A stretch of 64,000 nucleotides of DNA from positions 1 through 64,000 of the forward strand of contig JBGARZ010000026.1 of the NCBI GenBank assembly GCA_044229975.1, in the 5' to 3' direction. Shown piece after piece: positions 1-64,000 of the stretch (positions are counted from its first letter, which is position 1; the number at the start of each line of letters is the position of its first letter). A program made the translations under genes and the position numbers. The stretch is from Polyangiales bacterium. Its GTDB lineage: Bacteria; Myxococcota_A; Polyangia; Polyangiales; Ga0077539. The notes beneath the pieces are model-generated. The model ran no database searches. It had not been told where the DNA came from and saw nothing but the letters and a program-made list of their open reading frames with translations.

Positions 1-142
1 CTGGGGCGCGACTACATCGCGGCGAGCGGCGAGCGCACGGGCAAACCGATGAGGGCCATCGTCGCGGTGGCGACCCCAGCACCATCAACGAGCCGGCGCG
101 AAAGCGGGGCGCGAGACCTCAACTCACGCGCTCGGTAACAGG

Positions 143-547
143 ATGCGAGCGGATGACGCCGACAAGCTGCTCAAGGTCGGCGTGACGCGGATGACTGTGG
201 CCCTCACCCGACGCGACGGACCGCGCGCCCGGATGTACGCGCACCTGATCCTCGCGCTCGCGCCGGTCAGCTACGTGAACGTCGCCGAGCGCCTCACGTG
301 GTTCGCCCGCGCCGTAGCGCGGCCCGTCGGCATCGCCGACGTGGACGGCTCGCCGGTGCGCGACGTTTTGACCGGAGGTCTGGGTCGCTGGTTCGAGGCG
401 CTCGCGAGGGGGTCGACGTACGGCGCCGTCGACGTCGTCCTCGAATGGTGGAACTCGCCGATGGGAGCCTGCACACACGAGGCGTCGATCGCGGGGTGGC
501 TCTCTGCGGTACGACCCGGCCCCAACGACCGCGTCTTGACGGATTGA
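143..547 (+). CDS. Hypothetical protein (134 aa) in the accessory island
   Basis: Open frame with GC-rich codon usage and plausible amino-acid composition; no recognised motif. Confidence 0.45.
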   Translation: MRADDADKLLKVGVTRMTVALTRRDGPRARMYAHLILALAPVSYVNVAERLTWFARAVARPVGIADVDGSPVRDVLTGGLGRWFEALARGSTYGAVDVVLEWWNSPMGACTHEASIAGWLSAVRPGPNDRVLTD

Positions 548-672
548 GTGCAGGTCATGGTGTGGCCTGCTGAGAGAATGACTGCCCCGGGCGAGGATGA
601 AGTGCGGCCGCCGCGAGTCGGTGGTCGCGAGGGGTGTTAGGGCGTCCAGCAGAGTGCTCGGACTGAACGGAC

Positions 673-1230
673 GTGGGGTATCCCCGAAACCCCAGAGCTC
701 TCAGGCAGGTGAGCATGAAGCTCGCGGCTGACGTGACGGAGGTTTTGAGGGAGACAGCCGCGGCGTTGAGAGGCAGCGATCGTCGCTTGTTCATGGCGCG
801 GACGGTGCGCGACCTGTTCGACGAGGTCATGAACCGAGCCGTGCGCGCGCTCGACGGAGACGAGCGGACGTTGCGCGAGGGCAAGAACGAGCTGCGCTCC
901 GGAATCGAGTGCCCCGATGGTGGTTCCGGTGGCGGCCATCCGACGGCACAGGCGCCCCTCCCGAACCTGGTGCGGGATCTGCGCGACCTCGTCGATGGTC
1001 AGAGTCAGACTGATCCGCGCTTTCAAACGCAGAGGCCCTACACCCGCATCACGTCGGCGGAAGTCCGTCGGCACCTCATCCTTCAGAAGGGGTGCATGGA
1101 CCAGGAGTTGCCGTGTGAAGAGACGATTCGCGTCAAGCTCAACGAGCTGGGGCACGGCCTGCGCGCCGTGGCCAAGACCAAGCCGAAAGAAAGTTGCTTC
1201 GACCGGCCGACGCGATCTTCGAGCAGATGA
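673..1230 (+). CDS. ISAzo13-family transposase, N-terminal part (probable start ATG 715)
   Basis: Motifs SQTDPRFQT..YTRIT, LPCEETIRVKLNELG..LR.V.KTKP are typical of the Rhodopirellula/ISAzo13 DDE transposase N-terminus. Confidence 0.8.
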   Translation: MGYPRNPRALRQVSMKLAADVTEVLRETAAALRGSDRRLFMARTVRDLFDEVMNRAVRALDGDERTLREGKNELRSGIECPDGGSGGGHPTAQAPLPNLVRDLRDLVDGQSQTDPRFQTQRPYTRITSAEVRRHLILQKGCMDQELPCEETIRVKLNELGHGLRAVAKTKPKESCFDRPTRSSSR

Positions 1231-1940
1231 GTCGCGAGCGGGCGAAGGCCGCGAACTCGCCCAACGTGCTGGAGCTTTCGATGGACGCGAAGGCCGTCAT
1301 CAAGGTTGGAGCGTTCTCCCGGTACGGCGTCAATCGCGTTTTGGTGTTCACGCTCGATCACGATCACGGGGCCGACGGGAAGGTCGCTCCGTACGGCATC
1401 CTGCTCACGACCCACAAGAAGTTGACCGTCTCTTTGGCGACGGGACCGGTCACGGCCGACTTCATCGTCGATCAGTTCGACGCGTGGTGGTGCGCTCACC
1501 GTGAGCGCTTTCCGCAGGTCGATACGCTCCTCGTGCTTCAGGACAATGGCCCTGAGAACCAGAGCCGACGCATGCAGTTTCTATCGCGGATCGTGGCCTT
1601 CGCTCAAGCTCAACAGATCAACGTCCGCCTCGCCTACTTCCCGCCTTACCACAGCAAGTACAACCCCGTGGAACGCTGCTGGGGCGTGCTCGAACAGCAC
1701 TGGAAGGGGAGTGTCTTGGATACCGTCAAGACGATCGTGAACTTCGTTCAGACCATGACCTGGAAGGGTGCCGCACCCATCGTGCAACTGGTCACCACGA
1801 CGTACGCCAAGGGGATCGCGCTTACACGATCCGCGATGGCGAGGGTCGAGGCGCAGGTGCAACGGCTCGCGCGCCTGGAGGCATGGTTCGTCGATATCCT
1901 GTGCGCGCCGAAAATCGCGCAGGTCAGTGGAGGGCACTGA
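1194..1940 (+). CDS. ISAzo13-family transposase, catalytic DDE part (-1 frame relative to the upstream ORF)
   Basis: Motifs SMDAKA.IKVG.FSR, LDHD, DNGPEN.SRR.QF, YFPPYHSKYNPVERCWG.LE.HW, MTWKG. Confidence 0.85.
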   Translation: MLRPADAIFEQMSRERAKAANSPNVLELSMDAKAVIKVGAFSRYGVNRVLVFTLDHDHGADGKVAPYGILLTTHKKLTVSLATGPVTADFIVDQFDAWWCAHRERFPQVDTLLVLQDNGPENQSRRMQFLSRIVAFAQAQQINVRLAYFPPYHSKYNPVERCWGVLEQHWKGSVLDTVKTIVNFVQTMTWKGAAPIVQLVTTTYAKGIALTRSAMARVEAQVQRLARLEAWFVDILCAPKIAQVSGGH

Positions 1941-2320
1941 ACGGACGAGTACCCCCGGCGAGAAAACTGCGGCGCCCTAACGGCGGCAGTCCACGCGACG
2001 CGTACGGCCGCGCGCGGAGCACTGCCACGCCAGCGTCCAGCGGATGCGCGCGGTCGCGGGGGTGGGAGCAAGCGTGAAGACGTGTCGTGGCCAACTCTCC
2101 GTCCCACCGGTCAGAATCCGCGACCGACGGAGGTCAAGTCGGCTCCGCCCCAACAATAAGATCGACGCGATGACGGACGCTTTCAGGGCTCTGCGGCTGG
2201 CCGCCCCGGAATTCACGAGCATTTGGCAATTTCGTCCTCCGCCGTCCCTGGGGGCACAATGCAATTCGAAGGCATGTGCTAGACACCGCCCTCAGTCCGT
2301 GATATTGCCATTAGCTAAAG

Positions 2321-4054
2321 TTGCTAGGCGAACCATCCAATCCGTCTATTGAAAGCGGGGGCGCAATTGTGAGCATTGGTATCGTGTCTGACGGCAAGTC
2401 GACTGCATCGGGGCGGACTTACAAGGGATGGGCTACGGCGTGCATGGCAACCGTTGCTTTGATCAACTGTCCGGCAATCTGCCACGCCCAGTCGCATCCC
2501 TGCTCTGGCTTGCCATGGCGTCCGCCGGGGGCGCTCAATGTCGTGCCGATATACTGGAACCCTGGCACTCTCGCTGCGAACGGGTTCAATGTCAATGCGT
2601 TCCGGAACTCATTCCTCAACGCCGTCGCTCTGTGGAATGAAGAGTCGCACGCGAACCTCCAGCTACTGTACATGGGGGACACTTCGTCGACTAATCCTAT
2701 CGCTGGCGCGATCGTGGTCAAAAATATCAACCAACTGGCGTGCGGCTCGGGATTGCTCGGTCTGACTCAATGGCCAGGCGGATATTCCTACCTTAGGGAT
2801 GCCAGCCCCCTGGTCAGCATGGTACTGCAGGATTCATGTAGTGGCGCGGTGAGGCCATGGGTGCCCGGCCAGGTCCCTGGCAACTTCTTTTCCTATGAAG
2901 CCGTGCTCGCCCACGAACTGGGACATGCGGTATTCGATCTGCCAGACCGATATGCCGGTGCCTGCGCGCCCGTCCTCCAAGACACGATCATGTTCTCCTA
3001 TGGCAGGGCCACCGCGGCGCTGCATCTATACCCGGTTGATGTCAACACGGCGCGCGCCCGTAACGGGAATCTTGGCTTTGGGAGGCCCTACGCAAGCGAT
3101 ACCGCGGACCTCGGGGTTACCTTCTCTGGCAGGACGACTCTACTCGCCGGCTCTACCATTGACGCCCGAATGACGCCCGCCATCGCGTCGAGGTTTCCGA
3201 GTAGTGACCTTGTTGCCGTCGTTGCCGACCAGTTTGTCGGCAGGCCGTTTTCTGGGGTTCCGGGCTCTTGGACTGCGCAGCCCGTCACGATCAATCCCAC
3301 GGGCTTCTACAGCCAACCCGCTGTCGCCTTCAGCGAGTTCGGAGAAACGCTTGCCACTTGGAATACGAGTTGCACTGCCGCAAGCGACTGCTCGGTGAGC
3401 TGGGCTTGGTCGAATAACAACGGGGCCTCCTGGACCACTGGAGCAGTTCTCGCCTCGAACCCTTTCGGCGCGGGGACGTATACCCGAACCGCCGTTGCGT
3501 ATGACCGGTTCCGAGATCGCTTCGTCATGGCTTTCATCGAAGGCAATTCGCGCCAACCTTCGATGATCAGCTCACCAGCGGCCAGCCCTTCGTGGACGAG
3601 CCCTGGCGCGGTGGCAAACTTCACCCCCCCCAACCCGATGCTTCGTTCGATGGGGGGTATGGTGTTTGACGGATCAGGCGGCGGACTCTTGGTCGCCGTA
3701 TCGGACGAAACTGCCACGTATGGTCAGATCTTTCAGTATCCGATCATCTCCAATCCGGCTGGCGGGTACTTCGTCGACCCCGCGCAGACCGTTGCGGGCC
3801 CAGGGTATGCGACATGGTTCACGGCCCGCAGGTCAATCGGCCTCGCCAGGAGGCCCTCTGACGGTAGGATCTTCATGGCATGGCGAAGCATGTTCGACGG
3901 AGACGTAATCGCGACGGCACACAAGACGTCGATCAGTGCTTCGGCGACGTTCTCGGTTCGTCGAACCAGTCCGTTCACGTCAGAGAGCGGGGTGGACACT
4001 GCGTTCGTGTTCGGCTCCGCACGGTTCGCCATTTCGTTCGCCGGTAATCCTTAG
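2321..4054 (+). CDS. Secreted zinc metalloprotease (metzincin-like) with C-terminal beta-rich/BNR propeller-like region; true start may be 2369 or 2443
   Basis: AHELGHAVFDLPD (HExxH plus downstream Asp), Met-turn-like TIMFSYG, Asp-box-like SNNNGASW, signal-like segment ending ..CHA|QS; codon usage less GC-biased than the core genes. Confidence 0.75.
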   Translation: MLGEPSNPSIESGGAIVSIGIVSDGKSTASGRTYKGWATACMATVALINCPAICHAQSHPCSGLPWRPPGALNVVPIYWNPGTLAANGFNVNAFRNSFLNAVALWNEESHANLQLLYMGDTSSTNPIAGAIVVKNINQLACGSGLLGLTQWPGGYSYLRDASPLVSMVLQDSCSGAVRPWVPGQVPGNFFSYEAVLAHELGHAVFDLPDRYAGACAPVLQDTIMFSYGRATAALHLYPVDVNTARARNGNLGFGRPYASDTADLGVTFSGRTTLLAGSTIDARMTPAIASRFPSSDLVAVVADQFVGRPFSGVPGSWTAQPVTINPTGFYSQPAVAFSEFGETLATWNTSCTAASDCSVSWAWSNNNGASWTTGAVLASNPFGAGTYTRTAVAYDRFRDRFVMAFIEGNSRQPSMISSPAASPSWTSPGAVANFTPPNPMLRSMGGMVFDGSGGGLLVAVSDETATYGQIFQYPIISNPAGGYFVDPAQTVAGPGYATWFTARRSIGLARRPSDGRIFMAWRSMFDGDVIATAHKTSISASATFSVRRTSPFTSESGVDTAFVFGSARFAISFAGNP

Positions 4055-4067
4055 AACTGAGGACAAG

Positions 4068-4721
4068 ATGAAGCATGTTTCGTCACTATGGTTCGTCTGT
4101 TTGTGGGCTACGGCCTGTTCTCAGGTAGATGAGCCCGTTGGGGCTTATCAGACTGCGCAGTCGGTGCTCGTGCCTTCGAGCCCTTCAACTCCTGTTGCCG
4201 CAGATGGAAGTGTGGATGCTAGCGTCGCGGAACATGTGAATGGCGTCGTGTCCGACTGTGACGAGGACCGTCCTCGGCGTCGTGAGGACTTGCCTCGGTT
4301 CGTAGGGCCTGGAACTCGTTTTGTGATTGTCGACGGCCCTCAACCCTCCTCGGAAACAGCCTTGCTGGTCAGTTCGAATGAGGAAGTGACGCTGGAGATC
4401 CCGCTTCGTCGCTTGGCTGCGGAGCGGCTGCAAGCAGGCGACCGGCGTGGCGGCGCCCCACAAGTGCTTTGGGTCCGCGAGGCGGGCTGGCGTTACATCT
4501 CACCGGATCGTTCGCGTATCTCGATGGGGCGCGCAACAGGCGAGTCGATCTTCAACCAGATTGGACGCGAGTCCGGTCCGGTCGCCCCGCGCAGATATTG
4601 GGGCCTCGTACAGCGGATAAGCGGCCGGGACGTGCTTCTCCACGCATTCCCAGTCGAGAATGGCCAAGTCCGGTTTGTGGACGACAACATGCCTCTCGAG
4701 TTCGCTCAAAACCTCCTCTGA
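4068..4721 (+). CDS. Putative lipoprotein, unknown function
   Basis: GAGGA RBS then ATG 4068; MKHVSSLWFVCLWATAC lipobox-like signal; 13 nt after the protease stop. Confidence 0.65.
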   Translation: MKHVSSLWFVCLWATACSQVDEPVGAYQTAQSVLVPSSPSTPVAADGSVDASVAEHVNGVVSDCDEDRPRRREDLPRFVGPGTRFVIVDGPQPSSETALLVSSNEEVTLEIPLRRLAAERLQAGDRRGGAPQVLWVREAGWRYISPDRSRISMGRATGESIFNQIGRESGPVAPRRYWGLVQRISGRDVLLHAFPVENGQVRFVDDNMPLEFAQNLL

Positions 4722-4735
4722 GAAAGGGTAGTCAA

Positions 4736-5341
4736 ATGATGTTCTCTCAGGACCTCGTGCGGAGTCCTTCTTTTCAGGCCGCTCTCGCGGCCTGCCTGAT
4801 GCTGTCCTGCTCTTCGGAGCCCGTAAGGACTCCTCTGCGCTCAAGCGGTCAGGTCGAGCCCCCTCCAGCAGACCTTTTGGAGGTCGCGCGCTATGTGCGA
4901 CGCGTCGGTGGCGTCGTCGTTCAAGGGACTCTTCCGGCAACGACCGCCGCAGAGCCCCCTTCATTCGCAGAAGTGTATCCGGGCCTGCGGTTGCGGTATG
5001 GCGCTGTCTCCGCAGATTTGACGGTTGTGAATCCTCTGGGTTCCTCGGTCACCTCGCCGACTCGTGTTTGGGGATTTAACGGACAACAGGACGTTGTGGA
5101 CGAGTCGGGGCAGGTCTTAGACCAGTACTATGTCTCTGACAGCGTTCTCCGTCCGTCACTTATCGTCAACGGAAACTCAAACGGAGTGTTTTTCCTCCTG
5201 CCCGCGACGTCTGATCGCCCGACCACGGCGTGGCGACTGTACTGGTATGCTGAGACTTCCGGACCTGGAGTCGTGTCTGGTTCGGGAACGTCTAGCGGGA
5301 CCTCAACTGAGGTCACCCAGCTTCAACTGCCTGGTGCTTGA
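4736..5341 (+). CDS. Putative lipoprotein, unknown function
   Basis: ATG 4736 shortly after the upstream stop; ..AALAACLMLSC lipobox; contains a TTA codon at 5117. Confidence 0.65.
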   Translation: MMFSQDLVRSPSFQAALAACLMLSCSSEPVRTPLRSSGQVEPPPADLLEVARYVRRVGGVVVQGTLPATTAAEPPSFAEVYPGLRLRYGAVSADLTVVNPLGSSVTSPTRVWGFNGQQDVVDESGQVLDQYYVSDSVLRPSLIVNGNSNGVFFLLPATSDRPTTAWRLYWYAETSGPGVVSGSGTSSGTSTEVTQLQLPGA

Positions 5342-5599
5342 GCCCTAGGCAGGGAAGGCTCCTCTTCGCCGCCGTTGCGCCTCGGCCCTAACTGCCCAGG
5401 ACCCCAACCCGCCTCGCCAACAACAGATCGAGCTCCCCGAGACTCCCACCACGGTCACCGACCGGCGACTGCGCGAGCTCACATGCGCGTGCTGCGGCAC
5501 AACCGTGCGCGCGGGTCTGCCGTCGGAGGGGGCCGTCGCCTTTGGGCCACGGCTGCACGCCCTCGCAGCGCTGGAGCTGGTGCCCTTCCGCCGCTAAAG

Positions 5600-5830
5600 C
5601 CGCTCGCGACCCCGCGCTTGGGCGAGAACGCTACGAGCCGGTCGTGCCGCAGCCCGCGCACCGCGCGCGCATGAAGCCGCAGGCTAGCGCCCCCACAGCG
5701 GAGGAGGGCCTCGAACTCCGCAACGACGTGCCGCGGCAGCCACCCTCTTTCGCCTGCTCAGCGAAGGCCGCGAAGTGGTCGCGCACCAGTCTGGACGACC
5801 GTATCGCCGACCGGTCTTCACGCATACGAG
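5600..5830 (-). pseudogene. Degraded IS91/ISCR-like transposase N-terminal zinc-binding domain
   Basis: Minus-strand fragments in different frames: RLVRDHFAAF, GALACGFMRARCAGCG and HDRLVAFS.KRG. Together they match the CG.L..GF.R.RC..CG..RLVAFSCK.RG pattern. Limits approximate. Confidence 0.7.
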
Positions 5831-6114
5831 GTGAGGCCCCCTCCCCAGGCACCCCAGGCGAGGGACGGCAATCAGCCTCGCGCTGGGGAAGCCTCCCCAC
5901 CCTCAACGCGAACCGAGAAGTGTCGGCCAAGATGGGTCAGTTTACGGGCTCTTCCGCAGAGTGTGTGGAGGCGGTCGCCCACCGTCCCGCGCGACGCAAC
6001 CTGGGTCGCCGCGCTCCTCCCTGCAACGGCCCGATCTCGGGTGCCGATCAGCCTCGGCGCACGGCCCATGGTTCCTGCGTGGACTTCCGCTCGCGACGAC
6101 CCTGCGACGACCCC

Positions 6115-7750
6115 TCACGCGGAGTGCAGCAGCCGCTGACGAAGCAGCGCCACGCTCGCGCGTCCGTACATCTGCCGCTTGAGCAGCTTGATCCGGGTGA
6201 CCTGCCCTTCGCTCTGCCCGTTGCTCCACTCCTGCTCGACCGCCGCGCGGACCGCCGCGCGGACCGCCGCGCGGTCGCGATCCAGGCCCGTCACGAAGTC
6301 GCGCACCTCGGGCACCTCGCTCGACCGCGTCCGCTCCAGCCACGACGCCAAGCCGGCCACGTCGTGTTCGCGCACCACGCGCCCGAACTCCACCGCCGCG
6401 GTGCGGGTGGAGGCGAACGCCGCGGACGCCCGCGTCAGCTCCGCGACGTACGCCCGTTGCTCGACCGAGAGCCGCGACTCCGGCAGCAGCAGCCACCACC
6501 GCACCTGTCGCGGGGACGGCGTCTTGCCGGAAGGGGCCTCGGCGGCAGGCGCGGCGCGCTCCTGCCGCCAGGGGGCGACGTGGCGCCGGACCGCCTGATA
6601 CGAGCCGCCAAAGCCCAGCGCCTGGAGCTCGCGCCAGAGCCGAGCGACGCTCCGGCATCCCTCCCGCCAGCGGGCTTGCAGGTGGTGCTCGAACGCCGTG
6701 AGCACGCCGACCTTCGTGGGACGCGCGGCGCGCGTCGGGCAGCTCGACGCGCGCAGGTACATGCGCACCGTCGGTCGGCTCAGTCCGAGCTCGCGCACGA
6801 TGGCGCGGATCGAGCGCCCCGCCGCGTGCAGCGCCTGGACCTGGGCGTACCGCGCCTCCTGCGCGCGTTGTCCGCGCGACGGCGCGGGCGCGGCGGCAGG
6901 TGCGGCGGGGCTGCGCCCACGGCACGGCGTCGCGTCCCCGGGGCGCGGCGAGCGGACCCGCCGGGCCGCTTCCTCCAGCGCCGGGCGGTGGCGATGGAGG
7001 ACTCGCTCGACGACGTCGCCGACGTTCTTGAGCAGGTGCCATCGGTCGGCCACCTGCACGGCGTGGGGCGCGCCCAGGCGGGCGCCCAGCGCGTAGATCT
7101 CTGAGCGGTCGCGCGTGATGACCACGACCCCGGGATGCGCGGTCAGCCAGCGGGCAAAGCTCTCGGCGGAACGATCGTCCAGCAGGTCGACGGGCGCATG
7201 CCGCTCCAGGTCGACCAGGACGGTGCCGTAGGTGTGCCCCTTGCGACGCGCCCACTCGTCGACCCCCAGCACGCGCGGGGTCGGGGCCGTCGGGGTCGGC
7301 GCCCGATGCACCAGCCGCAGGACGGTGTCGGCGCTGGCGGCGGCGCCCAGTGCGGGGAGCAATCGCGCTCCGGCTTGGCCGCCCAACGCCATGCCGACGC
7401 GTGTGAGCAGATCGGCCAGCCTGCCGGTGCGCCGCGCGTGGGGTGCCGCGAGCGTAGGAATCCGCTCAGCGAAGGTCCGCCGGGGGCACGCCGCGGCGGC
7501 ACAGCGGAAGTCGCACCTGCAGGTGAAGGCGGACGGGCGTGCCCTGCCAGGCGAGATCAGCGAGGCGGCGGACATAGCGGCCGTGCACCTGCACACTGCG
7601 CGTCTCGCAGGATGGGCAGCGAGCGTGGTAGCCCGCGACGCGCGCGAAGAGCTCGATCCCTGCCGCCGCGGAGACCAGTTGTTGAACCACCAGATCGGGA
7701 TGGAACATCGGGAGGATCGACGGAACCTCCGCGAGCGGGTGCGTCTCCAC
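6115..7750 (-). pseudogene. ISL3-family transposase with a frameshift near 7512
   Basis: The N-terminus CPSC..S..VHGRYVRRLADL..G.PVRL.LQVR (ORF 7466-7750) continues in another frame as FRC....CPRRTFAER, VLGVDEWA.RKG..YGTVLVDLE, DRWHL, WSNGQ.EG....IKLLKRQMYGRA. Confidence 0.85.
6239..6274. repeat. 12-bp tandem repeat ACCGCCGCGCGG x3 inside the ISL3 transposase
   Basis: Three exact copies at 6239, 6251 and 6263, encoding RAAV repeats on the minus strand. Confidence 0.9.
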
Positions 7751-7918
7751 GAAACCTCCTTGCGGCGCTCCTCGCGATCGGGCCGTTGCGAGGGCGAGCG
7801 CGGCGACTCAAGTTGCGTCGCGCGGGAGGGCACGCAACCGCCTCCACACACTCTGCGGAAGAGCCAGTTTACGGTGGCCAAGGAGAGGTGCTCGGAGTGG
7901 AGGAACCGGCGACCTTCG

Positions 7919-8797
7919 CTACGAGCAGTACCCGTACGAGCCGTCGCTGTAGCGGGAGCACGACAGCCCGTAGGGGCACTGCCCAGGCCCGCCGCACCGG
8001 AGATAGCAACGGCTGGTGTTCGTATCGCACACGCGCACGCTCGGTGAGTCCGACGGCGGCACGGGGCAGTCCGCATCCGCCGTGCAGCCCCTGGCGCAGA
8101 AGCGGCGCCCGTCGCCGAAGGCCATACACACCGCGAAGGGCCCGCACTCGGAGGGCATCGCCGACGCCGAGCTCGTGCAGATGTTGTACGCCGCCACCGC
8201 GGGGCACCGCACCCCGCCCACGACCGCGCATGAGGTCACCGACGCCGAGTAGCACGACCGGGCGCCGTCGCAGCGCCGTTGCACGCAGTGGAAGCCGCTC
8301 GGACAGTCGACGTCCTGCGCGCAGGCCATGCACATCGTCTCGCACGCACCGCAGTCGTCCGAGCAGCTCGTACATGTCTCCGCGCTGCTGCACGTCCCGT
8401 CTCCGCAGCGCGCCGCACAAGCACCACAATCATCGGAGCAGGTCGTGCAGGTCTCCGCGCCGTTGCACGTCCCGTCCCCGCAACGCGCCGACGCGCACGC
8501 GCCGCAATCGGCACCGCACGACGAGCACGTCTCGGTCCCGTTGCACGTCCCGTCCCCGCAACGCGCCGAAGTCCCGGCGTCCCTCGCAGCGCAGACGCAG
8601 GCGTCGAAGCCCGCGCCGCTCGCGTTGCACGACTGCGCTCCCGTCGCCCCGTTCGCGCACACGCAAGCCTGTGTCGACCCTGGGGTGCAGCCGCCGATGG
8701 GAATCGACTCCCCACCGCACCCCAGCACGAGGCTCACCACCGTCGCTGCCCACACGACCATGCGTGCGGCGATCCGCCATCCATCTCGTCGTCTCAT
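7919..8797 (-). CDS. Cys-rich myxobacterial-type lipoprotein with three CGDGTC repeats
   Basis: Lipobox LVLGC; three ARCGDGTC..AETC..C..DCGAC units; GAGG RBS upstream. Confidence 0.85.
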   Translation of the reverse strand: MRRRDGWRIAARMVVWAATVVSLVLGCGGESIPIGGCTPGSTQACVCANGATGAQSCNASGAGFDACVCAARDAGTSARCGDGTCNGTETCSSCGADCGACASARCGDGTCNGAETCTTCSDDCGACAARCGDGTCSSAETCTSCSDDCGACETMCMACAQDVDCPSGFHCVQRRCDGARSCYSASVTSCAVVGGVRCPAVAAYNICTSSASAMPSECGPFAVCMAFGDGRRFCARGCTADADCPVPPSDSPSVRVCDTNTSRCYLRCGGPGQCPYGLSCSRYSDGSYGYCS

Positions 8798-8852
8798 CGA
8801 AACCTCCCTCTGTGTTCCGGTGCCGACCTCTAATCTCGACTCATACTTCGCA

Positions 8853-8873
8853 CAAGATTATTAGGCAGTCTTG
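8853..8873. promoter_or_regulatory. Candidate operator in an AT-rich divergent promoter region
   Basis: CAAGATT-N7-AGTCTTG imperfect palindrome between the divergent lipoprotein and XRE genes. Confidence 0.3.
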
Positions 8874-8917
8874 AATGCGTAAATTGATCTCCGTCGGGCC
8901 CCGACAGTGGACCCCTG

Positions 8918-9274
8918 ATGGATCCTCCCGAAACCCCTGCCGATGTCCTCCGTGACGTCGGACGGCGCATCGCAGAACTGCGGGCGGCCCAGGGCTGGAC
9001 CCAGGAAAAGATGGCGGAAACGCTGGACGTAAACCTCCCCTACCTGCAGCGGATCGAAGGCGGCCGGGAGAACCTCACCGTCCGCTCGTTGACGCGGGTG
9101 GCGCACGCCCTGGGCGTCCGCGTCGCAGCCCTGTTCGAGCCGCCAGCCGATCGGGCCCAGCGCGGACCAGGGAGGCCACGCAAACAGAAGGGACCGAAGC
9201 CCACAGCTGCCGACGGGTCACGCCATGACGAGGCCGCGAAAGGCGAGGAGGAACCGAAGAACCCGAACGGGTAG
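8918..9274 (+). CDS. XRE-family helix-turn-helix transcriptional regulator
   Basis: VGRRIAELR...GWTQEKMAE.L....YLQRIEGG..NLT..SL..VAHALGV is a canonical HTH_3 pattern. Confidence 0.9.
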   Translation: MDPPETPADVLRDVGRRIAELRAAQGWTQEKMAETLDVNLPYLQRIEGGRENLTVRSLTRVAHALGVRVAALFEPPADRAQRGPGRPRKQKGPKPTAADGSRHDEAAKGEEEPKNPNG

Positions 9275-9589
9275 TAGGTAGCGGGAATCGCTAGCGTACG
9301 AGCTCCCCCTTCAAGCGCCCCGGCCAGACGCGTGGCTTCTGTCGCCGTCGTCGCGCGAGGACGCGCACCAACTCGCCACGAACGGCGCTCCACGCCGCCG
9401 GGCACGAGCTGCTCACTCCAGCGAGACGCGCTCCCTCAGGGCGTCCGTCGACGGGGCTGCTCGCCGTGCACACACGCAGGACAGCCTGCCGCAGGATGTG
9501 GTCGGCACGCGGGACGGAGGCCGACGTATCTGCCCGCGCGCTGCCCCCCGTACCGTCGTGTGACCGACCGATGAGCCGCGGGCACGCTA

Positions 9590-10777
9590 CTAACCCCCCG
9601 CGTCCGCCCGCGCGGCAGAAGTCAACTGCGACGCCACTGTCGAAGGGCTGGCGCGCCTCTGCGCGAGGTAGTCGATCCTCGGGGGCGAGTGGTCGCTCCC
9701 AGTGCGGGCAAGCGGCGAGGCTTCGCGGACTTTTACAGGTCCACATAAGAGTGGTGTCGACGGCGCCCGAGACGCAGGGGCAGCCGCTCGGTGCGCCTCC
9801 TGCGCGAGCGCGTCGCTACGCCGCTGCATTTCCCGCTGCGTCGCGTTGATCCACGAGCCCAGGACCTTTGCCTCGCCGTCTCGTCCGCCCACCAACAGGG
9901 CGAGGTCGATGACCGGGCGCGACTCCTGGAGGAAGAGCGCACGTTCGCGAGCGAGCTCCATCATGACGACGAACTGCTCGCGGGTGACCTCCTCCTCGGC
10001 GAGACGCTCGACCAAGCGCCCTCGGAGCGCGCGGGGGTGTGTGCCGATCTTCCCCCGCGCATGGATGGAGATGAGGGCGAATACGTCCGCCTCCGTCAGC
10101 GTGGGTGCCGTGACTGCCGGCGTGACTGGCGCCGTGACGCTGGGACGTGACCCGCTCGCGGTCTCGCGCGTGGTGCCTGAGACCGGGGTCCCTACCGAAC
10201 GTTCCGAAGTCCCGGAAAGAGAAGGAGAGAGATTTTTCTTCTCTTCTCTGCTTTCCGGAATCAACGGGCGGGCGGGGGCGTGAAGCCCGTCACGGCCAGG
10301 GTCACGGCGCTCGTCACCGTGACCGTCACGCTCCGAGTCACCCTCCACGCGCGTGACGTCACGGTGTGACATCGCAGCGATGTCACGCGCGGGGTCACGC
10401 CCAGGGTCGGCGCTGGCTCGTTGTCGCTCCCGCTCGCGCTGCCTCCGCTTGCGCAGGGTCGCCGCGGCAGGTTGCTGTGTCGCTTTCTGCCCGGCGAAGA
10501 CCGGCAGGACGAGCGCCTCGTCCTCGCGCCTCATGGCTCCCGTCCGAACCCAGTTTTGCAATGCAGCGTCGAATGCGCGGCGTGCGCCCGGGCCCACGAG
10601 GAGACCGAGCGCCTCAAGTTCCCAGAAGACACGCTGCTCCGCCGTAGCGACGTCGTCGGTCGCCCAGCGGCGGGCCTCGCCGCGCCTCCAGAGCGGCAAG
10701 TAAAGGAGCCGGTCGATGCAGTCGAGGGAGAGGAACTCCGCGCGCCGGGCAAGGCGAGCAGGCGGGTGGTAACTCAT
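9590..10777 (-). CDS. Putative phage/integrative-element replication initiator (replisome-organizer-like)
   Basis: ATG 10777; basic RKRRQRERER segment followed by a low-complexity SHRDVT/RD../VTAPVT linker, an architecture typical of phage replication proteins; internal GTCAC array. Confidence 0.55.
   Translation of the reverse strand: MSYHPPARLARRAEFLSLDCIDRLLYLPLWRRGEARRWATDDVATAEQRVFWELEALGLLVGPGARRAFDAALQNWVRTGAMRREDEALVLPVFAGQKATQQPAAATLRKRRQRERERQRASADPGRDPARDIAAMSHRDVTRVEGDSERDGHGDERRDPGRDGLHAPARPLIPESREEKKNLSPSLSGTSERSVGTPVSGTTRETASGSRPSVTAPVTPAVTAPTLTEADVFALISIHARGKIGTHPRALRGRLVERLAEEEVTREQFVVMMELARERALFLQESRPVIDLALLVGGRDGEAKVLGSWINATQREMQRRSDALAQEAHRAAAPASRAPSTPLLCGPVKVREASPLARTGSDHSPPRIDYLAQRRASPSTVASQLTSAARADAGG
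10110..10398. repeat. Array of 15 GTGAC/GTCAC pentamers, many at 12-bp period, flanking an inverted-repeat purine/pyrimidine tract
   Basis: GTGAC at 10110, 10122, 10134, 10147, 10319, 10353, 10366; GTCAC at 10289, 10301, 10313, 10325, 10337, 10358, 10382, 10394; CCGGAAAG (10212) ... CTTTCCGG (10251). Confidence 0.8.
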
Positions 10778-11250
10778 CGCTTGCGCTCCGGCAGGGCTGA
10801 GGTTGCGGGGAAGCCGCCCGCGACCACCCGGACGTGTCGCCCAGAGCTGGCCGCGAGGGCAGCGAACCGATCGCGGTGAGCGTGCGGTGCGACGCGAGGC
10901 TGCGAACGCGCGGATTGAGCACGAGGCTCTGGGTCTGGCGCGACCACGTCGCTTACCGCCGACATGCGCAGTCGGCCCATCAGGCCCTCGCCCCACGCAG
11001 TGTGAGTAGTGCTACGTCGAGCGCCTCACGCGCGAGGTCGATCCGGCCTGCGGCGAGAGCCCGCAGGGCGCGTTCGATCGTCGCCGCGACGTCGGCGTCG
11101 CGCTGCGTGTCGATGCCCTGCGGGCGGTCGGAAAATACCTTGGTGGGCTCCAGGCTATCGGCCCGGGAGCCCCCCGAATGGGTCAGTGGGTGGGGAGGGG
11201 GGTCGTGGAAATCACGACGGATTCCGACGGAAGGTGGGTGGCTCGGGTGC

Positions 11251-11274
11251 TTCGATTCCTCTGTGCTTCCGTCA
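11251..11274 (+). other. 3' fragment of tRNA-Sec; probable attachment site (att) bounding the left-hand island
   Basis: TTCGATT-CCTCT-GTGCTTCC-G-TCA reads as T-loop, 5-nt T-stem strand, 8-nt acceptor strand ending CTTCC, and G discriminator (8/5 tRNA-Sec layout). The upstream bases do not complete the T-stem. Confidence 0.65.
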
Positions 11275-11934
11275 GAACGTCGCGCGAAACGACGCGCCCG
11301 GCATGCCCGCGAAGCCCGGCGAGATCGACCACGTCGGCCTCACCGCGGCGACCCGATCGTAGGCGACGTACTGCGCGGGCCGCACGATGCCCGCGATCAG
11401 CATCGCGAGCCCGGCGCCCTGCGCGAGCCCATCGAGCGCGAGCCAGAAGCCGACGGCGGTGGACACGCGATCTTCCGCGGCCATGTAAGCGAAGGGGCCC
11501 AGCACCGGCAGCACCAGCCACAGCTCGGGCTGCGAGCCCGATCGGTAGCTGGAGTCACTGCTGGCGAGCGTTCCGGCCATCGCGGTGAGGAGCCAGAGCG
11601 ACCCGAAGATGGTCGAGCCCGCCACGACGAGGCCGATGCGCGGACGGGTGACGAGACGCGCTCCGGGAGGAACGGGGGAACCTTCCTCGTAGGGGACGAG
11701 CACCGGTCGCGTGAGGCGATAGCCCCCCTGCATCGGGCCCGGCGCGGGAGCCATGTAGACCGGCGCCCCCGGCTGCTGCGCGTAGACCGGCACCCCCGGC
11801 TGCTGCGCGTAGACCGGCACCCCTTGTTGCGGTGGGTCGAGCGGAGGCGGGGGCGGGTAGGCGGGGCTCTGCGCCGCGGCCGTCAACGGCGCTGCGATCA
11901 GGGCCAACGTGAGGGCGATGGAGGACGTTTGCAT
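11272..11934 (-). CDS. Secreted/membrane hypothetical protein with Pro-rich N-terminus
   Basis: ATG 11934, signal peptide ..LTAAA|Q, PVYAQQPG repeats, three hydrophobic segments, C-terminal Phe. Confidence 0.75.
   Translation of the reverse strand: MQTSSIALTLALIAAPLTAAAQSPAYPPPPPLDPPQQGVPVYAQQPGVPVYAQQPGAPVYMAPAPGPMQGGYRLTRPVLVPYEEGSPVPPGARLVTRPRIGLVVAGSTIFGSLWLLTAMAGTLASSDSSYRSGSQPELWLVLPVLGPFAYMAAEDRVSTAVGFWLALDGLAQGAGLAMLIAGIVRPAQYVAYDRVAAVRPTWSISPGFAGMPGASFRATF
11755..11830. repeat. 27-bp coding tandem repeat (QQPGVPVYA)
   Basis: GTAGACCGGC recurs at 11755, 11782 and 11809. Confidence 0.85.
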
Positions 11935-12066
11935 CGTCGATGGATCATCACCCCAAACGCGATCGAGTGTCGATCGACCGGCGTGACGTCGATCCGGGTG
12001 CGACACGCTCACACCTTCGACGTTCCTTGTCATCGCGACGGCGGAGCGATAGACGCGGAGCCACCG

Positions 12067-13653
12067 ATGACCCCGTGGATCACTCGCGTCGCCTGCTGGT
12101 CTGCCGCGGGCTACGGGCTCGGCCCGCTGGTCGACGCCGCCGCCGCCGGGCGCTCGCGATGGAGCCCGGTGCCCTACGACGTCGCGGGCTTGCCGTCGCC
12201 CTTCGCGGCGCTCCTCGACCAGCGCGTGTCCGCCACCGACGCCCTCGCCCGCGTCGTGCGCGATGTCCTGCCCGACGAGCGCCCCTGCGGGCTCGTCGTC
12301 GCCACCACCTCGGGGGACATCACCGGGCCCTTCGAGGCGTGGTTCGATGCGGGCGCCGACCCTGCGCGTGAGTGCCTCTGGCGGCAGCAACCGACGCGCT
12401 CGCTCGCGCCACTGGGGCTCGCTCCCGCGGTGACCGTCTCGGTAGCGTGCGCGTCGGGCAGCGCAGCGTTTGCCATCGCCGACCTGTGGTTGCAGGCGGG
12501 CCGCTGCGAGCGCGTCATCGTGGCGGGCGTCGATGTGCTGTCGCTCTTCGTTCACGCGGGCTTTGGCAGCCTCGGGGCGTTGGCGGCGAGCGAGCTACGG
12601 GCGTTTCGCGCCGACCGCGACGGGCTCGTGCTCGGCGAGGCGGCGGCCGCGCTGCTGTTGGAAACGCCAGAGTCCGCGCGACGGGCGGGGCGATCGGCAC
12701 GCGCGGGTCTGCTCGGGTGGGGACTGTCGCAGGACGCGCTGCACCTCACGGCCCCCAACCCCGAAGGCCGCGGCCTCGAACGCGCCGCCCGCGCCGCGCT
12801 GGCCATGGCGGGCCTCGCTGCGGGTGACGTCGACGCCGTCAGCGCGCACGCCACGGGGACGCGACACAACGACGCCATGGAGGCGCTCGCGCTCGCGCGC
12901 TTGTTCGAGGGTGAGGCGCCCGCCCACGCGCCAAAGTCGGTGCTCGGACACACGCTCGGTGCCGCAGGAGTGATCGAAGCCGCGCTCCTGCTCGCGCTCC
13001 TCGAAGGCGCACCGCCGCCGCCTGCGCCCGGGCCGTCGAGCGCGGATTGTCCGGTGCGCTTCTCATCGCCGCGCGACCCGCGAGTGGGCTTGTCGCTCAA
13101 CGCGGCGTTCGGAGGCGTCAACGCGGCCATCGTACTCGGCCCGGTGGAAACCCCTCGCCCGGCCGTCGCGCCGCATCGCCTCGTCGAGATCGCCCGCGCC
13201 GAGGTCGTCGCGACCGACCTGCCGGTGGCGTCGCTCTGGTCGCCCACCCAGCCGCGCCTCGGTCGCACCGATCGCTACTCCCGCGCCGGCGTCGCGCTGA
13301 TGCGTGACGTTCGCGCACACCTCACCGAGGACTCCACCACGGTGCTCACCAGCCGCACCAACTGTCGCGCGGCCGACCTCCGCTGGCAGACATCACTGCG
13401 TCGCCATGGCCCGACCGGGGCGTCGCGGCTCGACTTCGCGTACACGATCCCCGGGGCGCCACTGGCTGAAGCGTCGATGCTGGCGGGCGTTCGCGGGCCG
13501 GCGCTGATGTTGTGCGACGAACCCGAGGAGGGTCGCTGGCTGGCCCGCGCGCTCGCGTCCCAATCGTCCGCCGGTGCGGTCTCGTTGGACGTCGAGGCGC
13601 CCGCCGAGGAGGCGCGCGGGGAGGCCGTCGTGTACGGTGCGGCGGGCCGCTGA
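12067..13653 (+). CDS. Beta-ketoacyl-ACP synthase fused to a C-terminal truncated non-catalytic KS/CLF-like domain
   Basis: ATG 12067; VACASG (Cys), SAHATGT..ND, KSVLGHTLGAAG, AFGG.N; then ~170 aa with RTDRYSR and FAYTIPG. Confidence 0.85.
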   Translation: MTPWITRVACWSAAGYGLGPLVDAAAAGRSRWSPVPYDVAGLPSPFAALLDQRVSATDALARVVRDVLPDERPCGLVVATTSGDITGPFEAWFDAGADPARECLWRQQPTRSLAPLGLAPAVTVSVACASGSAAFAIADLWLQAGRCERVIVAGVDVLSLFVHAGFGSLGALAASELRAFRADRDGLVLGEAAAALLLETPESARRAGRSARAGLLGWGLSQDALHLTAPNPEGRGLERAARAALAMAGLAAGDVDAVSAHATGTRHNDAMEALALARLFEGEAPAHAPKSVLGHTLGAAGVIEAALLLALLEGAPPPPAPGPSSADCPVRFSSPRDPRVGLSLNAAFGGVNAAIVLGPVETPRPAVAPHRLVEIARAEVVATDLPVASLWSPTQPRLGRTDRYSRAGVALMRDVRAHLTEDSTTVLTSRTNCRAADLRWQTSLRRHGPTGASRLDFAYTIPGAPLAEASMLAGVRGPALMLCDEPEEGRWLARALASQSSAGAVSLDVEAPAEEARGEAVVYGAAGR

Positions 13654-14441
13654 TGGCGCTGCTCGCCGCGCTCCGCTGGGCGCTCAACGTCGCGCTGTCG
13701 GCGTGCATGTTCGTGTACTTCGGCGTCGGCGGGCTCGTGCTCTCCTGGGTGGTGCTCCCGCTGGCCACTCTCGGAGTGAGCGACCCCGACGCGAAGGTGC
13801 GGCGCAGCCACGCCATCATCGCCCGCGGGTACGACTCCTTTCACGCGGTGATGCGCTGGTCGCGACAGTTGTATTTCGATCCGCGCGCCTGTGACGTGCG
13901 CCTCCCCTCCGGGCCCTGCGTGGTCATCGCCAACCACCCGACGCTCGTCGACACGACCGCCGTGATGACCCTCCTTCGCAGCGGTTGCCTCATCGTGAAG
14001 TCGTCGGTCTTCCGCTCTCCGTTGCTCCGAGGCTTGCACCGCCACGCGGCCAACATCGAGGCCGTCGAGGATGGTCCCGCGGGCGGCGAGGCGATCATCG
14101 ATGCCGCCCTCCAGCGACTCGCGCGCGGCTTCCCGGTGCTCATCTTCCCGGAGGGGACGCGCTCACCCGTGGGCGATGTGAGGCGCTTTCGTCGTGGCGC
14201 CTTCGAGATCGCCGAGCGCGCTGGAGTGCCGCTCGTGCCACTGCTCATCACCTGCAACCCGCCGCGCATGACGAGGGACTTCCCCTGGTGGAAGCAGCCC
14301 AGGCGCCTCGCGCAACTGCGCATCACCGCCCTCCCCACGGTCGACCTGGATGGGCTGCGCGGCTCGCTCGCGATTGCGCGGCATCTACAGGGTCTGTATC
14401 ATCGCGCCCTCACCTCAACGGCCTCCGAAACTCGCTCATGA
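13653..14441 (+). CDS. Lysophospholipid (PlsC-type) acyltransferase, ApeD-like
   Basis: NHPTLVD and IFPEGTRS motifs; TGATG coupling with the upstream gene. Confidence 0.9.
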   Translation: MALLAALRWALNVALSACMFVYFGVGGLVLSWVVLPLATLGVSDPDAKVRRSHAIIARGYDSFHAVMRWSRQLYFDPRACDVRLPSGPCVVIANHPTLVDTTAVMTLLRSGCLIVKSSVFRSPLLRGLHRHAANIEAVEDGPAGGEAIIDAALQRLARGFPVLIFPEGTRSPVGDVRRFRRGAFEIAERAGVPLVPLLITCNPPRMTRDFPWWKQPRRLAQLRITALPTVDLDGLRGSLAIARHLQGLYHRALTSTASETRS

Positions 14442-14707
14442 ATCGCCTGGAAGACGAACTGAAGCAGCTCATCGTCGAGGCCCTCTTCCTGGAGTCGGTG
14501 AAGCCCCAAGACATCGACGCCGAGGCGCCGCTCTTTGGCGCCGGCCTGGGTCTCGACTCCATCGACGCGCTCGAGCTCACCCTCGCGGTGGAGCAGCGCT
14601 ACCAGGTGAAGATCCGCCCCGAGGACGAGAACGTGAAGGCGATCTTCGGATCGGTTCGCAACCTCGCGGCGCACATCGCGCGGCAACGGCCCGACGCCGG
14701 AGGCTGA
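14438..14707 (+). CDS. Acyl carrier protein (ApeE-like)
   Basis: PLFGAGLGLDSIDALEL phosphopantetheine motif; ATG 14438. Confidence 0.93.
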   Translation: MNRLEDELKQLIVEALFLESVKPQDIDAEAPLFGAGLGLDSIDALELTLAVEQRYQVKIRPEDENVKAIFGSVRNLAAHIARQRPDAGG

Positions 14708-14711
14708 CCGC

Positions 14712-14963
14712 GTGACGCGCGACGAGGCCCTGGCCGAGGTGACCCGCGCCCTCGTGAAGCTCTTCGAGCTCGACCCCGCGGACGTGCGACCCGACGCGCG
14801 GCTCGGCGCCGACCTCGAGCTCGACAGCATCGACGCCGTCGACCTCGCGGCCCACCTCCAGACGCTCACCGGACGACGCGTCGACGACGCCGAGCTGCGC
14901 AAGGTCCGCACCGTCGACGACGTGGCGACGCTGCTACACCAGATGCTCCAGACGCGGGGCTAA
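14712..14963 (+). CDS. Acyl carrier protein (ApeF-like)
   Basis: DLELDSIDAVDL motif, RKVRTVDDV. Confidence 0.93.
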   Translation: MTRDEALAEVTRALVKLFELDPADVRPDARLGADLELDSIDAVDLAAHLQTLTGRRVDDAELRKVRTVDDVATLLHQMLQTRG

Positions 14964-14967
14964 CGCG

Positions 14968-16155
14968 ATGATCGCGAGCGACGTCGTCATTATCGGCGCG
15001 GGCCCCACGGGCTGCGCGCTGGGTTCGTACCTCGCGCGGCGTGGCGCGAAGGTCACGCTGGTCGAAGCCGTCGAGCGACCCGACAGCATGGTCGGCGAGT
15101 CGATGCTGCCGGAGTCGACGCTCGTCTTCGAGGAGCTCGGGCTCGACCTCACTGGCTTCGTGGTGAAGCGCGGTGCGGTGTTCTGCCTCGATGGGCGAGC
15201 GGTGCGCTTCGACTTCTCGGAGGCCGAGGTGCCGCGCTACCCGTCCGCGTGGCAGGTGCAGCGCGAGGTGTTCGATCTGCGCTGGCGCGACGTCGCCCGC
15301 CGCCACGGCTGCGCCATCGTCCACGCCACGGCGCAGGACGTCGACGTCGCGCACGGCACGCTCTCGACCACCGCGGGAGACCTCCACGCCGAGCGCATCA
15401 TCGACGCGGGCGGACGCTCCATGTGGATGTCGCGCAAGCTCGGGCTGCGCCTCGGTGACCCCGCGCTCAAGAACTCCGCCGTCGGTACGCGCATGCGCGG
15501 CGTGAAGCTGGTCGCGCCCGACGAGCCCGGCGACATCACCATCTGCTGCATCCCCGACGGCTGGATCTGGATCATCCCCTTCGGCGACACCATCGCCTCG
15601 GTGGGCGTCGTGATGACGCCGGAGTCGTCCCTTCGTGGCACCGCCGAGGAGCGACTGCGCGCCGCCATCGCCTCATCGCCCGACGCGCGCGCCCGCCTCG
15701 ACGGCGCCGAGCGGGTGCTCCCGCTCAGGGGCTTGCAGGACTTCACCGCGACGTCGACGTCGTTCTACGGCGACGGCTTCGCGCTGTGCGGCGACGCGGC
15801 GACGTTCATCGACCCGGTGTTCAGCTCCGGGGTGTTGCTGGGGCTGCGCGGAGCGAGACAGCTCGCGGCGGCCCTCGACGGCGGCGACCTCGACGCGTGG
15901 CAGGCGGAGTACCGCGAGGGCGCCGGGGTCTTCCGGCGGGTCATCGATCGCTGGTACGCGGGCGACTTCATGACCGTCGCGCTGGCCGAGCCGCGGGTGC
16001 AGAAGCCCTACTACCGCAAGGGGATCGTGAGCCTCCTCGCGGGCGACGTCTTCGCGCCCGAGCGACGAACGCCGCGCGAGATGGCGCGTCGCATGGGCGA
16101 CATCGCCGAGCGGCTGCGGGTCATGGGCGGGTCGCTCGCGGCGGCGGAGCGGTGA
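14968..16155 (+). CDS. Flavin-dependent halogenase-like FAD oxidoreductase
   Basis: GAGPTG, VGESMLP, GFVVKRGA (candidate catalytic Lys), GWIWIIP (WxWxIP), GDAATFIDPVFSSGV. Confidence 0.85.
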   Translation: MIASDVVIIGAGPTGCALGSYLARRGAKVTLVEAVERPDSMVGESMLPESTLVFEELGLDLTGFVVKRGAVFCLDGRAVRFDFSEAEVPRYPSAWQVQREVFDLRWRDVARRHGCAIVHATAQDVDVAHGTLSTTAGDLHAERIIDAGGRSMWMSRKLGLRLGDPALKNSAVGTRMRGVKLVAPDEPGDITICCIPDGWIWIIPFGDTIASVGVVMTPESSLRGTAEERLRAAIASSPDARARLDGAERVLPLRGLQDFTATSTSFYGDGFALCGDAATFIDPVFSSGVLLGLRGARQLAAALDGGDLDAWQAEYREGAGVFRRVIDRWYAGDFMTVALAEPRVQKPYYRKGIVSLLAGDVFAPERRTPREMARRMGDIAERLRVMGGSLAAAER

Positions 16156-16156
16156 C

Positions 16157-16771
16157 GTGCGCGCGCTCGCCAGGGTGGTCGGCGTGGTGCTCGCGATCGC
16201 ATACCCAGCGGTGCTCTACGTGGGCTTCACCCGCTGGAGCGTTCGCTCGGTGGGCCTCGCCGTCGCCTCGCTCGCGGCGCTGCGCGCGCTCGTCTCCCTC
16301 GCGGGTCGGTCGCGCGATGACCTCGGCGCCGTCGCCCGGACGGTCGCTCCCGTGGCGGCGCTCGCGGGTCTGTCCGCGGTGGTCGGTGATCCGCGCTTCC
16401 TGTTGGCGCTGCCGGTGCTCATCAACGGCGCGCTGCTCGCGAGCTTCGGGGCCTCGCTGCGACACGGCACGCCCATGGTCGAGCGCTTCGCCCGCCTGCA
16501 GGTCGCCGACCTCTCCGACGCCGAGCGCGCTCACTGCCGCGAGGCGACCTTCGCGTGGTGCGTGCTCTTCGTGGTCAACGCGTCGGTCTCTGCCGCCCTC
16601 GCCGTCGCGGGTCAGCTCCGCGCGTGGGCCGTCTACACCGGCGCCGTGGCGTACGCGCTCATCGGGCTGCTCTTCGCGGCGGAGTTCGTCGTGCGCACCT
16701 ACCGCTTCCGCGCGCTCCGTCGCACGCCTGTCGATCGACTCTTTGCGCGCATCTTCCCGGTGACGACGTGA
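16157..16771 (+). CDS. Membrane protein, COG4648/ApeG-like
   Basis: Multiple TM segments; LPVLIN..LL..FG.SL....PMVERFARL, W..Y.G..AY.L.G.LF..E..VR. Confidence 0.85.
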   Translation: MRALARVVGVVLAIAYPAVLYVGFTRWSVRSVGLAVASLAALRALVSLAGRSRDDLGAVARTVAPVAALAGLSAVVGDPRFLLALPVLINGALLASFGASLRHGTPMVERFARLQVADLSDAERAHCREATFAWCVLFVVNASVSAALAVAGQLRAWAVYTGAVAYALIGLLFAAEFVVRTYRFRALRRTPVDRLFARIFPVTT

Positions 16772-17085
16772 TCGAGACTCGCACCTGGGACATCCCCCTC
16801 CCCGCCGACCTTCGGTACTTCGAGGGCCACTTCGAGGGCGCCCCGGTGCTGCCCGCGGTGGCGGCGCTCCAGTGGCTCACGCTGCGCTGCGCCCGCGAGG
16901 CGTGGCCCGAGCTCGGTGCACCGCGACGTCTCAGCGCGCTCAAGTTTCGGCGGGCGCTGCGGCCGGGAGACGCCGTGCGCGTCACCCTCTCGCGCGTCAG
17001 CCACACCGTCGACTTCACCCTCGCCACCGACGGGGTGACCGCCGCCAGCGGTCGCGTCGAGTTTCCGCCACCCTCGCGAGCCTGA
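16768..17085 (+). CDS. Hotdog-fold dehydratase (ApeI-like)
   Basis: GTG 16768 overlapping the upstream stop; YFEGHFEGAPVLPAV, LKFRR.LRPG. Confidence 0.85.
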   Translation: MIETRTWDIPLPADLRYFEGHFEGAPVLPAVAALQWLTLRCAREAWPELGAPRRLSALKFRRALRPGDAVRVTLSRVSHTVDFTLATDGVTAASGRVEFPPPSRA

Positions 17086-17087
17086 GC

Positions 17088-17825
17088 ATGTTTCGCCCCT
17101 GCGCCGTGGTGCCCACATACAACAACCCCGCCACCGTGCGCGGCGTCGTCGAGCGCCTCCGCGCCCACCTCGCCGACGTCATCGTCGTCGACGATGGCGG
17201 TGACGACGAGGCTCGCTCGGTGCTCGATGGCATCACCCGCGACGGCCTCGCCGACGTGCTTCGACGCGTCCGCAACGGCGGCAAGGGCGCCGCTGTAAAA
17301 GACGGGCTCCGACGCGCCGACGCGCTCGGGTTCACCCACGCGCTCCAGGTGGACGCCGACGGTCAGCACACGATCGAAGACGCGCCGCGCCTGCTCGATG
17401 CGGCGCGCGACAACCCGGCAGCGCTGGTGCTCGGAGCGCCGGTGTTTGATGCGTCGGCGCCGTCCGTTCGCATGCGCGCCCGCGAGATCACCCGCTTCTG
17501 GACCAACGTCGAGTCGGGCGGGCGCGTCATCGACGACCCGATGTGCGGCTTCCGCGTGTACCCGGTGCGCGCGGCGCTCGCGGCCAACGCGCGCGGCGAC
17601 GCGATGGACTTCGACCCGGAGGTCGCCGTTCGCATGGTGTGGGGGGGCGTCGCCGCCATCAATGTTCCGACGCGGGTGCGCTACGTGCCGCGCGAGGAGG
17701 GCGGCGTCTCGCACTTCCGACTCGGGCGCGACAACGTGCTCATCTCGTGGATGCACACCCGCCTCATGCTGCTCCGCATCGGGCGCTCGCTGCGGATCGT
17801 TGGGCCCGCGCCGAGGCTGCCGTGA
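17088..17825 (+). CDS. Glycosyltransferase family 2 (ApeJ N-half-like)
   Basis: VVPTYNN, VVDDGG, NGGKGAA, QVDADGQH, D.MCGFRVYP, GVSHFR..RDN. Confidence 0.92.
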   Translation: MFRPCAVVPTYNNPATVRGVVERLRAHLADVIVVDDGGDDEARSVLDGITRDGLADVLRRVRNGGKGAAVKDGLRRADALGFTHALQVDADGQHTIEDAPRLLDAARDNPAALVLGAPVFDASAPSVRMRAREITRFWTNVESGGRVIDDPMCGFRVYPVRAALAANARGDAMDFDPEVAVRMVWGGVAAINVPTRVRYVPREEGGVSHFRLGRDNVLISWMHTRLMLLRIGRSLRIVGPAPRLP

Positions 17826-18715
17826 GTGCGGGCTGGCTGGAGGCCCGCGAGAAGGGCGGTGTGCTCGGCATGCGGCTCGTCACATGGCTGTCCACCGCCT
17901 TCGGTCGCGCCCCGGCTCGCGCGGTGGTGTCCATCGTGTGCGCCTACTACGTGCTCCTGCACGGCGACGTCCGGCGCGCGTCGCGGTCGTACCTCTCGCG
18001 CCTGCACGAACAGGTCACCCTCGGGATGATCTACCGCCACGTGCGAACCTTCGGGCACTGCGCGCTCGATCGACTGTTTCTCCTCCGCGGGCGGCGCGAT
18101 CTCTTCACGCTGGAGAGCCACGGCACCGAGCTCTTGCGCGAGGCCCGCGAGGCCGGTCGCGGGGCCATCCTCCTCGGCGCTCACCTCGGCAGCTTCGAGG
18201 CACTGCGCGCGGTCGGCAACCAGCGCGAGTACCCCATCAACATCGTCGGGTACTTCCGCAACGCGCGCATGGTCAACGCCGTGCTCCAGTCGGCCGCGCC
18301 GGGGACGCTCACGCGCGTCATCGAGATCGACCCCGATGGCGTGGACTTCGTTCTTCGCATCAAGGAGCTCGTCCAGCGTGGGGAGTTCGTCGCCATCCTC
18401 GCCGACCGCGTGGGCCTCGGCGCGCGCACCGTCACCGCCGACTTCCTGGGCGCCCCGGCGCGCTTTCCCGCGGGCCCCTTCCTGCTCGCGGCGGCGCTGC
18501 GGTGTCCGGTCTTCCTGACGCTGGGCATCTTCCACGAGCCCGACCGCTACGACCTCTACTGCGAGCGCTTCGCCGACCCGTTGACGCTCGACCGCCGCAA
18601 TCGCGACGGCGACCTCGCGGAGTGGGCGCAGCGCTACGCTGAGCGCGTGGAGCACCACTGCCGCCTCGCCCCGGACAACTGGTTCAACTTCTACGACTTC
18701 TGGAGCGCCGGATGA
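17822..18715 (+). CDS. LpxL/LpxP-type acyltransferase (ApeJ C-half-like)
   Basis: GAHLGSFE, ILADR, FLG.PARFP.GPF, P.NWFNFYDFW. Confidence 0.9.
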   Translation: MSAGWLEAREKGGVLGMRLVTWLSTAFGRAPARAVVSIVCAYYVLLHGDVRRASRSYLSRLHEQVTLGMIYRHVRTFGHCALDRLFLLRGRRDLFTLESHGTELLREAREAGRGAILLGAHLGSFEALRAVGNQREYPINIVGYFRNARMVNAVLQSAAPGTLTRVIEIDPDGVDFVLRIKELVQRGEFVAILADRVGLGARTVTADFLGAPARFPAGPFLLAAALRCPVFLTLGIFHEPDRYDLYCERFADPLTLDRRNRDGDLAEWAQRYAERVEHHCRLAPDNWFNFYDFWSAG

Positions 18716-19359
18716 TCCCCGCCCGCCGTCGACTCGTCCTCGCGCTCGCCCTCGCGCCCACCGCCGCGCTCGCGCAGACCCCGCGTCGCGCCGCGCCGCC
18801 CACCCTCGAAGCGTTGCTCGCGCACTTCGCCTCGACGCCCGGATTGCACGCGCGCTTCCGCGAGGAGAAGCGCCTCCAGGTGCTGGCCATTCCGTTGGTG
18901 AGCGAAGGGGTGCTCGACTTCGCGCCGCCGGCCCGCCTCGCGCGCCGGACCACCCTCCCCGACGCGAGCACGCTCGTCGTCGACGGCCGCGAGCTGCGCT
19001 TCGGCGACGCCCGCGGCCAGCAGCGCATCGACCTCGACGCGCAGCCCGTGGTGCGGCAGTTCGTCGACAGCTTCGTCGCCATCGTGGCGGGCGACCGCGC
19101 GACGCTCGACCGAACCTACGCCAGCGACTACCGCCCCGGCGCGGGCGACGCCTGGGAGCTCACGCTGCGACCGCGCAGCGGCCCCGTGCAGCGGGCCTTT
19201 CGCGACATCGTCCTGCGCGGGCGCGGCTTCATCCTCGAACGCATGGCCATCCGCGAGACCAGCGGCGATGAGACCGTGACCACGTTTACCGAGGTCGACG
19301 ACGCGCGGCGCTACACGCCCGACGAGCTCGCCCGACTCTTCCGCGTCGACGCACGATGA
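18712..19359 (+). CDS. LolA-like periplasmic carrier protein (ApeL-like)
   Basis: Signal peptide; ARFREEK.L..L..PLVSEG, WELTLRP, E.SGD.T...F. Confidence 0.85.
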   Translation: MIPARRRLVLALALAPTAALAQTPRRAAPPTLEALLAHFASTPGLHARFREEKRLQVLAIPLVSEGVLDFAPPARLARRTTLPDASTLVVDGRELRFGDARGQQRIDLDAQPVVRQFVDSFVAIVAGDRATLDRTYASDYRPGAGDAWELTLRPRSGPVQRAFRDIVLRGRGFILERMAIRETSGDETVTTFTEVDDARRYTPDELARLFRVDAR

Positions 19360-21716
19360 GCCCGCGCGCGGTCCTGGCGCTGGGCGCCGCGCTGCTGCTG
19401 GCCATGGCGCTCTTCACCGCCACGCACCTCAAGGTCGGCGGCGACATCACCCACTTCCTCCCGGCCGACGCCGACGCGCAGCACGCCTACCTCTCCCGCG
19501 CCCTCGCCGGCTCCGAGCTCACGCGCACGATGATCCTCGCGGTGGGTGCGCCCGACGCCGACGACGCTGTCGCGAGTGCGCGCTCGCTCGCCGCCCGACT
19601 GCGCGCCCACCCCGAGGTGCGCTGGCTACAGTCCGGCCTCGACGAGTCCACCGGCGAGGAGGTCTACCGAACCTTCTTCCCGCGCCGCTCGTACCTGCTC
19701 TCCGAACACCCTGAGCAAGAGCTCCCGCCACGCCTCACCGACGAGGGACTCACCGCCGCCGCGCGCGAGGCCCGCCGTCGTCTCGGGGGCGTCGCCTCGC
19801 CGCTCGTGGCGCGCACCGTCGGCGCCGACCCGCTGCTGTCCTTCGCCGATCTCCTCGACCGCCTGAGCGCCGCCCGCCAGGAGTCGCTCACCGTCCGCGA
19901 TGGGCAGTTCGTCTCCGCCGACGGCCGCCACGCCGTGCTCTTCCTCGGGACGCGCCACTCGCCCTTCGACCCATCGACCCAGCGACCGCTGCTGCGCGCC
20001 ATCGACGACGCCTTCGCGACCCTCAACCGCGAGCACCACGGCGCGCTCACCCTCCAGCGCAGCGGGCTCAACCGCTTCGCCGTCGCCAGCGAGCGCCGCA
20101 TCCGCGACGACGTGCACCGCATCTCGATCGTCTCGACGCTGGGCATCGTCGCGCTCTTCCTCCTCGTGCACCGGTCGCTGCGTTACCTCGTCATCGCGGT
20201 GGTTCCGCTGGTGGCGGGGATGCTCCTCGCGACGACCGTGGGGCTGCTCGTCTTCGGCTCGCTCCACGGGCTCACGCTGGCCTTCGGGTCGTCGCTCATC
20301 GGCGTGTGCTTCGACTACCCCGTCTACGTCATCAACCACCACACGCTCTTCCCCGGCGCCACCGCGGAGGCGACCCTCGCCCGCATCTGGAGGGGCCTCC
20401 GCCTCGGCGCGCTCACCACCATCGGCGGTCTCGCCGGCCTCGCGTGGGCGAGCTTCCCTGGGCTGCGCGAGCTCGCCCTCTTCTCCGCCGTCGGCGTCGC
20501 GGGTGCCCTCGTGGCGACGCGCTTTCTGCTCACGCCGCTCATGCCGAAGCAGCCCATCCCGGTCGCCCTCCAGCGCCGATGGGCCGAGGGCCTGGCCCGC
20601 GCCGCGGGATCACTCCGAGAGCACCGCGGACGAGCGCTCGTGCCCACGCTACTCGCGCTCGCGGTATGCGCAGTGGGACTGCCGAGACTTCATTGGGTCG
20701 ACGATGCGCGCGTGCTCACCGAGGTCGACCCGGTGTTGCAGCGCGAGGACGAGGCCGTGCGCGCGCTGGTCTCGCGCGCCGACGGAGCCCGCGTGGTGGT
20801 GGCACTCGGCGACGACGACGAGCAGGCGCTGCGACGCAACGACGAGGTGTTCGGTCGCCTCCAGGCTGCCCGCGAAGCCGGTGCGCTCGACAACTTCCGC
20901 TCGCTCCACACGCTGCTCTGGTCGCCGGATCTCCAACGACGCAACCGCGCCCGGCTCATGGCGCAGCCCGACCTCGCCGCGCGCGTCTCCGCTGCCTTCG
21001 CGCGGGAGGGCTTTCGCCCCGATGCCTTCGACGCCTTCGCGCGCGACCTGCGCGAGGCACCTCCGCCGCCGCTCGTCCACGCCGACCTGCAGCGCTCGTC
21101 GCTGGCCGAGCTGGTGCGGCCGTTTCGCATCCCGGTCGGGGCGCGCGTGGGCTACCTGACCTTCCTCTCCGGCGTGCGCGACGTCGGCGTGGTGCAACGG
21201 GCGGTCGCGTCGGTTCCGTCGGTCGAGTACTTCGAGCAGGGCGCCTTCCTGCGGGCGACCTACGCGCGCTACCGCCAACGAACGTTGCAGCTCGTGGGCG
21301 CCGGCCTGCTCGCGGTCTTCGCGCTCATCTACGCTCGCTATCGCCGCGTCGGGAGAGCCCTCTCGGCCTTCCTGCCCGCGGTACTCGGCTCGGCCACGGC
21401 GCTCGCGGTCGTCGGGTTGATCGGGGTCCCCGCCAACCTGATGCACCTGCTGGGTGTGCTGCTCGTGCTCAGCATGGGGGCTGACTACGGCATCTTCGTC
21501 ACCGAGACCGCGGCGCACCCTCGCGAGGCGCCTGCCACGCTGCTCAGCGTGGTCATCGCGTGCGTTGCGACGGTGCTCTCCTTCGGTCTGCTCGCCATGT
21601 CGACCAACCCCGCGCTGCGAGCCATCGGCCTCACCACGGGCATCGGCATGACCACCTGCATGCTGCTCGCTCCCCTCGCCCGCCTGCTGCTCGATGCCCG
21701 CCCGGAGGACCCGTGA
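19356..21716 (+). CDS. MMPL/RND-family transporter (ApeM-like)
   Basis: Two repeats of TM bundle plus periplasmic loop; FG.SLIGV..DY, L.MG.DY.IF, LSFGLLA.S..PAL..IG. Confidence 0.9.
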   Translation: MSPRAVLALGAALLLAMALFTATHLKVGGDITHFLPADADAQHAYLSRALAGSELTRTMILAVGAPDADDAVASARSLAARLRAHPEVRWLQSGLDESTGEEVYRTFFPRRSYLLSEHPEQELPPRLTDEGLTAAAREARRRLGGVASPLVARTVGADPLLSFADLLDRLSAARQESLTVRDGQFVSADGRHAVLFLGTRHSPFDPSTQRPLLRAIDDAFATLNREHHGALTLQRSGLNRFAVASERRIRDDVHRISIVSTLGIVALFLLVHRSLRYLVIAVVPLVAGMLLATTVGLLVFGSLHGLTLAFGSSLIGVCFDYPVYVINHHTLFPGATAEATLARIWRGLRLGALTTIGGLAGLAWASFPGLRELALFSAVGVAGALVATRFLLTPLMPKQPIPVALQRRWAEGLARAAGSLREHRGRALVPTLLALAVCAVGLPRLHWVDDARVLTEVDPVLQREDEAVRALVSRADGARVVVALGDDDEQALRRNDEVFGRLQAAREAGALDNFRSLHTLLWSPDLQRRNRARLMAQPDLAARVSAAFAREGFRPDAFDAFARDLREAPPPPLVHADLQRSSLAELVRPFRIPVGARVGYLTFLSGVRDVGVVQRAVASVPSVEYFEQGAFLRATYARYRQRTLQLVGAGLLAVFALIYARYRRVGRALSAFLPAVLGSATALAVVGLIGVPANLMHLLGVLLVLSMGADYGIFVTETAAHPREAPATLLSVVIACVATVLSFGLLAMSTNPALRAIGLTTGIGMTTCMLLAPLARLLLDARPEDP

Positions 21717-22345
21717 ACCGCCCCACCCTCGCCCTCGTCTTCGCCCTCGTGGTCGGGTGCCATCCGCCGCGAGGCGCGATGCCGATGGGCGATCACGACT
21801 ACCCCGGCGAGCTCGTGCCGACCTCCGAGATGGTGGGTGAGTTCGTGTTGCAGCAGCGCATCCACGCGCACTTCGGCGGACGCGAGGGTGGCTTCGAGGC
21901 GGTGCTCCAACGCCAGGGCGGGGCGCTCACGCTGGTGGGCATGACGCCCTTCCACACGCGGGCCTTCGTGATGGTGCAGCGCGGGGTGCAGACGGAGTTC
22001 ACGTCGCAGCTTCCCGAGGCGATGCCCTTCCCGCCGAGGGCGATGCTGCTCGACGCGCACCGGGTGTTGTTCATGGCGCTCGGGCCGGCGCCGATGAGCG
22101 ATGGCGAGCATCGGGGGCAGCGGGCGGGCGAGGAGATTCGCGAGGTGTGGTCGGGAGGGCGGCTGCGCGAGAGGCACTTCCGTCGGCTCGATGGGCACCC
22201 CGCGGGGAGCATCGACGTCGAGTACGAGGGCGGCATGGAGGGGCGGGTGGTTCCGCGCACGGTGCGGCTGCGCAACGGGTGGTACGGCTACGAGCTGACC
22301 ATCACGACGCTGTCGCAGACGGACCTCACCACCCGAGCGCCGTAG
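21713..22345 (+). CDS. Lipoprotein, DUF3261/ApeN-like
   Basis: GTG 21713 with GGAGG RBS; lipobox LVVGC; LTLVGMTPF..R.F, YELTI.TL; position after the MMPL gene. Confidence 0.75.
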   Translation: MNRPTLALVFALVVGCHPPRGAMPMGDHDYPGELVPTSEMVGEFVLQQRIHAHFGGREGGFEAVLQRQGGALTLVGMTPFHTRAFVMVQRGVQTEFTSQLPEAMPFPPRAMLLDAHRVLFMALGPAPMSDGEHRGQRAGEEIREVWSGGRLRERHFRRLDGHPAGSIDVEYEGGMEGRVVPRTVRLRNGWYGYELTITTLSQTDLTTRAP

Positions 22346-22351
22346 GCACGA

Positions 22352-22486
22352 CAGAAGGGGCCGCAAGGGGAAGAGTGTTTGTGGCAAGCGGCGCCTCGAA
22401 CTTGCGACGCGGTGCAAACGATCTGGACCTCTGACCAGTCATCCCTCTCTCCCTTGCGATCCCTGCGCCCTTGCGGCCTTTCTCTG
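22352..22486. repeat. Intergenic inverted-repeat element (REP/MITE-like hairpin)
   Basis: GGCCGCAAGGG (22359-22369) and CCCTTGCGGCC (22468-22478) form a perfect 11-bp IR with extensions; internal CCCTTGCG/CCCTGCG reiterations. Confidence 0.5.
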
Positions 22487-22586
22487 ACCGCGCTCGACGG
22501 TTCGCCAACCGAAGGGCGGAACTCACCAGGTCCGTGGTCGGCGCCCGCGCGCGGCTGCGTTGTAGAGTCCGCGCAGGAGATCACCG

Positions 22587-24473
22587 ATGACCACGCCGAC
22601 CATCACCAGCCTCGACGAGCACCGTGCGGAGTGGGAGGCGGCGCGGGACGATCCCGACGCGTTCTGGCTGGGCGTCGCGCGCGATCGGCTCGCGTGGGAG
22701 AGCACCCCGACCCAGGGGCTCGTCGGCGGCTTCGACACCATCGCCGACGCCCCGCTGACCTGGTTCGCCGACGGAACGCTCAACGCCACCGTGTCGTGCC
22801 TTGATCGCCACCTCGCGACGCGCGCCGAGCAGGTCGCGATCGTCTGGGAGGGCGACGAGCCCGGCGACGTGCGGCGGCTCACCTACCGCGAGCTCCACCG
22901 CGAGGTCTGCCGCGCCGCAAACGCCCTCGCAAAGCTCGGCGTCGGTCGCGGTGACCGGGTCATCATCTATATGGGGATGGTCCCCGAGGCGGCCGTCGCG
23001 ATGCTCGCGTGCGCGCGTCTCGGGGCGACGCACTCGGTGGTGTTCGGCGGCTTCTCGGCTGACGCGCTCGCGGGCCGTATCGCCGACTGCGGCCCGCGGG
23101 TGGTCGTCACCCAGGACAGCGGGCTGCGCGGCGGCAAGCGCATCCCGCTCAAGGCCATGGTGGACCGCGCCTGCGAGGCGTCACCCGTCGACGCGGTGCT
23201 CGTCTACCGGCGCACCGGCGACACGATCGGGTGGCAGTCGCCGCGCGACGTCTGGTGGCACGAAGCCCTCGCGGCCGCCGCCGACGAACACCCCGCGGAG
23301 ATCGTCCCGGCGGAGCACCCGCTGTTCATCCTCTACACCTCGGGGTCGACCGGGAAGCCGAAGGGCGTCGTGCACTCGACCGCCGGGTACCTCGCCTACG
23401 CGAGCTACACGCACGCGACGGTGTTCGGGCTGCGTGAGGGCGACGTCTACGCGTGCGTCGCCGACGTCGGCTGGATCACCGGCCACAGCTACATCGTCTA
23501 CGGACCGCTCGCCAACGGCACCACCACGCTGATGTTCGAGTCGGTGCCGACGTACCCCGACGCCGGGCGCTACTGGGACCTCGTCGCCCGCCACAAGGTC
23601 ACCATCTTCTACGGCGCACCGACGGCGCTGCGAGCGCTCGCAGGCGCTGGCGATCATTTCGTGACGGCGCACGACCGATCGTCGCTGCGCGTGCTCGGCA
23701 GCGTTGGTGAGCCCATCAATCCCGCCACCTGGAGGTGGTACCGCGACGTCGTCGGCGACGGTCGCTGCGCCGTGGTCGACACCTGGTGGCAGACGGAGAC
23801 CGGCGGCATGGCGATCAGCCCCGTCGCGGGTGTCACTGCGACCAAGCCGGGCTCGGCCACGCGGCCGCTGCCGGGCATCGTCCCGGCGCTACGCGGGGCT
23901 GATCACGCGGTGATCGAAGGCGAAGGCGACGGGCTGCTGTTTCTGGAGCAGCCGTGGCCGGGCATCGCGCGCACGGTGTGGGGCGACCACGCGCGCTTCG
24001 TGAAGACGTACTTCGCGGAGGTGGCGGGGCGGTACTTCACCGGCGACGGCTGCCGCCGCGACGCGGACGGCGACTACTGGATCACCGGCCGCGTCGACGA
24101 CGTGGTCAACGTGAGCGGCCATCGCATGGGGACGGCGGAGTTCGAGTCGGCGCTGGTGACGGTTCCGGGCGTGGTGGAGTCCGCGGTGGTGGGCTTTCCG
24201 CACGAGCAGAAGGGTCAGGGGGTGTTCGCGTTCGTGGTGGCGCCGGGCGCGTCGCCCGACCTCGCGGCCCTCGACGCGGCGTGCCGCAAGAGCATCGGGG
24301 CGCACGCGCGCATCGACCGGATGAAGCTCGTTCCGGGTCTGCCGAAGACGCGCTCGGGCAAGGTGATGCGGCGCATCCTGCGGAAGATTGCCGAAGCCGA
24401 CGGCGGCGACCCGGGTGACCTCGGCGACCTCTCGACGCTGGCCGACCCCGGCATCGTCGAACACCTTCGGTAG
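22587..24473 (+). CDS. acs: Acetyl-CoA synthetase (AMP-forming)
   Basis: LFILYTSGSTGKPKG, ADVGWITGHSYIVYGPL, VDTWWQTETGG, GRVDDV.NVSGHR, LPKTRSGK.MRR; AGGAG RBS. Confidence 0.95.
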   Translation: MTTPTITSLDEHRAEWEAARDDPDAFWLGVARDRLAWESTPTQGLVGGFDTIADAPLTWFADGTLNATVSCLDRHLATRAEQVAIVWEGDEPGDVRRLTYRELHREVCRAANALAKLGVGRGDRVIIYMGMVPEAAVAMLACARLGATHSVVFGGFSADALAGRIADCGPRVVVTQDSGLRGGKRIPLKAMVDRACEASPVDAVLVYRRTGDTIGWQSPRDVWWHEALAAAADEHPAEIVPAEHPLFILYTSGSTGKPKGVVHSTAGYLAYASYTHATVFGLREGDVYACVADVGWITGHSYIVYGPLANGTTTLMFESVPTYPDAGRYWDLVARHKVTIFYGAPTALRALAGAGDHFVTAHDRSSLRVLGSVGEPINPATWRWYRDVVGDGRCAVVDTWWQTETGGMAISPVAGVTATKPGSATRPLPGIVPALRGADHAVIEGEGDGLLFLEQPWPGIARTVWGDHARFVKTYFAEVAGRYFTGDGCRRDADGDYWITGRVDDVVNVSGHRMGTAEFESALVTVPGVVESAVVGFPHEQKGQGVFAFVVAPGASPDLAALDAACRKSIGAHARIDRMKLVPGLPKTRSGKVMRRILRKIAEADGGDPGDLGDLSTLADPGIVEHLR

Positions 24474-24477
24474 GGAG

Positions 24478-25617
24478 CTACCGCGTCTCGGCGACGCGGG
24501 AGAGGCGATCCCACAGGCGACCGGCCTCGGTCTTCAACCGACGACCGAGGGTCGGATCGAGTCGATGCAGCTCCTCTTCGTACTCGCGCGCGCTCTCGCG
24601 ATTGCAGGCGCCCCACAGGGTCGTGAGCTCACGATCGGACCAGTCGAGCGACGGGAACGGACGGCGACCGTCGGCTCGTCCAAACGCGGCGAAGCCGAGG
24701 TGCAGGTAGAGCGCGAGGCGACGGAAGTAGAGGTACTCGTCGGGCTTCGACTGGTACCCGAGGACGGGCGGCGTAAGGAGCTTCGCCATCGGAAACGGGA
24801 AGCGCTCGTAGTGGCTGGAGAACGCGAGGTTCCAGGTGGTGTAGAGGTCGGCCCACTGCCGCGCGAGGGGGAGGCCGAAGACGATCGACCCGCGGTCGGC
24901 GGAGAAGCGCGCGGGGGCGAGACCGGTGCGCGGATCTGCCACGTCGCGGGGGCGATTCACGAGGAGCGTGAGCCCGGCGCGGGCGTTGTCGACGTACCCG
25001 AGGCGCAGGTCTTCGACGATCGCTTCGAACACGTTGAGCGGGACGAGGACGCTGCCCATCGCGGGGTCGACGGTGCCGCGCTCGAAGGCGCGAATGTCAC
25101 GCGAGACCACCTGCTCGACGGTCGCGAACTTCACGCGATCGAAGGCCCGCAGCCCGCGTGCGGCACGTCCAGCGCTCTGCGCGCGGTAGTGCTCGTGGAC
25201 CTGCGCGTAGAGCCGCCAGTCGTCATGGAGCGCCCGCGTAAGTCGATCGAGCAGCACGAGGTAGGAGAGCGCCGACGTGACGACAGCGGACCGCTCAGGG
25301 TGCGCGAACGCGACGAACGAACGCTCCGAGGCCGCCATGACGAAGCGCGCGAGGTAGGGGTTGAGCGATGCGGCGTCGCGCACACGATCGATGACCACCG
25401 CGGGATCGAACGGTGCGAGCAGCCCGAGCGGCGCAAGCGCAGGGATCGCGAAGTGGCCGCGGGCATCGAGGAGGCGGAGCGTCTGGAGATGCTCGGTGAG
25501 CTCAGCGACGCCGTCGTAGCCCGAGGGGATCGAAGCGCGCACCCACGCCGCGGTGCGCTCGAACGCGTCGTCTCGAGGCCCGACCGGAGCCGCAGACTCC
25601 TGCACGATGGAGATCAT
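24478..25617 (-). CDS. Hypothetical protein, C-half weakly reminiscent of DUF5692-type proteins
   Basis: Good codon usage; motifs LNVFEAI..D, N..AG, W..LY..WN.AF, Y...R..AL. Family call from memory only. Confidence 0.6.
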   Translation of the reverse strand: MISIVQESAAPVGPRDDAFERTAAWVRASIPSGYDGVAELTEHLQTLRLLDARGHFAIPALAPLGLLAPFDPAVVIDRVRDAASLNPYLARFVMAASERSFVAFAHPERSAVVTSALSYLVLLDRLTRALHDDWRLYAQVHEHYRAQSAGRAARGLRAFDRVKFATVEQVVSRDIRAFERGTVDPAMGSVLVPLNVFEAIVEDLRLGYVDNARAGLTLLVNRPRDVADPRTGLAPARFSADRGSIVFGLPLARQWADLYTTWNLAFSSHYERFPFPMAKLLTPPVLGYQSKPDEYLYFRRLALYLHLGFAAFGRADGRRPFPSLDWSDRELTTLWGACNRESAREYEEELHRLDPTLGRRLKTEAGRLWDRLSRVAETR

Positions 25618-25639
25618 TGGAGACGCACCCAGCGAGTCG

Positions 25640-26239
25640 TCATCCGGCCTCCGTCAGATCAAACGCCCCCTCGTAGAGCTCATCGACACGCAGCGAGACG
25701 TCCACCGACGACAGCGAAAACACGCCGCCCTCGCGGTACTCGCGCAGGATCCATCCGCCGTCGGTGCTGCGCGCATAGTGTTCGGCGTGTGCGCCGTCGC
25801 CCGCGAGCATCACGTAGTCGCGCAGCGTCTCGATCGATCGATAGCCCTCGAATTTCTCCGAGCGGTCGAAGGCTTCGGTGCCGGGTGAGAGCACCTCCAC
25901 GATGGCGACGGGGTTGTCGATGGTGTCGCGAGTCCCGCTGTGAAGCACGGCCTTCCCGCAAACAATGGATACGTCCGGGTAGACGATGCCGCCCTTCGAC
26001 GGAACCCAGATCTTCTGATCGCTGTTGAACGGTCGACAACCGCGGGCTCGAAGCGCACTTCCAATCGCAATGAAGACGTTGCCAGAGATGGCGTTGTGCG
26101 CGGGGAGCGCGCCTGCCATCCCCCACATCGGGAAGATCTCGCCATCCCAGAGGATGTGCTTCTCCTGCGAAGCCTCCTCGAAGGCGAGGTACTCCTCGAT
26201 CGTCACCCGTCGCTTCAGCGCGGTCGCGTGCATCACCAT
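25640..26239 (-). CDS. Uma2-family PD-(D/E)xK endonuclease-like protein
   Basis: T.EEYL.FE, MAGA...HN.I, YPDVSIVC, VEVLSPGTE.FDR.EKF..YR.I.TL.DY; start could be 26233-26260. Confidence 0.92.
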   Translation of the reverse strand: MVMHATALKRRVTIEEYLAFEEASQEKHILWDGEIFPMWGMAGALPAHNAISGNVFIAIGSALRARGCRPFNSDQKIWVPSKGGIVYPDVSIVCGKAVLHSGTRDTIDNPVAIVEVLSPGTEAFDRSEKFEGYRSIETLRDYVMLAGDGAHAEHYARSTDGGWILREYREGGVFSLSSVDVSLRVDELYEGAFDLTEAG

Positions 26240-26281
26240 GATGGCGACCCTATCACGCACCCGTCGGAGCGTTTCCTCCGG

Positions 26282-27505
26282 TCACCGTCGCAGGATGATC
26301 GATGTGTTGATGCCGCCGAAGGCGAAGTTGTTGCTCATGACCACCGTCGGTCGCGACTCCCGCACATTGCCCATCACGTAGTCGAGCGGCGCGCACCGCG
26401 GGTCGACCCGCTCCAGGTTTCTCGTCGGCGGGAGAAACCCATCGCGCATCGCCGCGATCGCCACCGCCACCTCGATGGCCCCGCACGCGCCGAGCGTGTG
26501 ACCCATGTGCCCCTTGGTCGAGCTGACCGGGACGCCACCACCAAAGACGTCGTACGTCGCCTGCGCCTCGCACACGTCGCCAACGTCCGTCCCCGTCGCG
26601 TGCGCGTTGATGTACCCGACGTCCGACGGCGCGAGCCCCGCGTCGCGCAGCGCCCGTCGCATCGCGCCCGCCATGCCCTCGACGCTCGGTGCGGTGACGT
26701 GCGTGCCGTCGCAGTTGCTCGCGTAGCCGATGACCTCCGCGTAGACGCGCGCTCCGCGGGCCGCCGCGCGCTCCCAGGTCTCCAGCACGATGGTCCCGGC
26801 GCCCTCGCCGATGACGAGCCCGTCGCGCTCGGCATCGAAGGGGCGCGGACTCAGGTCGGGGCGCTCGTTGTAGCGGGTCGACGTCGCCATCATCAGGTCG
26901 AACACCCCCGCCGGGACGTAGTGAAGCTCCTCGGCGCCGCCGCAGATCATCACGTCCTGCGTGCCCGCGCGTAGGAGCTCGTAGCCGGTACCCACCGCGA
27001 GGCTGCCGCTCACGCACGCCGCGCACGTGGGCATCACCCTCCCGCGGATGCCGTAGTACTGCGCGAGGTTGGCCGCGCAGGTGTGGCTCATGAACTTCAG
27101 GTACGCCGTGCCCGACAACCCCTCCAGGCTCGTCGCCCCAAACAGCGGCCGACAGAACGCCTCCAGCGCCGCCGACGAGCCGTGCGTCGACCCGTACGCG
27201 AGGCCCAGCTCGTCGCGCGTGAGCTCCTCCGCGGTGAGCCCCGCGTCCGCGATGGCCTGCTGCGTGGCGTGCAGCGCGAGCATCCCCACGCGACCCATGG
27301 AGCGAACCTTCTTCCGCGGGTGCCCCGACAGGTCGACGCCCGTGACCTCGGCGCCGAGGCGCGTGCGGAGATGCGCGACCGCGTCCCAAGTGGGCTGCGT
27401 GCGAATGCCGTGGCGACCTTCTCGCAGTGCCAGCGAGAGCGCGTCGAGGTCGTTGCCGACGGGCGTCGCGAGCCCGACGCCGGTGATGACCACGCGCCGA
27501 CTCAT
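26282..27505 (-). CDS. Beta-ketoacyl-ACP synthase II-like (ApeR-like)
   Basis: RSMGRV, KFMSHT.A.N, AACVSGS, INAHATGT..GD, KGHMGHTLGACG, SNNFAFGGINT. Confidence 0.93.
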   Translation of the reverse strand: MSRRVVITGVGLATPVGNDLDALSLALREGRHGIRTQPTWDAVAHLRTRLGAEVTGVDLSGHPRKKVRSMGRVGMLALHATQQAIADAGLTAEELTRDELGLAYGSTHGSSAALEAFCRPLFGATSLEGLSGTAYLKFMSHTCAANLAQYYGIRGRVMPTCAACVSGSLAVGTGYELLRAGTQDVMICGGAEELHYVPAGVFDLMMATSTRYNERPDLSPRPFDAERDGLVIGEGAGTIVLETWERAAARGARVYAEVIGYASNCDGTHVTAPSVEGMAGAMRRALRDAGLAPSDVGYINAHATGTDVGDVCEAQATYDVFGGGVPVSSTKGHMGHTLGACGAIEVAVAIAAMRDGFLPPTRNLERVDPRCAPLDYVMGNVRESRPTVVMSNNFAFGGINTSIILRR

Positions 27506-27927
27506 GGCGCGACCGAGCCGTGAAAGATGCTGAGCTCACCGTCCGCCAGCAGTTCACCGTCGCGCCGAACCTCGCCGCGGTAGTGCCCGAGCTGCGTGTT
27601 GCCCGCGAGGCGACGCACCGTCACCAACAGCCGATCACCCGCGCTCGCGTGCGCCACGTGGAGGTTCACCTCTCGCGCGCCCACCACGTACCCGGAGCCC
27701 ACCGTGTCTCCGCGCTGCTGCGCCGCGTAGCCTGCGAGCGCCGCCACGGCCTGCGCCATGTACTCCAGTAACACCACCGCCGGGACCACGCCGTCCTCCA
27801 CGAAGGCCGCGCCCTCGCGCACCACCACCGCACACGTCGCGCTGTCGTCATCAAAGGCGAGCGCCTCGTCGAGCAGGATCATCGGCGCGCGGTGCGGCAC
27901 CAGGCTCGCGATGGGCGGGAGCATCAC
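27502..27927 (-). CDS. Hotdog-fold dehydratase (ApeP-like)
   Basis: LVPHRAPMILLD, LEYMAQAVAA, GYVVGAR. Confidence 0.9.
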   Translation of the reverse strand: MMLPPIASLVPHRAPMILLDEALAFDDDSATCAVVVREGAAFVEDGVVPAVVLLEYMAQAVAALAGYAAQQRGDTVGSGYVVGAREVNLHVAHASAGDRLLVTVRRLAGNTQLGHYRGEVRRDGELLADGELSIFHGSVAP

Positions 27928-28670
27928 GCGACCGTGACGCACCACGGGTCATCGCCCGGTCCGAGCGCCACCGTCGTCGAGCGGTGCGCGGCGAGCGCCT
28001 CCACCAGCGGCAGCGCCCACGCGACGCCGTGACCGATGTGCGGCGGTTGCCTCGTGTCGACCGCCGCGACACCCGAGCGGCGCAGCGCGGAGAGCGTCGG
28101 CGCACCTTGCGCCATCGATGCGCTCAGGTGCAACGCGAGCCCGAGCGACGGGTGCGGTTCGCGATGGGGGAGCGGCGCGGGGACGGACTCCTCGGCGAAG
28201 GCCACCACGACGTCGCCGCCGTGCGCGTCGAGCCACCCGTAGGCTTCGAGCAGGGCCATCGCCACGAGGTCGTCGCCGCCGCTCAACGACGTCGAGAACG
28301 CCCGGTTGCGAAGCGCCACGGCGAAGTTGCCGCCAGAGGAGTTGTGCACGCTGTTCTTGAAGCGGATGGGCGACGAGGCAGCGGTGGTGTCGACGAGGTC
28401 GATGAGCACCACCGCGGTCTGCACCTCACCGAGACTCGACGCGAACACCGTGGGCGTCGTCACGGGGTCAGCGCCTGCTGCGCGTATCGCCTGCAACGCG
28501 ACCTCGACGGCGATGCGGGTGCAGGGGCCGGTTCCGCGCAGGGCGTGCGGGGGAATGCCCGTGCACGGCGGGTCGGCGATGGGCGCGGGCGTGCGAGACG
28601 TCCAGGCGTCGAGCGAGGGAAACCCCGGCGTCCAGAGGCCGAGACCGCGCACCGAGAGAGGGCGCGTCAC
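27924..28670 (-). CDS. Beta-ketoacyl synthase chain-length factor (ApeC-like)
   Basis: VFASSLGE, SPIRFKNSVHN, ALLEA, V.FAEE..P; no catalytic Cys. Confidence 0.88.
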   Translation of the reverse strand: MTRPLSVRGLGLWTPGFPSLDAWTSRTPAPIADPPCTGIPPHALRGTGPCTRIAVEVALQAIRAAGADPVTTPTVFASSLGEVQTAVVLIDLVDTTAASSPIRFKNSVHNSSGGNFAVALRNRAFSTSLSGGDDLVAMALLEAYGWLDAHGGDVVVAFAEESVPAPLPHREPHPSLGLALHLSASMAQGAPTLSALRRSGVAAVDTRQPPHIGHGVAWALPLVEALAAHRSTTVALGPGDDPWCVTVA

Positions 28671-29845
28671 GCGGCACCGAGGAGGAGGCTGACGTTGCTT
28701 CCGCCGAAGCCGAAGGAGTTGCTGAGCACCACCCGACAGCGCAACGAGGCGGGCGCGAGGTTGATGTGGATGCCCACCCCGGGGTCAAGCGGCGACGACC
28801 CGAGGCTCGGCGGAATCCTTCCCTCCTCAAGACTCGCGAGTGCGATGGCGGCCTCGATGGCGCCCGCCGCGCCGAGGCAGTGCCCGGTCGCGCCCTTCGT
28901 GGACACCGTCGGAACGTCCCGCCCGAACACCTCCGCCACGACCCTCGACTCGACGGCGTCGTTCTGCGGAGTGCCCGTCCCGTGGGCGTTGATGTGATCG
29001 ACCACGGCAGCGTCGAGGCCCGCCTGCGCGAGCGCACCCAGCATGGCCGCGCGGCTGCCGTGGCCCTCCGGGTCAGGCGACGACATGTGATAGCCGTCCG
29101 ACCCTTCGCCCACCCCGAGGAGCATCGCCCTCCCGTCGCCCTCGCGCTCCAGCACGAACACGGCTCCGCCCTCCCCGAGGTTGAGCCCGTCGCGGCCGAG
29201 GCCGAAGGGACGACACGCTCGCGCCGACAAGATACCCAGCGAATGAAACCCGTAGAGCGTGGTGCGACAGAGCGCGTCGACGCCGCCCACGATGGCCGCA
29301 TCGATGACGCCGAGGCGCAGGAGACGCTGGGCGCACGCGAACACCTTGCCGCTCGACGAGCAGGCCGTGGAGACCGTGTAGCCGGGGCCGCGCAGACCGA
29401 AGCGCGCGCGGGTGAGGTCGACGACGGCGTGCAGGCTGTGCTTGCGGCGCAGGTCGTAGTCATCGGGCAGCGCGCCGGTCGCGCGGTGGATGCGGAGCGC
29501 GGCTTCGGTCTGTTCGAGGCCGCCGACGCTGGTGCCGAGGAAGACGCCCACGCGATCGGCCCCGTGACGGCGGACGGCGGACTCGACGGCGCCAGCGACG
29601 TCATCGAGCAGGCGATGGACGATGCGCGCGGCGCGCGAGTCGAAGGCAACGAGCGAGTCGCCGAGCGGAGGGAGGTCGGCGACGACGCCGCAGAGGGTGG
29701 TGAAGGGCAGCTCGACGTCGGGCGCGCGAAGGCCCGAGCGACCCGACAGAACACCCTCGATGGTGTTGGCGAGACCGGTGCCCAGCGCCGTACACGCCGC
29801 GTAGGCCGTGATGGGGATCGGTTGGACGGGGGCCGCGGGAAACAA
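28667..29845 (-). CDS. Beta-ketoacyl-ACP synthase (ApeO-like)
   Basis: STACSSSGKVF, GGVDALC.TTLYGF.SL, INAHGTGTPQND, KGATGHCLGAAG, SNSFGFGGSN; start uncertain. Confidence 0.93.
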   Translation of the reverse strand: MFPAAPVQPIPITAYAACTALGTGLANTIEGVLSGRSGLRAPDVELPFTTLCGVVADLPPLGDSLVAFDSRAARIVHRLLDDVAGAVESAVRRHGADRVGVFLGTSVGGLEQTEAALRIHRATGALPDDYDLRRKHSLHAVVDLTRARFGLRGPGYTVSTACSSSGKVFACAQRLLRLGVIDAAIVGGVDALCRTTLYGFHSLGILSARACRPFGLGRDGLNLGEGGAVFVLEREGDGRAMLLGVGEGSDGYHMSSPDPEGHGSRAAMLGALAQAGLDAAVVDHINAHGTGTPQNDAVESRVVAEVFGRDVPTVSTKGATGHCLGAAGAIEAAIALASLEEGRIPPSLGSSPLDPGVGIHINLAPASLRCRVVLSNSFGFGGSNVSLLLGAA

Positions 29846-29941
29846 AGGACGGGGTGTCTATCACGCGGCGCCGGGACCGCGCCACGGCAGCGGGCTCCGT
29901 CATGCGGCGGGGAAGCTCGACGTTGACCGTCGCTGGTCACA

Positions 29942-30649
29942 GTGATGCCATCCCCGACCATGCTTACTGGTGGGACCGCTTTGCTCTGCGGCGCAGGGCT
30001 CTTTGTGGCGTCGTCGACGCTCCACGCCGACCCGAGACGACGCCCCGTCGAGATCGATGGTGAGGCCGGGGTGGTGGTGTTCGTCGGGTCGGCGTACCGC
30101 GACTCGCTCCGCGCCTTCGGGCAGGACGGGCCCAACGCCGGCTTCCAGCTCACCGGGCGCGCGTTGTGGGCCCTCGGCGACCGCGTGCACATGGGCTTCC
30201 GCGTCGGCTACCTCGTCTCGAGGGCCGATGCGGGAGACACCCTGCCCGACTACATCCTGGGCGCGAGGTCCGCTGGCAACACCCAGTTCCACCTCTTCGA
30301 CGCCGGGTGGGCGCTGCGCTTGATCGTGGCGAAGTCGCCCCCGCCGGACACGTCGGGCCCACGGCCGGGACTTCAGTTGGACGCCGGGGCGTCCGGCACG
30401 CGCTTCGGCTTCGATCTGGAGCTCGGCGCCGTGGCCGCGCTCACCACCTGGCCACGAGGCGATGACGTTCGCTTGTTGCCGCGCGTCGGCGTGGCGGCGT
30501 TGCTGGCCTTCGGGACCCGCACCAGCCTCAGCCTCGCGATGCGCATGGGAGTTCAATACATCCCTTCGGGTGGGGCATCGGGCGGCGCCTGGGGCGACCC
30601 AGCCTTCGCGGGCGTGACCTTCGGCTTCGAGCTCGGAGGTCGCCCATGA
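29942..30649 (+). CDS. Secreted hypothetical protein, possible small outer-membrane beta-barrel
   Basis: Signal-like N-terminus (..TLHA|D), alternating hydrophobic beta-strand pattern, GVTFGFELG C-terminus. Confidence 0.6.
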   Translation: MMPSPTMLTGGTALLCGAGLFVASSTLHADPRRRPVEIDGEAGVVVFVGSAYRDSLRAFGQDGPNAGFQLTGRALWALGDRVHMGFRVGYLVSRADAGDTLPDYILGARSAGNTQFHLFDAGWALRLIVAKSPPPDTSGPRPGLQLDAGASGTRFGFDLELGAVAALTTWPRGDDVRLLPRVGVAALLAFGTRTSLSLAMRMGVQYIPSGGASGGAWGDPAFAGVTFGFELGGRP

Positions 30650-32298
30650 AGCGCTACGCACTCTTCGTCGCGTTCGGCTTCGCGCTCTACGACTGCAACT
30701 TCCTGGGCTCCGACCTCGGGTGTCAGAGCACCATCATCGACAACCAGCAGCTCGACTTCGAGAGCGCCTGCACCGGCGCCAACTGCACGCTCACGACCCT
30801 CGGATCGACCGAGATGGTCCCGTCGCTTCTCCCGGGTGACCACGCGCTCGCGCTCGACGCCGCAGCCTCCGCCACGTGGACGCTCGGCATCGCAGGCAAC
30901 GGCGAAGGAACCTCCCTCGCCATGAGCTTCCGCTGCGACGAGGGCGGCTCGTTGCTGCTCGGTGTGCAGGGCACTGGTGGCGTGTCCATGAACGTCGGCG
31001 CGACCGCCGACTGGCAGCGACGCGTGTGGCCCCTCAACGGGACGCCGACGTCCTTCGGGACGATGGCGGACGCCACGGCGGGGCGACACGAGGCGGTGGT
31101 CGGGGTGAGCAACTCGGGGCGCGCCCGCTGCGTCATCGACTGGCTGCGCTTCGTGGCGGCTCCTCGCGTGTGCCGAAACTCGCGCGCGTGCTCATCCCTC
31201 TCGCAGACCTTCTGCAACGGCGCGTGCGCCGACCTCAACCGCGACCCCCGCAACTGCGGCGCCTGCGGCCAGGTCTGCGGGGCGTCCCAGTCCTGCGAGA
31301 GGGGTGTGTGCCGCCCGATCGACTGCGGGTTCTGCCCACGCGGCACCTACTGCTCGGCCGAAGGGGTTTGTACAAGCTCCGATGCGGGCTTCTACGACGT
31401 GCCTGACGTCCAGCCTCGCGACACTGGCGTGCGCCCCGACGTCGGTGTGCCGTCGCGGACTGCGGTGGTCGCGGGACGGCGATGCACCAACGACGAGGCG
31501 TGCGTCACCGACGCGGCGGACCTCGTCTGCACCGAGCTCCCGGGCGGCCGGATCTGCTCGGGCGTACGGTTCTGCGAGCAGGGCACCATCGCGCAGGAGG
31601 AGGCGCAGTGCGGCGGCCGCTTCTCGACCTGCCTCGCGGTGGGCCGCCGCGCCGACGGCACGCAGGCGAGTGCGTGCACCCGCGCGTGCGTCGCGACGGC
31701 CGGCAGTGAGGAGACCGGCGCCTGCCCGTCGGGCTCGGTGTGCACCACCACGTCGCTCCTGCTCGACCCGATGCAGACCGAGAGCCCCGGCTGCCTCCCC
31801 TTCTGTGAGCGCGACAGCGACTGCACCGGCATCGCGGCGGGCGACGCCTCGCTCATGCGCTGCAACACCCGCACGGGTCGCTGCGCAAACGAGCCGCACG
31901 ACCCGCGCCTCCGCGCCGACGGTCTCCCGTGCGACCCGCAGGAGATAGTTCGCACGACGGTTTCGCAGTGCCGCGGGACGTGCTTCGCGCTCAACGCGGC
32001 GCGCCCGACGGAGGGCATCTGCGGGTCGCTGATCAACGTCGGCAGCGGCACAGGGGCCTGCCCCGACGGCGCCGACATGAGGCCGCGCACGGTGTCGGGC
32101 GACAACCTGGGCTTGTGCATCGTCCGCGACTGCGAGCGAAACGATCAATGCGCACCGGGGCTGGTGTGCGTGCACCCCGAGGACTCCGCGACGGGAGTGC
32201 GCGTTGATCTCCCTCGCACGTGCAGCTACCCGACCGCCCTGCAACCGGGCGGGGCCACGGGCGATGCGGGCGTGCGCGCGGACGTCGCGATGGACTGA
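30646..32298 (+). CDS. Cys-rich secreted protein/lipoprotein (myxobacterial type)
   Basis: GGAGG RBS; CNGACADL..DP.NCGACG..C module; many paired Cys; DAG linkers. Confidence 0.85.
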   Translation: MKRYALFVAFGFALYDCNFLGSDLGCQSTIIDNQQLDFESACTGANCTLTTLGSTEMVPSLLPGDHALALDAAASATWTLGIAGNGEGTSLAMSFRCDEGGSLLLGVQGTGGVSMNVGATADWQRRVWPLNGTPTSFGTMADATAGRHEAVVGVSNSGRARCVIDWLRFVAAPRVCRNSRACSSLSQTFCNGACADLNRDPRNCGACGQVCGASQSCERGVCRPIDCGFCPRGTYCSAEGVCTSSDAGFYDVPDVQPRDTGVRPDVGVPSRTAVVAGRRCTNDEACVTDAADLVCTELPGGRICSGVRFCEQGTIAQEEAQCGGRFSTCLAVGRRADGTQASACTRACVATAGSEETGACPSGSVCTTTSLLLDPMQTESPGCLPFCERDSDCTGIAAGDASLMRCNTRTGRCANEPHDPRLRADGLPCDPQEIVRTTVSQCRGTCFALNAARPTEGICGSLINVGSGTGACPDGADMRPRTVSGDNLGLCIVRDCERNDQCAPGLVCVHPEDSATGVRVDLPRTCSYPTALQPGGATGDAGVRADVAMD

Positions 32299-32436
32299 CG
32301 GCGACCGGCTCCGCTCGTTCTCGTCAGCGGGCGTGAGCGGTCGCACCCGTCGCTTCGCGACGGTGAGGCGGGTACTGCCAGAGTGGGAGGGAGCGCCGGT
32401 CGCTGATGACTGGCGAGGAGGAGAGCGAGCGAGAGC

Positions 32437-33318
32437 TCAGCCCATCATGGACTTGAGCGTCTCGGCCATCTGGGCAGGCGTCGGGGCGACCTTGATGCCC
32501 GCCGCCTCGAAGGCCTCGATCTTGTCGATCGCGCGGCCCTTGCCGCCAGAGATCACCGCGCCGGCGTGGCCCATGCGCTTGCCCGGCGGGGCCGTCGTGC
32601 CCGCGATGAAGCCCGCGACGGGCTTCTTCATGTTGGCCTTCACCCACGCCGCCGCGCGCTCTTCGGCGCCGCCGCCGATCTCGCCGATCATGATGACCCC
32701 TTCGGTCTGCGGGTCGTCGTTGAAGAGCTTGAGCACGTCGATGAAGTCGGTGCCGTTCACCGGGTCGCCGCCGATGCCGACGCAGGTGCTCTGGCCGATG
32801 CCGAGCGCGCTGAGCTGACCGACCGCCTCGTAGGTGAGCGTGCCCGAGCGCGACACCACACCGATCGGGCCCACCTTGTGGATGTGCCCGGGCATGATGC
32901 CGATCTTGCACAGCCCCGGCGTGATGACGCCCGGACAGTTGGGCCCGATGAGCCGCAGGTCCTTGTTGAGACGGTGCTCCAGCGCGCGGCGCACCTTCAC
33001 CATGTCCATCACCGGGATGCCCTCGGTGATGCACACGATGAGGGACACCCCGGCATCGGCCGCTTCGAGAATCGCGTCCGCCGCGCCCGCCGGCGGCACG
33101 AAGATCACCGACGCGTTGGCGCCGGACTGCTTCACCGCGTCGCCCACGGTGTTGAACACCGGGACGCTGTTTTCAAAGGTGGTTCCGCCTGCGCCAGGGG
33201 TGACGCCGCCGACCACCTTGGTGCCGTACGCGAGCATCTGCTTCGCGTGAAACGAGCCGAACTTCCCCGTGATGCCCTGCACCACCAGGCGCGTGTCCGC
33301 GCCGACCAGGATCGCCAT
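32437..33318 (-). CDS. sucD: Succinyl-CoA synthetase alpha subunit
   Basis: [37 protein letters not shown]. Confidence 0.98.
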
Positions 33319-33327
33319 CGGTTTCCT

Positions 33328-34539
33328 CTACTTCCCGTTCACGAGGCTGGTGATCTTCTGCGCGCCGTCGAGCATGCTCGACGCCGGGGTGATCGCGAGG
33401 CCGCTGTCGGCGAGCAGCTTGCGCCCCTCTTCGACGTTGGTGCCTTCGAGGCGCACCACCAGCGGAACCTTCAGCCCGAGGGCCCTGGTCGCGTTGATGA
33501 CGCCCTGCGCGATCACGTCGCACTTCATGATGCCGCCGAAGATGTTCACGAAGATCCCCTTCACCGACGGTGAGCTCAGGATGATCGTGAACGCCTTGGT
33601 CACCGCCTCTTCCGTGGCGCCGCCGCCGACGTCGAGGAAGTTCGCGGGCGTCCCGCCGCAGTGGGCGATGATGTCCATCGTCGCCATCGCGAGGCCCGCG
33701 CCGTTGACGAGGCAGCCGATGTTGCCGTCGAGCGACACGTACGAGAGGCCCGCCTTCTTGGCTTCGAGCTCCGTCGGGTCTTCCTCGCCCGGATCACGCA
33801 GCTCTTCCCAGCCCTTGTGGCGGAAGTCGGCGTTGTCGTCGAAGTTGATCTTCGCATCGAGCGCCATCACCCCGCCGTCGGTGGTGGTGATGAGCGGGTT
33901 CACCTCGACGAGGGAGCAGTCCTCCTCGACGAAGAGCTTGTAGAGCGCCGACAGGAGCGCCGCGAACTTGCCGACCTGGTCCTTGGTGAGACCGAGACCG
34001 AAGCCCAGCTCGCGCGACTGGTACGGCATGAGGCCCGCCGTCGGGTCGACCCACACCTTCAGGATCTTCTCCGGCGTGGTCGCCGCGACGTGCTCGATGT
34101 CCATGCCCCCTTCGGCGCTGGCCATCACGACCACCTTGCGGGTGTCGCGGTCGACCAGCATGCCCAGGTACATCTCGCGGGCGATGCCAATCCCCTGCTC
34201 GATGAACACCGTGCGCACGGTCTGACCCTCGGGGCCCGTCTGGATGGTCACCAGCTTGCCGCCGAGCATCCGCCACGCCGCATCGCGCGCCGCGTCTGCG
34301 CCGCCCTTGCACACCTCGACGCCGCGCGAGACGACGTGGTCGCCCTTGTGCACCTGACCCTTGCCGCGGCCGCCCGCGTGGATCTGCGACTTCACCACGA
34401 CCAACGGTTGACCCGTCTGCGCGGCGAGCTTCTCGGCCGCCGCCTTGGCCTCGTCGGGCGTGGTCGCGGCGATGCCGAGCGGTACGGGGATGCCGTACTT
34501 CCGGAAGATCTCCTTGCCCTGATACTCGTGGATCTTCAC
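33328..34539 (-). CDS. sucC: Succinyl-CoA synthetase beta subunit
   Basis: [49 protein letters not shown]. Confidence 0.98.
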
Positions 34540-34543
34540 GGGT

Positions 34544-35497
34544 TCAGCTCTGCTGCGCGGAGAGGCGCTTGGCCACGTCGACCACGCCGCGCACGCTCTC
34601 GGCGCTCTTGGCGAGCATCGCCTTCTCGGCGTCGCTCAGCTCGATCTCGACGATGCGCTCGACGCCGTTGCCGCCGATGACGACGGGCACGCCGAGGTAC
34701 ATGTCCTTGTAGCCGTACTGCCCGTCGAGGTACGCGGCGCCCGCGAGCAGGCGCTTCTGGTCGAGGAGGAACGCCTCGGCCATCACCATCGCGCCCATCG
34801 CCGGGGCGTAGTAGGCGCTGGTGCCCATGAGCTTCACGATCTCGCCGCCGCCGCCGCGGGTGCGGTTCTCGATGGCGTCGAGCTTCTCGCTGGAGATGAA
34901 CTGCGACACCGGCACGCCGTTGATGGTGCAGTAGCCGCGCGCGGGCACCATGTCGTCGCCGTGGCCGCCGAGCACCATGGCGCGGACGTCCTTCGGAGAG
35001 ACCTTCGCCTCGGCGGCGAGGAAGTGCGTGAGGCGCGCCGAGTCGAGCACGCCGGCCATGCCGACCACGCGCTCCTTGGCGAAGCCCGTCCACTGCTGGA
35101 AGGCCCACACCATCACGTCGAGGGGGTTGGAGATGACGATGGTGAACGCGTCGGGGCAGTGCTTCTTGGCGTTTTCGGCGACGTTCTTGATGATCGGGAG
35201 GTTGATGCCGACGAGGTCGTCGCGGCTCTGGCCCGGCTTGCGCGGAACGCCCGCGGTGATGATCACCACGTCGGCCCCGGCGCAGTCGGCCCAGTCCGAG
35301 GTGCCGATGATCGACGAGTCGTCGCCCGTGATCGCGCTGTTCTGCATCAGGTCGAGGGCCTTGCCCTTCGCGAAGTCGGCCTTCGAGGGGATGTCGAAGA
35401 GCACCACGTCGCCGAGCTGCTTGCGCGCCGCGATGGCCGCGAGCTCGCCGCCGATGTTGCCTGCGCCGATGAGCGCGATCTTGTTCCGCTTCGCCAT
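34544..35497 (-). CDS. mdh: Malate dehydrogenase (LDH-like)
   Basis: ATG 35497; [44 protein letters not shown]. Confidence 0.97.
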
Positions 35498-35648
35498 GAC
35501 GATGGATCTCCGTGTCGGTAGAGGTGTTGGCGGCGCCGTTGCGCACGCCGGATCGGCGCCCGATGTGGGCCCCTCGATGGGAGGGGCAAGGCCGGGCGGG
35601 GCGGGAATGTGCCCGCGCGATCGCCGTTCGTAAAGGGCTTCCGACCGG

Positions 35649-37577
35649 TCAGCGCTGCGGCACGCCGAAGGGGAAGAGGATGGTGGAATTGCCGCCGTTG
35701 CTGCTTCCGCCGCTCCCGAGGTTGCGGCCCATGCGCCACGCCTTCGAGGTGCGGGTGAGGCCCGTGGCATCGGCGTCGACCGGGAAGCGCGCCGCCGACA
35801 GCGCCGCCTGCACGCAGCGCTGCACCCGCGCGGTGCTCCCGCGCGCCGAGCGGAAGGTGACCTCGCTGCTCATGACGGTGCCCGTCGCGTTGCTGAAGGT
35901 CACCACGGCGGCGCACTCCTCGGCGACGTTGCGGTCGGCGCGAAGGCACGCAAACACCGCGGCGTCGACGGTGGTGATGGCCGTGAGCGCGCGCCCCGAG
36001 TAGTCGCGCGCCGGGGCGGGCGTCGTCGGTGCGGGAGCCGACGGCACCGCCGGAACCTCCGTGGGCGTCGGGTCGAGGTGGATGGGCGCAACGGGCGTGC
36101 TCGGGCCGACGGGAGCGACGACGGGCTGACGGCCGCTGGTGATCCACCAGAAGACACCACCGGCGAGGAGGACCATCACGAAGGCGATGCCGAGGGTGAT
36201 GGCGCGCGTGGAGACGCCCGTTGAGGGCGCGACCTTGGGGCGCGCGAGCGGTCCGATGGCCGCGGGCGGCGGTGCGACGTCGAGGGAGCGCGGCGGCGGC
36301 GCGGCCGACAGATCGAGCGAGCCACCGGGTGCGCCGAGCGGGGGAAGACCGGGCGCCGCGGGCCCGCCGAGCGGCGTGAGCGGCGGAGCGGCGAGGTCGA
36401 GGCCGGGCAACGGTGCGCCGAATCCACCCGCGGGCGCAGCCGCTGGCATGGGCTGCATGGGCTGCGCGGGTTGCATTGCCTGAGCAGGCGCCGCCATCGG
36501 GTTGAGGCCCGCGGGAGCCTCGCGGGTCGGAGGAGGCATCGTGGCGAGGCGGCCTGCCATCACACCAGCAGGCGGCGCCGTCGGGTCGGGCGCGGGCGCG
36601 GGCGGTGCGGTGGGCGCGCGCCACGGAACCTCCGGGATGGTGCGCGCGAGCACGCGGACGAACTCCGACGCGTCGAAGCCCGGAGAGAGTCCGTGGATGA
36701 GCGCCCTGAGCTGTTGCGCGAGCAGGCCGGCGGACTGGGTGCGCTGCGCGGGGTCGAGCGCGAGCGCCGAGAGCACCACGGCGTCGAAGGGCTGCGGCAC
36801 CTGCGGGTCGACCCGCGACGGCGCGTCGAAGCGACCCGCGAGGATGACCTGCCGCGCGGCGTTGGGGTCGGAGCGCGGCACCAGCGGGCGCACCAGCAGC
36901 ATCTCCCAGAGCACCACGCCGAGCGCGAACACGTCCACGCGCCAATCCACGGGCGCCCCCGTGAGCAGCTCGGGCGCGGCGTAGGCGAGCTTGGTCACCG
37001 TGGCGCCGGGGGCCGCGCCGCTGAGCACGGCGCGCGCGACGCCGAAATCCGACACCTTCACGGTGCCTTCGAGGGACACGAGGAGGTTCTGCGGCGAGAC
37101 GTCGCGATGAACGATCTGGAGCGAGCGGCGTTGTTCGTCCTCGCGGCGATGCGCGTAGTCGAGCCCCGTCGCGGCTTCGGCGACGAGGTAGGCCACCGCG
37201 ACGGGAGGCAGGCGCTGGCCGCGCTCGGCGCAGGCTTTGAGCACACGGGCCGCGGTGGTGCCCTCGACGTATTCGAGCGCGAGGTAGGCTTCGGGCTGAT
37301 CGCCGAAGTCGAGCACCTGCACCACGTTGGGATGCTCGAGGTACGCATTGATGCGCGCCTCGTGAAGGAAGCGCGCGCGGAGGTTGGGGTCGCCCTGGAG
37401 CCGCGGCAGGATGCGCTTGACCGCGGCGCGCGTGCGAAAACCCCCGTTGGCCTCCCGCTCGGCGCGGTACACCTCTCCCATGCCGCCGCGCCCGAGCAGC
37501 TCGATCAACCGGTATCCGCCGATCGTCGCGGGAGGCGGCGGCTCCCCATGGCCCTGCGCTGGATTGGGGCTCGTCAC
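35649..37577 (-). CDS. Hanks-type Ser/Thr protein kinase with TM segment and small C-terminal domain
   Basis: GRGGMGEVY, AVKRI, HRDVSPQN, DFGVA, YAAPE, DVFALG; probable GTG start 37577. Confidence 0.92.
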   Translation of the reverse strand: MTSPNPAQGHGEPPPPATIGGYRLIELLGRGGMGEVYRAEREANGGFRTRAAVKRILPRLQGDPNLRARFLHEARINAYLEHPNVVQVLDFGDQPEAYLALEYVEGTTAARVLKACAERGQRLPPVAVAYLVAEAATGLDYAHRREDEQRRSLQIVHRDVSPQNLLVSLEGTVKVSDFGVARAVLSGAAPGATVTKLAYAAPELLTGAPVDWRVDVFALGVVLWEMLLVRPLVPRSDPNAARQVILAGRFDAPSRVDPQVPQPFDAVVLSALALDPAQRTQSAGLLAQQLRALIHGLSPGFDASEFVRVLARTIPEVPWRAPTAPPAPAPDPTAPPAGVMAGRLATMPPPTREAPAGLNPMAAPAQAMQPAQPMQPMPAAAPAGGFGAPLPGLDLAAPPLTPLGGPAAPGLPPLGAPGGSLDLSAAPPPRSLDVAPPPAAIGPLARPKVAPSTGVSTRAITLGIAFVMVLLAGGVFWWITSGRQPVVAPVGPSTPVAPIHLDPTPTEVPAVPSAPAPTTPAPARDYSGRALTAITTVDAAVFACLRADRNVAEECAAVVTFSNATGTVMSSEVTFRSARGSTARVQRCVQAALSAARFPVDADATGLTRTSKAWRMGRNLGSGGSSNGGNSTILFPFGVPQR

Positions 37578-37650
37578 GTCAGCGCGGGATGCTCTCGCCT
37601 CCTCCTTCACGGCGCAAGCGAATGGTGCACGGCGCCTTGCGGTCACCGCG

Positions 37651-37998
37651 TTGGTGTGCGGTCTGATGGCGTGTTCCGCGGGCTCGCCCGGCCTGGGCAA
37701 CCTCGGTGGATCGTGGCCGGGCGGCATCGGCGCGACGCTCCGTCACCGCGAGGCGGAGGGAGTGCTGCTGCTCGACCGCGTGCCAGAGAGCGGCGCCGCG
37801 GCGCGGGCGGGGTTGCGTCACGGGGCGCGCATCGTGGCGATCGACGGCGAGCCGGTGCGGGGCCACACGTCGGCCGAGCTCGTCACGCGACTCCGCGGCG
37901 AGGTGGGCACCACCGTCGTGCTGCGGGTGCAGGGCGACGGCGGCGATCGCGACGTGCGCGTCGAGCGGGCGCCGTATGCCCGCGACGCGGGCCGTTGA
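37651..37998 (+). CDS. Small PDZ-domain protein (possible lipoprotein); start uncertain
   Basis: GGIGA, PES.AARAGL..G.RIVAIDGE.V, LRGEVGT.V.LRV, as in the PDZ domains of C-terminal proteases. Confidence 0.75.
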   Translation: MVCGLMACSAGSPGLGNLGGSWPGGIGATLRHREAEGVLLLDRVPESGAAARAGLRHGARIVAIDGEPVRGHTSAELVTRLRGEVGTTVVLRVQGDGGDRDVRVERAPYARDAGR

Positions 37999-38062
37999 CC
38001 TCCCCGCGCCGACCACGGTAGGGACGTGACCCGCCGCGACGCGTGGCACTGGAGATTTCATC

Positions 38063-38974
38063 GTGAGCGTTTTGATCGTTGGATCGATGGCCGTCGACAC
38101 CGTGGAGTTCGCGAGCACGGGTGAGTCGCACGAGCTCGTCGGCGGTTCGGCCACCTTCGCCTCGCTCGCCGCGGGCCTCTACACCGACGTGCGGATGGTG
38201 GGCGTGGTCGGCAAGGACTTCCCCGAGTCGACCCTGAAGACCCTCGCGGGCCGCCGCGTCGACCTCGCGGGCGTGCAGGTGGTGGAGGGCGAGACCTTCC
38301 GCTGGCACGGCCGCTACAACGCCGACCTCTCGTCGCGCGAGTCGCTCGCCACGCATCTCAACGTGTTCGAGCACTTCCGCCCGACGCTGCCGGAGTCGTA
38401 CCGCACGTCGCGCGTCGTGCTGCTCGGCAACATCCACCCCGACCTCCAGTCCGAGGTGCTCGACCAGGTGCAGAAGCCCGAGCTCGTCGTCGCCGACACG
38501 ATGAACTTCTGGATCCACGGCACCCCCGACGCGCTCCGCCGGCTGCTGCGCCGCGTCGACCTCCTGGTCATCAACGAGGAAGAGGCGCGCGACCTCTCCG
38601 GCCACAAGACCATCGCCAAGGTGGGCAAGGCGCTGCGAGCCCTCGGCCCGGCGCGCGTGGTGGTGAAGCAGGGCGAGTACGGCGCGTTTCTGTTCGACGA
38701 GCACGGGGCCTTCCACGCGCCGGCGTTTCCGCTGGAAGACGTGGTCGACCCGACGGGCGCGGGCGACACCTTCGCGGGCGCGATGCTCGGCTACCTCGAC
38801 GCGCAGGGCGCCATCACGGGCGCGGCCCTGCGTCGCGCGGTGGTGCACGGATCGGCGGTCGCGTCGCTGTGCGTCGAGCGCTACGGCACCGCGGGGCTCG
38901 TCGAGGCCACCGCGGCGCAGGTCGAAGAGCGCGTCACGGCCTTCGCGCGCCTCGTGCACTACGAGTCGCTCTGA
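38063..38974 (+). CDS. PfkB-family sugar/nucleoside kinase
   Basis: GGSATF, DTMNFWI, VKQGEYGA, DPTGAGDTFAG. Confidence 0.93.
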   Translation: MSVLIVGSMAVDTVEFASTGESHELVGGSATFASLAAGLYTDVRMVGVVGKDFPESTLKTLAGRRVDLAGVQVVEGETFRWHGRYNADLSSRESLATHLNVFEHFRPTLPESYRTSRVVLLGNIHPDLQSEVLDQVQKPELVVADTMNFWIHGTPDALRRLLRRVDLLVINEEEARDLSGHKTIAKVGKALRALGPARVVVKQGEYGAFLFDEHGAFHAPAFPLEDVVDPTGAGDTFAGAMLGYLDAQGAITGAALRRAVVHGSAVASLCVERYGTAGLVEATAAQVEERVTAFARLVHYESL

Positions 38975-39093
38975 CCGCGACGCGCCGAGCGCTTGCGGGC
39001 GTTGGAGGCTTCGCGTACGGTCCGCGCCGCGCGGGTTAGCGGGGCTTCCTTGACCTCGCGCGCATCCCTCGGACAGCGATCGCGGAGGTTTCC

Positions 39094-40101
39094 ATGAACC
39101 GGTATTCGACCCTTCTTCTCTCTGGCCTTCTCGCCGGCTCCATCGGCGCCTGCAGCAGCGACCCGGCCGTCCCCACCGACGCCGGCAACCCTGCCGGTGA
39201 CACCGGCGTCACGGGCGACGGCGGCGCCTGCACCCCCAACACCATCGCCATGCCGGCGGCGAGCACCACCGGCTGCACGGCCCCGACGGTCGACGGCGGC
39301 GCGGTGCCCTTCTACCAGTGCGGCAGCGAAAACCTCTGTCCCCCCGGCCGCTTCACCAACCCCGCGATGGCCCCGGGCTTCCGCCTCACGTACATCAAGA
39401 TCGTCGCGCCCGAGGCGCTCGCCAGCATGGCGATTCTCTCGGTCATCAACCCGACGCTCGCGCGCGGCTCCTTCCTCTGGGGCCTCAAGCTCGACCTCGC
39501 GTCCAACACCTTCCGCACCGGCGGCCTCAACCCGATGTTCACCCGCGGCACGCGGGGCGTCGGCCTGATGGACGGCACCTACTCCTTCTTCAACAACAAC
39601 GGCCCTGGCGCCGAGCCCGCCCGCTACAACCCCATCATGGGCGCCGTCACGGTGACCGGCGACCGCGCCAGCACGGCGATGGTGACCACCACGGTCAACA
39701 TCCCGATCTTCAGCGACGAGGCCGGCACCATGCTGCTGACCCAGCTCCCCATGGACAACGCGCGCATCAGCAACGTGCACCTCACGGCCGACCGCGGCTG
39801 CATCGGCGGCGGCATCCCCTCGGGCGGTCGCTACACCGAGACCACCAGCCGCTGGCTCACCGAAGACAGCTGCGACAACCCCTACGGCACCGTCGACGCG
39901 GACATCACGGTCGAAAACGCGAAGACCGTGAGCGTCACCATCGGCGGCAGCCCGACGCCCCTCTGCAACATCATCTCGGGCGCCAACTGCATGACCGACC
40001 CGCAGTCGGGCTGGCCGCGCCAGCCCAACGCGACGGTCAACGGCATGCCCGCGTACCACCTGCGCGCGAACTTCGCCGCCATCTCCGCCAACATCCAGTG
40101 A
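39094..40101 (+). CDS. Lipoprotein, unknown function
   Basis: GGAGG RBS; lipobox IGAC; strong host-like codon bias. Confidence 0.85.
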   Translation: MNRYSTLLLSGLLAGSIGACSSDPAVPTDAGNPAGDTGVTGDGGACTPNTIAMPAASTTGCTAPTVDGGAVPFYQCGSENLCPPGRFTNPAMAPGFRLTYIKIVAPEALASMAILSVINPTLARGSFLWGLKLDLASNTFRTGGLNPMFTRGTRGVGLMDGTYSFFNNNGPGAEPARYNPIMGAVTVTGDRASTAMVTTTVNIPIFSDEAGTMLLTQLPMDNARISNVHLTADRGCIGGGIPSGGRYTETTSRWLTEDSCDNPYGTVDADITVENAKTVSVTIGGSPTPLCNIISGANCMTDPQSGWPRQPNATVNGMPAYHLRANFAAISANIQ

Positions 40102-40165
40102 CCCCGCGCGCCGCGGGCCTCACCGCGGTGTCGTCTCCCCTCCCCCCGACATTCATGCGCTGCTG

Positions 40166-40182
40166 AGACTCGTCACGAGTCT
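40166..40182. promoter_or_regulatory. Perfect 8-1-8 palindrome, candidate transcription-factor operator
   Basis: AGACTCGT-C-ACGAGTCT, ~140 bp upstream of the 1402-aa gene. Confidence 0.4.
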
Positions 40183-40318
40183 GCACGTCACGGCTTTACC
40201 GCGAGCGCGCGGTCGCCGTAGTCTCGCGCCACTCGCTTCTGGTCGGTGGCGCTGGTGGCATGCGCATCGACCCTCTCATTGCAGCCGCGCGGGTCGCGGC
40301 AAGAGGACAAAGGCCCCT

Positions 40319-43300
40319 ATGTGGTCGACGCTGCACAAGGTGTACTGGATGCTCGCCGTGATCCTGATTTCAGGGTGCGGCGGCGGTGGTTGTTCGGGCT
40401 GTGCGGGCGGGGCCATCGCGCCGATCCCGGGCGGCTACCCCCTCGCGCCTGAGACGCGCATCCCGCGCGCCGCGCAGATCCGTTTGACGGAGGGCGGCCT
40501 CAACCGCATCGAGGCCGTCGCGCCGAGCCTGCTCGGCGGGCTTGTCGGCTCGGGCATCCCGGTGCCCACCATCTCGCAGAACCTCTCCGTCGGCCGCGCC
40601 ATCGTGTGCCCGTCGGGCAGCTGCCCCATCCGCATCACGCTGCCCGCCACCAACGCGCTCGACCTCGGCTTCGCCGAGCCCAACGCCATTGGTGTTCGGG
40701 CACGCGTCGAGATCAACGGCGACATCCCCATCCGCGCCTGCGTCGGCTCGTGCAACGACCGCTGCGGCGGAACCTTCTGCGGCACCATCGCGTCGCCCAC
40801 GCTCAACATCAACACGGCGCGCGGCGGGCACCCGTACATCGGCCTGTCGACGCGGGCGACCATCCGCCGCGACACGCACGCGCAGCGGCTCAACTACCAC
40901 CGCGCCGACATCGTCTCCCCGACGGGCTCGGGCGACGCCGTGCAGGAGACGCCCGGCGAGGGCATCGAAAACGAAGACATCTCCTGCAACGACAGCTGGG
41001 TCTGCGGGATCATCAACCTCCTCCGCGGCACCATCGTCGGCCTCGTGCGCGACCAGATCAGCGGCGCGCTCGGCCCCATCGCCGACGCGCTCGCGATGAG
41101 CGACACCAACCCGCCGGGCTGCCCGACGGGTACCACCGCCCGCAGCGGCTCGTGCGTGTACCCCGACAACACCAACGTGCCGACGCTGCTCGGCACCGAC
41201 GGCGCGGGCAACTTCGGCGCCCTCTTCGCGTCGCTCTCGCCGGGCGTGCGCGCCAACGTCGCCTACACCCTCGCGGCGGGTGATCCCACCGCGGACTCGC
41301 AGGTCATCAACGGCGGCATGTCCATCAACATGTTCGGCGCGATGCAGTCGGCGGGTCACAACGCCTGCGTGCCGCGCCTCCCCGCGCCGGCCATCCCGAC
41401 CATCCCCGAGTACATGGCCCTGCGCGGCAACGTGGTGCCCGGCACCATGACCCCCATCGACCTCGGCATCGGCATCGCGGAGGAGTTCCTCAACTACTCG
41501 GCGTTCCAGCTGTGGGACGCGGGCACGCTCTGCCTCGGCGTCGGCACCAACCTCAGCCAGCAGATCTCGGCGGGCACCTTCGCCATCCTCCCGGCGCTCT
41601 CCTCGATGCGCCAGATCCTCTTCCCCGCCACCACCGGTCCGGTGGCCATCGTACTGCGCCCGCAGCAGCCCCCGGCCGTCCGCATCGGCCGCGGCACCAA
41701 CGTCGACACCGACCCGCTGCTCGGCATCCGCCTGCCGCGCCTCGCGCTCGACTTCTACGCCTGGAGCGAGGAGCGCTACGTGCGCTTCATGACCCTGACC
41801 ACCGACGCCGTCGTCGGCGTCAACCTCGAAGCCGACGCGGGCGGTCTGCTGCCGCGCCTCGGGCAGCTCCGCACCGAGAACATCACGGTCTCCAACAACA
41901 CGCTGCTCTCCAACAACCCGGCCCTCATCGGCACCTCGCTGTCGGCCATCCTGGGCCCGGCGCTCGGCATGCTGGGCGGCAGCTTGAGCCCCATCGCGAT
42001 CCCGGGCTTCGACGTCCCGGGCAGCGGCGGCTCCACCCTCGGCCGCGTGGCCATCAACATCCCCGCTGGCGGCGTGCAGGGCGTGACCGAGGGCAGCAAC
42101 CGCTTCCTCGGACTCTTCGCGGGCATCGCGTTCACCCCGGCGGGCTCGCGGCCCAGCACCGCGACCCTCGACACCATCGCGACCCTCGACGCCGTGCGCG
42201 TCGAGCCGGCGTTCTTCCGCTCGGCGGCGGGCTTCACGCAGGAGAACCTCCCCCACGTGGCCTTCCACGTGAGCTCGCCCAACGACCTCGGCCACCCGGT
42301 CGAGTACTCGTGGCGCATCGACCGCCAGACCTGGTCGAGCTTCAGCACCGAGACCCAGTACGACATCCAGGACTTCGCCTTCGCGGGCCCCGGTCGTCAC
42401 ACCATCGCGGTGCGCGCGCGCATCGCGGGTGAGCCCAGCACGGCCGACAGCGAGCCGGCGCAGTTCACCTTCATCATCGACCCCGTCGCGCCGGAGCTCT
42501 CCGCGCACCTCGACCAGGGCGCCGTCATCGCCGAGGCGACCGACAACCAGAACACCGCGCTGGAGTATTCGTTCCAGTTCGACAACGGCCCCGCCTCGGA
42601 GTGGGGCGCGTCGGATCGCGCGGACGTCCCCGAGGGCGCGACCCGCATCGTGGTGCGCGTCCGCGACGCCTCGGGCAACGTCACCGAGCGCATCATCAAC
42701 CGCCAGTCCCTCATCCGCGGCGGCGCCACCACCGACTCCGGGAGCGGCGGCTGCGGCTGCCGCGTGGCGGGCGCCTCCAGCAACAGCAGCGGTCGCGGAT
42801 CGGCGGGCCTGCTCGGGCTCTTCGCCGCGGGCGTGGTGATCGCGGCGCGTCGTCGTCGCCGGGCCAGCGCCCGCGTCGCGGCGGCGCTCGTCGCCGCCAC
42901 CGGCGCCGTCGCCGTCGGTTGCGCGGACACCAACACCGCCACCAACGCCGACGGCGGCGACGGCGGCGGCGTCGTAGGCGACAACGGCATGGTCGACCCG
43001 ATGGACGGCGGCGCCACCACCTGCGAGTCGGGGCAGAACCTCTGCGCGTCGTCGGGCATGTGCACGACCCCGCCCGCGTGCCCCGAGTGCATGCCGGGCT
43101 TCGGGCCGATGGGCGCGCCGACCTTCACGGCCGCGACCTGCGCGTACGACACCTCCGCGTGCAGTTGCGTGCGGCTGCCCCCGCTGCCCCCCGGCGCGGT
43201 GGGCTCTCACCTGCACATGGCCGCCGCGGCCGATGGTGCCATCTGGATGTCCGCGTACTCGCCGGGCGAGCCGACGGACGTCGCCCGCTACGGAGACCTC

Positions 43301-44527
43301 GTGGTCGGCCGCTGGGCGCAGGAGACGAGCTCGGTGGCGTGGACCCACGTCGACGGCGTTCCGGCGACGGGGATGGTGACGGGCGACCCGATGGGCTGGC
43401 GCAACGGCGTCAGCACGCCGGGCGACGACGTCGGGCGCTTCAACAGCATCGCCCTCAACGCCGCCAACCAGCCGCGGGTCGCGTACTGGGACACCACCAA
43501 CGACAAGCTGAAGTTCGCGGCCTTCGATGGCACCGCGTGGTCGGCGCACACCGTCGACGCGCAGGGCTCCAACGGCCGCTACGCCTCGCTCGCGCTGCTC
43601 GCCGACGGCACGCCGCTCGTCGCGTACCGCGCGGTGGCCGTGTCCGCCGACGGCCAGGTGCGGTCGGTGGTGCGCGTCGCTCGCGGCAACAGCGCGACGC
43701 CCGCCCGCGCCACCGACTGGACCATCTCCGACGCCGTGACGCTCCCCAGCCGATGCCGCGCTACCGATTGCGCGACGGGTCAGTCGTGCGTGGAGAGCAC
43801 GGGCCGCTGCGCCCCCGCGGGCACCTGCGCCGCCACCTGCGGCTCGGGTCAGGCGTGCGTGGGCACCACCTGCCAGGACATCATCGAGCGCACCTTCGTC
43901 GAAGACCTGCCCCCCGGCGCGCTCTTCATCAACCTGCTCATCGACGGCATGGGCCGTCCGGCGCTGGTGTTCTACAACCGCGACCGCGGCAACCTGATGT
44001 TCGCGCAGGGCAACGCGATGGGGATGTTTGCGGCGCCGGTGATCCTCGACGGCGAAGGCGCGATGGCGCGCGACACCGGCGACCGGGGCATCTCGGCGAC
44101 CGCGACGGTGGAGGGTGCCAACACCATCCACGTGGCCTACGTCGACGGCTGGGAGGAGCGGCTGATGTACCTCCGCGTCGTCAACGGAGCGCCCATGGGC
44201 GCGCCCGCGGTGGTCGACGACGGCTCTGGCGTCGGGACGACCATGAGCTTCGAAGACGGTCGGCACATCGTGGGTGACGGCGCCTCGGTGATCGTCGGCA
44301 CCGGCGGTCTTCGCATCGCCTACCAGGACGCCACCGTCGGAACGCTCCGTCTCGCGTCCCTCACGGGCTCGGGGATGGCCGCCACGTGGACGCGCTCGGT
44401 GGTCGACTCGATGAACCACACGGGCTATTGGGCCTCGACCTCGCGCGGCTTCATCGGAACCTACTGGCGCGACCTGTCCGACTCGTCGATGCGGCGCTGG
44501 GGCGTGCGGGTCTTCCCGCTGCCCTGA
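40319..44527 (+). CDS. Large (1402 aa) lipoprotein with an internal MYXO-CTERM-like signal and a second lipobox; C-half beta-propeller-like with Cys-rich inserts
   Basis: N-terminal lipobox ISGC; GGGCGC-linker-TM-RRRRR at aa ~809-848; AALVAATGAVAVGC at aa ~855-868; repeated S.AL...G.P.VAY blades. Confidence 0.88.
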   Translation: MWSTLHKVYWMLAVILISGCGGGGCSGCAGGAIAPIPGGYPLAPETRIPRAAQIRLTEGGLNRIEAVAPSLLGGLVGSGIPVPTISQNLSVGRAIVCPSGSCPIRITLPATNALDLGFAEPNAIGVRARVEINGDIPIRACVGSCNDRCGGTFCGTIASPTLNINTARGGHPYIGLSTRATIRRDTHAQRLNYHRADIVSPTGSGDAVQETPGEGIENEDISCNDSWVCGIINLLRGTIVGLVRDQISGALGPIADALAMSDTNPPGCPTGTTARSGSCVYPDNTNVPTLLGTDGAGNFGALFASLSPGVRANVAYTLAAGDPTADSQVINGGMSINMFGAMQSAGHNACVPRLPAPAIPTIPEYMALRGNVVPGTMTPIDLGIGIAEEFLNYSAFQLWDAGTLCLGVGTNLSQQISAGTFAILPALSSMRQILFPATTGPVAIVLRPQQPPAVRIGRGTNVDTDPLLGIRLPRLALDFYAWSEERYVRFMTLTTDAVVGVNLEADAGGLLPRLGQLRTENITVSNNTLLSNNPALIGTSLSAILGPALGMLGGSLSPIAIPGFDVPGSGGSTLGRVAINIPAGGVQGVTEGSNRFLGLFAGIAFTPAGSRPSTATLDTIATLDAVRVEPAFFRSAAGFTQENLPHVAFHVSSPNDLGHPVEYSWRIDRQTWSSFSTETQYDIQDFAFAGPGRHTIAVRARIAGEPSTADSEPAQFTFIIDPVAPELSAHLDQGAVIAEATDNQNTALEYSFQFDNGPASEWGASDRADVPEGATRIVVRVRDASGNVTERIINRQSLIRGGATTDSGSGGCGCRVAGASSNSSGRGSAGLLGLFAAGVVIAARRRRRASARVAAALVAATGAVAVGCADTNTATNADGGDGGGVVGDNGMVDPMDGGATTCESGQNLCASSGMCTTPPACPECMPGFGPMGAPTFTAATCAYDTSACSCVRLPPLPPGAVGSHLHMAAAADGAIWMSAYSPGEPTDVARYGDLVVGRWAQETSSVAWTHVDGVPATGMVTGDPMGWRNGVSTPGDDVGRFNSIALNAANQPRVAYWDTTNDKLKFAAFDGTAWSAHTVDAQGSNGRYASLALLADGTPLVAYRAVAVSADGQVRSVVRVARGNSATPARATDWTISDAVTLPSRCRATDCATGQSCVESTGRCAPAGTCAATCGSGQACVGTTCQDIIERTFVEDLPPGALFINLLIDGMGRPALVFYNRDRGNLMFAQGNAMGMFAAPVILDGEGAMARDTGDRGISATATVEGANTIHVAYVDGWEERLMYLRVVNGAPMGAPAVVDDGSGVGTTMSFEDGRHIVGDGASVIVGTGGLRIAYQDATVGTLRLASLTGSGMAATWTRSVVDSMNHTGYWASTSRGFIGTYWRDLSDSSMRRWGVRVFPLP

Positions 44528-44601
44528 CCTCGCGATGAACTGAACCGATCGACGGGCGCGTCGCGATCAACCGATCGCCCGCGCCCGTCGGCTTCTGACA
44601 A

Positions 44602-44689
44602 GTCGGCGTGGCGGAATGGCATACGCAGGTGGCTTAAAACCACCGGGGACGACAGTCTCGTGCGGGTTCGACCCCCGCCGCCGATACCA
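44602..44689 (+). tRNA. tRNA-Leu (anticodon UAA)
   Basis: Acceptor GTCGGCG/CGCCGAT, anticodon arm GGTGG-CT-TAA-AA-CCACC, long variable arm, GCGGG-TTCGACC-CCCGC T-arm, A discriminator, encoded CCA. Confidence 0.96.
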
Positions 44690-44702
44690 GAGCTGTGGAT
44701 GA

Positions 44703-44717
44703 GGGAGGGAGGGAGGG
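44703..44717 (+). repeat. (GGGA)3GGG tract, G-quadruplex-forming motif
   Basis: Four GGG runs with single-A loops, 13 nt downstream of the tRNA CCA. Confidence 0.7.
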
Positions 44718-44741
44718 AGAGGACGAGGCGGGAGGGGAAGC

Positions 44742-44996
44742 TCAGCTCGCGAGGGCGGTGAGCTTCTCTTCGACGAAGCGATGCACGCTGGTGAGCGTGG
44801 AGATGTTCTTGAACTCGCTCTCGGCGATCTTGAGGTGATAGCGCCGCTCGATGTCCGAGATGATCTCGATGGCCTGCATCGAGTCGACGCCGAGCTCGCG
44901 CAGCGGAACGTCGTCGCCGATGGCGTCGGCGTCCTTCTCGATGACCTCGGCGATGAGGGCGCGGAGGTCTTCCTTCAAGCTGACCGGGGTGGACAT
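44742..44996 (-). CDS. Acyl carrier protein
   Basis: ELGVDSMQAIEI; acidic 84-aa helical protein; ATG 44996 with GGAG RBS. Confidence 0.92.
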   Translation of the reverse strand: MSTPVSLKEDLRALIAEVIEKDADAIGDDVPLRELGVDSMQAIEIISDIERRYHLKIAESEFKNISTLTSVHRFVEEKLTALAS

Positions 44997-45010
44997 GGCG
45001 GCTGCTCCGT

Positions 45011-45256
45011 TCACGCGTTGGTGCGCTTCTGAACCAGGTCGACGAGCTGCGCGACGGTGGAGATGCCCACGAGCTGGTCGTCCGGAATCTGGATCTTGAA
45101 CTCGCGCTCCATCTCACCAACGATCTCGAGCATCCCAAGGGAGTCGATGCCGAGGTCGCTGATCGCCGTCTTGTCGTTGGGCAGTGGGATGTCCTTCTCG
45201 GCGACCTTGCTGGCGATCTCGCGGAAGGTGGTGAGCAACTGGTCTCGTGCGATCAT
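45011..45256 (-). CDS. Acyl carrier protein
   Basis: DLGIDSLGMLEIV..MEREF.I.IPDD; start 45256 or 45274. Confidence 0.92.
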   Translation of the reverse strand: MIARDQLLTTFREIASKVAEKDIPLPNDKTAISDLGIDSLGMLEIVGEMEREFKIQIPDDQLVGISTVAQLVDLVQKRTNA

Positions 45257-45485
45257 CGGGGCGACGCGCTCCATGGGGTGGTCATTGGGTGAGCGGCGAA
45301 GAGGCGCGCTCCAGGCGAGCGGTTCATCGCAGCGATCGTGCCTGCCTGTCAAGGCGCGCAACCCCCGAGAACACAAGCGTTTCGTGCACGTCTGAAGTGC
45401 GTAGTCGGCGTGGCGGTGGGCACCCCTTTTCGCGCCCCGCCCACGGCTTGCTGGCGTCGCGGCGCATCGGCTATAGCCCGCGCCG

Positions 45486-46733
45486 ATGGCACCTCGGGTC
45501 CTCATCACCGGGATGGGCGTGGTCAGCTCGATCGGGCTGGGCCGCGAGGCGTTCTGGCGTTCGCTCTCCCGTGGCGTGAGCGGCACCTCGCCCATCGCCT
45601 CCTTCGACACGTCGCGCCTCGGCCGCTCGCTCGCCGCCGAGGTGCAGGGCTTCCGTCCCACGGATCACCTCTCGGCCGTCGAGGCGACGCGCGCCGGTCG
45701 CTGCGCCGCCTTCGCGATGGCCGCCGCTCGCATGGCCGTGCGCGACGCGGGCCTCGGCGACGCTGCGCTCCGCACCGAGCGCGCCAGCGTCGTGCTCGGA
45801 ACCACCATGGGCGAGGCCGACGTCTGCGGGCTCCTCGACGCGCGGTGGATCCACGACGGCGCCGACGCGATGTCGGCGCGGGTGATTCCGAAGTACGCGC
45901 CGTACCTGCTCGCGATGGAGACGGCGCGCGCGCTCGGCTGTCGCGGCACGGTGCTCACGCTGCCGGCGGCATGCGCAGCGGGCAACTACGCCATCGGGTA
46001 CGCGAGCGATCTCATCCGCGCGGGCCGCGCCGACGTGGTCATCACGGGCGCCTCGGAGATGCTGCAAGAACTTCAGTTCGCGGGCTTCGTCCGGCTGGGC
46101 GCGGTCGCCCCGGAGCGCTGCCAGCCCTTCGACCTCGAACGCCAGGGTCTCATCGTCGGCGAAGGCGCCGGGGTGCTGGTGCTGGAGTCCGAGGCCCACG
46201 CGGTGCGCCGCGGCGCGACGGCGCTCGCCGAGGTCGGCGGCTACGGCCTCGCGTGCGACGCCTTCCACATCACGCGACCCGAACCCTCCGGCGCGGGGAT
46301 CATCCACGCCATCCGCGAGTCCATCCGTCGCTCGGGGCTGACGGCGACGGACGTGGACTTCATCAACGCCCACGGCACGGCGACCAAGGCCAACGACGTG
46401 GTGGAGTCGACGGCGGTGCGTGAAGTGTTTGGCGGGCGAGCGGTTCCGCTCACGTCGGTGAAGAGCCTCATCGGGCACTGCATGGGCGCGGCGAGCGCCA
46501 TCGAGGCGGTGAGCTGCGTCGAGACCATCCTCACGGGCGTCTATCCACCGACCGTGGGCTACACGACGCCCGACCCGGAGTGCGACGTGGCCGTGGTCGC
46601 CAACGAGGCGGGACGTGGGCGCGCCGACGTGGTGCTCAACCATTCTCTGGCCTTCGGTGGCTACGACGCGGTGGTGCTCTTCGCGAAGCCCGATCGCCTG
46701 CCGCCGCCCGACGCGCGTGAGGTGTCGGCGTGA
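45486..46733 (+). CDS. Beta-ketoacyl-ACP synthase (FabF-like, catalytic)
   Basis: AACAAGN (Cys), INAHGTAT.AND, KSLIGHCMGAA, LAFGG. Confidence 0.93.
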   Translation: MAPRVLITGMGVVSSIGLGREAFWRSLSRGVSGTSPIASFDTSRLGRSLAAEVQGFRPTDHLSAVEATRAGRCAAFAMAAARMAVRDAGLGDAALRTERASVVLGTTMGEADVCGLLDARWIHDGADAMSARVIPKYAPYLLAMETARALGCRGTVLTLPAACAAGNYAIGYASDLIRAGRADVVITGASEMLQELQFAGFVRLGAVAPERCQPFDLERQGLIVGEGAGVLVLESEAHAVRRGATALAEVGGYGLACDAFHITRPEPSGAGIIHAIRESIRRSGLTATDVDFINAHGTATKANDVVESTAVREVFGGRAVPLTSVKSLIGHCMGAASAIEAVSCVETILTGVYPPTVGYTTPDPECDVAVVANEAGRGRADVVLNHSLAFGGYDAVVLFAKPDRLPPPDAREVSA

Positions 46734-47884
46734 CCCCGCTCGCCCTCACCGGCTTCGGCGTCGCCTCGCCCCTCGGCCTCGGCTGGGATGCCTTTCGCGC
46801 GAGCCTCGCGGCCCCGCCGGGCGGCGCGTTTACGACGACCCCGACGAGCTTCACGCACCCGCCGCACCCGGCCCTGCGCCTCGCGGAGATCGCCAACTTC
46901 GACCCGCGCCCCATCGTCGGCGACAAGGGTCTGCGCAACAACGATCGGCTCACCCGCCTGCTCCTCGTGGCGGCGCGGCTCGGCCTCGACCACGCGGGCG
47001 TGAAGCGCGAAGCGGCCTTCATCGCGCTCGGCCCCACGGAGGTCGGCGTGTGCGCGTCGACGGCGTACGGGAGCCTGGAGGCCATCCACGAGCTCGACAC
47101 GGTCTCGCGGCTCGAAGACCCGCGGTACATCAACCCGGCGCGCTTCCCCAACACGGTCATCAACAGCTCCGTCGGGTACGTGAGCATCTGGGAAGACCTG
47201 CGCGCCCTCAACGCGACCATCACCAACGGCCCCACCGGGGGCCTCGACGCCTTCGACGCCGCGTCGCTCTGGCTCGCCGCGGGGCGCGCGAAGGCCGTGC
47301 TCACGGGTGGCGCCGAGGCGTCGTCCGAGGGGCTGTGGCACGCGCTTCGACGACTCGGCGTGCTCGACGAGACGCCCGCGACCTGGGCGCCCGGCGACCC
47401 CGCCTCGCGAGGGCTGCGGCTCGGTGAGGGCGCGTGTCTGATGGTGCTCGAAGAGACCGCTGCGGCGAGGGCGCGAGGCGCGACGGTCCACGCGGAGGTC
47501 GTCGGGTACGGCGCGGCGTTTGAGCCGACGGACGACAGCGCGCCGATGGTTCATGTGAGCGGCGAGGCGCTGGCGCGTGCGGTGCGGATGGCGCTCGCGG
47601 ACGCAGGCATCGAGCGCTCGCGGGTGGCGATGGCAGTGAGCGGACTCGGCGGGCTACCGGCCCTTGATGGGCCCGAGCGCGCTGCGATCGCCGCGGTGCT
47701 GGACGGCGTCGAGATCAAGACGCCGAAGTCGTGGTGCGGTGAGACGCTCGGCGCGGCGGGGGCCTTCGGGGTCGCCGCGGCGAGCGCATGGTTGGCGGAC
47801 CGGAGCGCGGGCGACTGCGCGGTAGTGACATCCGTCGGGTTCTACGGAAACGCGTCGGCGCTGGTGGTTCGACGTGCGGAGTGA
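46730..47884 (+). CDS. Non-catalytic ketosynthase homolog (chain-length-factor-like)
   Basis: KS fold motifs (P..FPNTV.N, GEGA...VLE, GETLGA.G), but the Cys position reads NGPTGG and both His positions are replaced; GTGA coupling to the KS. Confidence 0.85.
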   Translation: MTPLALTGFGVASPLGLGWDAFRASLAAPPGGAFTTTPTSFTHPPHPALRLAEIANFDPRPIVGDKGLRNNDRLTRLLLVAARLGLDHAGVKREAAFIALGPTEVGVCASTAYGSLEAIHELDTVSRLEDPRYINPARFPNTVINSSVGYVSIWEDLRALNATITNGPTGGLDAFDAASLWLAAGRAKAVLTGGAEASSEGLWHALRRLGVLDETPATWAPGDPASRGLRLGEGACLMVLEETAAARARGATVHAEVVGYGAAFEPTDDSAPMVHVSGEALARAVRMALADAGIERSRVAMAVSGLGGLPALDGPERAAIAAVLDGVEIKTPKSWCGETLGAAGAFGVAAASAWLADRSAGDCAVVTSVGFYGNASALVVRRAE

Positions 47885-47887
47885 GCG

Positions 47888-49120
47888 ATGAGCTGGATCG
47901 ATGACAAGGCCCACGAGGGTCTGGCGAGGGTGCGCGAGGCGCGCGAGGCCGGGGTGTATCCGTTCTTCCGGGCCTTCGAGAGCGGGGGATTGCGGACGAC
48001 GGTCGAGGGTCACGCCTTCGTCAACTTCAGCTCCAACGACTACCTCGGGCTCACCAACCACCCGAAGGTGAAGGAGGCCGCCAAGCGCGCGGTGGACGTC
48101 TTCGCGTGTGGGCTGTCGAGCTCGCGCGTGCAGGCCACCACCACGGCCCACGTGGAGATCGAAGACCGCCTCGCGAAGTACTTTGGCTTCGAGAAGGCGC
48201 TCGTCACCACCACGGGCTACCAGGCAATGGTCGCGACCATCATGGCGCTCGCCGACCGCGACACGGCGCTCATCCTCGACAACCTGTCGCACGCCTGCAT
48301 CCTCGACGGGACGTTCCTCGCGGCGGGCACGCCGGGCCGTGCGCCCGAGGTGCGCTTCTTCAACCACAACAGCGCGCGCTCGCTGGAGCGGGTGCTCAAG
48401 TCGCGCGAGCGCCCCAACGCGCTGGTGCTGGTCGAGGGCATCTACTCGCTCGACGGCGACATGGGGAAGCTCGCCGAGATCATCGAGGTGTGCGACCGCC
48501 ACGGCGCCGTTCTCGTCGTCGACGACGCCCACGGCTCCGGGACGCTCGGCACCCACGGGCGCGGCATCCTCGAACACCTCGGCCTGGAGGGTCGCGCGCC
48601 CATCGTGGTGTCGACCTTCTCCAAGGTCTTCGGCGGCATCGGCGGCATCATCCTCGGCGGCACCGAGGTCATCGACCACATCAAGCACACCGCGCGCAGC
48701 TTCGTGTTCAGCGCGACGCTCCCGGTGCCCATCGTGGCGGCGGCGTCGACCATCCTCACCATGCTGGAGGAGGAGGGCCCCGCCCTGGTCGCGGAGCTCC
48801 ACGACAACGCGAAGTACATGCGGGCACAGCTCCTCGACCGCGGCTTCGACCTCGGCGCGAGCGATACGCACATCATGCCGGTGATGGTGCGCGACGAGCG
48901 CAAGGCGATGATGCTCCACCACCTGCTCTACGAGCGCGGCGTGTACCTCGTCCCCATCACGTACCCCGGCGTGAAGGTCGGCGAGGAGCGCCTGCGGGTC
49001 AACGTCACCCGCGGCCACACCCGCGCCGAGATGGCGCTCGCGCTGTCGTGCCTCGAAGAGCTGGGCGCCGCCTGCGAGATCCGCAAGCAGGACGCGCAGC
49101 CCGCAGCCCCCATCGCCTGA
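47888..49120 (+). CDS. PLP-dependent alpha-oxoamine synthase, serine palmitoyltransferase-like
   Basis: GVYPFFR, FSSNDYLGL, SHACILDG, EGIYSLDGD, DDAHG.G, TFSKVFG (PLP Lys). Confidence 0.88.
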   Translation: MSWIDDKAHEGLARVREAREAGVYPFFRAFESGGLRTTVEGHAFVNFSSNDYLGLTNHPKVKEAAKRAVDVFACGLSSSRVQATTTAHVEIEDRLAKYFGFEKALVTTTGYQAMVATIMALADRDTALILDNLSHACILDGTFLAAGTPGRAPEVRFFNHNSARSLERVLKSRERPNALVLVEGIYSLDGDMGKLAEIIEVCDRHGAVLVVDDAHGSGTLGTHGRGILEHLGLEGRAPIVVSTFSKVFGGIGGIILGGTEVIDHIKHTARSFVFSATLPVPIVAAASTILTMLEEEGPALVAELHDNAKYMRAQLLDRGFDLGASDTHIMPVMVRDERKAMMLHHLLYERGVYLVPITYPGVKVGEERLRVNVTRGHTRAEMALALSCLEELGAACEIRKQDAQPAAPIA

Positions 49121-49172
49121 GCGCTTCTTGAGCGACGGGCCGCGAGCCCGTAGCGTCGCGCCGGTTCCTGTC

Positions 49173-51458
49173 ATGTCGCCGACCCGCACCCACGTCCCCT
49201 GGCCCGAGCTCGCCGCGCTCGGCGCGCTCTTCGTCGCCGTCGCGGCGTGGAGCGGATCGGGCCGCCCGGTGGACCCGCGCGGGATGTCCCTCGCCGCGGT
49301 CGCGGTGCTCATCGCGCTCTCGCCCCGTCGGCTCACCAAGGTCGGCCACGGCGCGCAGGCCGAGGCCATCGCCGTCGCCGCTGCGCTCGGCGCGCTCTCC
49401 GTCGCCACCGTGGTCGCAGGCTTCGGCCCGCCTTCTGCGGCGCTCCGCATCGCCCACGCCCTCGCCTCGGGCGAGCTGCTCGGGCTCTCCACGGTGCTCG
49501 CCTTCGCGCAGCCCATGCGCACGTCGTCGCTGCGCCGCGCCGCGCTCCCGGGCCTCTTCGTCGCCGCGCTCGGAACCGCTGGGCTCTGGCCCGGCGCCGT
49601 CCATTGGTTCCCGGGTGCGCGTGCGCTTGCGCCCGCTGCGGCGGCCATCGCGGCGCTGCTGCACCTCGCTGCGCTCCAGCGACCGACCCCGCCCGTCGAG
49701 CGCGCCCGCTGGATCTACCCCACCCTCGGCGTCACCGCCCTCGCCCTCGCCACCGTTGCGCGGGCCCTCTCGGGGTCGGGCGACGGTGCGCTCTTCGCGT
49801 GGGGTCTCGGGGTCGCGGCTCACGTCGTCGGCCTCGTGGTCGGACACGCCGACGCCTCCGCGGCGAAGGCGGGTCCCTTCGCGCGGCGCACCTTCGCGGC
49901 CTGCCTTGGGTTCATGGCGGGAGCCGTGGCGCTGGTTTTCGGTCCCGACGCGCCGATGACGGCGATGGGCGTCGGGCTCGGCGTCGCCGCCTTTGTATTG
50001 CCGCTCATCGATCGCTGGTACCGGCCCGTCGAGGGTCGCCTGCTCGACGCCTGCGACCGCATCGAACGCAACCTCGCGCGCGCGGAGGGCCTCGATGAGC
50101 TCGCGGCGGCGGTGCTCGATCCGCTGCGCGAGGCGGCGCGAAATCTGCGAGCGCCCGCGGCGTTCTGGGTGCTCGACGGCGCGCGGGTGCTGAGGGTCGA
50201 CGTCGCGGGGACCCCGTCGGTCGGAGCGTTTTCCATCGAGGCCGAGAAGGCGCTGGTGACGTGGCTGCGAACGCGCCCGTCGGTGGTCTTCACCGACACG
50301 CTGCGGCCTCACCTCGTGCAACGTCCGGAGCTGCGGCCCGTGGCCGACGCGCTCGACGCGCATGAAGCCTTCGCGGCGGTTCCGCTGTGCGACGCCGACC
50401 AGCTCCTCGGGGTGGTGCTCGTCCCGCGCGGCGAGCGATCGACGCCCGCGAGCTTCGAGGAGGAGAGTCGCCTGGAGGTCGTTCGGCGGCTGGTGGAGGG
50501 AGCGCTGCTCCGCATCCTGGCGGCGGAGCGATCGGCCGCGCGGGCGGCAGAGGCGCAGCGTCGTGAGGCCGTGGAGAAGCGTCGCGCGGAGGATGCCGAG
50601 CGCGAGCTCACCCGCGTGGGCGCGCTGGTGGTGGAGTCGTCGTCCGTGGCGGCGCTCGGAACGCTCGCGACGAAGTGGGTCGCGTACGCCCCGGCCTCGC
50701 GGGTGTTTCAGTCGGCGCTCGACGCGCTCGCGACGACGGACGGACCGGTGGCGCTCGTCACGACGGCCAACGTGTCGGCGCGCGCGGCCGCGGCGCGACT
50801 GCACGCGCAGGGCCCGCGGGCGGCGCGCGGGCTGATGGTGTTCGACGCGTCGTCGGTGGACATGCGGGCGGTGCTGCCGGCGCTGCTCGGCGACGCGCGC
50901 GGTGAGGCGCCCTCCCCCGGTTGGCTGGAGCGCGCGGTGGGCGCGACGCTGCTCATCGAGAACGTGGTGGCCCTGGGTCACGAGGGGCTGACGGCGCTCG
51001 CGGGGGCGCTCGACCGCGGCGTCGGTCGTCGCCTCGGAGACCAGACGGCCTACGCCGTGGACGTGCGGGTGATCGTGACGCTGCCGAAGGAGCCGTCGGA
51101 GTGCGACCTGCCGGTGTCCCTGCTCCGCCGACTCATCGACCGCACGGCGCGGGTGCCGTCGCTGCGCGAGCGATCGGACGACCTCGAGTCACTCGTGTAC
51201 GCGACCATCGACCGCGCCTGCCGCTGCGCCGACCGCAGCCCCCTCGGCATCGCGCCTGACGCGCTCGCGGCGCTGCGCGCGCACGCCTGGCCCGGTGAGC
51301 TGCCCGAGCTCGATGCCGTCATCGCCCACGCCGTCGCCCACGCCCGCGGCTCGCGCATCCAGACGGACGATCTGCCGCCGGTCGTGCGCGCGTCGGTGTT
51401 CACGATCGCGCGCCGTGACGACGACGAGCACGACCGCGGCGCCAGCTACGACGACTGA
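49173..51458 (+). CDS. Multi-TM protein with a GAF-like region and a degenerate sigma54-activator AAA+-like domain
   Basis: Several N-terminal TM helices; DVRVI, VPSLRER.DDL, AL..HAWPG...EL, I...DLP retained; Walker A, Walker B DE, GAFTGA and the HTH are absent. Confidence 0.8.
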   Translation: MSPTRTHVPWPELAALGALFVAVAAWSGSGRPVDPRGMSLAAVAVLIALSPRRLTKVGHGAQAEAIAVAAALGALSVATVVAGFGPPSAALRIAHALASGELLGLSTVLAFAQPMRTSSLRRAALPGLFVAALGTAGLWPGAVHWFPGARALAPAAAAIAALLHLAALQRPTPPVERARWIYPTLGVTALALATVARALSGSGDGALFAWGLGVAAHVVGLVVGHADASAAKAGPFARRTFAACLGFMAGAVALVFGPDAPMTAMGVGLGVAAFVLPLIDRWYRPVEGRLLDACDRIERNLARAEGLDELAAAVLDPLREAARNLRAPAAFWVLDGARVLRVDVAGTPSVGAFSIEAEKALVTWLRTRPSVVFTDTLRPHLVQRPELRPVADALDAHEAFAAVPLCDADQLLGVVLVPRGERSTPASFEEESRLEVVRRLVEGALLRILAAERSAARAAEAQRREAVEKRRAEDAERELTRVGALVVESSSVAALGTLATKWVAYAPASRVFQSALDALATTDGPVALVTTANVSARAAAARLHAQGPRAARGLMVFDASSVDMRAVLPALLGDARGEAPSPGWLERAVGATLLIENVVALGHEGLTALAGALDRGVGRRLGDQTAYAVDVRVIVTLPKEPSECDLPVSLLRRLIDRTARVPSLRERSDDLESLVYATIDRACRCADRSPLGIAPDALAALRAHAWPGELPELDAVIAHAVAHARGSRIQTDDLPPVVRASVFTIARRDDDEHDRGASYDD

Positions 51459-51463
51459 CCCGG

Positions 51464-52168
51464 TCAGTTGGGGAGGTCGCGCGGGTCGACGCCGCCGCGG
51501 ATGACACGGAGCTTCGGGCCGCTGTCCTTGCGGGCGCGCGCCGGACGCGGATCGCGCGTGTTGCCCGCCACCACGCCGACGAGGTACCCGGCGAGCGCCA
51601 GCACCGACTCGGGGCTCTTGTAGACGAGGAAGCTGAGCCCGACGAAGACGCCGTAGAACGCTGCGCACTGACGCCCCGTGAGGGAGCCGAGCGTGAGAAA
51701 CGACACGCGCTGCTTGCCGGTGGACATGCACCAGGCCGCACCGAGCATCGCGCTCGCCGCCGCGGGTGACCACGCGCGCTGCACCCAGAAGGGCGTGTAG
51801 ACGGCCCCGACGGCCATGAACACCACGGCGCCGATGAGCACCGCGACGGTCATCGTGATCGCGAGGCGCCGCAGCCCCCATCGAAGCTCCATCGGGCTGC
51901 CGACGAACCACAGGGTGAGGGCAGTCCAGAGGATCCCCTGGATGCCCTGCGGGTCGTGCAGCAGCGCGTGCGTCACGAGGCGCCACACCTGCCCCTGGGC
52001 GACGCGCGACGGGATGAGCACCAGCGCCGCGAAGGGCCCGTTGGGGTCGACGGAGCCGCCCGACCCGATCAGCGCCTCGATGAGCCACACGGCCACGAAG
52101 AACGCCGTCAGCATCTTCATCGATCGCGAGAACGGCGGGAGTTCGATCTTCACGTTCGGCGAGCTCAT
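51464..52168 (-). CDS. Rhomboid-family membrane protein, apparently catalytically inactive
   Basis: L.P..V..GQVWRLVT..LLH, LWFVG..ME..WG..R; no GxSG and no catalytic His (SVLALAG); C-terminal KLRVIRGG. Confidence 0.75.
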   Translation of the reverse strand: MSSPNVKIELPPFSRSMKMLTAFFVAVWLIEALIGSGGSVDPNGPFAALVLIPSRVAQGQVWRLVTHALLHDPQGIQGILWTALTLWFVGSPMELRWGLRRLAITMTVAVLIGAVVFMAVGAVYTPFWVQRAWSPAAASAMLGAAWCMSTGKQRVSFLTLGSLTGRQCAAFYGVFVGLSFLVYKSPESVLALAGYLVGVVAGNTRDPRPARARKDSGPKLRVIRGGVDPRDLPN

Positions 52169-52222
52169 GGATCCGTACATTGACAGCGGAGACGGTCCGG
52201 CGATACGCCCGTCGCCGCACCG

Positions 52223-52954
52223 ATGCACCATGTGATCTACGGTTTCCTCGTCACGTTCCACCACCAGACGCCCAACGCGGGGGCGGGGCACGCGCCGGGC
52301 ACCCTGGAGCTCATCGCGCAAGCGACGCTCCCGGTGAAGCTGGTGCTCGCGCTCCTGCTCTTCTTCTCGCTGATCTGCTGGTACATCATCGGATACAAGT
52401 GGCTCTATCTCCGCCGCGCCTTCGCGGAGAACGAAGCCTTCCTCGTGATCTTCGAGCAGACGCGGCAGCTCAACGTCGCCGCCGAGGCCGCCTCACAGCG
52501 CCCGCGCAGCCCCGTCGCGGCGATGTACCGCGCGGGCTACGACGAGCTCCTGCGCGTGAAGGCCGCGTCCGATGGTGAAGACGCCCCGGGCATCGAAAAC
52601 GTCGAGCGCGCCCTGCGCCGCGCCCACGCCCGGCAGACCACCGTGCTCGAAAGCATGATCCCCTTCCTGGCGACCACCGGCAGCACGGCCCCCTTCATCG
52701 GCCTCTTCGGAACCGTCTACGGCATCATGCACGCCTTCGTGCAGCTCTCCGCGTCGCGCGACACCGCGACCATCGACCGCGTCGGCCCCGGCATCGCCGA
52801 GGCGCTCTTCACCACCGCCGTCGGCCTGGTCGCCGCCATCCCCGCGGTCATCGCGTACAACTACTTCGTGCGCCGCCTCCGCATCATCACGACGGAGATG
52901 GACATCTTCGGCAACGACTTCCTCAACATCGTGCGCCGGCACATCCTGAAGTAG
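52223..52954 (+). CDS. tolQ: TolQ (MotA/TolQ/ExbB family)
   Basis: FLATTGSTAPFIGLFGTVYGIM.AF, PGIAEAL..TA.GL.AAIPAV.AYN. Confidence 0.92.
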   Translation: MHHVIYGFLVTFHHQTPNAGAGHAPGTLELIAQATLPVKLVLALLLFFSLICWYIIGYKWLYLRRAFAENEAFLVIFEQTRQLNVAAEAASQRPRSPVAAMYRAGYDELLRVKAASDGEDAPGIENVERALRRAHARQTTVLESMIPFLATTGSTAPFIGLFGTVYGIMHAFVQLSASRDTATIDRVGPGIAEALFTTAVGLVAAIPAVIAYNYFVRRLRIITTEMDIFGNDFLNIVRRHILK

Positions 52955-52963
52955 CCGACGGCC

Positions 52964-53407
52964 ATGTCGTTCTCCACCAACAGCGGCGGCGGCACGGGGC
53001 CGATGAGCGAGATCAACGTCACGCCGCTCGTCGACGTGATGCTCGTGCTGCTCATCATCTTCATGGTGACCGCCCCGATGGTGCAGGCCGGCCTCCGGGT
53101 CGACCTCCCCAACGCCGAGGCCCCGGCCATCCCCAACGCCGAGCAGAAGCTCCGCATCACCATCGGTCACGAGGACGCCAACGTCCCCACGTCGCCCATC
53201 GCCGTCTGGATCGGCCGCGACAAGACCACCCTCGAACGCCTCACCGAGCAGCTCCGCGCCAACGCCATCGTGCAGCGCGACCACGAGGCGTACATCCAGG
53301 CCGACGAGAGCATTCCCTACGGCATCGTCGTGCGCGTGCTCGCCGCGATGCGCACGGCCGGGGTCGAGCGACTCGGCATCGTCACCGACCCCCTCACCAG
53401 TCAGTAA
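52964..53407 (+). CDS. tolR: TolR (ExbD/TolR family)
   Basis: MSEINVTPLVDVMLVLLIIFMVTAPM, V.LP, AD..IPYG.VV.V, AG.ERLG.VT. Confidence 0.93.
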   Translation: MSFSTNSGGGTGPMSEINVTPLVDVMLVLLIIFMVTAPMVQAGLRVDLPNAEAPAIPNAEQKLRITIGHEDANVPTSPIAVWIGRDKTTLERLTEQLRANAIVQRDHEAYIQADESIPYGIVVRVLAAMRTAGVERLGIVTDPLTSQ

Positions 53408-53410
53408 CGG

Positions 53411-54004
53411 TCACGCCGCGGCGTCGAGGCCCATCTGCTCGCGCAGCGCGCAGCGCGTGCGCCACAGCTTGCTCTTCACGGCCGCGACCGGCTGCCCCAC
53501 GGCGTCGGCGATCTCCGCGCAGGACTCTCCGCCGATGGAGCGTTCGAGGAGGGCGCGCTTGTCCGTGGGCAGGGCCTCCAGGCGATCGCTCACCCGGTCG
53601 AGGTCGACGCGGGCCATCACGTACGACTCCGGGTCGCGGAACGCGGTGCCCGCTTCGAGGTTCTGCTCGCACTCGGCGCCCGCGTGCTCGCCGAGCCGAT
53701 CGACCCCGCGCTTGCGGGCCGCCGCACGTCGCCGCTGGTAGAGCGCCGCGTTGACCACGATGCTGTACATCCAGCTCGCGACGGCCGCGTCGCCGCGGAA
53801 GCGCTCGGCGTGGCGGAGGGCGCTCACCATTCCCTCCTGCACCGCGTCCCAGGCGTCGTCCTCGTTGCGCGTCACCCGCAGCGCCGCGTGAAAGAGCCGC
53901 GACTCGTACGACCGGAAGGCCGCTTCGACGGTGCGCTTGATCTCCGGCGCCACTGCCACGAGACCCACGACCTGACGACCGCCACCACTCTGAACTTCCA
54001 CCAC
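53411..54004 (-). CDS. ECF-family RNA polymerase sigma factor
   Basis: DA.DAVQE, FRGDA....WMY.IVVN, EIA..VG.P...VKSKL.R.R; GGAGG RBS before GTG 54004. Confidence 0.92.
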   Translation of the reverse strand: MVEVQSGGGRQVVGLVAVAPEIKRTVEAAFRSYESRLFHAALRVTRNEDDAWDAVQEGMVSALRHAERFRGDAAVASWMYSIVVNAALYQRRRAAARKRGVDRLGEHAGAECEQNLEAGTAFRDPESYVMARVDLDRVSDRLEALPTDKRALLERSIGGESCAEIADAVGQPVAAVKSKLWRTRCALREQMGLDAAA

Positions 54005-54051
54005 GCTCGTTCAACCTCCGTCTCGGCTCCGGCCGATGTGCCCAACCTTTG

Positions 54052-54067
54052 AGCAACGTCGGTGCCA
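54052..54067 (-). promoter_or_regulatory. Sigma54 (-24/-12) promoter of the ECF sigma gene
   Basis: Minus strand TGGCACCGACGTTGCT: GG-N10-GC with near-consensus flanks, 47 nt upstream of the start. Confidence 0.8.
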
Positions 54068-54257
54068 TCCGGGAAAGACCGCGAACGTGCCTTCGCGACC
54101 ACCGACGAGGTCCACGTTCTGTGACCCCCGGCGATGCCATCGGAGGGACCACGGCATCGTTTCGTTGCACTGCGCGACGGGGCGACGGGGTGGAGCGTCT
54201 GTCCAAGGCTCGTCGGCGGCGGAGGGTTCTGGTAGTGCAACCACAGGAGCCGCGACC

Positions 54258-55184
54258 GTGACCACGCCCCCGACGCTGCGACCGCCCCCCTCGCTCGACC
54301 CGAGCGTCCCGGGCATCTCCCGACCGTCGGTTCCGTTCGCGGTCGGCGTGCCGTCCGCGCCGCCGCCCCCGTCGCCGCTGCGACAGCGAGAGCGGGTCAC
54401 CTCCAGCGATGGGTCGGGCGTGGCGATGGGCCTCTTCGCGGCGGTGGTGGTGCACGGCCTCGTGGTGTTGTTGTCGGTGCGGCTGGGGCACGCCGAGGGC
54501 AACGTCGCCACGCGACCCCACGACGCGCGCGAAGACCAGATCCTGGAGACGCACCTCCTTCAACAGGGCGGCGGGGTGTTCGATCCGCGGCAGCAGGTGC
54601 ACCGGGAGGTTCCGATTCGCGCCGAGCGCGAGGCGCCGCAGGCGGTGACGCCGACCGCCGACCCCACGCAGGTTCGCCTCGCCCCCGACGCCGGCCCGCA
54701 GGACTACATGGCCGCGATCACCCAGCGCACCCGCCGCGGATCGGGCAATCAAGACCTCGCCGAGATGGATCGCATCGCGCACATGGCAGCGCTGGAGCAG
54801 GCGGCCGATCCCACGGTCGCCGGCCCGGGTGATCCCACGGGCAGCGCGCACGGCGACACCACCGACCCGGCGCTCGCGACCCGCGGCGCCGGAACGAAGA
54901 TCGACCGCTTCCTGCGCGACCACATCCGCACGTCGGCGACGCTCACTGGCAGCGAGTCGCGCGAGGTGGTGTTTCGCATCCGCCTCGACGCGACGGGCGC
55001 CATCGAGTTGGCCGAGCAGGGTGCGTCATCGGGCAACGAGAGCCTCGACGGCGACATCCTCGGTCAGGCGCAGCGCCTCGCCACCGACCACGCCCGCATC
55101 CCCGACCTCACGCCCGAAGAACTCCAGAGCGTGGCCGGGCGCACCATCAACATCCGCGTCCCCATGGCGGGCATCACGCACTGA
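54258..55184 (+). CDS. TolA/TonB-like energy transducer
   Basis: AGGAG RBS then GTG 54258; Pro-rich N-terminus, TM with S/A..VH, C-terminal V.FRIRLD..G.I......SSGN.SLD; directly upstream of tolB. Confidence 0.8.
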   Translation: MTTPPTLRPPPSLDPSVPGISRPSVPFAVGVPSAPPPPSPLRQRERVTSSDGSGVAMGLFAAVVVHGLVVLLSVRLGHAEGNVATRPHDAREDQILETHLLQQGGGVFDPRQQVHREVPIRAEREAPQAVTPTADPTQVRLAPDAGPQDYMAAITQRTRRGSGNQDLAEMDRIAHMAALEQAADPTVAGPGDPTGSAHGDTTDPALATRGAGTKIDRFLRDHIRTSATLTGSESREVVFRIRLDATGAIELAEQGASSGNESLDGDILGQAQRLATDHARIPDLTPEELQSVAGRTINIRVPMAGITH

Positions 55185-55240
55185 CGTTCCGCGCGTCTCG
55201 CTTCGCTTCGAGGGGGAGTGTCCGTTAGAGTGCGCGGACG

Positions 55241-56527
55241 ATGCGACGGCAGCTCCCCTGGCTTCTCATCTCGGTCGCTGCGGCGGCCGCGGTGCTCCCC
55301 CCACTGCTCTCGGACGCGCAGCCGCTGCCGCCCACTCCACCGACGCCGCCGGGCAACGGCGAGCTCACCATCACCCTGTCGGGTCTCGAAGCGCGGCTCC
55401 TCCCGGTGGCCATCCCCGCCTTTCGCGGCACCGGGGGCGACGCCGTCTCCGCCATCGTCTCCAACGACCTGCGACTGAGCTCGCTCTTCCGCGTGCTCGA
55501 CGCGCGATCGTTTACCGCCGACCTCGACGCCGAGGGTCTCAACATCACCCCGGCCTCGTGGACCACCGTCGGCGCCACCGCCGTCGTGAAGGCCATGGTC
55601 ACCGGCTCCGGCGACGCGACCCGCATCGAGCTCAAGGTATGGGAGCCCGGCAGCCCCGCCGCGCCGCGCCTCACGCGCACCTACGGCCCCGGCGCGCCCC
55701 GCGCCCTCGCCCACCGCATCGCCAACGACCTCATCCTGCTCTACACGCGCACGGCGGGCGTGTTCGGGACGCGCATCGCGTTTGCGCGGCGCACGGGCAA
55801 CGGCCGCAAGCAGATCTTCTCCGTCGACTGTGATGGAGAAAACCTCTCGCAGGTCTCGGCGGGTCGGCGCCTCAACTTCACGCCCGCATGGGGCCCCGGC
55901 GGCATCTACTTCTCGTCGCAGACGCCCGACGGCTTCCTCGCGCTCTTCCGCCAGGGGCGCAGCGAGCCCGTGCTGCGCGCCGACGGGCTCGTGATGGGCG
56001 CGGCCTTCGGCGGCGGGCGCATGGCCGTGGTGCTCACCCGCGACGGCAACAGCGAGATCTACGTGGGCGGCACCGACGGGTCGAGCCTGCGCCGGCTCAC
56101 CAACGACTCCGGCGCGGACATCACCCCGGTGTGGTCGCCCGATGGGTCGAAGATCGCGTTCGTGAGCGACCGCTCGGGCGGGCCGCAGGTGTACGTGATG
56201 GACGCGGGCGGCGGCGGACAGCGCCGGGTGAGCTTCCAGGGCACGTACAACACCGGGCCCTCGTGGGCGCCCGACAGCAACACCCTCGCCTACGCGAGCC
56301 GCGGCAACGGCGGCACCGACATCTTTACGGTGGGCGTAAACGGCGGCGCGGTGCGTCGGCTCACCGAGGGTCAGGGGAGCAACACCGACCCGACGTACTC
56401 GCCCGACGGCCGGATGATCGCGTTCAGCTCCTCGCGTGGCGGCATCTTCCTGATGAACCAGGACGGCCTCAACCAGCAGCGCATCCTGCCCGGCACGGCG
56501 GAGGGTCTGCGCTGGGAGCCGCGATGA
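55241..56527 (+). CDS. tolB: TolB-like periplasmic beta-propeller protein
   Basis: Signal peptide; PVAIP.F, AHRIAN, G.F.TRIAF, PD40 repeats (P.WSPDG.KIAF.SDR.G.PQVY). Confidence 0.9.
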   Translation: MRRQLPWLLISVAAAAAVLPPLLSDAQPLPPTPPTPPGNGELTITLSGLEARLLPVAIPAFRGTGGDAVSAIVSNDLRLSSLFRVLDARSFTADLDAEGLNITPASWTTVGATAVVKAMVTGSGDATRIELKVWEPGSPAAPRLTRTYGPGAPRALAHRIANDLILLYTRTAGVFGTRIAFARRTGNGRKQIFSVDCDGENLSQVSAGRRLNFTPAWGPGGIYFSSQTPDGFLALFRQGRSEPVLRADGLVMGAAFGGGRMAVVLTRDGNSEIYVGGTDGSSLRRLTNDSGADITPVWSPDGSKIAFVSDRSGGPQVYVMDAGGGGQRRVSFQGTYNTGPSWAPDSNTLAYASRGNGGTDIFTVGVNGGAVRRLTEGQGSNTDPTYSPDGRMIAFSSSRGGIFLMNQDGLNQQRILPGTAEGLRWEPR

Positions 56528-57453
56528 CCGCGCGCTGGTCGACCGCGCTGTCCGCGCTCGCGGCGGTGGCGCTGGCTACGACCACCGCGGCCGCCCAATG
56601 CGACGTGCCCGACGCCGGTGACCCCGACGACCTCGGAACGCTCCGCGACACCTTCCCCGCCGACGAGGGCCTCGACGTCCCCACCGACAGCCCCGTGCGC
56701 CTGCGCTTCACGGGCTTCGTCCCGGCGGGCGCCTCGGTCTGCGTGAGCACCGCCGGGCGCATGGGGTGCCTCCCGGGCGCCGTCACCCTCGTCGGCGATG
56801 AGCTCGTGTGGACGAGCGGGGGAGGGCCGTTTGAGCCCTACACCAACTACCGCATCGACTACCGCGACTCGCTCAACAGCTTCCCCATCCGCTTTCGCGC
56901 CGGGCGCGGTCCGTCCGCGGGCCCACCTCCCTTCGCGGGCATCCGGGGCGCCACCGCCCGCGCCGTCGGTGGCGACTCGTGTGACGCCAATGCCTTCGAC
57001 ATCACGGTGCGCTTCAACCGCGTGACCTTCGACGCCGCGCTCGGCACGCCGTGGCCCGAGAGCGACGTCGAGTACGTGATCTACGCGACGCGCGGCCCGG
57101 GCATCGCGGGCCCGCGCGAGCGTGACCGGGTGCGCCTCCAGAGCTCTGGTTCGTCGACCGACGCGCAGGCCCAACGAACGTTCCGCATCAGCGGGCAGGA
57201 GGGGTCCGGGCCCGTGTGCTTCAGCGTGCAGGCCCTCGATCCGCTCGGGCGCGTGACCACCAACACGCGGGAGGAGTGCGTCGACCCCTCGCAGGGCAAC
57301 TACTTCCAGGGCTGCTCGGCCTCGCCCAACGCGCGACCCACGCGCTGGCCCGGCCTCGCCTGCGCGGCCCTCGCGCTGGCCATCGTCGGACGACGGCGGC
57401 AGCGGGCGCTGGTGTCGGCGCGGCGGTTGACGGTAGGGTCCGCGGCGTCGTGA
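56524..57453 (+). CDS. Secreted Ig-like-domain protein with a C-terminal MYXO-CTERM-like signal
   Basis: Signal peptide; FPAD....VPTDS.V.L.F (Big_5/SbsA-like); C-terminal QGCSAS-linker-TM-RRRQR. Confidence 0.75.
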   Translation: MTARWSTALSALAAVALATTTAAAQCDVPDAGDPDDLGTLRDTFPADEGLDVPTDSPVRLRFTGFVPAGASVCVSTAGRMGCLPGAVTLVGDELVWTSGGGPFEPYTNYRIDYRDSLNSFPIRFRAGRGPSAGPPPFAGIRGATARAVGGDSCDANAFDITVRFNRVTFDAALGTPWPESDVEYVIYATRGPGIAGPRERDRVRLQSSGSSTDAQAQRTFRISGQEGSGPVCFSVQALDPLGRVTTNTREECVDPSQGNYFQGCSASPNARPTRWPGLACAALALAIVGRRRQRALVSARRLTVGSAAS

Positions 57454-58106
57454 CCGTCCTTCTCGTTGGCGTCGCTGGTGGCAGCGGATCAGGCAAGAGC
57501 ACCATCGCCCGCTCGCTCGTGGAGTCGTTGCCCTCGCAGCACGTCACCGCCATCGAGCACGACGCCTACTACAACGACGTCGGGCACCTCTCGTACGAGG
57601 AACGCGCGCGCATCAACTTCGACCACCCCGAGTCGCTCGACAACCAGCTCTTCTGCGACCACCTCGACGCGCTGCGCGCGGGGCGCTCGGTGGAGAAGCC
57701 GCGCTACGACTTCTCGACGCACACCCGCACCGCGCAGACCGACCGGCTCGACCCGTCGCCCATCGTGGTGGTCGAAGGCATCCTGGTGCTCGCGCTGCCC
57801 GCCATCCGCGAGCGCCTCGACGTGAAGCTCTACGTCGACACCGACGCCGACATCCGGCTGATGCGCCGCATACGACGCGACCTCGAACAGCGCGGGCGAA
57901 CCTTCGCCCAGGTGCGGCAGCAGTACTACGAGTCCGTGCGACCGATGCACCTGGCCTTCGTCGAGCCGTCCAAGCGCTTCGCGGACATCATCATCCCCGA
58001 AGGGGGTCAAAACCGGGTGGCCCGCGAGATGATCCTCGCGATGCTCCAGAAGTTCGTGCGCGACGTCGACCTCGCCCGCACCGAAGCCATCACCCGAGAG
58101 GATTGA
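57450..58106 (+). CDS. udk: Uridine kinase
   Basis: GVAGGSGSGKST, D.YY, NFDHP.SLD, EGIL, RRI.RD...RGR, VRPMH..FVEPSK..AD.IIPEGG.N. Confidence 0.96.
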   Translation: MTVLLVGVAGGSGSGKSTIARSLVESLPSQHVTAIEHDAYYNDVGHLSYEERARINFDHPESLDNQLFCDHLDALRAGRSVEKPRYDFSTHTRTAQTDRLDPSPIVVVEGILVLALPAIRERLDVKLYVDTDADIRLMRRIRRDLEQRGRTFAQVRQQYYESVRPMHLAFVEPSKRFADIIIPEGGQNRVAREMILAMLQKFVRDVDLARTEAITRED

Positions 58107-58119
58107 AGGTTCGCTCCCC

Positions 58120-58482
58120 ATGACCCGAATCGCCATCGCCGGAACCGACCGGATCGTGGTCGCCGCCGCAGGCGCCTCGCTGCTCGAAACCCTCCAGACC
58201 GAGGGCTATCCCATCGCGACCTCGTGCGGGGGCGTGGCCACCTGCGGGCTCTGCAAGGTCACCATCAAGGAGGGCAAGGAGCAGCTCTCCCCGATCTGTC
58301 CCGAGGAGATCAACCACCTCGGGTCCATCGCCAAGATCGTCGGGCTGCGCCTCGCGTGTCAGGCCCGCTGCTCGGGCGAGGGTGAGGTCAAGGTGGAGGT
58401 CCCCGAGGTCGAGGACGTCGCCGCTCGCAAGGCCGCCAAGGCCGAGCGCCTCCGTCAGCTCCGCAACCCCGGCCGCCGCTGA
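58120..58482 (+). CDS. 2Fe-2S ferredoxin
   Basis: CGGVATCGLC ... RLACQ. Confidence 0.92.
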   Translation: MTRIAIAGTDRIVVAAAGASLLETLQTEGYPIATSCGGVATCGLCKVTIKEGKEQLSPICPEEINHLGSIAKIVGLRLACQARCSGEGEVKVEVPEVEDVAARKAAKAERLRQLRNPGRR

Positions 58483-58536
58483 CCGACGCCATCGGCTTCC
58501 GGTCGGCGCACGGCGCGGGGTAGAACGTCCCGCGTG

Positions 58537-59409
58537 ATGCGCCCAGCTCTCGTCGCGATGCTGATGTCGGTGGTTCCGGTCGTGGCAGCGGCCGACCCGC
58601 TGGTGGTTCATACGGCGACGCCATCCAACGGTCGCGGCATCACGTCGGCCCAGCGCGTGACGCTGGCCGACGCCGTCGCCGAGGTGATCGCGAGCGGGCA
58701 GCCCGAGGTGTTGCGCGCGTCGGAGACCCACGCGCGGGTGGAGACCCTCACGCCCGCAGCGCTCACCTGCGACGCGGCGGACTGCGCGAGCTCGCTCGTG
58801 ACGACGCTTCATGCGCGCGGCGTGGTGCTGGTCTCCGTCGCCCGCGCTCGCAACCGGGTGACGCTCACGCTCCGCTGGATCGACGCGCAGGGCGCCGTCC
58901 GCAATGAGCAGCACGCCGAGGAGGTCGTCGCCGAGTGGGACGACGCCATCGCGCTCGCAAGGGTGAGCGCCCGCGCGTTGCTCACAGCGATGCCCGCCGC
59001 TCCGCCGATGCCCGCGCCGACGGTGCTGCCGCCGACGCCGACGCCCGCGGTGGTGGCACCCATCGCGCCTCCGCCTGCACCGACCACGCGCACGGTCGTC
59101 ACGCGTCGGCCGGTCGAGGCGATCATCGGCGGTGCGCTCGTCGCGGGCGGCGCGGTCGCGCTCACCATCGGGTCCATCGCGATGGGGCAAGACGGCGGCG
59201 ATACGGGGCGGACGGTGCAGCACGGCAGCGAGGTCTATGTCGCCACGACCAGGGACACGGTGCTGGTGATCGCGGGCGCGGCGGCCGTGGCGGGCGGGGT
59301 GTTTCTGTTGGTCGACGGACTGCGCGCGCGACGCTCGGAGGAGCGGCTCTCGCTGCGCACGCTTCCTCTCAACGGCGGCGGTTGGGTCGGCATCGGAGGG
59401 GCGTTTTGA
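58537..59409 (+). CDS. Secreted/membrane hypothetical protein
   Basis: Signal peptide, C....C motif, Pro linker, two Gly-rich TM segments, C-terminal G.F. Confidence 0.75.
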   Translation: MRPALVAMLMSVVPVVAAADPLVVHTATPSNGRGITSAQRVTLADAVAEVIASGQPEVLRASETHARVETLTPAALTCDAADCASSLVTTLHARGVVLVSVARARNRVTLTLRWIDAQGAVRNEQHAEEVVAEWDDAIALARVSARALLTAMPAAPPMPAPTVLPPTPTPAVVAPIAPPPAPTTRTVVTRRPVEAIIGGALVAGGAVALTIGSIAMGQDGGDTGRTVQHGSEVYVATTRDTVLVIAGAAAVAGGVFLLVDGLRARRSEERLSLRTLPLNGGGWVGIGGAF

Positions 59410-60194
59410 TGGACACCGACCGTCTGCGCGCGCTCGTCGAAGCGGCCCGAACGGTGCCCGCGCCGTACCGCGCCGTCATCGCCACCGACGCCGACGGAAC
59501 CCTCTGGGAAGGTGACATCGGCGACGACCTCTTCCTCGAAGCGCTCGCCCATCACCCCATCGGCCCCGACGCCCGCGAAGGTCTGCGCCGCGGTGCGCTG
59601 GAGGTCTTTGGTGACGAGGGTCCGACCGAACCGCGCGAGCTCGCCCTCGCCTTCATCGCGGCCTATCGCGCCGGGCGCGTGAGCATCGAGCGCATCTGTG
59701 CGCTCCAGGCGGAGTCGCTCGGCGATCGCCCCGCGGCGGAGTTCGATGGCCTCATCGAGACGGTCGCCGCCCGGGTCGCGCTCCGCATCCGTCCCGCCGT
59801 CAGGGTCATCGTCGAGGAGGCCGCGCGCGTGGGTGTCGCGGTACACGTCGTCACCGGCAGCCTCGGCCTCGCGGTCTCCACCGCCCTCCGAGTCGGTGGC
59901 TTGACCCACGCCTCCGCCGCGGGCGGGACGCTCGTCGTGCGGGATGGTCGGGTGCTTCCGTCGCTGGTCGGGCCGATTCCGTTGCATGGCGGCAAGGTCA
60001 CGGCCCTCCAAGCGGCGGGCGCGTGGCCACCCGCGCTGGGCATGGGCGACGGCGGTTGGGACTCGACCTTCCTCCGTGGGTGCGCGGTTCCGTTGCTCGT
60101 CCACCCGACGCCTGCACTGCTCGACGCCATGGCCGCGACCGCGGGAGTGATGATCCTGCGCGATGGGCACGTCACACCGCTTCCTTCCCCGTGA
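59409..60194 (+). CDS. HAD-superfamily hydrolase (phosphoserine-phosphatase-like)
   Basis: DADGTLW (motif I), VVTGS (II), GK (III), GDGGWD (IV). Confidence 0.88.
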   Translation: MDTDRLRALVEAARTVPAPYRAVIATDADGTLWEGDIGDDLFLEALAHHPIGPDAREGLRRGALEVFGDEGPTEPRELALAFIAAYRAGRVSIERICALQAESLGDRPAAEFDGLIETVAARVALRIRPAVRVIVEEAARVGVAVHVVTGSLGLAVSTALRVGGLTHASAAGGTLVVRDGRVLPSLVGPIPLHGGKVTALQAAGAWPPALGMGDGGWDSTFLRGCAVPLLVHPTPALLDAMAATAGVMILRDGHVTPLPSP

Positions 60195-60216
60195 TGGTTC
60201 GCCGAAGAGGTTCTCC

Positions 60217-61491
60217 ATGAAGACCGGACTGCTCGTCGCTGCGCTCTCCCTGCTCCCCGCGGTCGCCTCCGCCCAGGAGTCTGCCCTCGCCGCCCTGCGC
60301 GCCAACGCCTCGAACCCCGCGGGTGCTCTCGCCCTCGGTCGCGCGCTGCGCCGCGCCGGTCGCTTCGACGAGGCGGTGCGCGTCCTCAACGGCGTGCGCG
60401 ACCCGTCCCTGCGGCAGAGCGCGCAGTGGGAGGTCGCCCGCGTGCGCTTCGACCAGGGCAACTTCCGACCGGCCCAGGCCGCCTGCAACGCCCTCCCCGC
60501 GGGTCCACAGCGCCGCGTGTGCATGGCCCGCGCAAACCTCGTGTGGCACCGCGTGGCCCTCGCCGACCGTGAGCTCAACGCCGCCCGATCGATGAGCGCG
60601 GGCGACGGTGAGCTCCAGCTCGCGACCGCCGACGCGCGACGCATGGCCGCCGACCTGCCCGCCGCCGAGGCCGCCTACCGCGAGGCCGCGCAGGCGCTGC
60701 CCGACCGCGCCGATCCGCAGCTGGGTCTAGGCGCGCTCGCCGAGCTCGCCGGGCAGCTCGACGCGGCCGAAGCGGCGTACCGGCGCGCGGTGTCCGTCGA
60801 CGCGAGCGACCCGCAGTCGGCGCTAGCACTCGGGCGCTTTCTGCTGCGTCGGCGCAACAACGCGACGGAGGCTCTGCCGCTCTTGCAGCGAGCCGCGACC
60901 GATCGAACGCAGTGGCCCGAGGCGCTGACGGCGCTGGGTGACGCGCTGCTCGCCAACGGCGACGCGGCGACGGCGCGCAGCTCCTTCGAAAACGCCCTGC
61001 GGCTCTCTCCCACGCAGCCGGGCGCGCAGGCGGGCCTCGGGCGCGCGCTGATCGCGCAGCAGCAGTGGGCCGCGGCCGAGGCGCCGTTTCGCGCGGCGAT
61101 GGCCCAGGTCGGAACCGACGCGTCGGCCTACGCGGGTCTCGCCGATGTGCTGGAGCACACCAACCGCGAACAGGAGGCGATGCAGGCGTGGGACGCCGCC
61201 ATCGACCGCGCGCCTACCGACCCGGCGATTCGCCTGCGCGCCGCCGACCTCGCGCACCGCACCCAGCAGAACGCCCTCGCCCGCGCGTACATCGACCGGG
61301 TGCTCACCGACGCGCCCCGCAACGCCTCGGCGCTGCTGCTCCGCGGCGTCATCGCGGCGGAAGACGGCGACCGCAACGCCGCGCGCACCGCCCTCACCGC
61401 GGCCCTGAGCGGCGACGGCCCCATCGACCGCGAGCTCGCCGAGCGTCGATTGCGCGAGCTCGACCAGCCCACGCGACCGCGCCGCCGGTAG
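60217..61491 (+). CDS. Secreted tetratricopeptide-repeat protein
   Basis: Signal peptide ..ASA|Q; repeated LG......G...A...Y..A...P units. Confidence 0.88.
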   Translation: MKTGLLVAALSLLPAVASAQESALAALRANASNPAGALALGRALRRAGRFDEAVRVLNGVRDPSLRQSAQWEVARVRFDQGNFRPAQAACNALPAGPQRRVCMARANLVWHRVALADRELNAARSMSAGDGELQLATADARRMAADLPAAEAAYREAAQALPDRADPQLGLGALAELAGQLDAAEAAYRRAVSVDASDPQSALALGRFLLRRRNNATEALPLLQRAATDRTQWPEALTALGDALLANGDAATARSSFENALRLSPTQPGAQAGLGRALIAQQQWAAAEAPFRAAMAQVGTDASAYAGLADVLEHTNREQEAMQAWDAAIDRAPTDPAIRLRAADLAHRTQQNALARAYIDRVLTDAPRNASALLLRGVIAAEDGDRNAARTALTAALSGDGPIDRELAERRLRELDQPTRPRRR

Positions 61492-61494
61492 ACG

Positions 61495-62166
61495 ATGCTT
61501 CGCCACGCCATCGCCATCGCGCGGAAGGACCTCCTCATCGAGCTGCGGGTGCGCGAGGTGGTCCCGACGATGACCTTGTTCGCGACGCTGGTCGCGGTGC
61601 TCGCGTCGATGTCGCTCTTCGTCGACGAGGACACCGGGCGCCGCGTCGCGCCGGGCGTCCTGTGGATCGCGGTGGCCTTCGCGGGGACGCTGGGCCTCTC
61701 GCGCACCTGGGACCGCGAGCGGGAGGAAGGCGCCCTGCGCGCGGTGCTGCTCTCCCCCATCTCCCCGGCCTCCATCTTCGTCGGCAAGGCCATCGGGGCG
61801 CTGGTGTTCGTGCTCATCACCGGGTGCGTCGCGGCGCTGCTCGTCGCGCTCCTTCTGCACGCCCCGCTCTTCGAGCACCTCGGTCCCTTCGCGGTGCTGC
61901 TCTTCCTCGGCACCGTCGGCTTCGTCGCGGCCGGAACCCTCTTCGGCGCCCTCGTCGCCCGCACCCGCGCCCGAGACCTGCTGCTCGCCGTGGTGCTCTA
62001 TCCGCTCGTCTCGCCGGCGCTGCTCTGCGGAGTCGTGGCGACGCGCGACCTCTTCGGCGGCGCCTCGGTCGGACAGATCGCCGACTGGTTCAAGCTGCTG
62101 GTGATCTTCGACCTAGTGTTTATTGGCGGGGGCGTGGCGCTGCTCCCGACGCTGCTCTCGGAGTGA
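61495..62166 (+). CDS. ccmB: Heme exporter permease CcmB
   Basis: IARKDL.IE.R..E, PGVLW.A..FAG.L.L.R....E.E.G.L, LL..VLYPL..P. Confidence 0.88.
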   Translation: MLRHAIAIARKDLLIELRVREVVPTMTLFATLVAVLASMSLFVDEDTGRRVAPGVLWIAVAFAGTLGLSRTWDREREEGALRAVLLSPISPASIFVGKAIGALVFVLITGCVAALLVALLLHAPLFEHLGPFAVLLFLGTVGFVAAGTLFGALVARTRARDLLLAVVLYPLVSPALLCGVVATRDLFGGASVGQIADWFKLLVIFDLVFIGGGVALLPTLLSE

Positions 62167-62173
62167 AGAGGCG

Positions 62174-63100
62174 CTACCAGGCGTAGACCGCGGCCTCGCC
62201 GTGACGGCGCACGAGGCCGTCGACGTACTCCGCGAGGATGTCGCGGCGGCGCAGCAGCGAGCGGAGCTGGAGCGCCGTAAGCGGAGGGAAGGTGCGGTCG
62301 GGGTCGAGGGACATCTCGGCGCGCACCGACGCCTCGGTCATGGCGCGGGCGCGGGTGATGACCGCTCGGTTGAAGCGCTGCGTGCGTTGGAGCATCGAGC
62401 GCGAGCGCTGTAGCAGACCGTCGACGAAGGGCTCCTCGAAGCCGCCGTTGTTGTCGCGGTAGATGAGGTGCCCCTGCGCGTCCATCGGGACGTTGGCGCC
62501 GCTCCAGCGATCCCAGTTGCCGGTCAGGAAGTCGAAGACCAGCAGCGTCGAGATCTCCTCGGCGCGCTGTGACTGATCGGGCGGCAGCGGTCGGCCCTGA
62601 CGCAGCCAGCGTGACCAGCGCTCCTGCTCCTGCGGGTCGTCGATGCGCGACGGCCGCAGCACCGGCACCCAATAGATGGCCGCGCCCCGCGCCGTGTTGT
62701 CGCGGTCGAAGAGCACCGGGCTGTCGGGCGCGAGCCGCAGCGTCGCCCGCGGGACGGCGCGCGAGATGGCCGGCGGCACCCGCGTGAGACCGAGCAGGCG
62801 GTTGAGCCGGTAGGCCGCGATCTCGCCGCGGTAATGGTCGCCGTGGCTGGAGGTGCGGGGCTTCCACGCCGCGTCGATGCCGCCCTCCAGGCGGAAGTGG
62901 AGGTTCACGCTGGTGCTGCCGACGTTCTGTCGGCCGAGCACCCGCGCGCTGCGGATGGCCTCCAGGATGCGCGTCTCGGAGACACCTCCGAAGGTCCGAC
63001 CATCGGCCACGACGGCAGGCGGAGGGGACGGTTGCGAGAGCCCGACCAGCGGGCCGAGGCCGATCGCGAGGCTCAGGAGGGGTGAGATCCAACGACGCAT
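62174..63100 (-). CDS. Secreted atypical protein kinase, Fam20/Four-jointed-like
   Basis: Signal peptide from ATG 63100; AAWKP, GEIAAYRLNRLLGL..VPP, FDFLTGNWDR, RDNNGGF. Confidence 0.72.
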   Translation of the reverse strand: MRRWISPLLSLAIGLGPLVGLSQPSPPPAVVADGRTFGGVSETRILEAIRSARVLGRQNVGSTSVNLHFRLEGGIDAAWKPRTSSHGDHYRGEIAAYRLNRLLGLTRVPPAISRAVPRATLRLAPDSPVLFDRDNTARGAAIYWVPVLRPSRIDDPQEQERWSRWLRQGRPLPPDQSQRAEEISTLLVFDFLTGNWDRWSGANVPMDAQGHLIYRDNNGGFEEPFVDGLLQRSRSMLQRTQRFNRAVITRARAMTEASVRAEMSLDPDRTFPPLTALQLRSLLRRRDILAEYVDGLVRRHGEAAVYAW

Positions 63101-63244
63101 GTCGGCCGCGAGAGCTAGCACGACCGACCCGAACGCCGGAATTCAGTGGAGTCCATCAAAGCGCGTGACGGACGCGCGGGGCGCGGCATTCCCTCGCGTG
63201 ACCCTTGACCTGTCCGCGCGCCTGAGAAATGGTCCCGGCCCGCC

Positions 63245-64000
63245 ATGCGTCACCCCCCCTTCGCCGTCGCTTCGTTGGTCCTCGTCTGTGGCGCTGTGGC
63301 CGGCGTCGTGATGGCCCAGCCCCGGCCTCGTCCGCCCGTGCGCCCGGTGCGCGCCGACGCCGGCGTGGTCGCCGATGGCAGCGCCCCCGCGGCCGATGCC
63401 TCGACCCCTGCGACCGACGCCTCGGCGACGCCCGCCGCGAGCCTCGACGGCGCGACCCCCGCGACGCCCGTCAGCCTCGAAGACGGCGGCGTGCGCGTGG
63501 GCGACGCGTCCATCCCGATGCGCCAGCTCGGCACGGGCACGGTGATCCACTTCCCGGTGCCCGAGCAGCTCGCCCGCACGGCGGTGCCGGTGTTCGCGCA
63601 GATCCGCTCGACGGCGCCCATCGACCACGTCTCGCTCTTCTACCGCGGCGTCGGCGCGCGGCGGTACACCGAGGTCCGCATGCCCGCGCTCGGGCAGCAG
63701 TTTCGCCTGCCGTCGGGCTTCGGCGCGATGATCCCCTGCGACGACATCTTCCCGCCGCGGGTCGAGTACTACGTCGCAGCCATCGACTCGTCGGGCGCCT
63801 CCAACGGCGGCGCGGGCACGGCCGAGTCCCCCGTCCAGGTGGACATCGTCGACCGCCGCTCGTACGCCGCGCCGACGCTCCCCGGTCAGCCTCCGCCGCG
63901 CACCTGCGGCTCGCTCGCACAGACCGCCACCGTCCGCGACGCGGGCAGCGGCCCGGCCGTCATCGAGCGCGGCACCAACGACCTCGGCGAGCCCTGCCGC
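63245..64000 (+). CDS. Secreted hypothetical protein, truncated by the window end
   Basis: ATG 63245, signal peptide, DAG/DAS linker, IHFPVPEQ..., LFYRG, VEYYV.A.D; frame remains open to 64000. Confidence 0.7.
   Translation, partial: MRHPPFAVASLVLVCGAVAGVVMAQPRPRPPVRPVRADAGVVADGSAPAADASTPATDASATPAASLDGATPATPVSLEDGGVRVGDASIPMRQLGTGTVIHFPVPEQLARTAVPVFAQIRSTAPIDHVSLFYRGVGARRYTEVRMPALGQQFRLPSGFGAMIPCDDIFPPRVEYYVAAIDSSGASNGGAGTAESPVQVDIVDRRSYAAPTLPGQPPPRTCGSLAQTATVRDAGSGPAVIERGTNDLGEPCR

Follow-up and report, generated by a model that had tools for sequence, protein, structure and literature searches.

A predicted Myxococcota envelope protein with an internal MYXO-CTERM tag followed by a lipoprotein signal: a candidate polyprotein with BPI-like and propeller-like halves

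The window (the whole stretch of 64,000 nucleotides that was analyzed) contains a gene for a 1402-residue protein, P0001, in which a MYXO-CTERM sorting tag lies in mid-chain and is directly followed by an apparent second lipoprotein signal. This raises the question of whether the gene yields one envelope protein or two. The frame (positions 40319 to 44527, forward strand) has no stop, and its third-position GC content is 0.84 to 1.00 in all 50-codon blocks, including those at the junction, so the single uninterrupted ORF reported in the initial annotation holds. Of 57 aligned family rows, 55 continue across the joint, 1 is partial, and 1 (P0049) stops at the tag, and a related-strain contig in run X2 spans positions 42805 to 43500 with gaps that are all frame-neutral. 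Because these rows and this contig read through the joint in frame, an assembly error was discarded, and no stop or frameshift after RRRRR was found. Less than 0.2 of the gene's words were found in public runs, where only assembled contigs of relatives occur. A promoter and terminator scan at the gene revealed nothing exceeding shuffles, and the upstream lipoprotein-like gene has no Pfam or NCBIfam match. The features are listed in Table 1.

Table 1. Features of the P0001 gene and its neighbors (positions in the window)
Feature	Positions	Strand	Basis
Lipoprotein-like gene, family without assignment, syntenic neighbor	39094..40101	+	Adjoins P0001-type gene in 21/80 loci
Whole gene, 1402-aa precursor P0001	40319..44527	+	ORF list, sequence, full-length homologs
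N-terminal lipoprotein signal, lipobox ISG|C20	40319..40378	+	Sequence; homologs
BPI/LBP/CETP-like (double TULIP) domain, predicted, about residues 48-607	40460..42139	+	Model pLDDT 91.5; Foldseek
Pair of Ig/FN3-like beta-sandwich domains, predicted, about residues 620-795	42176..42703	+	Model secondary structure; weaker FN3/Ig matches
Internal MYXO-CTERM: SGGCGC (Cys812, Cys814), linker, membrane helix, RRRRR	42743..42862	+	TIGR03901
Internal (second) lipoprotein signal, hydrophobic stretch plus lipobox AVG|C868	42863..42922	+	Family comparison; split homologs
Gly/Asp/Thr-rich low-confidence stretch behind Cys868	42923..43006	+	C-half model, pLDDT <50 at residues 1-18 and 21-28
Cys-rich module and predicted beta-propeller with Cys-rich insertion	43007..44524	+	Model pLDDT 92.9
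tRNA-Leu(TAA), conserved downstream neighbor	44602..44689	+	31/80 loci

The N-terminal export signal required of MYXO-CTERM proteins is present in P0001 and is of the lipoprotein type; the lipobox ISGC noted initially was found with Cys20, and a lipobox-like Cys occurs in 140 of the 141 homologous N-termini examined. In mid-chain, the tag SGGCGC (residues 809 to 814) precedes a helix at about residues 830 to 843 and RRRRR at residues 844 to 848, and TIGR03901 matches residues 809 to 848 with 21.4 bits (second value, 24.0) against a curated cutoff of 20, so that the Cys motif, membrane helix, and Arg-rich cluster together stand above the cutoff. The tag is followed by a further 554 residues instead of forming the extreme C terminus, which it does form in split homologs. 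The Arg run is followed by ASARVAAALVAATGAVAVG|C, with Cys868 at positions 42920 to 42922 and 535 amino acids from there to the end. Judged by a PROSITE-type lipoprotein pattern, Cys868 has the Sec/SPII features of a basic n-region, an uncharged h-region, a small residue at -1, and Cys at +1, but the signal occupies residues 849 to 868 rather than a product N terminus, its place in eight split loci. The order of tag, helix, RRRRR, lipobox, and Cys868 in the initial annotation is therefore correct, although the tag had been given as GGGCGC, one letter off. The low-confidence stretch behind Cys868 would fit a lipoprotein tether, as expected.

Conservation of the joint was analyzed in 167 fused homologs from several classes of the phylum, of which 166 junctions were parsed. 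The order of tag, helix, Arg cluster, helix, and lipobox was found in 165 of the 166 parsed junctions (165 of the 167 fused homologs), these loci being best matches from related genomes and not independent draws, compared with 412 of 8088 control windows (5%), which places the joint beyond chance. A helix and basic cluster are present in 166 of the 167 fused ORFs, with the tag Cys in 165 of those 166 (it is absent in homolog L124). In 165, another hydrophobic stretch follows and closes with [GASN]-C, the residue at -1 being G or A in 160; in two homologs missed by the parser, the lipobox is visible by eye. Conservation of the internal Cys residues, proposed earlier as a check, thus amounts to 165 of 166 for both the tag Cys and the lipobox-like Cys. 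All 165 internal signals have a small residue at -1, and only 3 have a charge within the last 10 positions. The PROSITE-type pattern fits 140 of the 165, compared with 161 of 4826 Cys residues elsewhere and 1.7% of shuffled sequences, and is missed in its strict form by 25. When scored with a matrix built from the N-terminal signals of the family, the internal Cys comes out on top within its ORF in 150 of 165. The loop from the first basic residue to the Cys measures 14 to 87 amino acids (median, 27), and because of this range the proposed double use of the Arg cluster as an n-region applies to short-loop members, including P0001, and not to all homologs. The shortest signals, at 14 residues, appear short for a lasting membrane span. 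In 91 of 165, the internal Cys belongs to a CxC motif that could be used for disulfides. As an independent sample, the 150 top-ranked representatives of 50% clusters comprise 115 fusions that have a lipobox-like Cys, 24 proteins that stop at the tag, and 11 partial or unparsed cases. By sequence comparison, the joint is conserved despite drift in sequence and length. In family f36, the BPI half lacks the tag entirely, and tag processing is therefore not required for the pair everywhere. Several families of the phylum gave no match to the gene family in the genomes searched. The best 80 matches in a scan of named records were all MAGs.

Homologs encoded as two adjacent genes split at this joint, a further check suggested initially, were found in eight genomes. 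At these eight loci, the break falls exactly at the joint; the first gene closes at the tag, which is an ordinary C-terminal one, and the internal-signal segment is a true N-terminal signal. Stop and start overlap as TGATG or GTGA; upstream lies a purine-rich stretch, and the same Cys is preceded by a new short signal. Fusion is the common state of adjacent halves (166 of 174 loci). Trees of both halves require four changes when rooted with fused outgroups (fused root), and a single origin of the splits was rejected (AU P of 6e-67).

The genome encodes a MrtC myxosortase (220.7 against a cutoff of 195), one LspA, and Lgt-family genes at five loci; for type II secretion, GspD is above its cutoff and the best GspE-like score is 616 against 630, so that the myxosortase and type II secretion that accompany MYXO-CTERM are both present. 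Of the 43 MYXO-CTERM tags in the genome, 41 are at a true C terminus.

The two halves are predicted to have distinct folds. The model of the N-terminal half shows the two-barrel TULIP fold, with BPI (1ewf) as the best Foldseek match (E value of 5e-17), followed by LBP and CETP, and the top five matches all belonging to BPI/LBP/CETP; its profile also matches BPI best in the PDB (E value of 0.0047). A Pfam search of P0001 gave no match, with PF01273 and PF02886 both short of the gathering score; none of 34 homologous halves exceeded it, and PF02886 appeared in 1 of 20 homologous N-terminal halves at 15 bits against 23. The C-terminal domain, initially described as propeller-like, is backed by its structure model, which matches CylK (Z of 32.2) and the PLL4 lectin (Z of 29.8) at 8 to 11% identity. 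The likeness to PLL/PHL lectins or sialidase-like hydrolases is a match of fold alone, at 8 to 14% identity; no Asp-box pattern was found in P0001, the C-half profile had no clear match among PDB sequences, and ESM Atlas gave only leads below 0.9. A complex of the two halves was predicted with a score of 0.86 (best of three controls, 0.00), a mark attained by 116 of 157 solved pairs and 2 of 215 mismatched pairs; the runs share at least 94% of contacts, with a partner pLDDT of at least 85. The predicted interface is more conserved than elsewhere on the BPI side (0.57 versus 0.40; reached by 0 of 5000 random sets) and no better conserved on the propeller side (0.45 versus 0.47), and distant paralogs, searched for a motif of these residues, gave no information either way. 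Judging from these models, the pair may most likely serve to bind or shuttle lipid or LPS in the envelope, the propeller acting as a docking or glycan-binding partner.

These results favor one precursor that is cut twice into two lipid-anchored partners, one BPI-like and one a beta-propeller, a reading to which we assign a probability of about 0.6. From sequence, a polyprotein is the best reading of P0001, given the HMM match, the conserved Cys residues, the split homologs, the frame, and the enzyme genes. The N-terminal signal would export the first half by Sec, with lipidation of Cys20 following standard lipoprotein biology. The MYXO-CTERM helix would halt transfer, leaving the Arg-rich loop cytoplasmic, and export of the second half would resume at the next hydrophobic stretch, a topology proposed because of the positive-inside layout. 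The tag Cys would then be lipidated and MrtC would cleave behind it, by analogy with MrtX work on TraA, and Cys868 would be modified by Lgt, with LspA cleaving ahead of it. For this last step we found no direct precedent, and no paper was found on Lgt or LspA acting at an internal lipobox; the upstream helix could hinder both enzymes at Cys868. Three sorting signals would thus act in one precursor, with both cuts in the inner membrane. A route to the surface is known for the MYXO-CTERM-tagged half only. The two products are predicted to remain paired as a 1:1 complex through the C-terminal BPI barrel and the propeller, and the single frame would replace the translational coupling of the split genomes, giving equal amounts in the same place.

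An unlikely alternative is that only one cut occurs: LspA would free the propeller lipoprotein while the inner-membrane helix keeps the BPI half, whose N-terminal lipid is possibly in the outer membrane so as to bridge the periplasm, or MrtC would free the BPI half and the propeller would stay on the uncut hairpin. The two anchors of the BPI half, Cys20 and the tag, could be of use to a lipid carrier that bridges membranes, and the P0001 tag is barely above the TIGR03901 cutoff, with L124 lacking the tag Cys. However, each of the two Cys residues is kept in all but one parsed junction, which places both enzyme signals under selection, and the split genomes carry an ordinary C-terminal tag. Somewhat less probable is the absence of any cut, in which one inner-membrane protein with a two-helix hairpin holds both domains outside the cytoplasm and the flanking Cys residues are merely acylated or disulfide bonded. 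The topology suits an intact chain, the predicted complex is equally compatible with one, fusion is the rule, and CxC motifs flank both helices; against this stand the invariably small residue at -1, the near lack of charge before it, the very short second helices, the predicted disordered tether behind the Cys, and the occurrence of the halves as separate chains in at least eight genomes.

We consider it very improbable that the second protein arises from an internal translation start in the fused frame, which would require no internal Lgt or LspA action. P0001 has an in-frame GTG GTG directly ahead of the Arg run, and 117 of 165 junctions have some in-frame start codon, but control windows have the same rate (0.73), and a start with a strong Shine-Dalgarno sequence occurs in 3 of 165 junctions versus 2.3% of controls. 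With no internal start conserved, this candidate was rejected. That the joint is an assembly error or a one-off stop loss fusing two genes is practically excluded, as the homolog survey, with 167 fused ORFs spread over several classes, had already refuted it and the related contig is in frame over the joint. Sporadic read-through does occur at another tag gene of the same genome, where a second internal tag lies ahead of a TonB-dependent receptor; read-through is seen at only 2 of the 30 homologous loci, so that a recent origin or an assembly error is possible for this tag, and it was downgraded as strong support.

The two-cut polyprotein can be compared with several known systems. In Myxococcus xanthus, MXAN_5598 also has a mid-chain MYXO-CTERM and is read as a two-gene fusion, with processing and anchoring proposed for its front part (Guo, Haft, and Wall 2025, PMC11980579). 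The rear portion of MXAN_5598 forms an outer-membrane barrel and carries an OmpA domain, and the available text of that paper mentions no second signal or lipobox; in P0001, by contrast, a lipoprotein signal comes next, the layout is kept over several classes, and the halves are BPI-like and propeller. HVO_0405 of Haloferax volcanii, which archaeosortase cleaves at a central site, likewise carries in mid-chain a tripartite tag that is otherwise C-terminal, and there the sorting protease was shown to cut it (PMC7157517), whereas in P0001 the cut is proposed. HVO_0405 is a strain-specific recent archaeal fusion, and a second lipoprotein signal goes unmentioned in the available part of PMC7157517. 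TraA/TraB and ordinary MYXO-CTERM proteins are processed by MrtX/MrtC (PMC11980579); they share the tag anatomy, and the tagged gene overlaps the envelope gene that follows it, just as the split forms do, but there are two genes, with the tag at the true end. The available part of a bioRxiv preprint by Haft contains no terms such as "internal," "fusion," or "lipobox," and our literature search found no paper on bacterial TULIP/BPI proteins in myxobacteria. The N-terminal half shares its predicted fold with human BPI, LBP, and CETP (PDB 1ewf, 1bp1, 4m4d, and 2obd) at about 11% identity and without a Pfam match, and differs from them by Ig-like domains, two putative lipid anchors, and a predicted propeller partner. 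The cytochrome b-c1 precursor fbcH of Bradyrhizobium japonicum is, as P0001 may be, a bacterial polyprotein of the membrane in which a signal lies internally, but its signal is of the signal peptidase I type, and it belongs to a respiratory complex and is not known to carry a sorting tag or lipid anchor.

More tentatively, and with some doubt, P0001 may represent an ancient Myxococcota polyprotein that myxosortase and Lgt/LspA at the internal lipobox carve into a doubly anchored BPI-like carrier and a propeller, which would move or capture lipid or LPS between membranes (inner and outer, cell and cell, or prey and predator). The hairpin of tag and signal would then be a reusable cassette that lets coupled envelope genes fuse or split without loss. 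The predicted complex lacks annotation, is encoded mostly in single copy, and is listed by annotators as one hypothetical protein. If the two-cut reading is true, the Lgt/LspA pathway can act on a signal that lies 850 residues along a chain, for which we found no paper, and large size shifts on Western blots would make the MrtC and LspA cuts easy to follow. The P0001 system also bears on which enzyme lipidates MYXO-CTERM. Envelope polyproteins processed by signal peptidases would then be a stable bacterial design rather than accidents.

The fused gene reads for 1402 codons without a stop and with uniform codon bias, and it opens with a lipoprotein-type signal whose cysteine is Cys20, in agreement with the uninterrupted ORF and N-terminal lipobox of the initial annotation. 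The internal MYXO-CTERM-like signal described there corresponds to a TIGR03901 match at residues 809 to 848, slightly above the curated cut-off. A second hydrophobic stretch directly abuts this match and terminates in AVG before Cys868; the proposed second lipoprotein signal right after the Arg cluster is present in the sequence, and its Cys is kept in homologs. The source genome has 43 TIGR03901 matches; in 41 of them a stop follows within 25 residues, and the gene holds one of only two internal matches. Internal tags have been called rare (Guo, Haft and Wall, PMC11980579). The accessible text of that paper describes MXAN_5598 as an internal-tag case with proposed processing of its front part and mentions no second signal, whereas the present gene has an internal lipobox signal. 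According to the available part of another study, the mid-chain tag of HVO_0405 can be cut (PMC7157517). A literature search covering few subscription papers returned nothing relevant on internal lipoboxes or on polyproteins of myxobacteria.

Coordinates of the fused gene and related features (G000, source genome; C numbers, its contigs; L numbers, homologous loci)
Feature	Position	Strand	Source
Fused gene	window:40319-44527	+	ORF reading
Upstream lipoprotein-like gene, conserved, no known family	window:39094-40101	+	
Two ACP genes, two FabF-like ketosynthases, serine-palmitoyltransferase/BioF-like gene	window:44743-49120		
Second internal MYXO-CTERM of source genome	L193:5667-9779 = G000:C32, tag 1115580-1115669	-	genome scan
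N-half-only paralog (L190), region	G000:C23:369893-371563	-	
gspD and gspE-like genes	G000:C35:65681-69662		

The joint was surveyed at 186 loci (L001 to L190 minus three duplicates and the own-genome paralog), comprising 166 with a fused ORF (167 ORFs), 8 split at the joint, 3 where the C-half gene is unlinked, 7 truncated by a contig end, and 2 distant loci; the sequences are related, and the counts exceed the number of independent events. The helix and basic cluster were parsed in 166 of the 167 fused ORFs, and a Cys ahead of the helix and a second hydrophobic stretch ending in a small residue plus Cys were each found in 165 of these 166 junctions. The residue at -1 of the internal Cys (n = 165) is G in 133, A in 27, S in 4, and N in 1. 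The combined rule (tag Cys, helix, basic cluster, hydrophobic stretch, small residue and Cys) was passed by 412 of 8088 control windows. A stricter lipoprotein pattern of the PROSITE type fits 140 of 165 internal signals; shuffled sequences match it in 1.7% of cases and the remaining Cys residues in 3.3%. A matrix trained on 140 N-terminal family signals ranked the internal Cys top in its ORF in 150 of 165 cases, a partly dependent test, as both sets were chosen by a similar rule. The loop varies in length (14 to 87 residues) and net charge (0 to +13): the signal logic is conserved, and the sequence is not. A separate sample took the best 150 representatives of 50% clusters: 115 of them are fused forms that have a lipobox-like Cys, another 24 stop at the tag, and the remaining 11 are partial sequences or were not parsed; no parsed fused propeller form lacking such a Cys was found among them. 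The sorting hairpin is real, old, and strongly conserved.

A protein search returned 58 matches, 56 of them family members with identities of 29 to 96%. Of 201 genomes in the order, 138 gave a C-half match, counting weak matches and an unpublished genome (G123) that no claim relies on by itself; strong matches are mostly single per genome, in frames of ~1400 aa. Among 251 genomes sampled across the phylum, N-half matches occur in 117 and C-half profile matches at E 1e-40 in 91, and for several families no match turned up in the genomes searched. Conserved neighbors among 80 loci are a PfkB kinase (36), tRNA-Leu(TAA) (31), and a lipoprotein-like gene (21). L165 carries a tandem pair of complete fused copies. 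Frame breaks in the N-half at L038, L039, L058, L071, and L128 are distant from the joint and are probably assembly errors. At L138, L152, L157, L158, L161, L163, L166, L167, L173, L178, L180, and L186, which belong to other classes, the fused gene is directly followed by an additional, related propeller gene, which has a lipoprotein-type signal wherever its start was seen.

The two adjacent genes split at the junction that the initial annotation envisaged among homologs exist at eight loci (L031, L032, L037, L040, L063, L068, L070, and L074). The first gene ends after the Arg cluster, and purine-rich sequence precedes its TGATG or GTGA stop/start overlap. In the second gene, the equivalent Cys comes after a short N-terminal signal of the ordinary type. 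Trees of the two halves (a chosen subset of 50 rows each; fused members of other orders and classes served as outgroups) follow family labels and require four fused/split changes; a single origin of the eight splits was rejected (AU p 6e-67), and a shared origin of the two splits in family f17 was weakly rejected (p 0.04). From the trees, outgroups, and AU tests, fusion is likely the ancestral state of this subfamily, undone three or four times. In genomes G176 and G077 the halves lie at separate places, and a distant paralogous group contains both fused and split forms. In family f36 (seven loci, L310 to L316), the BPI half lacks both the Ig domains and the tag and is a BPI-only lipoprotein gene that has an ATGA/GTGA overlap with the propeller gene. 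The source genome also has an N-half-only paralog, L190, with BPI-like and Ig domains, an ordinary C-terminal MYXO-CTERM, and no adjoining propeller gene; it groups with P0049, a homolog ending at the tag, and might be a rival for the only propeller partner.

The N-half model (pLDDT 91.5) has two Ig-like domains behind a predicted BPI-like domain, whose top fold matches are BPI, LBP, and CETP (E 5e-17 to 3e-13, identity ~11%); TULIP proteins are stated, in the source text available, to occur in bacteria. The C-half model (pLDDT 92.9) comprises a disordered tether, a Cys-rich module, and a predicted beta-propeller closest to CylK and Photorhabdus lectins (identity 8 to 12%), a modeled likeness that leaves its function unfixed. 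PDB sequence searches gave only remote relatives of either half. The BPI domain is predicted to bind the propeller, with a complex score of 0.86 against 0.00 for the best of three controls, in a measure on which two parts of the same gene often do well through likeness to solved structures. This mark is attained by 116 of 157 solved pairs and 2 of 215 mismatched pairs, a calibration that holds roughly because our own alignments were used. The runs share at least 94% of contacts, with partner pLDDT of at least 85. The predicted contact centers on R486/R489 (97 to 98% conserved) and Q1336-T1339; of the two sides of the interface, that of the BPI domain shows elevated conservation, and that of the propeller does not.

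The second internal tag, at L193, lies in a heme-uptake locus (HmuY, HemS); after it come a stretch of the signal-peptidase-I type and then a TonB-dependent receptor. Read-through occurs at only 2 of 30 homologous loci, L193 itself and L229, the latter into an HmuY-like lipoprotein; at L213 the receptor gene is coupled by an ATGA overlap. The L193 fusion may be an assembly error, and its read-through illustrates how tag fusions can arise. Near the fused gene, the upstream lipoprotein-like product is a possible third partner. The ACP, ketosynthase, and BioF-like genes downstream of tRNA-Leu are syntenic in close relatives and possibly form a special-lipid cluster adjoining a predicted lipid-binding gene. 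The gspD and gspE-like genes of type II secretion lie just beyond the window end, ~21 kb from the gene.

The source genome encodes the myxosortase MrtC (above cut-off), one LspA, Lgt-family proteins at five loci, and GspD; one of the Lgt-family paralogs might act on MYXO-CTERM or on lipoboxes inside a chain. Beyond the demonstrated layout, its conservation, its splits, and these enzyme genes, the joint would form a hairpin in the membrane, the anchoring Cys residues of the precursor would be lipidated, and two cuts would yield products located in the envelope and handling lipid. Two cuts are favored, with a probability of roughly 0.6. A single cut is unlikely and an uncut chain slightly more so; the predicted binding fits cut and uncut chains alike. 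An internal translation start making the second protein is very improbable, and a conserved start was rejected as the explanation, being found in 3 of 165 junctions against 2.3% in controls. That the frame is artefactual is scarcely credible: the fused gene is not an artefact, since its homologs read through the joint (55 of 57 aligned rows, with one partial and one ending at the tag). The gene product is most likely a bacterial envelope polyprotein, whose halves, because they are predicted to bind, would be kept in step by fusion or coupling.

Follow-up and report, generated by a model that had tools for sequence, protein, structure and literature searches.

A type II ketosynthase pair with a separate lineage of alpha-oxoamine synthase as the likely core of an alternative start to ceramide synthesis in Polyangiales

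Bacterial sphingoid bases are, to our knowledge, made either by serine palmitoyltransferase (SPT) acting on ordinary acyl-CoA or acyl-ACP, or by a type I polyketide synthase (PKS) working with an alpha-oxoamine synthase (AOS), as in SgaAB. The prodiginine systems PigJ/PigH and RedL have a ketosynthase (KS) with a dead partner, along with two acyl carrier proteins (ACPs), and in them an AOS uses an amino acid to release the chain; this chemistry gives products of the alkyl-pyrroline or aminoketone type. The ishigamide pair Iga11/Iga12 gives a polyene. Aromatic type II PKSs carry glutamine at the cysteine position of the chain-length factor (CLF) and are accompanied by cyclases.

The available portions of two papers describe the AasR-AcpR-Spt system of Caulobacter crescentus and E. 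coli BL21(DE3), which comprises a fatty acyl-AMP ligase, a dedicated ACP and a PLP-dependent AOS, joined by CerS/YghO and CerR (PMC9386255, PMC11324152); the first of them names YghO as an acyltransferase. According to the accessible part of a preprint, Pseudomonas fluorescens MYb115, a strain without canonical SPT, makes long-chain sphinganines by means of a PKS and an AOS, SgaA/SgaB (bioRxiv 2024.02.06.579051). For amxFabF2/amxFabFmut, probably the nearest characterised KS/CLF to the pair described here, the part of the preprint at hand gives a preference for C8 over C16 and no elongation in vitro (bioRxiv 10.64898/2026.05.19.726425).

In this study, we analyse five genes in a stretch of 64,000 nucleotides (the window), namely positions 1 to 64,000 of the forward strand of contig JBGARZ010000026.1 from a Polyangiales bacterium (GCA_044229975.1). 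A literature search found no description of this five-gene cassette. The reading that we favour, and hold to be likely, is that the genes form the core of another way to begin ceramide synthesis in Polyangiales. The cassette probably stands in for the usual bacterial SPT, which was not found in the genomes that carry it.

Gene content and the ketosynthase pair

All five open reading frames of the cassette (44742..49120; Table 1) are intact. The two ACPs, each with the DS phosphopantetheine motif, share 28% identity and are transcribed in the same direction as each other and divergently from the KS gene; a promoter and terminator scan found nothing, and there is no sigma-70 consensus in the region between. 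The CLF gene starts before the KS gene has ended, with an overlap of 4 nt, and the AOS gene begins 3 nt downstream of the CLF end. A sequence-only reading of the locus had pointed to dissimilar, divergent ACPs, to translational coupling of a KS with an intact Cys-His-His triad to a homolog lacking all three catalytic residues, and to the lack of bio genes nearby, and these observations were borne out. The KS triad does not vary among the aligned rows (66 of 66, the window copy included); the partner has P168 at the Cys site and G305 and E338 at the His sites; and the source genome has its bioB, bioF, bioD and bioA on contigs other than this one.

Table 1. Features of the cassette in window coordinates
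Feature	Position	Strand	Remarks
ACP1	44742..44996	(-)	84 aa; Pfam PP-binding E 1e-15
ACP2	45014..45274	(-)	87 aa, alternative ATG at 45256; Pfam PP-binding E 2e-13
Divergent intergenic region	45275..45485	no strand	between ACP2 and KS genes
Ketosynthase (KS)	45486..46733	(+)	415 aa; Cys163-His296-His331 intact
Non-catalytic KS homolog (chain-length-factor-like, CLF)	46730..47884	(+)	384 aa; GTG start
PLP-dependent alpha-oxoamine synthase (AOS)	47888..49120	(+)	410 aa; own lineage by sequence

In the CLF, the second His position is Glu in 72 of 72 aligned rows, and the Cys position, read by hand in a register consistent with the alignment to 9S5H_C, is Asn in 52 of 72 rows and Pro in the window copy. 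The CLF has its best PDB match in 9S5H_C (E 5e-40), and the KS has its best sequence matches in 9S5H_B (E 5e-107) and the ishigamide KS 6KXD (E 3e-87), the latter also being the top fold match of the KS model (pLDDT 95; TM 0.92, 42% identity). The two proteins are predicted to form a heterodimer, as had been expected of a dedicated pair. Co-folding gave 0.95 versus 0.00 for the best control, although similar complexes have been solved and the pass may reflect that likeness. Contact agreement between runs was at least 96% and partner pLDDT at least 91; the mark applied was reached by 116 of 157 solved pairs and by 2 of 215 mismatched pairs. No cognate ketoreductase or dehydratase of a highly reducing type II PKS was found in the window cassette, and none recurs in related loci. 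Nor does the pair resemble an aromatic type II PKS, since Pro or Asn stands at the CLF Cys site and no cyclase is among the recurring neighbours.

Of 57 related loci, 35 have a fatty acyl-AMP ligase gene at the position equivalent to the ACP2-KS intergenic region, and the ACP2 gene follows it in most of the loci that bear it. The ortholog in the source genome lies on another contig (G000:C38:214658-216508) and is that genome's best match of E. coli AasR (34%); ACP2 is the best match of E. coli AcpR, a weak one (25%, E 2e-5). With two adjacent ACPs in the window and the ligase on C38, the genome holds the dedicated ACP and the acyl-ACP synthetase of an AasR-AcpR-Spt system. The five genes do not make up a minimal, stand-alone module of secondary metabolism; they are the central part of a larger cassette of housekeeping-like character, the ligase gene of which has here moved to another contig. 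ACP2 may be the starter carrier loaded by the ligase. ACP1, which is the ACP kept beside the AOS in the 5 of 57 loci without KS/CLF, may be the product and extender carrier and the partner of the AOS.

Sequence relations of the synthase

The PLP lysine K246 of the AOS, together with H135, D212 and H215, is invariant in 91 of 91 aligned rows. The protein can be aligned to solved SPT, and Ser79, which precedes the conserved Arg, fits this alignment. The motifs GVYPFFR..ES and TTGYQ are present as quoted in the sequence-only reading, which had taken them as more like SPT than BioF. That preference holds weakly by profile, with 317 bits against SerpalmtaseCFB (cut-off 640) and 311 bits against bioF (TIGR00858, cut-off 426), both scores falling below cut-off. 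The remaining SPT profiles are not passed either (beta, 273 bits with a cut-off of 500; alpha, 223 with 670), and the Kbl (294 with 460) and PigJ (73 with 900) scores are also below cut-off. The best PDB matches are SPTs (E 9e-68), with AONS/KBL at E 3e-65.

In the phylogenetic tree the cassette AOS forms its own clade (support 100) outside the branch that holds E. coli Spt (96). SPT and cassette AOS together are separated from BioF/Kbl with a support of 90 in this tree, which contains a single experimentally named SPT, and a paralog on contig C34 groups with E. coli Kbl (100). The tree favours the expected separation from BioF and Kbl, and by it the AOS is probably a lineage of its own rather than a member of the described SPT clades; its function as a serine palmitoyltransferase is putative. 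Among 7,998 candidates scored, 1,195 proteins matched at E<=1e-150. A sister AOS, P0131 (50% identical; sister clade SH-aLRT 99), carries a fused domain whose matches are clusters of 3-dehydrosphinganine reductase, with a feature score of 1.00 and, for a chordate cluster, a TM of 0.93; a PDB search did not name this second domain KDSR. P0131 is one sequence.

Distribution, ceramide context and biotin genes

The AOS ortholog is present in 55 of 61 genomes of a family-balanced sample of the order and in 0 of 126 genomes outside it; it is confined to Polyangiales and not distributed across Myxococcota. It is single-copy, 64-87% conserved and retained in a genome of 1.8 Mb. The designation of an order-wide core gene, which we considered, holds for the balanced sample and fails within family f17, whose 121 genomes include 40 of the cassette type, 7 of the sister type and 74 with only a 35-43% match. 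KS, CLF and AOS occur together in 30 of 40 loci; the arrangement is therefore not due to chance, and the co-conservation that the sequence-only reading called for is present. Lipid-tailoring genes recur in the cassette (acyl-ACP desaturase in 4 of 57 loci, YbgC thioesterase in 12 of 57), and a CMAS methyltransferase gene lies inside it in L019 and L040. All 49 LpxC-negative genomes among the 61 carry the AOS ortholog. The link between cassette and LPS loss is nevertheless loose, and the idea that the cassette replaces LPS was rejected, as 3 of 3 genomes of genus g183 have neither LpxC nor the cassette and 2 of 2 of g198 have both.

Linkage of KS/CLF to the AOS is not obligate. In several genomes the pair is located away from the AOS, and genus g18 keeps ACP1-AOS and is missing KS/CLF and the ligase ortholog. 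An epimerase gene and cysE near the g18 copies are confined to that locus type and are taken as neighbours. The g18 arrangement favours an alternative that is, on the whole, quite unlikely: that ACP1 and the AOS alone start sphingolipids, and that the ligase, ACP2 and KS/CLF serve a different end, be it the chain N-linked in ceramide, some other special fatty acid, or pimeloyl-ACP to be used by the separate BioF. Consistent with this, L139, L140 and L142 have a ligase-ACP-KS-CLF block at a distance from the AOS and in tail-to-tail orientation with bioB, and neither BioW nor a BioC over cut-off was found in 5 of 5 genomes. Against it, KS-CLF lies upstream of the AOS in 51 of the 57 loci with enough upstream DNA, in 39 of 68 cases at most 30 nt separate the end of the CLF gene from the AOS gene, and CLF was never found without an AOS ortholog in the 61-genome sample. 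Moreover, the 12 genomes that lack CLF all have bioB, and biotin synthesis is therefore independent of CLF.

The cassette AOS and the conventional SPT-like gene are mutually exclusive. Of the 61 order genomes, 6 lack the AOS ortholog, and a match to NF047600 at E<=1e-100 (441-471 bits) occurs in these 6 and in no other; 3 further genomes, picked solely for lacking the ortholog, each have an SPT-like gene (451-456 bits) located 60-1145 nt from a CerS homolog. In family f17, 7 of the genes behind the 35-43% match were fetched, and all 7 shared 67-71% identity with the SPT-like gene. The displaced gene is itself SPT-like, scoring below the 640 cut-off. The CerS homolog of the source genome (C32:944733-945869) is 35% identical to E. 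coli YghO (E 2e-71), and in L027 a CerS homolog directly adjoins the AOS; as such a homolog occurs in 60 of 61 order genomes, it does not single out the cassette. CerR has a weak family-level match in the source genome (E 3e-16), and neither a KDSR-type reductase nor a KDSR-type motif was found there. Genus g183 (12-14 Mb, no LpxC), which we suspect to be Sorangium, has a conventional-type gene instead of the cassette AOS. The lipids of Sorangium cellulosum So ce56 reportedly include C9-methyl-C20-sphingosine; we did not use them as support, as g183 has the conventional-type gene and no named Sorangium isolate protein matched.

These data also bear on the amino acid that is used. Use of Gly, Ala, cysteate or 3-ketoacyl-ACP by the AOS, leading to 1-deoxy bases, a capnine-like lipid, or an alkyl-pyrroline or aminoketone, is decidedly unlikely. 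The separate lineage of the AOS, a cysteate C-acyltransferase among its PDB matches (E 8e-59), ligase-ACP-AOS fusions among near representatives, and a cassette without reductase, which by default would yield a 3-ketoacyl product, all speak for it. However, exclusion with a CerS-linked SPT-like gene and a KDSR-like fusion would be unexpected for a small-molecule pathway, the PigJ score is far below its cut-off, and Ser79 agrees with the SPT alignment at a position where glycine-specific AOS enzymes have a bulkier residue.

Biotin synthesis has genes of its own. The source genome contains a separate, better-scoring BioF-like gene (384 bits) and a bioF-bioD pair at C23, the BioF-like gene is directly upstream of bioD in 4 of 5 genomes with Kbl also separate, and a BioF-like gene passes the cut-off in 15 of 61 genomes, which the cassette AOS never does. 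That the AOS is a second 8-amino-7-oxononanoate synthase in a biotin-precursor pathway, as JGI protein names such as '8-amino-7-oxononanoate synthase', the near-equal bioF and SPT scores, bioB within 25 kb of AOS or CLF in 19 of 61 genomes (hand count) and an unexplained pimelate source would suggest, is highly improbable given this separate gene, the position of the AOS outside the BioF/Kbl branch, and the retention of bioB in genomes without the cassette. The AOS is very probably neither BioF nor Kbl, in line with the sequence-only reading.

A sphingoid base remains the best reading of the product, as the sequence-only reading had suggested, in view of the SPT-like exclusion, the near-universal CerS homolog and the KDSR-like fusion. 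In the alternative first stage of ceramide synthesis that we favour, the ligase would load a fatty acid onto ACP2, and the predicted KS/CLF heterodimer would extend the ACP2-bound chain with malonyl-ACP1. In a condensation with L-serine, the AOS would then release the chain from ACP1 as a 3-keto long-chain base, which the CerS homolog would N-acylate, a reductase completing the ceramide. Because the cassette is without reductase or dehydratase, keto-processing would be borrowed from housekeeping fatty-acid synthesis. We infer the serine substrate and the order of the steps, as well as the roles of both ACPs. This start to ceramide synthesis is likely also from the parts shared with AasR-AcpR-Spt, the separate BioF and Kbl genes, the single-copy conservation, the lipid-tailoring genes and the SgaAB precedent. 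It is opposed by the SPT cut-offs that are not passed, the near-equal bioF score, the place of the AOS outside the E. coli Spt branch, a KS/CLF that can be separated or lost, the frequent nearness of bioB, the single P0131, the lack of a clear CerR or KDSR here, the loose link to LPS loss, the C8 preference and missing in vitro elongation of what is probably the nearest characterised KS/CLF, and a suspected Sorangium genus without the cassette.

A bolder version, which we regard as unlikely, is that KS/CLF determines the chemistry of the sphingoid head as well as its length: it would hand the AOS an incompletely reduced chain of polyketide type, a trans-2-enoyl-ACP1, and condensation with serine would give a eukaryote-like 4E-sphingosine directly, with no Delta-4 desaturase, in a third, type II PKS-based sphingolipid route. 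The cassette without enoyl reductase and the polyene- and ladderane-type nearest KS/CLFs fit this version. If it were true, the route would have taken the place of ordinary SPT in a large part of the order.

Comparison with described systems

If the favoured ceramide reading is true, there would be a further route to sphingoid bases, in which a discrete KS/CLF together with two ACPs supplies an AOS of a separate lineage, and hundreds of genes named BioF or Kbl, which the SPT cut-offs miss, would be reassigned. The pair would also be a second KS/CLF acting on a membrane lipid, beside the ladderane pair, and would offer a small set of soluble proteins with which to study the control of lipid chain length by a CLF. 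Family f17, with three largely exclusive synthase types, is a natural experiment in which lipids can be compared.

The prodiginine systems differ from the cassette in the PigJ profile, and the loci examined have no recurrent gene for a pyrrolyl carrier or for proline oxidation. With ishigamide Iga11/Iga12 the cassette shares a KS/CLF heterodimer, here a predicted one, and the top structural match of the KS model. Unlike it, the cassette has no cognate KR, DH or NRPS, and its distribution is housekeeping-like.

The nearest solved KS/CLF (9S5H/9S5I) is probably amxFabF2/amxFabFmut of anammox ladderane cluster I, because C170/H303/H340 of chain B correspond, with a shift of 5, to residues 165/298/335 in the available part of the preprint, and because Val stands at the Cys site of chain C. 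In what that part gives, this KS/CLF is tied to a membrane-lipid cluster, as the cassette pair would be (bioRxiv 10.64898/2026.05.19.726425). Of the tunnel residues named there, KS A162, F201 and M333 and CLF F139, T142 and V143 are shared, whereas Met108 (66 of 66 rows) replaces tunnel residue Ala110. The cassette differs from cluster I in having an AOS and in its lack of FabZ, radical-SAM and desaturase-like PDH genes, none of which recurs in related loci.

As proposed here, and as far as the accessible part of the SgaA/SgaB preprint goes, in both systems a dedicated ketosynthase would lengthen an acyl chain held on a carrier, and a PLP enzyme would link this chain to serine. SgaA is a single type I PKS that works iteratively and has a full reductive loop, whereas the type II proteins of the cassette are discrete and include a CLF, and reductive enzymes are absent. 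The AasR-AcpR-Spt system, in the portions of its descriptions available, shares four components with the cassette and its associated genes, with best-match identities of 34% for the ligase and 35% for CerS. Beyond these components the cassette has a KS/CLF pair and a further ACP; it has no CerR, and its AOS is 34% identical to E. coli Spt and lies in a different branch.

Gene content and the KS/CLF pair

The sequence-only reading had proposed a cassette of two acyl carrier proteins (ACP1, ACP2), a ketosynthase (KS), a non-catalytic KS partner (CLF) and an alpha-oxoamine synthase (AOS), and all five proved to be intact open reading frames where it had put them. The ACPs share 28% identity, KS and CLF overlap by 4 nt, and 3 nt separate CLF from the AOS. 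As that reading held, the KS triad C163/H296/H331 is intact, being invariant in 66/66 aligned rows, and the partner lacks all three catalytic residues: G305 and E338 (E in 72/72 rows) occupy the two His positions and P168 the Cys position (N in 52/72 rows), in a register set by hand that is consistent with alignment to 9S5H chain C. AOS residues H135, D212, H215 and K246 are kept in 91/91 rows.

Features of the window and off-window genes of the same genome
Feature	Position	Strand	Remark
Second type II ketosynthase cluster	10834-29845		separate from cassette
ACP	14712-14963		second cluster
Flavin halogenase-like gene	14968-16155		second cluster
MMPL/RND transporter	19356-21716		second cluster
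KS, passes PRK09116	26282-27505		second cluster
KS, passes PRK09185	28667-29845		second cluster
Predicted secreted protein, 1,402 aa	40319-44527
tRNA-Leu(TAA)	44602-44689	+	convergent with ACP1
ACP1	44742-44996	-	intact ORF
ACP2	45014-45274	-	intact ORF
KS	45486-46733	+	intact ORF
KS homolog (partner, CLF)	46730-47884	+	intact ORF
AOS	47888-49120	+	intact ORF
Membrane protein, GAF-like and degenerate sigma-54 activator domains	49173-51458		directly after AOS
tolQ, tolR, tolB homologs	52223-56527
Ligase ortholog	C38:214658-216508		off-window
CMAS ortholog	C23:463158-464021		off-window

Among solved structures, KS and CLF find their best matches in the same pair, chains B and C of 9S5H. This entry is probably the anammox amxFabF2/amxFabFmut heterodimer (bioRxiv 10.64898/2026.05.19.726425), with which its residue spacing and the Val in place of the catalytic Cys agree. 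Most tunnel residues of the anammox pair are common to the cassette family and invariant there, whereas Met108 of the cassette family replaces anammox Ala110. According to the available part of that preprint, amxFabF2/amxFabFmut decarboxylates malonyl-ACP and forms acetoacetyl-ACP, does not elongate hexanoyl-ACP, and is cross-linked faster with C8 than with C16; by analogy, the cassette KS/CLF may therefore start short and build up the chain instead of adding a single unit to C16. In a fold search, the KS model has the ishigamide KS as its top match. The suggested co-folding of KS with CLF gave a predicted pair (0.95 vs 0.00 for the best control, with a contact agreement between runs of 96% or more and a partner pLDDT of 91 or more) at a mark reached by 116/157 solved and 2/215 mismatched pairs, but this pass shows likeness only, since like complexes are already solved.

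The second ketosynthase cluster also holds a third KS and is presumably aryl-polyene-like.

Locus layout and distribution

The best 80 of 197 relatives were kept as loci with record titles, and 57 of these, each with at least 6 kb upstream, were counted (23 were dropped); they overlap with 40 fetched loci, and kin among the loci are not independent. The synteny to be checked is present, with KS-CLF-AOS side by side in 30/40 fetched loci and KS-CLF upstream of AOS in 51/57. Both ACPs occur in 46/57, and a fatty acyl-AMP ligase gene lies between ACP2 and KS in 35/57. Less frequent are a YbgC-type thioesterase after ACP1 (12/57), ACP1 alone facing AOS (5/57), an acyl-ACP desaturase between the two ACPs (4/57), and a third ACP downstream of AOS (11 loci with a full-length match; L075, L097, L117 and others). 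The off-window ligase ortholog (49% to the relative P0007) is the best match of E. coli AasR in its genome.

In a family-balanced sample of the order, 55/61 genomes carry an AOS ortholog (64-87% identity in relatives) and 49/61 a CLF. Of the genomes sampled across the phylum, 22/25 from the order and 0/126 others have an AOS ortholog; the CLF ortholog occurs in 16/25, with one 34% match outside the order. Within the large family f17, just 40/121 genomes have the cassette type (38 of them complete and 2 partial; G325, included here, is unpublished), 7/121 a sister type (41-47%) and 74/121 only a 35-43% match. The cassette is lineage-wide, not universal. KS/CLF are separable from AOS, in genus g18 and loci L139-L144. 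A 1.8 Mb single-contig genome keeps all six genes (G145:C1:460772-467060) together with a ceramide synthase (CerS) homolog, a CMAS gene and bioA/B/D/F; LpxC had no match in it.

Among flanking genes, the predicted secreted protein had no Pfam match and adjoins the cassette in 9/41 loci, and the membrane protein recurs in 10/41, close relatives only. The thioesterase travelling with the cassette elsewhere belongs, by profile name, to a family usually tied to tol-pal.

Identity of the AOS

The view that the AOS resembles serine palmitoyltransferase (SPT) more than BioF held for its nearest solved relatives, which are SPTs by PDB sequence comparison, but the profile margin is marginal (317 bits for CFB-type SPT, 311 for bioF and 294 for Kbl, each under cut-off). 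A tree of 94 rows (65/150 representatives, 19 Polyangiales AOS-type rows, BioF, Kbl and E. coli Spt), built by a quick method with SH-aLRT supports only, gives the cassette AOSs a branch to themselves (100), to which P0131/P0133 (99) and P0137 (99) attach. This branch lies outside the BioF/Kbl branch (90), and also outside that with E. coli Spt (96); a grouping of cassette AOSs with SPTs against BioF/Kbl, at support 90, is neither established nor refuted.

That no bio genes are nearby holds for the window's genome, whose BioF-like/bioD pair is separate. In the order sample bioB lies within 25 kb of AOS or CLF in 19/61 genomes (hand count), and three fetched loci have it tail to tail with the ACP end. 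BioF or Kbl identity was set aside, since a higher-scoring BioF-like gene abuts bioD (directly upstream in 4/5 genomes, the window's included) and a paralog on contig C34 is Kbl-like, grouping with E. coli Kbl. On TIGR00858 the BioF-like gene outscores the AOS (384 bits in the window's genome) and passes the cut-off in 15/61 genomes; the cassette gene does so in none. All 12 genomes without CLF retain bioB; in 5/5 genomes biotin genes are present but neither BioC nor BioW was found.

SPT function is still the best reading of the AOS, firstly because the cassette AOS and a conventional-type gene, SPT-like by the CFB-type profile, are mutually exclusive. The six genomes without an AOS ortholog (family f11) are the only 6/61 matching that profile at E<=1e-100; their 441-471 bits fall short of its cut-off (640). 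When exclusion was tried as a prediction on three genomes without the ortholog (G150, G155, G174), each had a conventional-type gene (451-456 bits), 60-1145 nt from a CerS homolog. Seven further f17 genes, fetched from the 35-43% class, share 67-71% identity with the f11 gene, genus g183 carries the conventional type, and just 2/40 f17 cassette carriers have a second match at E<=1e-70. Secondly, 60/61 order genomes have a homolog of YghO, the E. coli protein that PMC9386255 names as dihydroceramide N-acyltransferase (35%, E 2e-71 in the window's genome), and in locus L027 this homolog immediately adjoins AOS. Thirdly, P0131 (744 aa), a sister protein known from one sequence of unknown taxon, fuses AOS to a short-chain reductase whose nearest Atlas clusters (score 1.00; TM 0.93 against one from chordates) carry the automatic name 3-dehydrosphinganine reductase, which PDB search did not confirm.

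The P0131 reductase domain is eukaryote-like, and the sister lineage (P0131, P0133; L163-L167), in 7/121 f17 genomes with 5 fetched, has no KS/CLF beside it. LpxC was not found in 49/61 order genomes, the window's (93% complete) among them, and all 49 carry the AOS ortholog; LpxC is present in six AOS-ortholog carriers, and 3/3 g183 genomes lack both LpxC and cassette. CerR was not identified in the window's genome; this, together with the loose tie to LpxC loss, the separability of KS/CLF from AOS and the nearness of bioB in some genomes, counts against the pathway proposed below.

Proposed pathway and comparison with known systems

Processing of growing chains by FabG/FabZ/FabI is established in type II fatty acid synthesis, and the window's genome has fabG-acpP-fabF on contig C11 (recognised by eye). 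We infer an order of steps in which the ligase would load ACP2, KS Cys163 would take the acyl group and malonyl-ACP1 extend it, the housekeeping enzymes would process the chain, AOS would condense acyl-ACP1 with serine, and CerS would acylate the base, a further reductase completing ceramide. These ACP roles are assigned from gene fate: ACP2 goes with the ligase gene, whereas in g18, where no KS, CLF or ligase ortholog was found (four genomes of the genus searched specifically), AOS retains ACP1 as its neighbour.

A CMAS-family methyltransferase lies inside the cassette in two genomes (L019:3494-4279, L040:14601-15455), with orthologs in 34/61; it is a candidate for making a methyl branch of the base, and fungal C9-methyltransferases belong to this family.

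In the full-text literature searched, mostly without subscription papers, no myxobacterial system pairing an SPT-like enzyme with KS/CLF was described; PMC9386255, as far as available, mentions only that Sorangium, Myxococcus and Stigmatella have distant homologs of AcpR/AasR, set in other contexts. For SgaAB, bioRxiv 2024.02.06.579051 reports that serine can be joined to an ACP-bound chain extended by a ketosynthase. The ligase-ACP-SPT logic known from E. coli BL21 and Caulobacter recurs in the gene set, which also argues for SPT function. We think it likely that the cassette operates on the AasR-AcpR-Spt principle and brings its own type II extender; by profile it stands outside the described SPT families.
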